Part shown: in pieces, positions 1 through 31,018 of the stretch | Layout of the letters: the number at the start of each line of letters is the position of its first letter | How positions within the stretch are numbered: position 1 is the stretch's first letter | Origin: Acidobacteriota bacterium | GTDB lineage: Bacteria; Acidobacteriota; HRBIN11 | Length of the DNA: 31,018 nucleotides | Assembly: GCA_025061865.1 (NCBI GenBank) | Contig: JANXAA010000001.1 | Coordinates: 1 to 31,018, forward strand | Direction of reading: 5' to 3' | Translations under genes and position numbers: made by a program | The notes under the pieces: model-generated | Database searches by the model: none | The model's input: the letters and a program-made list of their open reading frames with translations, nothing else | Told to the model about the DNA's origin: nothing

Positions 1-344
1 TCCCCGGAGCGGTCGCACACAGGACAGTCGACCGGATGATTCAAGAGCAGAAACTCCAGGACGGACCGACGGGCCTCGACGACGTCCTCCGTGTTTGTGG
101 AGACGACCATGCCGTCTTGGACCGGCGTCGCACAGGCCGGGACGAGCTTCGGAATCTTCTCGACTCGGACGAGACAGATGCGGCAGTTGGCGACGATGCT
201 CAGGCCCGGATGATAGCAGTAGCGGGGAATCGGGATACCGACCTGATCGGCGACTTGGATGATCGTCAGGCCCTCCGTCGTCTCGATAGTCCGGCCGTCA
301 ATGGTGATCGTGACCTTCTTGGGCGCCTCCATCTCTGGCCTCAC
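1..344 (-). CDS. nuoG: NuoG-type N-terminal 2Fe-2S/4Fe-4S subunit (NADH:quinone oxidoreductase G-like), continues beyond the window edge
   Basis: Hand translation of the minus strand from GTG at 344 (GGAGGA 7 nt upstream; in-frame ATG at 332): ...KVTITIDGRTIE...YCYHPGLSIVANCRICLV...LVPACATPVQDGMVV...RSVLEFLLLNHPVDCPVCDRSG. Absent from the ORF track, presumably because it has no stop in the window. Confidence 0.8.
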   Translation of the reverse strand, partial: MRPEMEAPKKVTITIDGRTIETTEGLTIIQVADQVGIPIPRYCYHPGLSIVANCRICLVRVEKIPKLVPACATPVQDGMVVSTNTEDVVEARRSVLEFLLLNHPVDCPVCDRSG

Positions 345-410
345 AGGCGGATTCCTCCCCCAGGGTCAGGGGGCCACGAGTGTTCGGAGTTCTTAACGAA
401 AGCCCCTAAG

Positions 411-439
411 ATGATAAGGGCAGTCAGGCGGTAAGGCAA
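411..439 (-). promoter_or_regulatory. sigma70-type promoter for the nuoG-like gene
   Basis: Minus strand TTGCCT-N17-TATCAT, about 65 nt upstream of the start codon. Confidence 0.55.
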
Positions 440-632
440 TAAGGGAGAACTACTTGGGTGTGTCGGGTAGGAAAGACCCAGACCTTGAGACTTATTTCGG
501 GAGTTCAGTGAGCTTCATCTGGAGACGAAGTCTTCCCATGAATCCGGCAGGTCCTTGGTCTGGAGTCGGTAGTCTCTTTGACCCAACCCTTACCACTTAA
601 GACTTAGCACCTTGGTCTGTCCTTGCTCATGC

Positions 633-641
633 TGTTATAAT
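633..641 (+). promoter_or_regulatory. extended -10 promoter upstream of the ECF sigma gene
   Basis: TGTTATAAT, a perfect TGn-TATAAT. Confidence 0.6.
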
Positions 642-675
642 AAGACTATTGGACCCCCTTCTGGGAAGGCGCCCG

Positions 676-1290
676 ATGTCGACCCCCCAGAAGTCGTCCG
701 ACAGCAGAGACGCTATCGTCGAATCGCCTCCTCTCTCTGAAGAGATCCTGGAAGACCTGCGGGCTCACAAACCGGCGGCCGTGCAGCGATTCGTCGAACT
801 GTACCTTCCCCGTATCTATCACCTGGCCTATCGGATGTGCCGCCAGCTGGACCTCGCTCGGGATGCCGCCCAAGAAGCTCTGACCATCGCCCTCCAGAAA
901 GTCCATCAGTTCCGGGGTGAAAGCCGTCTGATCACGTGGCTCTACCAAATCCTTTTCCGCGAGTGTCTGCGGTCCCGCCGGGAATCGACTCGGTGGGCTA
1001 CGATGGTGTCCTTAGACGAGCGACCCGACCTGGCCGCCCTCTCGAAGTTCACTCTCTCGCCGGGACCCGAGGAGCAGTCCCTTCGGGACGAGGAGCGGCG
1101 TCTTTTTTGGGAAGCCGTCGAACGACTCCCGGAATCCCTGCGGTCCGTGTACCTGCTTCGAGAAGTCGAGGGCCTATCGACGCAGGAGGTCGCCCGGGTC
1201 TTGGGACTCTCAGAATCCAATGTGAAGGTCCGCCTCCACCGAGCTCGCCAGCGGCTGAAGAACTTCTTAGCGAAGGCCGTCAGGCCGTAA
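676..1290 (+). CDS. ECF (sigma-70 group 4) RNA polymerase sigma factor
   Basis: Region 2 (LARDAAQEAL...FRGESRLITWLYQI) and region 4 (LPESLRSVYLLREVEGLSTQEVARVLGLSESNVKVRLHRAR). ATG at 676 follows GGAAGG; the track start at 649 is a TTG. Confidence 0.92.
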   Translation: MSTPQKSSDSRDAIVESPPLSEEILEDLRAHKPAAVQRFVELYLPRIYHLAYRMCRQLDLARDAAQEALTIALQKVHQFRGESRLITWLYQILFRECLRSRRESTRWATMVSLDERPDLAALSKFTLSPGPEEQSLRDEERRLFWEAVERLPESLRSVYLLREVEGLSTQEVARVLGLSESNVKVRLHRARQRLKNFLAKAVRP

Positions 1291-1298
1291 GGCCCATG

Positions 1299-1317
1299 GG
1301 ACCCCTGGCCAGGGTCC
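1299..1317. terminator. GC hairpin between the convergent sigma and ATPase genes
   Basis: GGACCC-ctggcca-GGGTCC with no clear U-tract. Confidence 0.3.
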
Positions 1318-1381
1318 TCTGTACTTCTTCCCCCGAGCGTCCCAGTGCCCTACTGCCCTGTCGTCTTCCTATCTCCCTTTC

Positions 1382-3019
1382 TCACGTCGACTCCAACGGG
1401 ATCAGCCGGGGAAACCCCCGCCGGTCTTGGCCACGGGACTGACGGGGTTCGCCCGCGCCGTTCGACCGGTTGAAGGTCCATGCCCGCTCCCAGTCGGCCA
1501 AGACACTGATGACGGCGGCGCTCGCACCCCCCATCGTGGGACTCAGTCGGCCTGTCGAGATGAAGGGCCATTGACCCTGAAACCCCGGCGGCGGCAGGGT
1601 CTCGTAGACGGCCAGGCCGTCCCCGCCCAGGATCGCCCGCAGGGCCTCCGGGTCACTTCCCAGGCCGAGACCCGGCCCGATGAAGAAGTGAGCCAAGTTC
1701 CGGACGACCTCCTTGTCGGTGTCGGCAACCGACTGGGAAATTAGGAGAAACCCGACGCCGGCCTTGCGGAGTTCCCGGACGGCCCGCCGGACGATGTCCC
1801 CCAAGGGTCCCGGCTGAGTCTCCTGGGGGACGACCCAGTGGGCTTCGTCGATGACGACCAAGACGTTGGCCGGCTCCCCCCGGGCCCACGCCGCCAGGGC
1901 TTGCGCCCGCAGGGCCGCCAGGAGATGCGCCGCCAGAAGGACGTCCTCGGGTCGGGCCGGGTCTAGCCGCAGGGTCCAGAACTCGGACCGGGCTAACGAG
2001 GCCAGAAGATCCTGGACGACGATGCGGCCGGGTGTCTTCCGAAATAGCCGAGCGACCTCCTCGAAAGCCTGCCGAATGCCCCGCAGCGTTACGAGACCCG
2101 GCCGACAGAGGATGTCCTCAATTTCAGCCCGCCGGTCGGGGTCGGCATAAATGTGCCGTAAGGCCCGCCGGAGGGTCGTCACGAAGGCTTCCCAGGACTC
2201 GAGCGACGAGAGGCCTGCCCCCATCCCGGCTAAAGCCCGGACAGCCGCCTCTTCCTTTTCAGCCGTCTTGAACCCCAGGTCCCGCAAGACCCCTCGGAGA
2301 CGCAGGACGTCCAAGAGGAGTGTCGGGTCGTCGAACTGGAAATCCCGCAGGGTCAGCGTACGCCGATTCCACCCCAGGAAAGCGCCGATGCCCTCGAAGG
2401 GGTACCCCCGGATACGGTCGGCCGACCATTCGCCTTGGGGGTCCAAGACGAGGACGCCCCGCAAGCCCCGGACCATTAGGGCAAACACGAGAGCCGCCGA
2501 CAAGACGGTCTTGCCTGAACCCGACCGGCCGAAGACTCCGACATGGACGGCCTCGCCGAAGCCGCGGGCGTCAAACGGCCGGACCAGGACTGGCTCGGGC
2601 ACGCCGTCGTACTCGCCGAGGATCCACCAGCCGGCCCGACCCATCCGGGCCAGGGTCGCCCGGTCGGCCCGGTAAAAGAGCGTCCCCGACGGCAGGGGCT
2701 GGGGAAGCCGCTCGGGACGACCCCCCCGCAGGCAGTAGCAGTAGCGGACCTCCAGGGTGAAGATGTCTCGCCCCAGGGGCAGGCCGGCCCCGTCCTCGGC
2801 GGCCCGATGGGCAAGTTTCTCTTGGATGCCATACGCAAATAGGTAGGGATTCTCGCCGACGGCCGACACGACTCGAGCGAGGACCTCGACGTCAGCCCAT
2901 CGGGCATACAACATGGACCCCAGGGGCGGGAAGGTCGCCCCGGCGACGTGCTTGAGGATGGCCCCCGTGAAGGTCGAGCGGCCCCACAGGACGGCGACGG
3001 GCCTCGACGCACCCCTCAT
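1382..3019 (-). CDS. HerA/DUF87-like (FtsK-HerA superfamily) ATPase with putative N-terminal HAS-barrel region
   Basis: Walker A VGVFGRSGSGKT, VLVLDPQGEW strand, Walker B VLVVIDEAH, then VRELRKAGVGFLLISQS (RK-x-G...SQ signature). GGAG precedes the ATG. Confidence 0.85.
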   Translation of the reverse strand: MRGASRPVAVLWGRSTFTGAILKHVAGATFPPLGSMLYARWADVEVLARVVSAVGENPYLFAYGIQEKLAHRAAEDGAGLPLGRDIFTLEVRYCYCLRGGRPERLPQPLPSGTLFYRADRATLARMGRAGWWILGEYDGVPEPVLVRPFDARGFGEAVHVGVFGRSGSGKTVLSAALVFALMVRGLRGVLVLDPQGEWSADRIRGYPFEGIGAFLGWNRRTLTLRDFQFDDPTLLLDVLRLRGVLRDLGFKTAEKEEAAVRALAGMGAGLSSLESWEAFVTTLRRALRHIYADPDRRAEIEDILCRPGLVTLRGIRQAFEEVARLFRKTPGRIVVQDLLASLARSEFWTLRLDPARPEDVLLAAHLLAALRAQALAAWARGEPANVLVVIDEAHWVVPQETQPGPLGDIVRRAVRELRKAGVGFLLISQSVADTDKEVVRNLAHFFIGPGLGLGSDPEALRAILGGDGLAVYETLPPPGFQGQWPFISTGRLSPTMGGASAAVISVLADWERAWTFNRSNGAGEPRQSRGQDRRGFPRLIPLEST

Positions 3020-3047
3020 GACTGTTCTTCTCCCAATTTGCGACCTT

Positions 3048-3075
3048 ATTTTACTGAACTTTCTTACTATGTCAA
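3048..3075 (-). promoter_or_regulatory. near-consensus sigma70 promoter for the HerA-like gene
   Basis: Minus strand TTGACA-N16-TAAAAT in an AT-rich patch about 30 nt upstream of the ATG. Confidence 0.7.
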
Positions 3076-3149
3076 ATTGTAGGGGGGAGGCCCATTAAAA
3101 CCCACAACATCTTGATTTTGAACCCGCACGGGCGACGGACCCGGCGGGG

Positions 3150-3674
3150 CTATTTAGGGACAAGTTCCGCTTTTTCCCGGCCCAGGGCGGCGTATAGGCC
3201 GCCGACGACCGATACGCCGAGGAGGACAAGGCCCACAGCATACACCAGGTTCCCCAAGGCCTGGTCCCAGCTCAACAAACCAAGTCGGCCGAGGAGGTAG
3301 TTCCAGTCGTGGCCCTCACCTAACAGAGGTAGGACTTGCGCCCGGGCGTCTTTAATGTACACCGAGATGTTGAAGCAGTTTTGGGCAACCCAGAAGAGGA
3401 CAACGGCGGCTGAGTAGACTTGTCGGTGGACGTAGAAGTAGACCACGATGCTGACAGGGACGAGGACCTGCATGAGCGTTCCGCCCAGGACCCCGACGAA
3501 TTCGCCGAATACTCCAAAGATCACGTGTCCCGCCTCATGGAAGATGAGGTCAACGCCGTCGAGGAACCCAAAGTCAGTGGGGTCCTTGGCGCAGACGATA
3601 CCGTAAATCCCTACAAGGACGATTCCGGCCGTCCGCAGGATACGCCGGACGGCCCATGGATCCATTCCGATCAT
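3150..3674 (-). CDS. small polytopic membrane protein with HExxH motif (peptidase M50B/S2P-like), 174 aa
   Basis: ATG at 3674 follows GAGGAGG. Several hydrophobic segments; LIFHEAGHVIFG, GGTLMQ, YIKDARAQVLPLLG, GHDWNYLL. The track's extra 106 N-terminal aa are low-complexity and probably not translated. Confidence 0.75.
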   Translation of the reverse strand: MIGMDPWAVRRILRTAGIVLVGIYGIVCAKDPTDFGFLDGVDLIFHEAGHVIFGVFGEFVGVLGGTLMQVLVPVSIVVYFYVHRQVYSAAVVLFWVAQNCFNISVYIKDARAQVLPLLGEGHDWNYLLGRLGLLSWDQALGNLVYAVGLVLLGVSVVGGLYAALGREKAELVPK

Positions 3675-3730
3675 CGGGACCCTCCTCGGACCCTCTCCCA
3701 TGGGGAGAGAGTCTTGAGACGCCCTGGCTC

Positions 3731-3739
3731 TGGTACAAT
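3731..3739 (+). promoter_or_regulatory. extended -10 promoter facing the TPR-kinase gene
   Basis: TGGTACAAT (TGn-TACAAT), about 400 nt upstream of ATG 4141. Confidence 0.45.
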
Positions 3740-4140
3740 GAGGGGGAGTGCAGGCCTCGGGCCTGGGGCGCAGGTGTCTGGCCTGCGAGAAAGCCGATCT
3801 TACCAGCAGTAGACCCCATTCATAAAAACGCCGAAGATGCCGGGCCTCCGGTCCGGCGTCTTGGCAGGGCCGGGCGGGTCCGGTATGATTGGAAGCGTTG
3901 GGTGTTGGATGTCGGGTCGGAGGGGTGCCCGATAGGGAACACAGGGTATGCGGCGTCGGGGACGAGAGTGGGTTTAGGAGAAAAGAAGGCAAGGAGGTCG
4001 GAAAGCCAGGCTATTGGCAGGCAGGTAGGGTCTTCTGGACTCCTTCTCGGGCCGCCTTCTTGTCTGCTTGCCTTCTATTATTCTCCTGGCTCAGCCCCAA
4101 CCCTCCGACACCGAATATCGCATGTACCATCGGTAGGGTC

Positions 4141-7116
4141 ATGGCGTGGGGACTCTTCGGCAAGTCGGACCCCCGGAGTGAAGCCCGGCGAGCCCTCAAG
4201 GCCGGTGACTTCCGCACGGCCGGCGACCGCTTCCGCATGATCGGGGCCTACGATGAGGCCCTCCAGGCCTACACTCAAGGGAGCTTATTTGTCGAAGCGG
4301 CCATGTTATGCGAGGAGATCGGCCAGTGGGAACGGGCCGGCGACTTCTGGGCCCAAGCCCGGCGATACCGGGAAGCCGGAGAGGCCTATCTCAAGGCGGG
4401 ACTGCCCAATGAGGCCCGGCAGGCCTTCGAGAAGGCCCAAGACTACGGCCGTGCCAAGGAGCTGGCCCTGCGGTTGAACCAGTGGGACCGGGCCGGCGAG
4501 TACGCCGAGAAGATCCGTCAGTGGGGAGAAGCCGCTCAGTATTATTACCGGGCCGAGATGTTCGAGAAGGCGGCCCTCGTGGCTGAACGGGCCCTGGAAG
4601 TCTTGGAGGCCGAGCGCAAGGAACGGGAGTACTTGCCCGAATGGCAGCGCGAGTACCGGACCATCTGTCGGATCGCCGCCCAGGCCTACACCCGGACCCA
4701 GCAACTCCACCGGGCGGCCGAGTTGTACGAGGCCATGGGCGAGTTCAAGAAGGCCCGAGAGGCCTATCTTGCTTGCGGGAACGCCGTTAAGGCCCTTGAG
4801 ATGTCGGTCCGACTCGAGGACTACGTGACCGGCCGGTCTATCATCGAGCGCTACCCCGAAGCTCGAGTCGCCCTCCAGTTGTGCGGGCACGTCTACCTTC
4901 ACCTGGGCGAATTCGCCGAGGCGGCCAAGTATTACATGGCGGCTGGCCAGCCCCTCCTGGCCGCCCAGGCCTTCGACCAGATGGGTCGGTACGTCGACGC
5001 GGCCTTTCTTTATGAGCAGGCCGGCGAGTGGGAACAGGCCGGCGAGCTGTACGTCCGGGCCCAGGCCTGGGACCGGGCAGCGGCCATATACGCCAAGATG
5101 GGAAGTCCCCTCCAGGCGGCCGCCTATTACGAGAAGGCCGGCCGTTGGGAGTTAGCCGTCGAGCTATATGCTCAGGCCCAGCGATACACCGACGCCGGCC
5201 GGCTCCTGTATCAACTCGGTCGGACGGATGAGGCCATCGCCCTCCTCCAGAAGGTCGATCGACAAGACCCCACTTACGTTCAGGGCGTGGCCCTGCTGTG
5301 CCGTCTCTGGATCGAGAAAGGAATGGCCAGCCTCGCCCTTCGGCGGGTCGAGGAGCTAATCGCCGCCAAGGACCTCGACACCGATGGGGTCGAGCTGTAT
5401 TACCTCCAGGGTCGGGCCCTGGAAGCCCTGGGCCGCTTTCAGGAAGCCCTGGCCGTCTACGAATCGGTCGTCGCCCAGGACATGCACTACGCCGATACCC
5501 AGGAGCGGATCCAGCGTCTGACGACACCCTCGACCCCGACGGCGCCCGACGTCCAGACCCATGCACTCGACTTGCGGTGGGATGTCTTGGGCGTCCTCGT
5601 CTCAGCGCCGCACATGACCCTCTTGAAGGTCGTCGACAAACAGCGGAACTCGCCGGCCCTGGTCCAGCGAATTCAGGCCCCCGGCCTGGTCCTTTCCGAC
5701 GCGAAGGCCCGACTCCAGGGCCTGCGAGGTCTGCGGCATCGGTTATTGGCCCTCCCGTACGACGTGACCTCTGACGGGGACGCCCTGTTGGTCTGTGTCG
5801 ACTACGCCGAGGGCGTGAGCCTCCGAGAGTGGCTCCGGACGACCCGGTCAGTCGCTGAGGTCCAGGAGGTCACCCTGCAAATTGCCCAGGCCCTGGCCTT
5901 CTGCCACCGTTCCCAGGTCGTCTTCGGGGCCCTCTTGCCGGAGCATGTCCTGGTCGCCTCCGACCGGTCCGTCAAGCTGGTCCCCTGGGATGTCTACCTC
6001 TCGGCCCTACCTACCGAGATGCCCTACGCTTCGCCCGAGTACCGCACCCGCCAGTCCCTAAGCCCGGCCAGTGACGTTTACGCCTTCGGGGTCCTCCTGC
6101 ATGAACTCCTCTTCCATCGGCTCCCCACCTGGCCCCTGAGCCCCTTAGACTCGCCCGGGCAGCCCTCCGGCGCCTCGGGCACTGGAGTCCCGAGTTCCTT
6201 GGTCCGCATCGTGACGGCCTGCCTCCAGCCAGACCCGGCTCAGCGGGTCGCCTCGATGGACGGCGTCGTCGAGGCCCTGGCGACTATCGACATCTACGAG
6301 GGCGCCCTCATCGATGACCGTTATGAGATCTTGAAGGAGCTCGGTCGGGGTGGGATGGCCCGTGTGTACCTCGCTCACGATCGCGTCTTGGGCGAGAAGG
6401 TCGCCCTAAAGGTTTGGCACTCGGACCTGATGGCGATGGCGGCGACGTCCCATCGGCTCCTCCGAGAGGTTAAGCTCGCCCGATCCATCCTCCATCCGAA
6501 CGTCGTGCGGCTGTTCGAGCTGGGGACTTACCGGGGGGCTCGATACGTCACGATGGAGTATGTCCCCGGTGCCTCCTTAGACGCCATCGTCCGCCGGACG
6601 GGGCCCATCCCGCCCCGCCTGTGGTGGAAGCTGGCTGTCCAGATCGTCGAGGGCCTGAAAGCCGCCCATGACGTCGGCGTCATCCACCGGGACCTGAAGC
6701 CCCAAAACATCATGGTCACCCAGGACGGCCGGGTGAAAATCCTAGACTTTGGTATCGCTGGCGTCTTAGATAGTTCAGACCACACGCAAACCCAGAGCAT
6801 CATCGGATCTCCCAAATACATGGCTCCTGAACAGATCCAAGGCCAACGTCTGGACGTCCGGACGGACCTGTATGCCCTGGGGGCCATCTTCTACTTTATG
6901 CTGACCGGCCGAGAAGCCTTTTCGGCCGAGACGGTCCAGGCCATCCTGACCAAGCAGTTGACCGAAATGCCGCTGCCCCTCCAGCATTGGGTCCCGAATC
7001 TGCCGGGGTTCCTAAACGATTGGGTCCTGAAGCTCCTGGCTAAGCGGATGGAGGACCGGCCCCCGAACTGTACGGCCGTCCTCGAATTCCTGTACCGCAT
7101 TAAGGACAGCCTCTGA
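4141..7116 (+). CDS. cytoplasmic TPR-repeat protein with tandem pseudokinase and Hanks-type Ser/Thr kinase domains (991 aa)
   Basis: About 460 aa of A/Y-rich TPR-like repeats. First kinase fold is degenerate (FGALLPEH, KLVPW, ASPE). Second is intact: LGRGGMARVY, VALK, HRDLKPQN, DFG, YMAPE. Start re-assigned to ATG 4141 (MAWGLFGK). Confidence 0.88.
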   Translation: MAWGLFGKSDPRSEARRALKAGDFRTAGDRFRMIGAYDEALQAYTQGSLFVEAAMLCEEIGQWERAGDFWAQARRYREAGEAYLKAGLPNEARQAFEKAQDYGRAKELALRLNQWDRAGEYAEKIRQWGEAAQYYYRAEMFEKAALVAERALEVLEAERKEREYLPEWQREYRTICRIAAQAYTRTQQLHRAAELYEAMGEFKKAREAYLACGNAVKALEMSVRLEDYVTGRSIIERYPEARVALQLCGHVYLHLGEFAEAAKYYMAAGQPLLAAQAFDQMGRYVDAAFLYEQAGEWEQAGELYVRAQAWDRAAAIYAKMGSPLQAAAYYEKAGRWELAVELYAQAQRYTDAGRLLYQLGRTDEAIALLQKVDRQDPTYVQGVALLCRLWIEKGMASLALRRVEELIAAKDLDTDGVELYYLQGRALEALGRFQEALAVYESVVAQDMHYADTQERIQRLTTPSTPTAPDVQTHALDLRWDVLGVLVSAPHMTLLKVVDKQRNSPALVQRIQAPGLVLSDAKARLQGLRGLRHRLLALPYDVTSDGDALLVCVDYAEGVSLREWLRTTRSVAEVQEVTLQIAQALAFCHRSQVVFGALLPEHVLVASDRSVKLVPWDVYLSALPTEMPYASPEYRTRQSLSPASDVYAFGVLLHELLFHRLPTWPLSPLDSPGQPSGASGTGVPSSLVRIVTACLQPDPAQRVASMDGVVEALATIDIYEGALIDDRYEILKELGRGGMARVYLAHDRVLGEKVALKVWHSDLMAMAATSHRLLREVKLARSILHPNVVRLFELGTYRGARYVTMEYVPGASLDAIVRRTGPIPPRLWWKLAVQIVEGLKAAHDVGVIHRDLKPQNIMVTQDGRVKILDFGIAGVLDSSDHTQTQSIIGSPKYMAPEQIQGQRLDVRTDLYALGAIFYFMLTGREAFSAETVQAILTKQLTEMPLPLQHWVPNLPGFLNDWVLKLLAKRMEDRPPNCTAVLEFLYRIKDSL

Positions 7117-7228
7117 AGGTGTGATCCTACAGGAAGAAACAGTACCGCGCCCCGGTACCAGGTCTCGGTTCGCCTCCATGAACTTGGGACTTGAGACCCG
7201 ACATGCAGGCCCTCTCTGGGGAGACCCT

Positions 7229-7702
7229 ATGGAAGGCAAGCCTGTCACCGAGTCGTTCACGGAAATGGTCGAGATCGCCTTTCCTAACGACGCCAACCCG
7301 ATGGGAACCGTCTTCGGCGGCCGGGTTCTCCAGCTCATCGACATCGCGGGTTCGGTCGCCGCCATGCGCCACGCCCGGCGGTCGGTCGTGACGGCCCGGA
7401 TCGACAGCGTCGACTTTCGGGCGCCTATCCGGGTCGGGGAATTCATCGTCCTGCAGGCGTGGGTCAACTTTACGGGCCGCACTTCTATGGAGATTCAAGT
7501 CGAGGTTTACGCCGAGGCCCCGACGACGGGAGAACGCCGGCACTGCTGTACAGCCCTCTTGACTTACGTAGCTCTCGACGAAGCCGGTCGTCCGGTGCCG
7601 GTCCCACCGGTCTGGCCCCAGACAGAGGTCGAGCGCCAGCGCTATGAAGCCGCTCGGGCCCGGCGAGCCGCCCGACTGCAACCGAGGGAGTCAGGAGTAT
7701 GA
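7229..7702 (+). CDS. acyl-CoA thioesterase (hotdog fold, YciA-like)
   Basis: FPNDANPMGTVFGGRVLQLID...VVTARIDSVDFRAPIRVGE...GRTSMEIQVEV; ATG 7229 follows GGGGAG. Confidence 0.9.
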   Translation: MEGKPVTESFTEMVEIAFPNDANPMGTVFGGRVLQLIDIAGSVAAMRHARRSVVTARIDSVDFRAPIRVGEFIVLQAWVNFTGRTSMEIQVEVYAEAPTTGERRHCCTALLTYVALDEAGRPVPVPPVWPQTEVERQRYEAARARRAARLQPRESGV

Positions 7703-8415
7703 TCCACCGTCTATGGATTCGGTTCCGGCGGACCTTCCTGACAGGCCTGATCGTCCTGATGCCCTTGCTCATCACGGTCTGGGTCCTGTACCTATTCACG
7801 GAACGATTGGACCGCCTCTTCCAGCCCCTGGTGGAGGCCATCTTAGGGCATCCGATCCCGGGCCTCGGAGTCGGCATCGCCCTGCTCCTCATCTTAGCGA
7901 CCGGCGTCATTGCACCCTATTACTTGGGTCGCCGACTTCAGCAGGGGATCGACCGCCTCATGATGCAACTTCCAGTCGTCCGGGTCATCTACGGGACGTC
8001 TCGAAAGATCCTAGAGACCCTCCAAGTGACCCGGGCAATGGCCTTTCAGCGGGCCGTTTTAGTCCCCTATCCCCAACCCGGGAGTTATGTCATTGGGTTC
8101 GTCACAGCACCGGTCCCGCCGGACGTCCGTCGGCTCCTGCGGGAAACGCCGTCGGTCAGACCCGAGCCGGGGGGCCTGGCGTGGGACTGGCGGAGCGACA
8201 CCGACTGGGTCTACGTCTTCATCCCGAACACACCGAACCCGACGGGCGGACGGACGCTGATCCTGCCTCAGAACGTCCTCATCCCCTTAGACCTACCGGC
8301 TAACGCGGCCTTGCGCCTCGTGATGTCTGGCGGTCTCCTGGCTATCTCGGAGGGTCGGCCTGAGACAGGATTGCCCGAGACCGTGTCTCCTAAGACGTGG
8401 ACGCCCAAAGCGTAA
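7699..8415 (+). CDS. DUF502 family membrane protein
   Basis: FLTGLIVLMPLLIT, a second TM helix, LPVVRVIY, F-x-RAVLVPYP, VFIPNTPNPTGG, ALRLVMSGG. ATGA overlap with the thioesterase stop. Confidence 0.85.
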   Translation: MIHRLWIRFRRTFLTGLIVLMPLLITVWVLYLFTERLDRLFQPLVEAILGHPIPGLGVGIALLLILATGVIAPYYLGRRLQQGIDRLMMQLPVVRVIYGTSRKILETLQVTRAMAFQRAVLVPYPQPGSYVIGFVTAPVPPDVRRLLRETPSVRPEPGGLAWDWRSDTDWVYVFIPNTPNPTGGRTLILPQNVLIPLDLPANAALRLVMSGGLLAISEGRPETGLPETVSPKTWTPKA

Positions 8416-8466
8416 CGCCGTGATAGCGTGACGGACCGGCGTCTCCGGCGCCTGGAGTCGCACACC

Positions 8467-9249
8467 ATGGAACGGGACGAACTCATGGTCATCGATATCG
8501 GTAACACCCAGACGAGCGTCGGATTCTGGAAAGAAGGGGCCATGGTCGATGCTTACCGATTCCAGTCAGACCGAGACCGCACAGCCGACGAGTGGGGTCT
8601 GTGGTTCCGATGGGTCCTCCACTGGAATCGAGGCGGCCCCGACCGTCTTCGGGGCGTCGCCCTGGCCAGTGTCGTCCCCCCGATGACGGACCGGGTCGTC
8701 CAGGCCTGCCAGAAGTACCTGGGCCAGACGCCCTTCGTCATCGAGCCGGGCATTCGGACGGGGATGCCTATCTTGTACGAGGACCCGAAGGCTGTCGGGG
8801 CCGACCGCATCGCCAACGCCGTGGCGGCCTTCCGGGAGCTAGGCGGCCCCTGTGTCGTCATCGACCTCGGGACAGCGACGACCTTCGACATCGTCAGTGA
8901 GCGGGGCGAGTACCTGGGCGGCGTCATCGCCCCGGGTATCGAGATCTCAGCGGATGCCCTCTTCCAACGGGCCGCCCGCTTGCCCCGGGTCGAGGTCCGA
9001 CGCCCGCCGGGCGTCATCGGCCGAAACACGCCCCATGCCATGCAAGCGGGCCTCTTTTACGGTTACGCCGGCCTGATCGAGCGGATCGCCCAAGAGATTC
9101 AAAGCGTCCTGGGCGAGGGCACCCAGTTTATCGCCACCGGCGGCCTGGCCCCCCTGCTGGCCGACACAAGTCCTTATATGCAGAGGGTCGACCTCCTGCT
9201 GACCCTCCGGGGTATCGCCTATCTGTATGAGATAAACCAACCGGCGTGA
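8467..9249 (+). CDS. coaX: type III pantothenate kinase
   Basis: [31 protein letters not shown]-x-x-AMQAG, ATGG. Alternative start GTG 8428. Confidence 0.95.
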
Positions 9250-9254
9250 CGGCG

Positions 9255-9278
9255 GGCCGCCGGCATCTGCCGGCGGCC
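9255..9278. terminator. strong inverted repeat between convergent coaX and purH
   Basis: GGCCGCCGGCA-tc-TGCCGGCGGCC, perfect 11-bp arms, no U-tract. Confidence 0.5.
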
Positions 9279-9280
9279 GG

Positions 9281-10834
9281 TCAGTGGCGGAAATGGCGGA
9301 GACCTGTAAAGACCATCGCCATTCCGTGTTCGTCAGCCGCTTGGATGACCTCGTCGTCCCGGATCGAGCCCCCGGGTTGGACGACGGCCGTGACACCGGC
9401 CTGGGCTAGCTCGTCGACGCCGTCCCGGAAGGGGAAGAAGGCGTCGGACGCCGCCACGGCTGCCCGCAAGTCGGCTGCCGGAGCCTTCTGGACGGCGACT
9501 CGGACGGCATCGACGCGGCTGACCTGACCCCCACCGATGCCCACCGTCCGAAGGTCCCGGGCCAGGACGATGGCGTTACTCTTGACATGCTTGGCGACCC
9601 GCCAGGCGAAGGCCAGGTCCCGCCATTCGGCCTCCGACGGGGCTCGCTTCGTGACGACCCGCCACTGCTCGGGGTCCTCGACGGGCCAGTCGCCGTCCTG
9701 GACGAGGACGCCGCCCAAGACGGACCGGACCTCGACGGATCGGTCCGGCCGCCAGGGACCCGACAGCTCCAAGACTCGCAAGTTCTTCTTCCGAGCGAGG
9801 ACCTGAAGGGCCCCGTCCGTGTAGCCCGGGGCGATGACGCACTCCAGGAAGGTCTCGACGATGGCCTCGGCGGCCGCTTCATCGACGACGCCCCCGATGC
9901 CGGCGATGCCCCCAAAGGCGGCGACGGTGTCGGCGGCCCGAGCCCAGACGTAGGCGTCCCGGGCCGTGGCGGCGACGGCCACGCCGGACGGCGTGTTGTG
10001 CTTGATGACGACGGCGACGACGCCCTCAGCCTCCCCCTCGAAGTCGGCGACGACTCGGACGGCGGCGTCCAGGTCGAGAATATTGTTGTACGAAAGTTCC
10101 TTTCCCTGGAGCTGGCGGGCCCGATGGAGAGCGACCGGGGCCTCAGGCCGGACAGCGTACCAGTGGCCCCACTGGTGGGGATTTTCGCCGTAGCGGAGGG
10201 GCTGATGCCGGACGAGGGCCCAGGGCCACAGGACCGGCTCGGCCAAGCCCCGTTCTTGATAGAAACGGGCCGTGATGACGGCGTCGTAAACGGCCGTGTA
10301 GGCAAAAGCCTTGGCGGCCATAGCCCGCCGGAAAGACTCCGGCGGGGGCCACGTGCCCTGGCGGAGGACGTCCACGAGGGTCGGATAGTCGGTCGGCTCG
10401 ACGAGGACCGTCACCCATGGCCAGTTCTTGGCGGCCGCCCGGATGAGAGCCACGCCGCCGATGTCGACCCAGTCCATGAGTTGTTCGAGGGAAAGCCCGG
10501 CCTGGGCCCATGCCTCGAAGGGGTAGAGGTTCACGACGACGAGGTCGACCGGGGCCAGGCCGTATTGCCGAAGCTGGGCCTCGTCCTCGGGCCGGTCCCG
10601 ACGGGCTAGGATGCCCGCAAAGACAGCCGGATGGAGCGTCTTGACGCGACCGCCGAGGACCTCCGGAAAGCCGGTCACGTCCTCGACGCGCCGGACGTAG
10701 ATGTCCTGCGCCCGGAGAAGCTGGGCCGTCCCACTTGTAACAAGGATCTCGAAGCGATGGTCGGCCAACGCGCGGGCCAAGTCGGTCAAGCCCGTCTTGT
10801 CATACACGCTGATGAGAGCTCGACGGGATGCCAT
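9281..10834 (-). CDS. purH: bifunctional AICAR transformylase/IMP cyclohydrolase
   Basis: [66 protein letters not shown]-terminal RHFRH. Confidence 0.97.
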
Positions 10835-11008
10835 GACTGGGATAGGACCTCCATGGTCAGGCAGGTGTTAGTACCGGCTCGACAGCCGCCTCGACGCCGT
10901 GGACAAGCTTCCGAGCACTTTCTTTACCCAGGAGTCCTCCAAAGCTTCGTACACTTCGACCGAGAATCCCCTGGGCCCTCCCTCGAAGGTGTCGCCAAGT
11001 CTGGCGAT

Positions 11009-11037
11009 ATTTTGGGATCGTCGGCCCCCTTGTGCAA
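11009..11037 (-). promoter_or_regulatory. candidate purH promoter
   Basis: Minus strand TTGCAC-N17-CAAAAT, implying a leader of about 170 nt. Confidence 0.4.
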
Positions 11038-11322
11038 GCAATATGGTGGGAGGACGGAATGGATGGGTGGGCGAGTAGGCAGGCAGATGAGGGAATCCTT
11101 GGAATGCCCGCTGTCCGGCGAGCGCCCCCGGGCCTGGCGCTGCTCGTAATGGCCGCCGTAGGACGCTGGCCCGGCCCTGCGCCGACGTGGGCCTAAGCTT
11201 TACACGGTGGCGTCGTCCTGACATTTGGAAGAGTAGCGACCGTCATCTGCGGTGCCGTCAAGACATAGGACTATCCTTCTCCCCTTTCCCTACCTACCCG
11301 TCTGCCTATCTGCCCAAGACAA

Positions 11323-14061
11323 TTAAAATTCCTGGCCGATGGTTACGAACCAGTGGAAGCGCCTCTCTCCGGGGCGTCGGTCCAAGAGCCAAGCCAGGTC
11401 GACTCCCACGGGGCCGAAGGGGGCGATATATCGAAGGCCGAAGCCACCGGCTTTCCGGAAGTCAGACCACCGGAGGCTCGGATTCTCGAGGAATACGTTG
11501 CCAACGTCGAGGAACAGCACGAGGCCCCAGGACGGTCGCGGGTTGAACCGCTGTTCGACCGTCATCAGCCACAGGGCGTTGCCGCCCAGGGGCGGTCCCA
11601 GCGTGTTGAAGGCAAAGCCTCGGTGGGTACGGCTCCCGCCGGCAAAGAACCGCTGGCTCGGCGGGAGCAAGACGCGCTGGTCGGGCGGGAGCCGGGCGGG
11701 GGCTTCGAAACGGCGGCCCCAGCCAGCCCGTTGGGCGATAGCCAGGACCCAACCGGACGTCAGGGGAAGATAGACGTTCCACTGACCTGCCAGCTTCAGA
11801 AACGTCACGTCGGAACCCCAACTCCGCAGGCTGAACTCCCCGGTCACGCTCAGGAACTGGCCCTGGGTAGCGTTTAAGACCGAATCCCGGGTATCTCGGA
11901 GCCACCCAAGGGAGAGTTTCGTGAGTCGCAGGTTTTCAAACTCCCGGGCGATCAGCTCGATTTCCTCGGGGCTTAAGGTGGGAGCCAAATTCTCTAGACG
12001 GGTCTCACTGACCTCCCACTGGCCTGTCAGGAGAGACCGGGGCCCATACCGGTGGACCCCCTGAAGGAGGCCCCGGCTCTGGAAGAGGTCAAAGTTCGGT
12101 TGACGCTGGAAGCCTGTCTCGCCGGCGACCTGCCACTCGACGGGAAGGTCCCCCATGGAACGGCCCCCAAAGGAGCCCAGGACCCGCCAGTTGACGAAGC
12201 TGAAGCGGAACAGGGCATACAACCGGTACCCCCGACCCAGGAAATTGTTGTACTGCGCGTTCAGAATCCCCCGGATCCCGTCGTTTTCCTGATACCCCAG
12301 GCCATAGCTGAAACGGGTGGGCCGGGCCTCCCGAAGGATGACCAGCAGATTCTCCCGGTCGCCCATCTGTTGCGGAAGGGGCAGGGGAATCTCGACCCGT
12401 TCAAAGAGACCGAGGTCGTATAGGCGATTTTGAAAAGCTTCTAACTGGTCCGCCTGCAGGGGGGCCCCTTCTCGAAACGGTAGGAGACGATACAGGACGC
12501 CTGCCTGCGTGTGGTATAAGCCCCGGAAGATCACCCGGTCGACATACGTCGGCTCGCCCTCCAGGATGTAGAAGTCGACCCGCACGGTGTCGGGCTGGCC
12601 TGGGACAGACTCCACATGGGGCTCGACCTGGACCCGGAAGTAGCCGGCCTGGTAGTACTTCTGCCGGAGGACCTGGAGGCTCAAATCCAGCAGACGCCGC
12701 TCCAGGGCCTGACCTCGGCGCAAGGGGATGTAGGCCGCCAGTTCCTCATCGCTCCATACCGAGTTGCCCCAAAAGTCGACGTCTTGAACGTACCGCCGGG
12801 GGCCGATGTCACAGAGGATGCGAAGACGGGCGTTGCCCGGGTTTCCATACTCGGGAATGACTTGAAACTCGACGGGTTGATAGCCCCGCTCCTGAAGACT
12901 GACCTGAAAGCGGCGGAGCCACGTCTGGAACTGGTCGTAGACCCAGGGCGACCCAGGCCTCCAGAGTTGGACCTCTGAGTGGAGCTCCGCCGGCAGGCCC
13001 TCCCATTGGATCGAGGTGATACGGGCCATCGGGCCGGGTTCGACCCGAAACACGACGGCGACCGTCGTCGGCGTCTGTACCTGGACCGAACCCGTCACCT
13101 GCGCCTGCGGGTACGCGTGGGCCTGCAGGGTCCGCTGAAGCATGGCCCGCAGGACCTCCAGTAGGTCGTCGGACCAGGCCCGGGCGCTTCCGACCCAGTC
13201 GAGCCACTCCTGGACCCGTGGGACTCCCGGCGGCCAACCCACGACCTCGACCCGCACCCGGGGTCCGCACTGCCCGTCCAAGTGGACGACACCGTCCGAC
13301 CACGTGGCCTCCAAATAAGCCGTCCAGTACCCCTCCTGACGAACCCGTTGGACGACCCGTTGGACCGCCGACTGAAGGGCTGGGTTCCATCGTTCCGCCT
13401 TCCGGAGGACAGCCTCGACAGGGCCGCGTAGGGCCATACAAACGGGACCAGTCGACCAAGTCCAGCGCCGGACCCGTCGGGGCGTACCCTCGTCGACGTA
13501 AACCCGCAAGACACCGGTGCGGCGCTGGACATCGATTTCGTCAAAGTAGATGTCCACAGTCGGCGACTCAAACCCCGCCTCCTCATAGAAACGCCGAATG
13601 GCCTCTTTCCAGCGCTCGACCTGAGCCCGGTCGTAAGGGAGGTCCAGGGCAAAGTCCGTCATATGCTGTCGTAAGCGGCGAGGCGAAAAGGTCCGACTTG
13701 TGACGTAGAAGAAGCGCACATCTCCGATGCGGGCCGGGGCCACGCAGGTCATCGTCAGGTCCACGGCGGAAGGGCCTGCCCCCGCCCCGCCCGACTCTTG
13801 CGCCAGCCCCTCGACAGGCGACACCTGCGCCGAGACCTGCTCGCATAGACCGGTCAGGTACACGTTCTGAAGAGAGGCCGCCAGGGCTTCGTCCGTCAGG
13901 ACTTCCCCGGGACGGACGGCCAGCAGACGGTTGAAATCGTATGTCGTCCGAGGCCCCTCAAAGGTCCACCGCACTTGGCGGACGACCTGAGCGGCGACCC
14001 CGCCGGTTGCTACGACCCAGACGGCGACTCCCAGTCCTAACAGTCGGCCGCGTCGCCCCAC
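11323..14061 (-). CDS. Omp85 family (BamA/TamA-like) outer membrane protein with multiple POTRA domains (912 aa)
   Basis: GTG 14061 follows AAGGAG; signal-peptide-like GRRGRLLGLGVAVWVVATGGVAA; POTRA-like repeats (VQDVDFWGN, YYQAGY, VDRVIFRG...LYDLGLF); barrel with RFFAGGSRTHRGF, FLDVGNV, GFGLRYIAPFGPVGVDLA, terminal F. Confidence 0.88.
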   Translation of the reverse strand: MGRRGRLLGLGVAVWVVATGGVAAQVVRQVRWTFEGPRTTYDFNRLLAVRPGEVLTDEALAASLQNVYLTGLCEQVSAQVSPVEGLAQESGGAGAGPSAVDLTMTCVAPARIGDVRFFYVTSRTFSPRRLRQHMTDFALDLPYDRAQVERWKEAIRRFYEEAGFESPTVDIYFDEIDVQRRTGVLRVYVDEGTPRRVRRWTWSTGPVCMALRGPVEAVLRKAERWNPALQSAVQRVVQRVRQEGYWTAYLEATWSDGVVHLDGQCGPRVRVEVVGWPPGVPRVQEWLDWVGSARAWSDDLLEVLRAMLQRTLQAHAYPQAQVTGSVQVQTPTTVAVVFRVEPGPMARITSIQWEGLPAELHSEVQLWRPGSPWVYDQFQTWLRRFQVSLQERGYQPVEFQVIPEYGNPGNARLRILCDIGPRRYVQDVDFWGNSVWSDEELAAYIPLRRGQALERRLLDLSLQVLRQKYYQAGYFRVQVEPHVESVPGQPDTVRVDFYILEGEPTYVDRVIFRGLYHTQAGVLYRLLPFREGAPLQADQLEAFQNRLYDLGLFERVEIPLPLPQQMGDRENLLVILREARPTRFSYGLGYQENDGIRGILNAQYNNFLGRGYRLYALFRFSFVNWRVLGSFGGRSMGDLPVEWQVAGETGFQRQPNFDLFQSRGLLQGVHRYGPRSLLTGQWEVSETRLENLAPTLSPEEIELIAREFENLRLTKLSLGWLRDTRDSVLNATQGQFLSVTGEFSLRSWGSDVTFLKLAGQWNVYLPLTSGWVLAIAQRAGWGRRFEAPARLPPDQRVLLPPSQRFFAGGSRTHRGFAFNTLGPPLGGNALWLMTVEQRFNPRPSWGLVLFLDVGNVFLENPSLRWSDFRKAGGFGLRYIAPFGPVGVDLAWLLDRRPGERRFHWFVTIGQEF

Positions 14062-14322
14062 TCGATAGCTCCTTGAGGGAAAGGTCCCGGAGCCCAGGGA
14101 AGCCGGGGCTCGGGACCGGGTGTTTCGACGGTAATGAACCTGGATATGATATTTCGGCGGGCAGACCGCTATAATGCTCCGTCCTGGCAACGGTTCTTTC
14201 GGAACTCGGCCCGACGGTGGCCAAATCTTCACTCCTGCAAAACCGTCCGGAAAAGTCGAACGGACCCGGATTTTCACGGACCTAACGGCGCTGCTAAGAT
14301 CCGGGGACCTATACTTTTTCGC

Positions 14323-15669
14323 TTATTTCTCGCTCCCCACGATCAGGACTAGCAGGTCCATCACGTTCGTGTACGTCGGCCCCGTCTTCAGGAGGCTCCC
14401 GACTTGCGCCAGGTAGTGGTACGCATCGTTGTTCGCCAGGAAAGGCTCTGGATGAATCCCCGCCTGTCGGGCCCGGTGGACGTGCCAAGGGTCGACGAGA
14501 CCGCCGGCGGCGTCCGTCGGACCGTCGGTCCCGTCAGTCCCGGCGCTCAAGAATACGACAGGCTCGTTTTCCTGTAAGAGGACCCCGACGCGAGTCGCCA
14601 GCTCTTGGTTGCGGCCGCCCAAGCCCGAGCCCCGCACCTGAACAGTCGTCTCCCCGCCCATCAGGATGCAGGCCGGCGGTCGAACGGGCTGGCCGTACAT
14701 CTGGACCTGACGGGCCACGGCCCGAACCCATCGGGCCACTTCGACGACAGAACCCTCGAGGAAGCTCGTCAGGACCGCTACGTGGTAGCCCCGGGCCCGG
14801 GCCGCTTGCGCCGCCGCTTGAAGGGCAGTCTGATTGTCGCCGATGACCCACACACGGGAGCGGGCGAATCGGGGGTCGCCCGGCTTGGGTGTTTCCGGCC
14901 GCCGACCCGCCTGGCCCTCCGTCAGGTGCACTCGTACGGCGTCGGGGACGCAGTCCCAGACTTGAAGACGGTGGAGAACCTCGACAGCGTCGGCATATGT
15001 AGAGGGGTCTGGTACGGTCGGGCCGGACCCGATGACGGACAAGTCATTCCCTACGACGTCGCTGATAACGAGCGTCCACACCGGCACCGCCGGCGGGACC
15101 CACCGCAGGAGCTGGCCCCCCTTAACCTGGGAGAGATGCTTGCGGACGGCATTTAGCTCGTGGATCGTCGCCCCTGCTCGCAGGAGCAGGTCTGTCATGG
15201 CCTGCACGTCAGCCAAGCTCACACCCTCGACGGGAAGTTCCAAGAGGGCCGAGGCTCCGCCGCTGAGGAGGACGAATACGCCGTCACGGGTCTGAACGGC
15301 GGCCAACTGCCGACGGATTGCCCCGGCCGCTCCTACAGAGCGTTCGTCTGGGATAGGATGCCCCGCCTCCCAGACCTGAATCCGTCGAAGGTCCGCGCCG
15401 TAGCCTTCCTTCGAGACGACGATCCCACCGGCGATGCGATCGCCCAGGATCGCCTCCAAAGCCTGGGCCATCCGGGCCGACGCCTTCCCAGCGCCGACGA
15501 CCCACACCCGCTCGGGAAGCGGCCACGTCTGGGCACCGACCTGAAGACCGTCCCGGCGAAGTCGCACCCACCGCGACAGGCAGACTAAGGGATCGACGGC
15601 CTGCACGGCCGTCTGGAAACAACGGACAGCGTCCCTTCGCCAGCGTTCGATCAGGGCTTTTCGGACCAT
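14323..15669 (-). CDS. class II glycerate kinase (DUF4147 + MOFRL, TtuD-like)
   Basis: GAGKAS, EAGHPIPD, LSGGASAL, RKHLSQVKGG, SDVVGND...IGSGPT, GGETTV, GGRNQE, GTDGTDG, TGPTYTNVMD. Start re-assigned to ATG 15669. Confidence 0.92.
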   Translation of the reverse strand: MVRKALIERWRRDAVRCFQTAVQAVDPLVCLSRWVRLRRDGLQVGAQTWPLPERVWVVGAGKASARMAQALEAILGDRIAGGIVVSKEGYGADLRRIQVWEAGHPIPDERSVGAAGAIRRQLAAVQTRDGVFVLLSGGASALLELPVEGVSLADVQAMTDLLLRAGATIHELNAVRKHLSQVKGGQLLRWVPPAVPVWTLVISDVVGNDLSVIGSGPTVPDPSTYADAVEVLHRLQVWDCVPDAVRVHLTEGQAGRRPETPKPGDPRFARSRVWVIGDNQTALQAAAQAARARGYHVAVLTSFLEGSVVEVARWVRAVARQVQMYGQPVRPPACILMGGETTVQVRGSGLGGRNQELATRVGVLLQENEPVVFLSAGTDGTDGPTDAAGGLVDPWHVHRARQAGIHPEPFLANNDAYHYLAQVGSLLKTGPTYTNVMDLLVLIVGSEK

Positions 15670-15840
15670 AAGCCGTCCAAGTCCCGGACCTGACGACTCC
15701 GCCCCAGCGAGCGATGCGGGGATGGCACATCCCTGGAACCCAGGAGCTGGGACCCAAGACCGCATCCCCTACGTCCTGATGAAACCGCTCTAACAAGCGG
15801 GGCTAAGATCCCCCGGGGCCTACCTTATCCCCTATTCCCG

Positions 15841-16476
15841 CTACAGGGCCTGCAAGATGTGGCCCCGGCGGAGCCAGTATCGCCGCCAAAACCGCAAGTC
15901 AGCCGGCGTGTCCAGGTCCTGCCACCAGGGGACATCATCCGACGAAAAGGCCGACGGGTCCAGGACCTCACACCGGACGACTTGCCACCACTGCTGGAAA
16001 GAAGCCGACGGTCGGGGCTGTAGGGCCGTCGGGTGGACCCAGCCGACCGGGATAAACCACTGGCCGACCCGGAACACGTGGGCATCCCACCCACAAGCTG
16101 AGCCCCCGCAACGTCGGGCAACGTGTCCCAGGACATCCGACGGAAGCCAGGGCACGTCAGCGCTCAAGAACCACGCGTCCCGACCCCATCGTCGGAGGGC
16201 CATAGCAAGCGCTCGAGCGGGGCCGAGACCGGCCGCCGGGTCCAACCATTGGGGGCCGGGCCAGACCCACGTAGGGACGGGCCCCCCTAACAAGACCGGG
16301 TGCCAGTCCCGCCACCGGTCGAAGATCGCCCGTAGCAGGGGCTGCCCGTCGATCTCAAGGAACCGCTTATCGACACCGAGTCGACGGCTTTGACCGCCGG
16401 CCAGGACAAAGACCCCGAGGCCCCGGTCCGTATGCGCCCACCGGCCCCTAGCTCCAGGCGGTACGCTATCGGCCAT
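15841..16476 (-). CDS. mobA: molybdenum cofactor guanylyltransferase-like NTP transferase
   Basis: [22 protein letters not shown]-terminal [11 protein letters not shown] 16476 follows GAGG and overlaps the end of the HNH gene by 11 nt. The central region is divergent. Confidence 0.72.
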
Positions 16477-17020
16477 GCATTTCCTCAAAGTAAATGTACT
16501 TTCGCCACTTTTCGTCCAATAAGCCCAGCCAGCGGAGGTAGAAGAAGAGTTGTTTCTTGGGGATCCGACGGGGGTCCAAACGGAGTTGCAAGCCCGCCTC
16601 CTCTGGGAGACGGTCCGCCTTATAGGTATTGCAGTTCGGGCATGCGATGGCCAGGTTGTCCCACCGGCTGGAACCGCCTCGAGAGCGGGGTACGATATGG
16701 TCCCAGGTGACCTCCTCGGGGCGCAGCGGCCGCTCACAGTACTGGCAACGTAGACGGGGATAGTGCTGGAGGAGACGCCGGTAGAAGTAGCTCCGCTGGG
16801 CATGGTGAGGCACGTACCGCCTTAAGCGGATCACAGACGGGACGGCATAGGAACGGGACGGCGTCCGGATCTCCCCGGCGCCGACTTCCTCGACAGTCGC
16901 CCGCTCCTTCCAAATCAGGACTAAGGCCCGCCGGACGCTGGTCACATGGATGGGTTCATAGGAGAGGTTCAAGACCAGCACGGGCCGTCGCCAGACCGGT
17001 TGACGATCGAGGATAGACAC
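16466..17020 (-). CDS. HNH endonuclease (McrA-like, Zn-binding)
   Basis: [53 protein letters not shown]. Start estimated at GTG 17020. Confidence 0.9.
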
Positions 17021-17222
17021 GTCTATCGCCGAAGGCTGGACTTCTGAGGCTGGGTCCCGGGGGCGTCGATAGGCCCCTGGCCCCAAGCACCCGACTTTAT
17101 CGATGACATTCTATGAAATAATGGTGCCCCCTATTGCGTCGGTCAAGTCTGAGGAAGGGGCGATTCAGTAACCTCGGCCGTCGCTTCCCCTCCCCGGGGA
17201 CTGGACGGTACGGTTGGCAAAC

Positions 17223-17250
17223 TTGACGTTTCGTTTTAATTCACTATACT
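17223..17250 (+). promoter_or_regulatory. sigma70 promoter of the TetR-RND operon
   Basis: TTGACG-N16-TATACT in an AT-rich patch, 64 nt upstream of the TetR ATG. Confidence 0.7.
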
Positions 17251-17313
17251 AAGGCGTCTAATTCTGGGAGGGGGTGGAAGTCTGCTGGATGGAGTCCCGG
17301 AGGAGACCGGACG

Positions 17314-18030
17314 ATGAAGCTGAGTCGTGCCTTTTTCCGGTTTTGGGTCCAGGAGGACCGGCTCGACGTGGCGACCGATATCGACGGATGGCGTCGATGG
17401 ATCCGCAAGTACACCATCTTAGAGGCCGCTCGGCGGGTCTTAAATCGTCATGGATTGGAGGGCTTGACGGTCGACGCCATCGCTCGGGAGGCCGGTATCA
17501 CGAAGGCGACGGTCTATGCGTATTTTACGAGCCGGGACGAACTCCTCTTCGAGACGGTGCGCTATGTCATGAAGCGATTCCGCTACGGCTGGCTCCGAGC
17601 CGTCCGGCGGGGCCGGTCGACGCGGCAGAAGCTCTTGCGGGCCTTCCGCTATTACCTGCACCATGTGGAAGCCAATCGGTCGGTCTTTGAGGTCCTGTAC
17701 CGGGGCTTACTTTTTACGACGGAGGCCTCCCGGTCGGCCTGCAAGGCCATGATCCATGAGGAACTCAATCATTACCATAGTCACTTGAAGGAACTCATCC
17801 AGCAGGGTATCACCGAGGGTTGGATCCGACCAGTCGTCCCCGACGAGGCGGCCTTCTTTGTCTTACATCTCCTGCATGGGGCCATCATGCGACGGATTTA
17901 TGTCGGGGCCGACCTGTCCGTCCGGGACCACGCCCGCACGCTCTTGAGCTTCTGCCTCCGAGGCTTGATGAATCCATCCGTTCGTCCAGCCCCTGGCCCT
18001 CGAGCGTCAGTCCGGGAGGAACGGCGATGA
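17314..18030 (+). CDS. TetR/AcrR family transcriptional regulator
   Basis: HTH ILEAARRVLNRHGLEGLTVDAIAREAGITKATVYAYFTSRDELL; GGAGGAG upstream. Confidence 0.93.
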   Translation: MKLSRAFFRFWVQEDRLDVATDIDGWRRWIRKYTILEAARRVLNRHGLEGLTVDAIAREAGITKATVYAYFTSRDELLFETVRYVMKRFRYGWLRAVRRGRSTRQKLLRAFRYYLHHVEANRSVFEVLYRGLLFTTEASRSACKAMIHEELNHYHSHLKELIQQGITEGWIRPVVPDEAAFFVLHLLHGAIMRRIYVGADLSVRDHARTLLSFCLRGLMNPSVRPAPGPRASVREERR

Positions 18031-19253
18031 CCGGATTTTGCATTCCGAAGGGTGGATTGCGAAGGGCAGATTGGAACTTTCAAAGGGGGGCATCTCTAAA
18101 GCCCTCCTTTGTTATCCCGGATTTCATCACCGTCCTCCTGGTCATTGGGGGCTTCAGCCTATCGGGAGCCGGCAGCCTTTGGGGGTGTAGCCGGGCCGAG
18201 CGGTCGGCCCGGGCGACGGATACGGCCCCGGCGGTGCCCGTCGTCGTCGCCCCTGTCGAGTCCAAGACCGTCGCTGTGGAGTACCCGTCTGTCGGGACCG
18301 TCGAGGCCTATGCGACGGTCGTTGTCCGTTCGATGGTCGCCGGTGAGCTCCAGGCAGTCCACTTCCGGGAGGGCGATTACGTGCGGCAGGGGGACCTTCT
18401 GTTTACCATCGACCCCGAGCCTTATCGGACGGCCTTGGCTCAGGCCGAAGCGAAGCTGAATCAGGACCGGGTCTTAGCTCAGAATGCCGAGCGGGAGGAG
18501 GCTCGCTATGCGGACCTGCTCCGCCAAGGGATCGTGACGCAGGAGCAGTACGACCGCATCCGGTCTAACGCCGAGGCCTTGCGGGCGGCTGTCCAGGCCG
18601 ATGAGGCGGCTGTAGCCAATGCCCGCCTCCAGCTCGAGTACTGCTTCATCCGGTCGCCTATCACCGGTCGGGCGGGTGCCCTCTTAGTCCATGCGGGAAA
18701 CCTCATTAAGGCCAATGAACGAGACCTGGTCGTGATCCATCAGGTCGAGCCGATCTATGTGACCTTTACTGTGCCCCAGCAGTACTTGCCGGACATCCAG
18801 GTGCAGAGCGGTCGGAATCCCATGCCCGTCGTCGTGACCTTGCCAGGGCATCCCGAAGAGCGCTTCGAAGGTCGCCTGGCCTTTATCGACAACGCCGTCG
18901 ACCCGACGACGGGGACGATCCGGCTGAAGGCCCGGTTGGAGAATTCGACCCGGGGGCTCTGGCCGGGTCAGCTCGTCAACGTCGCCCTGACGCTGAGGGT
19001 CCTTCGGGATGCCGTCGTCGTCCCGGCCCAGGCCGTGCAGGCAGGCCAGGTCGGGACATACGTGTACGTCGTCCGGTCGGACCGGACGGCGGAGCTCCGG
19101 TCGATCGACGTCGCCCATCGTCTGGAGCAGGAGGTCGTCGTCGCTCGAGGGCTTCGACCTGGTGAGCAGGTCGTCATCGACGGTCAGGTCCGTTTGACGG
19201 ACGGAGTGAAGGTGCAGGTGCAAAACCTTGACCCGGAGCCGGTAGGCAGATAG
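18027..19253 (+). CDS. RND efflux periplasmic adaptor (membrane fusion protein) 1
   Basis: ATGA overlap with the TetR stop; LWGC lipobox-like segment; VHFREGDYVRQGDLLFTIDP, IRSPITGRAG, FIDNAVDPTTGTIRLKA, LWPGQLV. Confidence 0.92.
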   Translation: MTGFCIPKGGLRRADWNFQRGASLKPSFVIPDFITVLLVIGGFSLSGAGSLWGCSRAERSARATDTAPAVPVVVAPVESKTVAVEYPSVGTVEAYATVVVRSMVAGELQAVHFREGDYVRQGDLLFTIDPEPYRTALAQAEAKLNQDRVLAQNAEREEARYADLLRQGIVTQEQYDRIRSNAEALRAAVQADEAAVANARLQLEYCFIRSPITGRAGALLVHAGNLIKANERDLVVIHQVEPIYVTFTVPQQYLPDIQVQSGRNPMPVVVTLPGHPEERFEGRLAFIDNAVDPTTGTIRLKARLENSTRGLWPGQLVNVALTLRVLRDAVVVPAQAVQAGQVGTYVYVVRSDRTAELRSIDVAHRLEQEVVVARGLRPGEQVVIDGQVRLTDGVKVQVQNLDPEPVGR

Positions 19254-19321
19254 GCCCGTGGAGAGAAAGAGCGCAGATATCCTCGTCTGCGGCAACGCAG
19301 GCCTCCGGGTTTACGAGAATA

Positions 19322-19402
19322 CAGGCGTCTCGCCTGGGGGAGCGGGGAGAGGCCCCCGCTTTAGCGAGCGGGGCTTGCATCTCAGGCGTTCCGCCTGGGG
19401 GA
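19322..19402. repeat. two 20-nt hairpin-forming direct repeats with a structured 41-nt spacer
   Basis: CAGGCG-tct-CGCCTG-GGGGA (19322-19341) and CAGGCG-ttc-CGCCTG-GGGGA (19383-19402). Confidence 0.7.
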
Positions 19403-19430
19403 CGTAACCTCCGGCCTAGGGAGGTAGGTC

Positions 19431-22400
19431 ATGAACTTATCGGCGCCCTTCATTCGGCGCCCCGTCATGACGACGCTCGTGATGGCGAGCGCCCTCATCT
19501 TCGGGGCAATGGCTTTCCGGCTCCTACCGGTCAGCCACCTGCCGAACGTAGACTTTCCGACGATCTCGGTCTCGGCCAGCCTGCCGGGGGCGAGTCCCGA
19601 GACGATGGCCTCAGCCGTGGCGACGCCCCTGGAGCGTCAGTTCTCGACGATCGCCGGTCTCGAGTCGATGACCTCGACGAGCGGACAGGGCGTCACGCAA
19701 ATCACGCTCCAATTTTCTCTAGACCGGGACATCGACGCCGCCGCCCAGGACGTTCAGGCGGCCATCGCCAAGACGATGCCCCGCCTGCCTCGGGACATGC
19801 CGGCGCCGCCGTCCTACCAGAAGGTGAACCCGGCCGACCAGCCGGTCCTGTATATCGCTTTGACGTCGCCGAGCTTGCCGATGTCGGTCCTCCACGAGTA
19901 TGGCGAGACCCTGATGGCCCAGCGTATCTCGATGGTCAGCGGCGTTGCCCAAGTCCTCGTCTATGGGGCCCAGAAGTATGCCGTGCGCATCCAACTCGAC
20001 CCGAACGCCTTGGCGGCTCGGGGGCTGGGCATCGACGAGGTCGCCCAGGCCGTCCGGCAAGCTAACGTGAATCTCCCGACGGGCGTCCTGTACGGTCCCT
20101 TTCAGGCCTTCACGGTTCAGGCTACAGGCCAACTGACGTCGGCATCGGCCTATCGGCCCATCGTCGTGGCTTACCGGAACGGGGCCCCCGTGCGGTTAAG
20201 CGAGCTCGGACGAGTCGTCGACAGCGTCGAAAACGATAAGACGGCCGCTTGGTTCTATACTTCGGACTCAGCCGAGCGGGCTATCATCTTAGCCGTTCAG
20301 CGTCAGCCAGGGGCCAACACCGTCGAGGTCGTCCGTCAGGTCCGGGCGCTCTTGCCCACGTTCCGTGAGCAACTGCCGGCGTCTGTGGCCCTCCGCATCT
20401 TGTACGACCGCTCGGTCTCGATTCAAGAGTCCGTCCGGGACGTCGAATTCACCCTAGTCCTAACCCTCTTTCTGGTCGTCTTGGTCATCTTTTTGTTTTT
20501 GCGGAATTTACGGGCGACGGCCATTCCCAGCTTGGCCATCCCGATGTCGATCGTCGGGACGTTCATGTTCATGTACCTTCTGGGGTACAGCCTGGACAAC
20601 CTATCCCTGATGGCCCTGACGCTCTCCATCGGGTTCGTCGTCGACGACGCCATCGTCATGCTGGAGAACATCGTGCGCCACATGGAACAGGGCAAGAGCG
20701 CCTGGGTGGCCGCCTTGAAAGGTGCTGAGGAGATCGGCTTCACGATCGTGTCGATGACGCTGTCCTTGGCCGCCGTCTTCATCCCGGTCTTGTTCATGGG
20801 CGGTATCGTCGGGCGGCTGTTCCGGGAGTTTGCCGTCACGATCGGGGTCGCCATCTTATTGTCGGGAGTCGTGTCCCTGTCGTTGACGCCGATGCTATGT
20901 AGCCGGTTCCTGCGGCGGCCGGCTGCGCACGGTCGGTTGTATCAAGCATCCGAGCGGGCTTTTGAGGCCTTGCGGGCTTGGTATGGCCGGTCCCTCGAGG
21001 GGGTCCTTCGTCATCGACGGGCCGTAATGGCCTTCCTGGGGGCGACTCTGATCGCCACAGTCTATCTGTTCTGGGTCATCCCCAAAGGGTTCCTCCCAAC
21101 AGAGGACGCCGGCCAAGTCGTGGTCTTCACGGAAGCCCCCGAGGGGACGGCCTTCGAGTCGATGGTCCAGCGCCAGAGGGTCGTCGCCGACATCGTCCGG
21201 TCCAATCCATATGTAGAAGCCTTCATGTCCAGCGTCGGGGCCCGGGGGAGTTTGACGGGCCCGAATCAGGGCACGCTGTTTATCAGCCTGAAGCCTCGGG
21301 ACCAGCGGCCAGACATCGAGACAGTCGCCGCCGAACTCCGTCGCCAATTGGCCGACGTCCCGGGTCTGCGAGCCTACGTCCAAGTGCCGCCGTCCATTCG
21401 GGTCGGAGGTCGACTGACGAAGAGCCTGTATCAGTACACCCTGCAGGCGCCCAACCCTGAGGAACTTTACCAGTATGCTCCGATTCTGGCCGAACGGATC
21501 GAACGTCTGCCCGGCTTTCTGGACGTCACGACAGACATGCAGATGGCTAATCCGCAGGTGTACGTCGACATCGACCGGGACCGGGCGGCCCGCTTGGGCG
21601 TGACCCCCTTCCAGATCGAGGACGCCCTGTACACGGCCTACGGACCCCGGGAAGTCACGACGATTTATGCCCCAAACAACCAGTACGCAGTCTTGATGGA
21701 GCTTCTGCCCGAGTCCCAAAAGGTCCCGTCCCAGTTGAATCTGCTGCATATCCGCTCCGATCAGGGCCCCCTGGTCCCCCTGAGTGCCGTCGCCCATCTG
21801 CGGACGGACGTCGGCCCCCTGACGGTCAACCATACGGGCCAGCTCCCGTCGGTCACGATTTCCTTCAACTTGGCCCCGGGCTACGCATTGGGAGACGCCG
21901 TAAACGCCATCGAACGGGTCGCCCGCGAGGTCCTGCCCGCGACCGTCGTGACAAGCTTCCAGGGGATGGCCCAGGCGTTCCAGGCGTCCCTGGCGGGATT
22001 GGGCCTGCTACTCCTTACGACCGTCTTGGTCATTTACATCGTCCTGGGCATCTTATACGAGAACTTCATTCACCCCATCACGATCCTCACGGCCCTGCCC
22101 TTTGCCGGTGTCGGGGCCCTGGTGACCCTGCTCCTATTTGGGAAAGAGCTGTCCATCTATGCCTTTGTCGGGATCATCCTGCTGGTCGGCCTCGTTAAGA
22201 AGAACGGTATCATCATGGTCGACTTTGCCATTGAGGCCCGGCGGGCCGGGAAGTCCCCCGAGGAAGCCATCGTCGAGGCTTGTCGGATTCGCTTCCGGCC
22301 CATCATGATGACGACGATGGCGGCCCTGATGGGTGCCCTGCCCATCGCCCTCGGGATCGGTGCCGGTGCCGAGGCCCGCCAGCCCTTAGGCCTGGCCGTC

Positions 22401-22595
22401 GTCGGGGGCCTCCTGTTTTCGCAGACGTTGACCTTGTATGTCACGCCCGTCTTTTACGTCTACATGGAGGCCTTCCAGGCGTGGCTGGCCCGACGGATGC
22501 GGGCACCTCGACCGGCCCTGGAACCGACGCCGTCGCCCGTTTGGCCCCTGGCTAACGGTCAGCCAGAGGAGGGGGCTCAGGAGGTCGGGCGATAG
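19431..22595 (+). CDS. RND efflux permease 1 (AcrB/MdtB-C-like)
   Basis: [47 protein letters not shown]; proton-relay residues intact. Confidence 0.96.
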
Positions 22596-22639
22596 GTGCA
22601 AGGGAGATTCGACGACAACTGGCCTTTGGAGGAGGACTT

Positions 22640-23728
22640 ATGCGGCGTTGGTACTACGTCATCGGCGCCTTTCTGAGCTCGGTCGCCTTGGTCAGCGGCG
22701 TCAGATTTGTCGCCCAGTCGGCCCGGTCGCCGGCTCCGAAAGCGTCATCGTCGGCACCGGCCGGTCCGACGGCTCGGCCGACCGTCAACGTGACCGTCGT
22801 GTCTGCCCGGTTGCAGGCCTGGCCTCGCATCGTCGAGGCTGTCGGGACGGTCGCCGCCTGGGAACAAACGGAGGTCGCCGCCCAGGTCGACGGTCCTGTG
22901 ACGGAAGTCCGCAAGGACGTCGGGGACGCCGTCCGGGCCGGCGAGGTCCTCGCTAAGATCGACGAACGGGAGTATGAACTCCGCTACCGGCAGGCGGAGG
23001 CGGATGCAGAGCAGGCCGTCCGGGACCTCGAACGGGCCGAGCAGATGGCCCGGCAGGGGCTCGTCCCACCCCAACAACTCGAGACGGCCCGGGTCCGGGC
23101 TCAAGTCGCCCGAGCGAACGCCGACATGGCCCGCAAGAAGTATGAGGACACGTCGGTCCGGGCGCCCTACGCCGGAGAGGTCATCCAGCGGCTCGTGTCG
23201 CCGGGCGAATACGTACGTACGGGGCAGCCCCTGTTTGTACTCGTGGACGCCCGTCGCCTCCGGCTGAAGCTCCCGGTGCCCGAGATGGACTATGCCCGGA
23301 TTCAGCCAGGTCAGGTCGTCGAAGTTCGACTCGATGCCCTGCCCGACCGGACCGTCACGGGTCGGGTCTACCGGGTCACGCCGGCCGTCGACCCGTCCAG
23401 CCGTACGGTCCTCGTCGAGGTCCTGATCGAAAACCCCGACGGCCAAGTCCGGCCCGGGATGTTTGCCCGCGCCCGGCTGAAACTGGGGACAGAGGCCCCG
23501 ATGGTGACACTGCCGGCGTCCGCCCTCCAAGCCGTCCCCGGGGGTGTCCAGAAGGTCTACGTCGTCGAGGGCGATACAGTCCGGGAGCGGCGCGTCGAGG
23601 TCGCCTTTTACGTCGAGGGCCAGGTCGTCCTGCGTTCGGGCGTCCGGCCCGGCGAGCGGGTCGTCGCCCCGATCCCGCCGACGATCTGGGACGGCATGGC
23701 CGTGCGGGAGGTAGACAATCAGAAGTAA
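22640..23728 (+). CDS. RND efflux periplasmic adaptor 2
   Basis: N-terminal TM anchor, EVAAQVDG, DVGDAVRAGEVLAKID, VRAPYAG, VDPSSRT, VRPGMF; GGAGGAGG upstream. Confidence 0.92.
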   Translation: MRRWYYVIGAFLSSVALVSGVRFVAQSARSPAPKASSSAPAGPTARPTVNVTVVSARLQAWPRIVEAVGTVAAWEQTEVAAQVDGPVTEVRKDVGDAVRAGEVLAKIDEREYELRYRQAEADAEQAVRDLERAEQMARQGLVPPQQLETARVRAQVARANADMARKKYEDTSVRAPYAGEVIQRLVSPGEYVRTGQPLFVLVDARRLRLKLPVPEMDYARIQPGQVVEVRLDALPDRTVTGRVYRVTPAVDPSSRTVLVEVLIENPDGQVRPGMFARARLKLGTEAPMVTLPASALQAVPGGVQKVYVVEGDTVRERRVEVAFYVEGQVVLRSGVRPGERVVAPIPPTIWDGMAVREVDNQK

Positions 23729-23928
23729 AGATTGGCCCTATCCGTCGGTGCTTCGGTGAAGGTGTGACACGACAGTTCACATCTCGAGCGAAAGCCCGGC
23801 TGGACAGACATCGCTATAACGCTAGGGTGAGCTGAAGATTTTTACCCCGTCACTCCCAGTCGTGTCTCCTTACCTGTCCATCCGCACACTTGCCTACCCA
23901 CTCAGGGGTAGTCATCGGAGGTTCCGCC

Positions 23929-26900
23929 ATGACATCCTCGAACGCTTCGGACCGGGAACGCCGAGGCGTGGCGCTATTCGTATACCGCCCCGTCTTGGCG
24001 ACGATGATCGTCGCCTTCCTGGTTACATTGGGATGGGTCTCGTTTCGAGGGTTGCCCATCGACCTCTTTCCTAACGTCGAGTTCCCCGTCGTGACGGTCA
24101 TCACAGCCCTGCCGGGGGCCAGCCCTGAGGAAATAGAGTCGACCGTCACGAAGCCTCTTGAAGAAGCCATTAACACAGCCAGCGGCATCGAGGAGCTCCG
24201 ATCCTATAGCCAAGAGGGTCTCTCGACCATCGTCGTGTCTTTTGTCTTAGAGAAGGACCCCCTCGAGGCCGTTCAAGACGTCCGAGATAAGGTCAATAGC
24301 GTGTTGTCTCAACTTCCGACAGGGACGAAGCCCCCCATCATTTCAAGGTTGGACTTCGGGGCCGTACCCATTCTTTACATCGTCGTATCGTCCCCTCGGG
24401 ACCTCCGGGAGACGACCGAGATCGCCCGCAAGCTCCTGAAGGAACCCCTGGAAACGGTTTCGGGCGTCGGGTCTATCGTCCTCTTCGGGGGTCGGGAACG
24501 GGTCCTTCAGGTCGACCTCATCGTCGACCGGCTCCGGGCCTTCGACCTGCCCGTCGTGGCCGTCTGGAATGCCATCCAGGCCCAAAATCTCGAGTACCCC
24601 GGCGGGCGCCTTACGACCGAGGACCAGGAGACGGGCGTCCGCTTGCAGGCCCGGGTCCGCAGTGCCGAGGACCTGGCGAATCTGGCCATCGCTGAACGGA
24701 ACGGCGCCATCCTCCGCCTGAAGGACGTCGCCGTCGTCCGGGACGGCTTCAAGGAGCCGCGTCAGCTCAGCCGACTTTGGATCCGGGGTCGGGGCGACAT
24801 TCCCGAGGAAAGCGTCACGCTGGTCGTCTTCAAGCAGGCCCGGACCAATACCGTGCAGGTCATCGAGGCCGTCAAGGCGCGTCTGACGGAGATCCGCCAG
24901 ACCCTGCCGCCGGATATCCAGACCCATATCTTGAGCGACCAGTCTCGCTTTATCCGGGAATCGATCCGGGAGCTTCAGATTCACCTGATCCTGGGGGCTG
25001 TCTTAGCCAGCCTGGTCGTCTTCGTGTTCCTGCGGAACTGGCAGGCCACGTTAATCAGTGCCCTAGCCATCCCGACGAGTCTGATCGCGACATTCATCTT
25101 CATGGGAGCTTTTGGATACTCATTAAATACGATGACCTTGCTGGGCCTGACGGTCGCCGTCGGGATCGTCATCGATGACGCCATCGTCGTCATCGAGAAC
25201 ATCTTCCGACACATGGAGGAATACGGCGTCTCGGCCTTCCAGGCGGCCATCCGGGGGTTCCGGGAAATTGCCCTGGCCGTGACGGCGACGACCTTTTCGT
25301 TGGTCATCATCTTCCTGCCCATCGCCTTCCTAAAGGGTCGGGCGGGCCTGTTCCTCCGACAGTTCGGATGGACCAGTGCCGTGGCCATCTTGTTTTCACT
25401 TTTGATCGCCTATGTCCTGACGCCGATGCTGGCCTCCCGACTCCTCCGACCCCAGAAGGTCCGCTCGAAGGGGACCGGGTTCTACCGATGGATCGAGGCG
25501 GGCTACGTGGGAATCCTCCGGTGGTCGCTCCGGCATCGGTGGGTCGTCGTCCTCATAGCGGCCCTGTGCGTCTTGAGCACGGGCTTCATCGCTCGTTGGA
25601 TGGGGAAAGAGTTCATCGCCAGTGACGATACAGGGGAATTTGCTGTGTCCCTCGAGGCACCGCCCGGGTCCGCCTTAGAGACGACCGACCGCCTCTTGCT
25701 CCGAATCTTCGAACGGATTCGGAACATCCCCGAAATCCAGGCGATGGTCCTGCGCGTCGGTGACATCACGGCGGGAAGCGAAGCTGTCTATCAGGGCAAC
25801 ATTTACGTTCAACTGGTAGACTATCGGACACGCCGGCGGAGTCAATTCGATATCATGCGAGAGATCCGCGAAGTCCTAGGGCAGTTCCCCGAGCTTCGGG
25901 CCCAGGTCACCGAAGCGACCCTCATCGGCGGTGCCGCAACCGGGGGTTGGCAATTTCCTGTGAATGTCGTCCTGACAGGACCTGACCTCGATGTCTTAGA
26001 GAGCTTGGCCCGTCATGTCATGGATCGCATGCGAGCGACACCGGGTTTTGCGAGTGTAGACTCGTCGATCCCAGCCCGGCTTCCCGAATTCCAGGTCCGG
26101 GTCCTCTACGACCGGGCTCAGACCCTGGGCGTACGGGCTCAGGACGTGGCCCTGACCCTTCGACTTCTGCTAGGTGGAGACGAGGTCTCCAGCTTCCGAG
26201 AGGGCGTCGACCGCTACGGCATCTGGCTTCGGCTCCGGCCTGAGGACCGTCAGCGCTTAGACGACGTCTTGACGCTTCCCGTCCCGTCCCTCCGGGGTGC
26301 GAACGTGGAACTTCGCAACGTGGCTCAGGTCGAATACGGCGTCGCTCCGGCGGCGATCCAGCACTGGAACCGGTCGCGGGTCGTCAACGTCCTGGCGACG
26401 TTAGACGGCCTCGACCTGGGGCGGGCCCTGGACGTCGTCCGGCAGGCTTTCGCCGAGGTCCGTCCCTCGCCAGCCTACGAGCTCCACGTGTTGGGACGGG
26501 GCAAGATCATGGCCGAGACCTTCGCCAACTTTTTGACGGCCTTTGGCCTGGCCTTTGTCTTCATGTATATCATCCTGGCCGCTCAGTTCGAGCACTTCCT
26601 CCATCCCGTGACGATCCTCCTGTCGATTCCCCTGACCCTGCCGTTTGCCCTCCTGTCGCTGTGGCTGTGGGGTGAGAACTTAGGCCTATACGGCCTCATG
26701 GGGACGTTCCTCTTGGCCGGCGTCGTCAAGAAGAATGGCATCCTGCAGGTCGACTACACGAACCGCCTACGGTCGCAAGGCCTCAGTCGGTGGGATGCCC
26801 TGATTGAGGCGAACCGCACCCGGCTCCGACCGATCCTAATGACGACCTTCACGCTGGTGATGGGCATGGTGCCGATTGCCTTAGGGCAGGGACCCGGAGC

Positions 26901-27087
26901 GGCCAGTCGGGCATCGCTGGCCAAGGCCATCGTCGGGGGCCAGCTCCTGAGCCTATTGATTACTCTCCTGATCGTGCCCGTCGGCTACAGTCTGTTTGAC
27001 GACCTGACGGGTTGGGTCCGGCGGCGGGTCCGGCGAGTCGTACCGACCGAGGCCGTGACTCCAGCGGCCTCCAGCGGTTCGGAGTAG
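23929..27087 (+). CDS. RND efflux permease 2 (AcrB family)
   Basis: FVYRPVLATM, GIVIDDAIVVIENI, GVVKKNGILQVDY, RLRPILMTT; ATG 23929 follows GGAGG. Confidence 0.95.
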   Translation: MTSSNASDRERRGVALFVYRPVLATMIVAFLVTLGWVSFRGLPIDLFPNVEFPVVTVITALPGASPEEIESTVTKPLEEAINTASGIEELRSYSQEGLSTIVVSFVLEKDPLEAVQDVRDKVNSVLSQLPTGTKPPIISRLDFGAVPILYIVVSSPRDLRETTEIARKLLKEPLETVSGVGSIVLFGGRERVLQVDLIVDRLRAFDLPVVAVWNAIQAQNLEYPGGRLTTEDQETGVRLQARVRSAEDLANLAIAERNGAILRLKDVAVVRDGFKEPRQLSRLWIRGRGDIPEESVTLVVFKQARTNTVQVIEAVKARLTEIRQTLPPDIQTHILSDQSRFIRESIRELQIHLILGAVLASLVVFVFLRNWQATLISALAIPTSLIATFIFMGAFGYSLNTMTLLGLTVAVGIVIDDAIVVIENIFRHMEEYGVSAFQAAIRGFREIALAVTATTFSLVIIFLPIAFLKGRAGLFLRQFGWTSAVAILFSLLIAYVLTPMLASRLLRPQKVRSKGTGFYRWIEAGYVGILRWSLRHRWVVVLIAALCVLSTGFIARWMGKEFIASDDTGEFAVSLEAPPGSALETTDRLLLRIFERIRNIPEIQAMVLRVGDITAGSEAVYQGNIYVQLVDYRTRRRSQFDIMREIREVLGQFPELRAQVTEATLIGGAATGGWQFPVNVVLTGPDLDVLESLARHVMDRMRATPGFASVDSSIPARLPEFQVRVLYDRAQTLGVRAQDVALTLRLLLGGDEVSSFREGVDRYGIWLRLRPEDRQRLDDVLTLPVPSLRGANVELRNVAQVEYGVAPAAIQHWNRSRVVNVLATLDGLDLGRALDVVRQAFAEVRPSPAYELHVLGRGKIMAETFANFLTAFGLAFVFMYIILAAQFEHFLHPVTILLSIPLTLPFALLSLWLWGENLGLYGLMGTFLLAGVVKKNGILQVDYTNRLRSQGLSRWDALIEANRTRLRPILMTTFTLVMGMVPIALGQGPGAASRASLAKAIVGGQLLSLLITLLIVPVGYSLFDDLTGWVRRRVRRVVPTEAVTPAASSGSE

Positions 27088-27136
27088 CGTAGGGGGAGGA
27101 TGTCGCCTATCCGACAGGCCAAGGCCTGGCCCTGCC

Positions 27137-27991
27137 CTACCTGCCCATTTGAATCCGAGTCGCCCCGGCGTATACGTTGAAACGACCCTCTCGCAGGAAG
27201 CCGATGAGGGTCATCCCGAATGCCCGGGCCACGTCCACAGCCAGACTGCTGGGCGCGCCGACGGCGGCTAAGACGGGGATGCCCGCCAGGAGAGCCTTCT
27301 GGACGAGCTCGAAGCTCGCTCGTCCACTGACCAGGACGACTGTATTCGATGCCGGCAAACGGTCTTCCAGGAGAAGGGCACCGACGAGCTTGTCCATGGC
27401 GTTGTGGCGGCCGACGTCCTCCCGGAGCAGGATCAGACGACCGTCCCGGTCAAATAGAGCCGACGCATGAAGGCCTCCCGTTCGGGCAAAGATCCGCTGG
27501 GCCGACCGAAGGATTTCCGGTAGGTCCCGGAAAAAGTCAGGGGCCAACTGAAAGTCACCGACGGGGGTCCGGGCACATACGGTCCGGACGAGTTCCAGGG
27601 CGGCCTTGCCGCAGACACCGCAACTGGAGTTTATATACACGTGCCGACTCAGGCGTTCCGGGTCGAAGGGGATGCCCGGTCCCAGGTATACATTGACGAC
27701 GTTGTACTGCTGGGGCTCACTGGGGTCCGTGCAGTAGGCAATGCGGACGATGGCCCGCCGGTCGGGAATGACGCCTTCCGTATAGAGAAATCCGGCGGCC
27801 AGCTCGAAGTCGTGACCCGGCGTCCGGAGCGTCACGGCCACTCGGTGGCAGACCCACTGGCCTGCCGCAGGCGTCAGGACCCGGACCTCTAAGGGCTCCT
27901 CAGTGGCCAGCTCGTCGTCCCGGTACTGCAGACGACCGTCGCAGACCTCCCAGACGGGAACACGGGTCGTGCTACTGGGCCGCTCAGTCAT
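27137..27991 (-). CDS. fdhD: formate dehydrogenase accessory sulfurtransferase
   Basis: EEPLEV, TLRTPGHDFELAAGFL, SSCGVCGK, TGGLHAS, EDVGRHNAMDKLVG, SGRASFELVQKA. Confidence 0.96.
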   Translation of the reverse strand: MTERPSSTTRVPVWEVCDGRLQYRDDELATEEPLEVRVLTPAAGQWVCHRVAVTLRTPGHDFELAAGFLYTEGVIPDRRAIVRIAYCTDPSEPQQYNVVNVYLGPGIPFDPERLSRHVYINSSCGVCGKAALELVRTVCARTPVGDFQLAPDFFRDLPEILRSAQRIFARTGGLHASALFDRDGRLILLREDVGRHNAMDKLVGALLLEDRLPASNTVVLVSGRASFELVQKALLAGIPVLAAVGAPSSLAVDVARAFGMTLIGFLREGRFNVYAGATRIQMGR

Positions 27992-28062
27992 GGGGGCCCT
28001 CCAGGGTCTCCCCTGTCCTATAGGGCTTTCCGTCCTTCACGGGACAGGTAGGACGGATTCCC

Positions 28063-28238
28063 TAACTTGCTGAAGCTAGCTGGTGCGCGGATCAGGAGGT
28101 CTTGGATAGCAACGAAGGCGTTCAAAGCTTTTTCCAACCGACCTGCCTAAACAACTCCAAGGCCTATCGCCCGTCATGATTCGAACATCGAATATCATCC
28201 CCCTCTTTGGACAGCCACGCCGTCGTGACCGGCTCCAT
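28063..28238 (-). pseudogene. possible eroded HEPN-domain gene fragment
   Basis: MEPVTTAWLSKEGDD then a stop at 28164; another frame reads LEKALNAF. Both resemble the start and the EKxLKA helix of small HEPN proteins. Pattern recognition only. Confidence 0.3.
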
Positions 28239-28385
28239 TCCCTTGACGGAGCATCCCTCCTACCCTTGTCCCCTTAAATTTGGGGTGGGAGACCTTAGGT
28301 CGGTCGGTGTGGGATATCCGAGGTCAGGCCTTCCCTGATCCCCGACCCCTGACAGCCTCGAATCCTGAACCCGGGACTCCCAGTC

Positions 28386-28414
28386 ATTATAGGCCCAGGT
28401 GAGCTCTCTTGGAA
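28386..28414 (-). promoter_or_regulatory. sigma70-type promoter upstream of the fdhD region
   Basis: Minus strand TTCCAA-N17-TATAAT. Confidence 0.55.
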
Positions 28415-28429
28415 ACGGGTGCCTAAAAC

Positions 28430-29779
28430 CTACGAACGGAGGGCCCCCATCGTCAGGACAGCCGCCAAGGCGACCAAGATGGCATTCAGCTCGTAGGTCG
28501 TCGCCAGGCCCCGGGACCGTAAGGTATGTCCCAAGAAGGATTCCCCAAAATTAGCGACGGCTACAGCGAGGACCACCCAAGGCACCCAGGCGACCGGGAA
28601 ACCCCAGAGCACGGCGCCCAGGCCGACGAGGCTGGCCCCGGCGGCCAGTCCGGCGGCCGTCCCGACGACGGAAATGGCGCCCGGCGTGCCGACCGGGACC
28701 GAACGGCCGGCCCACCACAAGAAGGCTGGGCCCCCGAAGCCCTTCCCGACCTCACTGGCGACCGTGTCCATCAGGCCCGCCCCATAGGCTGCCACGAGGC
28801 CGGCGGCGATCCAAGCCCGATCGTCTGCCGGGGCTAAGGCCCACCAGACTGCCAGCAGGGCCGGCAGGCCCGCCTTCACGACGGCGCTGCGCCAGTCCCG
28901 AGGCGACTCGGCCAAGCCGCGGGCGGCTTTCACGTCGCGCGCCCATCGGGTCGCCAGGCTCCCGCCGACAAAGAGGACCAGTAGGAGCAGGTAAGCCCGC
29001 CACCCGCCCGCCAGGAACGTCACGACCCCGATGACCCAGCCGGACCAGAACCCCGAGCCGCTGACCCAGCCGAGGCTCCAGGCCGTGCCGCCGATAATCC
29101 AGTTGAGGCCCAGGCCCAAAAGGATTTGGGCGACCGAGGGCGTCCAGGCCCAGTCGTTCCAGGGGACGTGATAGGCCATGTAGAGCAGGGCCCCGGCACT
29201 CAGGGGAATCGTCAGGTTGTCGTTAAGCCGCAGGTCCAAGGCCTCCAGGCCCGCCGTCAGCAGGCTCACGATCAAGGGGATCCATAGGAAGAAGGCTGCC
29301 CCGTCCTGCAAGGGCAGGCCTGTCGGGACCCGGCCGCCGGTCGTCCACAAAAGCAAGGCCCAGCTTCCTACGAAGGCGCCGCTGACATACGCCAGGCTCC
29401 CCTCGACGGTCTTTTTCGAATGCCACGGCCATCGCACCCGCCCGACCCAGGGTCCTATCAGGCCGGCCAGGCCGTCTCCGAAGGCCATCATCGCCCAAGC
29501 GGCGGCGACGACGTAGGGGTAGGACCCAAAGACCAGGATCAGCAACAGGACCGACAGCGGGTAGGCGATGATCCCGACGGAGGCCTGGCCCGGGGTCTGC
29601 TCGTCGGACCGATAGAGGTAGCGGCCCCACAGCCTCGGCAGGATCCATACGTTATGGGCCAAGGCGGCCAGGGCACACAAGGCCGCCTGCCAGGGCGTCA
29701 GGTATCGGAGCAAGAGGGCAAAGAAGCCCATCGTCATGTGGACCAGCTTGCGCACGACGTCTCGACGACGCTCTGACAT
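28430..29779 (-). CDS. fusion of a phytol/dolichol-kinase-like (CTP-dependent) domain and a DUF92 (TMEM19/VTE6-like) domain, 449 aa
   Basis: ATG 29779 follows GGAGG. N-half: RKLVH, GDGLAGLIG, KKTVEGS, DNLTIP. C-half: G-rich helices, DTVASEVG, PVGTPGAISVVGT, NFGESFLG, N-terminal-like TTYELN ending. Confidence 0.8.
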   Translation of the reverse strand: MSERRRDVVRKLVHMTMGFFALLLRYLTPWQAALCALAALAHNVWILPRLWGRYLYRSDEQTPGQASVGIIAYPLSVLLLILVFGSYPYVVAAAWAMMAFGDGLAGLIGPWVGRVRWPWHSKKTVEGSLAYVSGAFVGSWALLLWTTGGRVPTGLPLQDGAAFFLWIPLIVSLLTAGLEALDLRLNDNLTIPLSAGALLYMAYHVPWNDWAWTPSVAQILLGLGLNWIIGGTAWSLGWVSGSGFWSGWVIGVVTFLAGGWRAYLLLLVLFVGGSLATRWARDVKAARGLAESPRDWRSAVVKAGLPALLAVWWALAPADDRAWIAAGLVAAYGAGLMDTVASEVGKGFGGPAFLWWAGRSVPVGTPGAISVVGTAAGLAAGASLVGLGAVLWGFPVAWVPWVVLAVAVANFGESFLGHTLRSRGLATTYELNAILVALAAVLTMGALRS

Positions 29780-29874
29780 CGGGGGCCCTCCATGTTCCGG
29801 GCCGGGTGACGGGAGTCGGGGCCGGGGGCCGGACTCGGCCTTTTCCCCGGCCCCTGAAGACCCAACATCCGAAT

Positions 29875-30819
29875 TCACTCCCACCGAATCCCCAACAGGT
29901 CTAAGTCCGATGGCCGCTGACGCCACCTCTCCCGGACCCGGACCTGGAGGTCTAAGTATACACGCCGACCTAAGAGGGCCTCGATCTCTTGGCGGGCGCG
30001 GGTCCCGATGCGCTTGAGCATCTGCCCGCCTTGACCGATAAGGATTCCCTTCTGGGAGTCTTTCTCGACCCAGACGTCGGCATAGACGACCAGGACGTGT
30101 CCCTTGTCTTCGACCTGCTGGACGTGGACGGCCGTGCAGTAGGGGACCTCCTGTCGAGTATAATGGAAGATTTTCTCCCGAATGAGTTCGCCGATGAGAA
30201 AGCTCTCGTCGGCGTCGGTCCACTGGCCCGGTGGAAACAGGGGCGGACCTTTCGGGAGGTACTTCAGGATCGTCTGGACGAGGTCCTCGACGTTGGTCCC
30301 CCGTAAGGCCGAGACGGGCACGATCTCCCGGAAGTCCATCCACTGACGGTACCGGTCGATGACCGGCAGGATCTCCTGCTTAGGGACTCGATCAATCTTG
30401 TTAATGATGAGGAAGACAGGCGTCTCGGCCTGGACCTCCCGCAGGAGGTTCAGGATAGGTTCGTGCGGCCGGTACGCCTCCCGCTCGATGTCGATGACCC
30501 ACCCGATGAGGTCCACGTTGCGAAGGCAGGCATAGGCGATTTGGACCATCCGCTTGTTGAGCTCGAAGTGGGGCTCGTGGATCCCAGGTGTGTCCCAAAA
30601 GACGATTTGACCTTCCGGGCGGGTCAGGACGCCCGTGATGCGAGTCCGAGTCGTCTGCGGCTTGGGCGACACGATAGCGACCTTCCGGCCCAGGATACGA
30701 TTCAGGAGGGTCGACTTGCCGACATTCGTCTGACCGACGAGGGAGACGATCCCAGCCCGAAAGCCGGGCGGCGGGGTCCACGTTTCCGGCACCGGAGGTC
30801 GAGATACCTCCTTCTTCAT
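29875..30819 (-). CDS. era: GTPase Era
   Basis: G1 GQTNVGKS, G2 PQTTR, G3 DTPG, G4 NKID, ELIREK...EVPY, KH domain SQKGILIGQGGQMLKRIG. Confidence 0.97.
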   Translation of the reverse strand: MKKEVSRPPVPETWTPPPGFRAGIVSLVGQTNVGKSTLLNRILGRKVAIVSPKPQTTRTRITGVLTRPEGQIVFWDTPGIHEPHFELNKRMVQIAYACLRNVDLIGWVIDIEREAYRPHEPILNLLREVQAETPVFLIINKIDRVPKQEILPVIDRYRQWMDFREIVPVSALRGTNVEDLVQTILKYLPKGPPLFPPGQWTDADESFLIGELIREKIFHYTRQEVPYCTAVHVQQVEDKGHVLVVYADVWVEKDSQKGILIGQGGQMLKRIGTRARQEIEALLGRRVYLDLQVRVRERWRQRPSDLDLLGIRWE

Positions 30820-31018
30820 CGGCATTCCCTTCGAATGGGGCCATTCGGGAGTTCGGGAACTCGGCAGATAGGCCAGATGGGTCTGAGGCGATTCCACGGC
30901 ATGGACGCAAGGTTTTATTCAGGAACCCCTGGGACGAGGTCCCCTCTGGACCCTTCACTCGAGGCCCCCGGTTTTTGCTGTGCCCTTCCCTTTCCTCAAA
31001 GGGTCGGGGAATCCCTAT

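Follow-up and report, generated by a model that had tools for sequence, protein, structure and literature searches.

Seven families of bacterial pseudokinases, ActPs1-3, GLW, CP1, DYD and DLHK, are recognized in a 2025 bioRxiv atlas and a review (PMC12599244). In the sections of these sources available to us, ActPs1, ActPs2 and GLW are kinase folds without VAIK Lys, HRD Asp or DFG Asp; membrane association is given for GLW and ActPs3, and a link to COG3899 for CP1. For none of the seven do these sections describe a fusion that places it ahead of an active kinase or after an N-terminal repeat arm. The accessible part of the review also presents a precedent in MviN of M. tuberculosis, a pseudokinase that is phosphorylated and recruits an FHA protein. 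Eukaryotes provide cases of two kinase folds in one chain. In the JAKs, the pseudokinase precedes the kinase. The plant tandem kinase proteins WTK1/Yr15 and Sr62 are likewise reported to pair two kinase folds, one of them often dead, with Yr15 having the reverse order of kinase then pseudokinase. Plant tandem kinases and RSK/MSK are of independent origin and act as immune receptors or relay kinases. Bacterial pseudokinases are almost unstudied by experiment.

Here we describe a gene in a 31,018-nucleotide stretch of an Acidobacteriota genome (the window) whose product joins a helical repeat arm (solenoid), a degenerate kinase domain (K1) and an intact kinase domain (K2). In the parts of two bacterial kinase/pseudokinase catalogues that could be searched, this layout was not found and the word "tandem" occurred 0 times in both. 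The features of the gene are as follows.

4141..7116, + strand: whole gene, solenoid plus pseudokinase plus kinase (ORF list, translation, full-length orthologs)
4141..5550, + strand: N-terminal alpha-solenoid, aa 1-470 (Pfam TPR, Clathrin and IFT-TPR matches; autocorrelation; PDB matches)
5509..5574, + strand: Pro/Thr-rich linker between solenoid and pseudokinase, about aa 457-478 (alignment indels)
5575..6282, + strand: predicted pseudokinase K1, about aa 479-714 (Pfam, motif tables, AlphaFold2, Foldseek, dN/dS)
6244..6321, + strand: fixed-length junction from Arg702 of K1 to Arg727 (RY, start of K2), with invariant Gly721 (family alignment)
6301..7095, + strand: predicted active Hanks-type Ser/Thr kinase K2, aa 721-985 (Pfam, motif tables, model)

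The open frame around the gene spans 3889..7116. Translation from the ATG at 4141 yields 991 aa and a stop, and same-genus orthologs share the Met of MAWGLFGK as their start; the coordinates given in a first-pass annotation, 4141..7116, are therefore right. Over the whole protein, Pfam reported Pkinase in two stretches (E 1.6e-69) besides TPR families. The repeat region was covered by the best 25 of 27 families, each one a repeat family, and among the Pfam families listed for the protein PASTA and FHA were absent. No membrane helix was predicted: the highest 19-residue Kyte-Doolittle mean across the 991 aa was 1.31, where about 1.6 is the usual cut for a membrane helix. The first-pass annotation had described a soluble protein with two kinase folds behind repeats and without a transmembrane helix, PASTA or FHA domain, and Pfam, the structural models and the hydropathy profile agree with it. 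G+C of the gene is that of its flanks.

The arm had been called TPR-like, which holds for its helical repeat character. A 34-residue TPR unit does not hold for most of its length. Autocorrelation over aa ~15-365 peaked at 13, 26, 39, 52 and 65 but not at 34, and together with the register it defined a 13-residue AxxxYxxxGxxxx repeat across this stretch, irregular at about aa 145-250. TPR_2 and related Pfam models scored above their cut-offs on the repeat region, where canonical TPR_2 fits best at aa 418-447 (nt 5392-5481). As judged from its period and register, the region is TPR-like and not canonical TPR. Sequence matches of the solenoid in the PDB were weak and comprised designed TPRs and IFT-A TPR regions. 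Of the 401 Acidobacteriota genomes sampled, 70 carry a homologous arm, as do 52 of the 227 genera. The same arm (23-35% identity over ~440 aa) also occurs in proteins of Myxococcota, Thermoanaerobaculia and other Acidobacteriota with a single K2-like kinase; unlike the window protein, these lack K1 and carry the kinase directly after the arm. This simpler layout accounted for 87 of 119 other proteins listed as relatives and for 12 census reading frames. Within the genus (G000, G001 and G002), dN/dS of the solenoid was 0.06-0.09. The linker that follows it differs in length between orthologs.

Isolated aa 461-730 matched Pkinase at E 3.1e-16 and 60.0 bits (cut-off 31.7) over profile positions 50-254 of 263, and Pfam matches of this segment were limited to Pkinase and PK_Tyr_Ser-Thr. 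Alignments and motif tables bore out the motif losses listed in the first-pass annotation. K1 is without a Gly-rich loop and has Gln509 at the beta3 Lys position (ALVQR); its catalytic loop reads VFGALLPEH against HRDLKPxN, with F595-G596-A597 at HRD, and LVPWD (L613-V-P-W-D617) occupies the ILDFG position. Also as annotated, the later elements are kept, namely SPE of the APE motif (Glu633) and the alpha-F Asp645 (SDVYAFG), in addition to the alpha-H/I Arg702. A kinase fold counts as a pseudokinase at the sequence level when the VAIK Lys, the HRD Asp or the DFG Asp, or more than one of these, is absent; K1 is missing all three, as are ActPs1, ActPs2 and GLW, and because of these losses it is predicted to be incapable of phosphate transfer. 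That the first domain should fold as a kinase, a check proposed in the annotation, was supported by a confident AlphaFold2 model (pLDDT 86.2, pTM 0.86); the structures that Foldseek ranked closest to it were PknB/Stk1 of S. aureus and PknB of M. tuberculosis, at E about 1e-15 and TMq 0.72-0.80.

Within the genus, dN/dS of K1 was 0.11-0.18 and that of K2 0.04-0.05. K1 is under purifying selection, and since its rate of evolution is two to five times that of K2, its constraint is weaker; no other part of the protein evolves as fast. In family alignments the APE Glu, alpha-F Asp and alpha-H/I Arg of its C-lobe are invariant or nearly so.

K2 was recognized by Pfam as Pkinase (isolated aa 714-991, E 1.1e-53, profile 1-253 of 263) and carries every Hanks-type Ser/Thr kinase element from the Gly loop through APE: GRGGMARV, VALK with Lys757, the alpha-C Glu776 (REV), HRDLKPQN with Asp851 and Asn856, DFG with Asp869, and APE. 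Its activation segment (aa 869-897) contains a TQT loop around Thr882. The description of the second kinase as fully intact is thus accurate. With all catalytic motifs and a PknB-like TQT loop present, K2 is the predicted enzyme of the protein. In a two-domain AlphaFold2 model, K2 superimposed on M. tuberculosis PknB (1o6y) with TMt 0.91, rmsd 1.7 A and 34% identity, and PknB/Stk1 were the top structural matches of K1 too, so likeness to PknB/Stk1/PrkC-type kinases, as modelled, extends to both domains. The window protein differs from these kinases in having no predicted membrane helix or PASTA domain and in carrying its accessory domains N-terminal to the kinase. Membership in the PASTA kinase equivalog (NCBIfam PknB_PASTA_kin, NF033483) was rejected; the score of 348 bits lay below the cut-off of 450 and covered profile positions 2-265 of 563 only, and no membrane helix was predicted.

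In all 34 family members aligned, the spacing between K1 and K2 was 25 residues with zero indels; most of the 34 are 31-37% identical to the window protein over both kinase domains. The two-domain model had pLDDT 85.4, and mean pLDDT was 79 and 89 in the 10-residue blocks of the junction; the relative placement of K1 and K2 comes from this one model, whose pTM is only moderate (0.74). Complex prediction with K1 and K2 as separate chains scored 0.00 against a mark of 0.32; it was run without controls and is counted neither way.

To survey the layout, 40 census loci were picked by open-frame length from 80 listed places with the arm. Solenoid-K1-K2 reading frames numbered 37 in 36 genomes, with G001 additional, placing the layout in at least 37 of the 401 sampled Acidobacteriota genomes. 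The architecture, for which the annotation had proposed a census, is therefore widespread in this phylum, under many family labels. The window gene is one of the 37 frames that combine an arm of 13-residue repeats, a domain of the K1 clan and an intact kinase 25 residues past the K1 alpha-H/I Arg. The Lys, Glu, HRD Asp, Asn and DFG Asp of K2 were present in all 37. K1, completely degenerate in the genus of the window, retained the HRD Asp in 5 and the DFG Asp in 16 of the 37, and in four (L044-L047) it kept the beta3 Lys, HRD Asp and DFG Asp together. These four resemble double kinases of animals such as RSK/MSK.

In a FastTree phylogeny of 115 kinase domains, a branch with support 0.94 separated every K1 from the remaining domains, which comprise K2, single-kinase relatives and other kinases. 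The tree was built quickly, has long branches for K1 and lacks a true outgroup, and a single K1 origin and the sequence in which motifs were lost, as it suggests them, are provisional. This tree does not support the idea that K1 arose by recent internal duplication of K2, K1 not being sister to K2.

The domain order had been likened to that of the JAKs. In this respect the comparison stands: TYK2 (4oli) was the top Foldseek match of the two-domain model by E-value (1.9e-24), and 551 columns aligned in order, pseudokinase then kinase in one chain, as also in JAK1 (7t6f). The likeness does not reach the modelled packing of K1 against K2, which differs: fitting to TYK2 JH2-JH1 gave TMq 0.43 and rmsd 23 A. 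Moreover, the window protein is without FERM or SH2 domains in Pfam, and its junction is short and of fixed length. Because both domains are PknB-like Ser/Thr types, the origin of the protein is independent of JAK, and membership in the JAK family was rejected on the missing FERM/SH2, the PknB-like domains and the poor 4oli fit.

The genes flanking the window gene are housekeeping genes, and synteny of the locus holds within the genus only. Across the two-kinase family no conserved neighbour was found, the commonest neighbour family occurring in 6 of 29 loci; neighbours change between loci, and a conserved operon partner was rejected. A search among the neighbours of this family for a conserved FHA or phosphatase gene was likewise negative. 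One single-kinase relative (L011) has an FHA-domain gene directly upstream.

PADLOC matched the gene to PD-T4-6 (E 1e-99) and mad6 (E 4.6e-88), in each case covering the kinase domain alone, and gave a weak match (E 1.9e-17) for a HerA/mad8-like ATPase divergently upstream that is found within the genus only. The PD-T4-6 model reached at least 237 bits at 8 places in the genome including K2 of the window gene, five of which outscore that K2, and it fired in 11 of 14 control genomes as well; the model is generic, and the match does not favour membership in a PD-T4-6 system. NCBIfam MAD6 scored 235.3 bits on the protein, below its cut-off of 460, and PglW 89.6 bits against a cut-off of 990. Among the neighbours of the window gene, no methyltransferase and no BREX genes were found. 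Assignments as the MADS kinase Mad6 (score, no methyltransferase neighbour, genus-limited ATPase) and as the BREX kinase PglW (score, no BREX neighbours) were accordingly rejected. The protein shares with PD-T4-6, Mad6 and PglW a kinase domain that matches their models; it differs in that these matches are below cut-off or non-specific and conserved system partners are lacking. Generic kinase matches in defence-system libraries should not be taken as evidence of defence. PD-T4-6-type defence kinases are single genes, as is Stk2, and a single-gene defence role of this sort, although improbable for the window gene, is compatible with its sequence.

We give a rough probability of 0.6 to the reading that the protein is a stand-alone cytoplasmic Hanks-type Ser/Thr kinase in which dead K1 is the fixed non-catalytic partner of live K2. 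K1 and K2 would form one fixed two-domain unit, with K1 either setting the active conformation of K2 allosterically or keeping a substrate or regulator in place. The solenoid would serve as a protein-binding arm that brings partners or clusters the kinase, and the output would be phosphorylation of cellular proteins in ordinary regulation and not phage defence. The ancestor was probably a double kinase, because K1 in a few lineages keeps all catalytic residues; catalysis by K1 would have been lost stepwise and its structural role kept. A bolder version, which we put forward only tentatively, is that the steps by which a pseudokinase arose are still preserved within one phylum, from two live domains through HRN/DFG intermediates to a dead K1, with an invariant 25-residue junction to K2 throughout, and that K2 has come to require K1 as its intramolecular activator or clamp. 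An N-lobe dimer switches PknB on, and K1 might, for example, act as a built-in version of it. If this were true, the family would represent a pseudokinase-kinase switch like that of the JAKs, reached convergently in bacteria, with natural intermediates for experiment. The family bears on whether bacteria use intramolecular pseudokinase control like that of animal JAKs and on what the little-known 13-residue-repeat arm binds, and the graded series from live to dead K1 offers a system for how a kinase fold becomes a regulator.

The first-pass annotation had favoured a soluble sensor, taken here as an anti-phage or stress sensor, in which a ligand on the repeat arm would free the kinase from JAK-like pseudokinase autoinhibition. 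We regard this as improbable. The JH2-JH1 order and the E-value rank of TYK2 speak for it, and the poor superposition on TYK2 speaks against a JAK-like arrangement of the two domains. PADLOC matches to PD-T4-6 and mad6 also speak for it, but they are confined to the kinase domain, are shared with higher-scoring kinases of the same genome and with control genomes in the case of PD-T4-6, and are accompanied by MAD6 and PglW scores far short of their NCBIfam thresholds. The HerA/mad8-like ATPase upstream would fit a defence locus, but it does not extend beyond the genus. Spread over at least 37 of 401 genomes, shifting housekeeping neighbours and the G+C of its flanks all argue against this role. 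The anti-phage link is not supported, and the census of architecture and neighbourhoods that the annotation called for showed a wide distribution and no association with defence or with a shared partner.

A less remote alternative, still one that we think unlikely, makes K1 chiefly a docking or phospho-acceptor platform: K2 would phosphorylate K1 or the linker, and FHA-type proteins would be recruited, as in the MviN precedent of M. tuberculosis cited above. The conserved C-lobe core of K1 and the FHA-domain gene beside L011 are consistent with such a platform, but a conserved FHA or phosphatase neighbour is missing from the two-kinase family, and pure docking would not need a junction of invariant length. 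That same junction, with zero indels in 34 of 34 members, weighs against K1 as the decaying, functionless remnant of a duplicated kinase. Rapid evolution of K1 and the uneven loss of its catalytic motifs across lineages are what decay would produce; dN/dS of 0.11-0.18, a confident kinase fold and retention of the domain in 37 frames over many families point the other way, and we consider this explanation very improbable. A fixed non-catalytic partner of K2 remains our preferred reading of K1.

Two wider searches bear on the distribution of the family. A K1-profile search of 1.84 billion representatives, in which scores add over domains so that multi-kinase proteins dominate, listed 150 proteins, all 150 of which carry 2-10 kinase-like stretches; about 10 of the 150 listed matches had the length of the family and K1 in the family position. 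A related-locus search by three-sequence alignment recovered six loci, from Acidobacteriota, one "Nitrospirae" and two Myxococcota.

The open frame at 3889..7116 (+) contains an ATG at 4141 that yields a 991-aa protein, and both same-genus orthologs align from the same methionine (MAWGLFGK); the gene is thus 4141..7116, as the first-pass annotation had placed it. Its G+C content (~0.63-0.66) lies inside the window range of 0.59-0.69, and the 3001-4000 bin upstream is at 0.59. Against Pfam, the whole protein matched Pkinase in two stretches (E 1.6e-69) together with several TPR families, and residues 1-480 scanned alone matched helical-repeat families only. A membrane helix is not predicted because the highest 19-residue hydrophobicity mean is 1.31, and neither PASTA nor FHA is among the Pfam families listed for the whole protein and its pieces, in agreement with the initial description on all three counts.

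The first kinase-like domain (K1) is degenerate in sequence and predicted to retain a kinase fold. Scanned alone, residues 461-730 matched only Pkinase and the related PK_Tyr_Ser-Thr, with Pkinase scoring 60.0 bits (E 3.1e-16; cut-off 31.7) over profile positions 50-254 of 263. Ortholog alignments and a kinase profile built from 113 family kinase domains reproduced the motif losses noted at first reading: K1 lacks the Gly-rich loop, carries Gln509 at the beta3 Lys position, and has VFGALLPEH in place of HRDLKPxN and LVPWD in place of ILDFG. The APE Glu, alpha-F Asp and alpha-H/I Arg are retained. An AlphaFold2 model of K1 from a 10-sequence alignment was confident (pLDDT 86.2, pTM 0.86), and Foldseek placed it closest, among PDB entries, to PknB/Stk1 of S. 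aureus and PknB of M. tuberculosis (E ~1e-15, TMq 0.72-0.80); on the strength of both, the proposed kinase fold is upheld at the level of prediction.

The second domain (K2) is intact, as had been claimed: every Hanks motif is present, and the activation loop carries TQT. Residues 714-991 matched Pkinase end to end (E 1.1e-53), and K2 in a two-domain model (see below) superimposes closely on PknB (1o6y; TMt 0.91, rmsd 1.7 A, 34% identity). Exactly 25 residues separate the K1 alpha-H/I Arg (Arg702) from the Arg of the RY pair that opens K2 (Arg727) in all 34 aligned members, and an invariant Gly lies within this junction. Unlike the fixed junction, the linker between the N-terminal repeat arm and K1 carries indels among orthologs. 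A two-domain AlphaFold2 model from 34 sequences reached pLDDT 85.4 and pTM 0.74, with mean pLDDT of 79 and 89 in the junction blocks. Because the junction is constant, the linker variable and the modeled junction confident, we infer that K1 and K2 would form a fixed unit to which the arm is flexibly tethered. The top Foldseek match of this model by E-value was JH2-JH1 of TYK2 (4oli), but the fit across both domains was poor (TMq 0.43, rmsd 23.1 A). The suggested likeness to JAK kinases thus holds for domain order and not for modeled packing.

The arm agrees only in part with its first description as TPR repeats. Pfam TPR families match it, canonical TPR_2 best at aa 418-447, but autocorrelation of aa 1-470 peaked at lags 13, 26, 39, 52 and 65, with no peak at lag 34. 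In the 13-residue register, an AxxxYxxxGxxxx motif is clear from ~aa 15 to 365 and irregular near aa 145-250. Matches of the arm to PDB sequences were weak, comprising designed TPRs and TPR regions of IFT-A proteins (best E 1.8e-09).

A protein-collection search scored 8000 candidates, of which 2804 reached E <= 0.001; the best 120 of these, minus the window's own protein, were dissected by BLAST with three parts of that protein. Among these 119 relatives, 87 were arm plus single kinase, 8 were arm plus two kinase-like domains, 23 lacked the arm and had two or three kinase-like domains, and 1 was of another kind. The nearest genomes, at 90% and 47% identity, are Acidobacteriota; arm plus single-kinase relatives further away occur in one 'Nitrospirae' MAG and two Myxococcota MAGs. 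With the arm as sole query (E <= 1e-20), 70 of 401 sampled Acidobacteriota genomes and 52 of 227 genera were positive, a count that includes the unpublished genome G153, which was left out of the fetched loci. Frames were dissected for 40 of the 80 listed places, picked by open-frame length, plus loci from earlier steps; the places left out were mostly frames of 650-920 aa. By our own kinase profile, arm plus two kinase-like domains was present in 37 reading frames, spread over 36 genomes; G001, a same-genus genome whose ortholog is 93% identical over its full length, brings the total to at least 37 of the 401 genomes. Twelve frames in 11 Acidobacteriota genomes were arm plus one kinase. Another frame, L049 (G067:C18, ORF 3865-6999 (-); at least 1045 aa), matches the arm over aa 178-469 of the window solenoid and closes with one kinase-like domain, itself degenerate (VHGSVRPSN, LADLGLG), beyond which there is no active kinase; it is an arm plus pseudokinase-only form. 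Taken together, Pfam, the models and this phylum census bear out the order of repeats, pseudokinase and kinase first read in the window and extend it to a family. In one genome (G005) the two-kinase gene is present as two paralogs, each on its own contig (L017, L022), and in another (G076, L073) a second family gene immediately adjoins the first. An ortholog at G007:C4:2102400-2106500 (L062) is broken within its first kinase-like domain into 582-aa and 466-aa frames, by either a frameshift or a sequencing error.

Catalytic residues of K2 (beta3 Lys, alpha-C Glu, HRD Asp, Asn and DFG Asp) were present in all 37 frames, one of which (L046) is cut after the K2 DFG. Of the same 37 frames, 16 still have the DFG Asp in K1; the beta3 Lys remains in 6 and the HRD Asp in 5. 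Only four (L044-L047) retain all three residues, with GxGxxA, VAxKR, HRDLRPEN and DFG, and K1 is thus a pseudokinase by the usual definition in the other 33. An intermediate group (L023, L025-L028, L031, L043) combines HRN and Arg for the beta3 Lys with an intact DFG, and K1 is most degenerate in the window's genus. The chief value of the family lies in this natural series, in which the first kinase passes from live to dead. The four frames with a complete K1, from G121, G193, G173 and G303, have an unusual HRDLRPEN catalytic loop in K1 and are longer (1130-1234 aa), which suggests additional sequence at the N terminus. Within the genus (G000, G001, G002), dN/dS rose from 0.04-0.05 in K2 through 0.06-0.09 in the arm to 0.11-0.18 in K1, ratios indicating that purifying selection acts on the dead K1, though more weakly. 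In a FastTree phylogeny of 115 kinase domains, a branch supported at 0.94 separated every K1, together with the degenerate domain of L052 (a frame cut by its contig end after that domain), from K2, single kinases and 26 domains belonging to other multi-kinase proteins. This long-branched, quick tree provisionally fits a single origin of K1 and, setting K1 apart from K2, gives no sign that K1 was copied recently from K2.

Conservation, spacing and models favor a stand-alone signaling kinase in which K1 would serve as a fixed non-catalytic partner and the arm as the protein-binding part. The alternative first proposed, a link to anti-phage defense, has in its favor strong PADLOC matches of the window protein to PD-T4-6 and mad6, but both are confined to K2. 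The PD-T4-6 model finds eight places in the window's genome at >=237 bits, K2 included, five of which outscore K2, and it also gives hits in 11 of the 14 genomes used as controls, B. subtilis and archaea among them. NCBIfam MAD6, PglW and PASTA-kinase scores were all under their cut-offs. With generic, K2-only PADLOC matches and sub-threshold NCBIfam scores, we found no specific evidence for defense, and the anti-phage link is unlikely. As to precedent for the layout, seven bacterial pseudokinase families are described in the accessible portions of an STK atlas (bioRxiv 10.1101/2025.01.12.632604) and a review (PMC12599244), which report TPRs in bacterial kinases only C-terminal to the kinase; the word 'tandem' occurs in neither. 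Full-text literature searches yielded plant and animal tandem kinases and, in the listed titles and abstract openings, no bacterial pseudokinase-kinase fusion, and an earlier description is possible.

Features of the window beyond the kinase gene include:

1382-3019, (-): HerA/DUF87-like ATPase, 545 aa (Pfam DUF87 E 5.2e-07, PADLOC mad8 E 1.9e-17)
3150-3992, (-): ORF preceding the HerA-like ATPase, no family match, only its last ~167 aa conserved in the genus
11323-14277, (-): very long BamA/Omp85, 984 aa, POTRA at ~aa 496-574 and barrel at aa 776-984
17314-27087, (+): TetR regulator, then a membrane-fusion protein plus an AcrB-type RND transporter, twice in succession

The short ORF and the ATPase lie divergently upstream of the kinase gene; downstream on its strand are a 4HBT thioesterase, a DUF502 protein and CoaX, and beyond these PurH, BamA and glycerate kinase. 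This order is common only to two same-genus loci, and more distant orthologs neighbor other housekeeping genes. No family-wide partner was found among 29 loci, the commonest neighbor family occurring in 6. Patterns do occur within sub-lineages. Four loci share an upstream HEAT-repeat protein and UbiD; in the f21/f64 lineage (L020, L076, L077, L079, L080, L081), the downstream set is PIN-PhoH protein, small ORF, NtrY-like histidine kinase and ~450-aa protein, with synteny over 4-6 loci, the PIN-PhoH protein and the histidine kinase recurring in 5-6. The ATPase scored 40.5 bits against NCBIfam CedD, far under cut-off; with the short ORF it could be a small effector-plus-HerA pair, one confined to the genus. 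The N-terminal ~490 aa of the BamA/Omp85 protein had no Pfam match. The two RND transporters (ACR_tran 1039 and 855 bits) make 17314-27087 look like a duplicated efflux operon.

What the first reader, a model, noticed from the sequence alone, without database searches (positions are those of the whole stretch)
28430..30819. VTE5-like plus VTE6-like double kinase fusion next to era
Seen: one protein joins a phytol/dolichol-kinase-type domain to a DUF92 domain, 95 nt downstream of era. Known: plant VTE5 (phytol kinase) and the DUF92 protein VTE6 (phytyl-phosphate kinase) act in sequence, and such fusions are known in some bacteria; in Firmicutes the undecaprenol kinase dgkA lies in the era cluster. 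Inference: a two-step alcohol to phosphate to diphosphate salvage enzyme for undecaprenol or another prenol, possibly replacing DgkA. No photosynthesis genes are visible in this window.
Basis: partly seen in the sequence, partly recalled or inferred. Interest (0 to 1): 0.62.

Follow-up and report, generated by a model that had tools for sequence, protein, structure and literature searches.

The report
Fused prenol kinases; era link incidental
A bacterium of the phylum Acidobacteriota carries a membrane protein that joins two enzymes probably able to re-activate free isoprenoid alcohols; this fusion is already known, its place beside the era gene is a local accident, and its real partner across the phylum is an uncharacterised prenyltransferase whose product is unknown.

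Summary
The fusion is real. ORF 28430-29779 (minus strand, 449 aa) starts 95 nt after the era stop. Its N-domain is Sec59/VTE5-like by predicted structure only, since no HMM hits it; its C-domain is DUF92/VTE6-like (Pfam E 2e-31). Both resemble the CTP-using CdsA/CarS fold. This architecture is published (Methanosarcina Mbar_A3310) and occurs in 30 of 61 Acidobacteriota genomes searched. The era/DgkA inference fails its own test: era is adjacent only in the three genomes of this genus, and dgkA is missing from most of the phylum with or without the fusion. The conserved partners are an orphan UbiA prenyltransferase (both genes in 28 genomes, fusion alone 2, UbiA alone 1, neither 30), an HpnA-like reductase and lptD. 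In this genome they lie on other contigs but are all kept. Best reading (0.6): prenol to prenyl-phosphate to prenyl-diphosphate salvage that feeds that UbiA. The acceptor is unknown; chlorophyllide, homogentisate and GGGP are unlikely because their genes were not found. Nothing is assayed. This scan noted the same module earlier in several other genomes.

The parts
28430..29779 (-). Fusion gene, 449 aa integral membrane protein: Sec59/VTE5-like domain plus DUF92/VTE6-like domain
   Evidence: Single ORF; 209 homologues, best 120 mostly full-length; AlphaFold pLDDT 95, pTM 0.92
29165..29779 (-). N-domain (residues 1-205), Sec59/VTE5/FOLK-type CTP-dependent lipid-alcohol kinase-like; D102, E179, D187, N188 invariant, K123 conserved
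   Evidence: (CdsA 4Q2E Z 8.6; CarS 5GUF Z 8.0)
28433..29146 (-). C-domain (residues 212-449), DUF92/COG1836/VTE6-like; K284, R294, D338, E343 invariant, S370 nearly invariant
   Evidence: Pfam PF01940 E 2.1e-31; TIGR00297 below cut-off, 107 vs 206 bits; CarS Z 8.7, CdsA Z 7.1
29787..29791 (-). Shine-Dalgarno-like GGAGG, 7 nt before the ATG
   Evidence: Sequence
29780..29874 (.). 95-nt era-fusion spacer with no predicted terminator or promoter; different length and sequence in the two sister genomes
29875..30819 (-). era GTPase; neighbour only in this genus, not part of the module
   Evidence: TIGR00436 278 bits vs cut-off 116

Best explanation
A bifunctional membrane prenol-salvage enzyme. 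The N-domain transfers a phosphate from CTP to a free isoprenoid alcohol, probably a C15-C20 one. The DUF92 domain adds the second phosphate. The resulting prenyl diphosphate is the donor for an orphan UbiA-family prenyltransferase (in this genome G000:C549:2027-2974, minus strand), which puts the prenyl chain on an unknown, possibly envelope-related acceptor. An HpnA-like reductase (G000:C19) may supply the alcohol from the aldehyde. Shown: architecture, fold, conserved acidic residues, gene linkage and co-occurrence. Inferred: kinase chemistry, order of steps, chain length, role of the reductase, the acceptor. The era adjacency is a genus-specific rearrangement.
For: Both domains match the CTP-using CdsA/CarS fold and align weakly with each other at the D...E motifs (hhalign E 1e-3, probability 22%). 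The N-domain is nearest to phytol/Sec59 kinases. VTE5 and VTE6 act in sequence, prefer CTP and also accept geranylgeraniol (PMC9782597, PMC13415981). The UbiA gene is adjacent to the fusion in 11 of 30 fusion genomes and in 24 of 29 bacterial loci found from the UbiA side. Co-occurrence is 28 both, 2 fusion only, 1 UbiA only, 30 neither, and holds where the genes are unlinked, as in this genome. UbiA enzymes use prenyl diphosphate (established knowledge). The HpnA-like SDR lies directly upstream in 18 loci and is kept in this genome.
Against: No activity was measured. The N-domain is not assigned by any HMM. The fold matches are to cytidylyltransferases, at moderate Z for a helical protein. 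The genome has dxr and four polyprenyl synthases, so the need for salvage is unexplained. Several DUF92 positions differ in this family (N302K, E372V, N428T, N435L). Related genomes are not independent, so the co-occurrence P value overstates. lptD and the sugar genes may be old synteny rather than partners.
Confidence: 0.6

Rival explanations
1. The fusion acts downstream of the UbiA or on a glycerolipid: one domain phosphorylates a lipid alcohol (diacylglycerol or a prenyl-ether lipid) and the DUF92 domain activates it as a CDP-lipid, as CdsA and CarS do.
For: The best PDB matches of both domains are CarS and CdsA. Makarova et al. place COG1836 in the cytidylyltransferase family. The UbiA's best solved relative is DGGGP synthase (E 9e-21).
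Against: The only characterised DUF92 protein, VTE6, is a phytyl-phosphate kinase. No GGGP synthase (PcrB) above cut-off in any of 61 genomes. Archaea that have this UbiA clade also carry a separate, more DGGGPS-like gene.
Confidence: 0.17
2. It recycles undecaprenol for envelope glycan synthesis (lptD and rml linkage), independent of era.
For: lptD lies upstream in 20 loci and nucleotide-sugar genes in many. Archaeal DUF92 genes sit next to uppS. bacA was not found in this genus.
Against: The usable carrier is the monophosphate, so a second kinase would work against it (established knowledge). bacA is present in most fusion genomes (56 of 61 overall) and PAP2 phosphatases are present in this genus. 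It does not explain the tight link to the UbiA.
Confidence: 0.12
3. One reading: a DgkA replacement that belongs to the era cluster.
For: 95-nt co-directional spacing without a predicted terminator; dgkA not found in this genome or in any fusion-bearing genome.
Against: era is adjacent in 3 of 30 fusion genomes, all one genus. Spacer length varies. dgkA is also missing from 27 of 31 genomes without the fusion.
Confidence: 0.04
4. In this family the DUF92 domain is altered or inactive and only the first kinase works.
For: 16 of 52 conserved C-domain columns differ in this protein, against a mean of 1.2 in more distant homologues.
Against: N302K occurs in 22 of 59 rows across the phylum, and K284, R294, D338, E343, S370, E413, S414 and N432 are kept.
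Confidence: 0.07

Closest known systems
Archaeal two-domain arCOG02245 proteins, e.g. Methanosarcina barkeri Mbar_A3310 (Makarova et al. 2015, PMC5898192)
   Same: Same architecture: N-terminal COG0170/Sec59-like domain of about 210 aa plus C-terminal COG1836/DUF92; predicted kinase role in isoprenoid metabolism.
   Different: Archaeal context is uppS; here it is an orphan UbiA, an HpnA-like SDR and lptD. Neither is assayed. Direct sequence comparison with Mbar_A3310 was not run.
Plant and cyanobacterial VTE5/FOLK plus VTE6 phytol and farnesol salvage
   Same: Same two families and the predicted sequential CTP-dependent phosphorylation that feeds a UbiA-family prenyltransferase.
   Different: Fused in one chain; non-photosynthetic host (no BchH); no HPPD in nearly all carriers; the partner UbiA is below the cut-offs of ChlG, HPT and DGGGPS models.
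DgkA undecaprenol kinase of Firmicutes (PF01219)
   Same: Lipid-alcohol kinase activity; lies in the era cluster in Firmicutes (own knowledge).
   Different: Unrelated family (no PF01219 hit); ATP-dependent small trimer; the era linkage here is genus-specific.
CdsA (4Q2E) and CarS (5GUF) cytidylyltransferases
   Same: Fold of both domains (Z 7.1-8.7).
   Different: 13-17% identity; they make CDP-lipids rather than phosphorylating.

Membership tests
DUF92/COG1836 (VTE6-like) | PF01940 above gathering cut-off | tested here: met
   109.6 bits vs 27.5
DUF92/COG1836 (VTE6-like) | TIGR00297 equivalog cut-off | tested here: not met
   106.8 vs 205.85 bits
DUF92/COG1836 (VTE6-like) | Conserved acidic and polar residues of the family (DT.SE, ES, terminal N) | tested here: met
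   D338, E343, S370, E413, S414, N432 kept; N302 and N428 substituted
DUF92/COG1836 (VTE6-like) | Prenyl-phosphate kinase activity | not testable with these tools
   Needs an assay
COG0170 Sec59/VTE5/FOLK kinases | Profile HMM assignment | tested here: inconclusive
   No hit for this protein; 10 of 72 homologues hit PF01148; no COG0170 profile available
COG0170 Sec59/VTE5/FOLK kinases | Fold and conserved GD, K, E, DN motifs | tested here: met
   TM 0.82 to a plant phytol kinase cluster, 0.79 to a SEC59/DGK1/VTE5 cluster; D102, E179, D187, N188 invariant
COG0170 Sec59/VTE5/FOLK kinases | CTP-dependent prenol kinase activity | not testable with these tools
   Needs an assay
COG0170-COG1836 fusion (Mbar_A3310 type) | N-terminal Sec59-like domain plus C-terminal DUF92 in one chain | tested here: met
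   definition from PMC5898192
Firmicutes dgkA-era cluster | Conserved linkage to era | tested here: not met
   3 of 30 genomes, one genus
Firmicutes dgkA-era cluster | PF01219 family membership | tested here: not met
   No hit
Phytol salvage for tocopherol or chlorophyll | Chlorophyll synthesis and homogentisate supply in the host | tested here: not met
   BchH not found in G000 (87% complete); HPPD match in only 2 of 30 fusion genomes, one below cut-off
Archaeal-type ether lipid pathway (GGGPS plus DGGGPS) | GGGP synthase (PcrB) in the same genome | tested here: not met
   0 of 61 above cut-off

The most novel reading that the evidence does not exclude
The fusion, the HpnA-like reductase and an orphan UbiA clade shared with Thermoplasmatota archaea form an undescribed pathway, present in about half of the Acidobacteriota sampled, that salvages free prenols and builds an unknown prenylated membrane or envelope lipid. 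The partnership persists even where the operon is broken up.
Probability: 0.4. Interest if true: 0.55.

Novelty: new member of a known kind. Interest (0 to 1): 0.32.

Why it matters
Only a few polyprenol and polyprenyl-phosphate kinases are identified, all in phototrophs (PMC9782597). A single-chain version from a non-phototroph whose nearest named relative is bacterium HR11 would be a convenient test case and possibly a one-gene prenol-activation tool. The tight link to an orphan UbiA points to an unknown isoprenoid lipid in an abundant phylum. The era/DgkA angle that made this window stand out does not hold.

Tried and rejected
Era linkage and DgkA replacement: rejected. BacA replacement: rejected, no anti-correlation. 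Partner UbiA as menaquinone or heme enzyme: unlikely, the genome has separate heme o synthase-, MqnP-, MenA- and DPPR-synthase-like genes. As DGGGP synthase: no PcrB, and the archaeal relatives are extra to a canonical-type gene. As homogentisate prenyltransferase: all 120 homologues have the NQxxDxxxD motif seen in plant aromatic prenyltransferases, but HPPD is absent from almost all carriers. Hopanoid link through HpnA: no squalene-hopene cyclase above cut-off in G000. Isoprenoid auxotrophy: rejected, dxr present. Foldseek on the whole model and a sequence search of the PDB found nothing. Genes flanking the unlinked UbiA copies showed no shared partner. vom Dorp 2015, Seaver 2014 and Bhandari 2010 were not held, so the fusions they may describe and the likeness of the SDR to plant farnesol dehydrogenase FLDH were not checked; the FLDH parallel is from my own knowledge. 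A search of protein representatives with the C-domain alignment stayed in the queue and was not collected. No complex prediction was run because no binding is claimed. The SDR orthology threshold (E below 1e-60) was set after seeing the scores.

Full report
Observation. The minus-strand ORF 28430-29779 encodes 449 aa from an ATG with a GGAGG 7 nt upstream. It begins 95 nt after the stop of a full-length era gene. Pfam finds DUF92 at residues 228-425 (E 2.1e-31) and nothing on residues 1-205; NCBIfam gives only TIGR00297 below cut-off. The nearest named homologue is from bacterium HR11 (88%), and the others of the best 120 listed are mostly full-length proteins at 35-57%, with Acidobacteriota (Vicinamibacterales) names where given.

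N-domain identity. Ten of 72 homologous N-domains hit PF01148. The ESM Atlas feature search gives cytidylyltransferase-family, phytol kinase and polyprenol kinase clusters at 0.90-0.91. An AlphaFold model of the domain (pLDDT 94) matches a plant phytol kinase cluster (TM 0.82) and a SEC59/DGK1/VTE5 cluster (TM 0.79). Its two best PDB matches are CdsA (Z 8.6) and CarS (Z 8.0). The C-domain of the full model (pLDDT 95) has CarS first (Z 8.7) and CdsA fourth (Z 7.1). These Z values are moderate for helical proteins, but the same two related enzymes come up for both domains. D102, E179, D187 and N188 are invariant, and the two halves align weakly at their D...E motifs.

The era link. A full-length fusion was found in 30 of 61 genomes of the phylum. 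Era is adjacent only in G000, G001 and G002, one genus; in the same-family genome G003 and the rest it lies elsewhere or, in one case, was not found. The spacer differs among the three, and upstream of era in G002 is a nicotinate phosphoribosyltransferase. dgkA was not found here, but it is in only 4 of 61 genomes, so its absence carries no information. bacA was not found in this genus but is in 56 of 61 genomes, including most fusion carriers; PAP2 phosphatases are present in the genus. BchH was not found. G000 is 87% complete, so these are 'not found', not proven absences.

The real context. Elsewhere in the phylum the fusion sits in the block lptD - (rml and other SDR sugar genes) - HpnA-like SDR - fusion - UbiA. 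lptD is upstream in 20 loci, the HpnA-like SDR directly upstream in 18, and the UbiA adjacent in 11 of 30 genomes (convergent in one). Searching from the UbiA side, 24 of 29 bacterial loci have the fusion directly upstream. Genome-wide, both genes occur in 28 genomes, the fusion alone in 2, the UbiA alone in 1, neither in 30. One of the 28 is the unpublished genome G035, which is also one of the 11 adjacent cases; without it the counts are 27 and 10. G019, counted under neither, has an N-domain cut by a contig end and may be a third fusion-only case. Related genomes are not independent, so the Fisher value overstates, but the pattern spans 16 families. In G000 the block is dispersed and each part is kept: UbiA on C549 (64% to a linked copy), SDR on C19 (42%), lptD on C567. 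Retention after dispersal argues for functional coupling and shows that era is a new, chance neighbour.

The partner UbiA. Its linked orthologues score below the cut-offs of ChlG, DGGGPS and homogentisate phytyltransferase models, and its best solved relatives are DGGGP synthase and chlorophyll synthase. G000 has separate heme o synthase-, MqnP-, MenA- and DPPR-synthase-like genes. No GGGP synthase passes cut-off in 61 genomes, and HPPD matches in only 2 of 30 fusion genomes, so GGGP and homogentisate are unlikely acceptors despite the NQxxDxxxD motif. The closest relatives found outside the phylum are in Thermoplasmatota: 25 of 81 genomes at 39-45% identity. In the two archaeal genomes checked they are extra to a more DGGGPS-like gene and to a stand-alone DUF92. 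In some they lie next to genes that look like GGPP synthase, IDI-2 and isopentenyl-phosphate kinase (read from motifs, not HMM-tested).

Mechanism. By analogy with VTE5/FOLK and VTE6, which phosphorylate phytol, farnesol or geranylgeraniol in two CTP-preferring steps, the N-domain makes prenyl phosphate and the DUF92 domain prenyl diphosphate, which the UbiA consumes. The SDR may reduce the aldehyde, as plant FLDH does upstream of FOLK (homology to FLDH not tested). De novo supply exists (dxr, four polyprenyl synthases), so this would be recycling or scavenging. The main rival is CDP-activation by one domain. The DUF92 domain of this family is divergent, but the shared substitutions recur across the phylum and the core residues are kept.

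Comparison and verdict. Makarova et al. (PMC5898192) describe the same COG0170 plus COG1836 architecture in Methanosarcina and predict an isoprenoid kinase role. The protein is therefore a new member of a known kind. I found the UbiA link before opening earlier notes; those notes show that this scan reported the same module in several other genomes, which is agreement among unchecked AI reports, not independent evidence. No paper describing the acidobacterial module turned up in the searches run. This window adds a lineage where the operon is broken up and the partners persist. Interest 0.32.

Noticed in passing
window 27992-28429: Spacer between the fusion and fdhD (57% GC vs 64% for the window) holds a fragment similar to a PaREP1-family gene (43% over 37 aa, E 2e-4) that is an open 141-aa frame at this place in sister genome G001; probably a decayed copy.
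   Followed up: partly
window 28386-28415 (minus strand): Sigma-70-like promoter match (10 of 12) just after the fusion stop, facing fdhD; a weak terminator-like hairpin overlaps the end of the fusion gene.
   Followed up: no
G000, G001, G002 (whole genomes): bacA/uppP was not found in any of the three genomes of this genus although 56 of 61 phylum genomes have it; PAP2 phosphatases are present.
   Followed up: partly
L125:3245-7906 and L162-L186: Thermoplasmatota archaea carry an extra UbiA of the same orphan clade, in some cases beside genes resembling GGPP synthase, IDI-2 and isopentenyl-phosphate kinase.
   Followed up: partly
window 17820-27087: Two tandem membrane-fusion-protein plus large RND-type membrane protein pairs (HlyD-family hits at 17820-19253 and 22640-23728; 1054 and 1065 aa ORFs).
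   Followed up: no
window 3889-7116: 1075-aa protein with a C-terminal Ser/Thr kinase domain and TPR-like segments.
   Followed up: no
L110, L113, L115, L120, L121, L123, L124, L030: A subgroup of fusions has a strongly altered DUF92 C-terminal end (N432H and neighbours), and some appear truncated there; possibly a different substrate.
   Followed up: no
G005:C4:1510363-1511665; G021, G054: The fusion is split into two frames in G005 (possible frameshift or sequencing error; its dxr is split too). In family f12 one genome has only the fusion and another only the UbiA.
   Followed up: no
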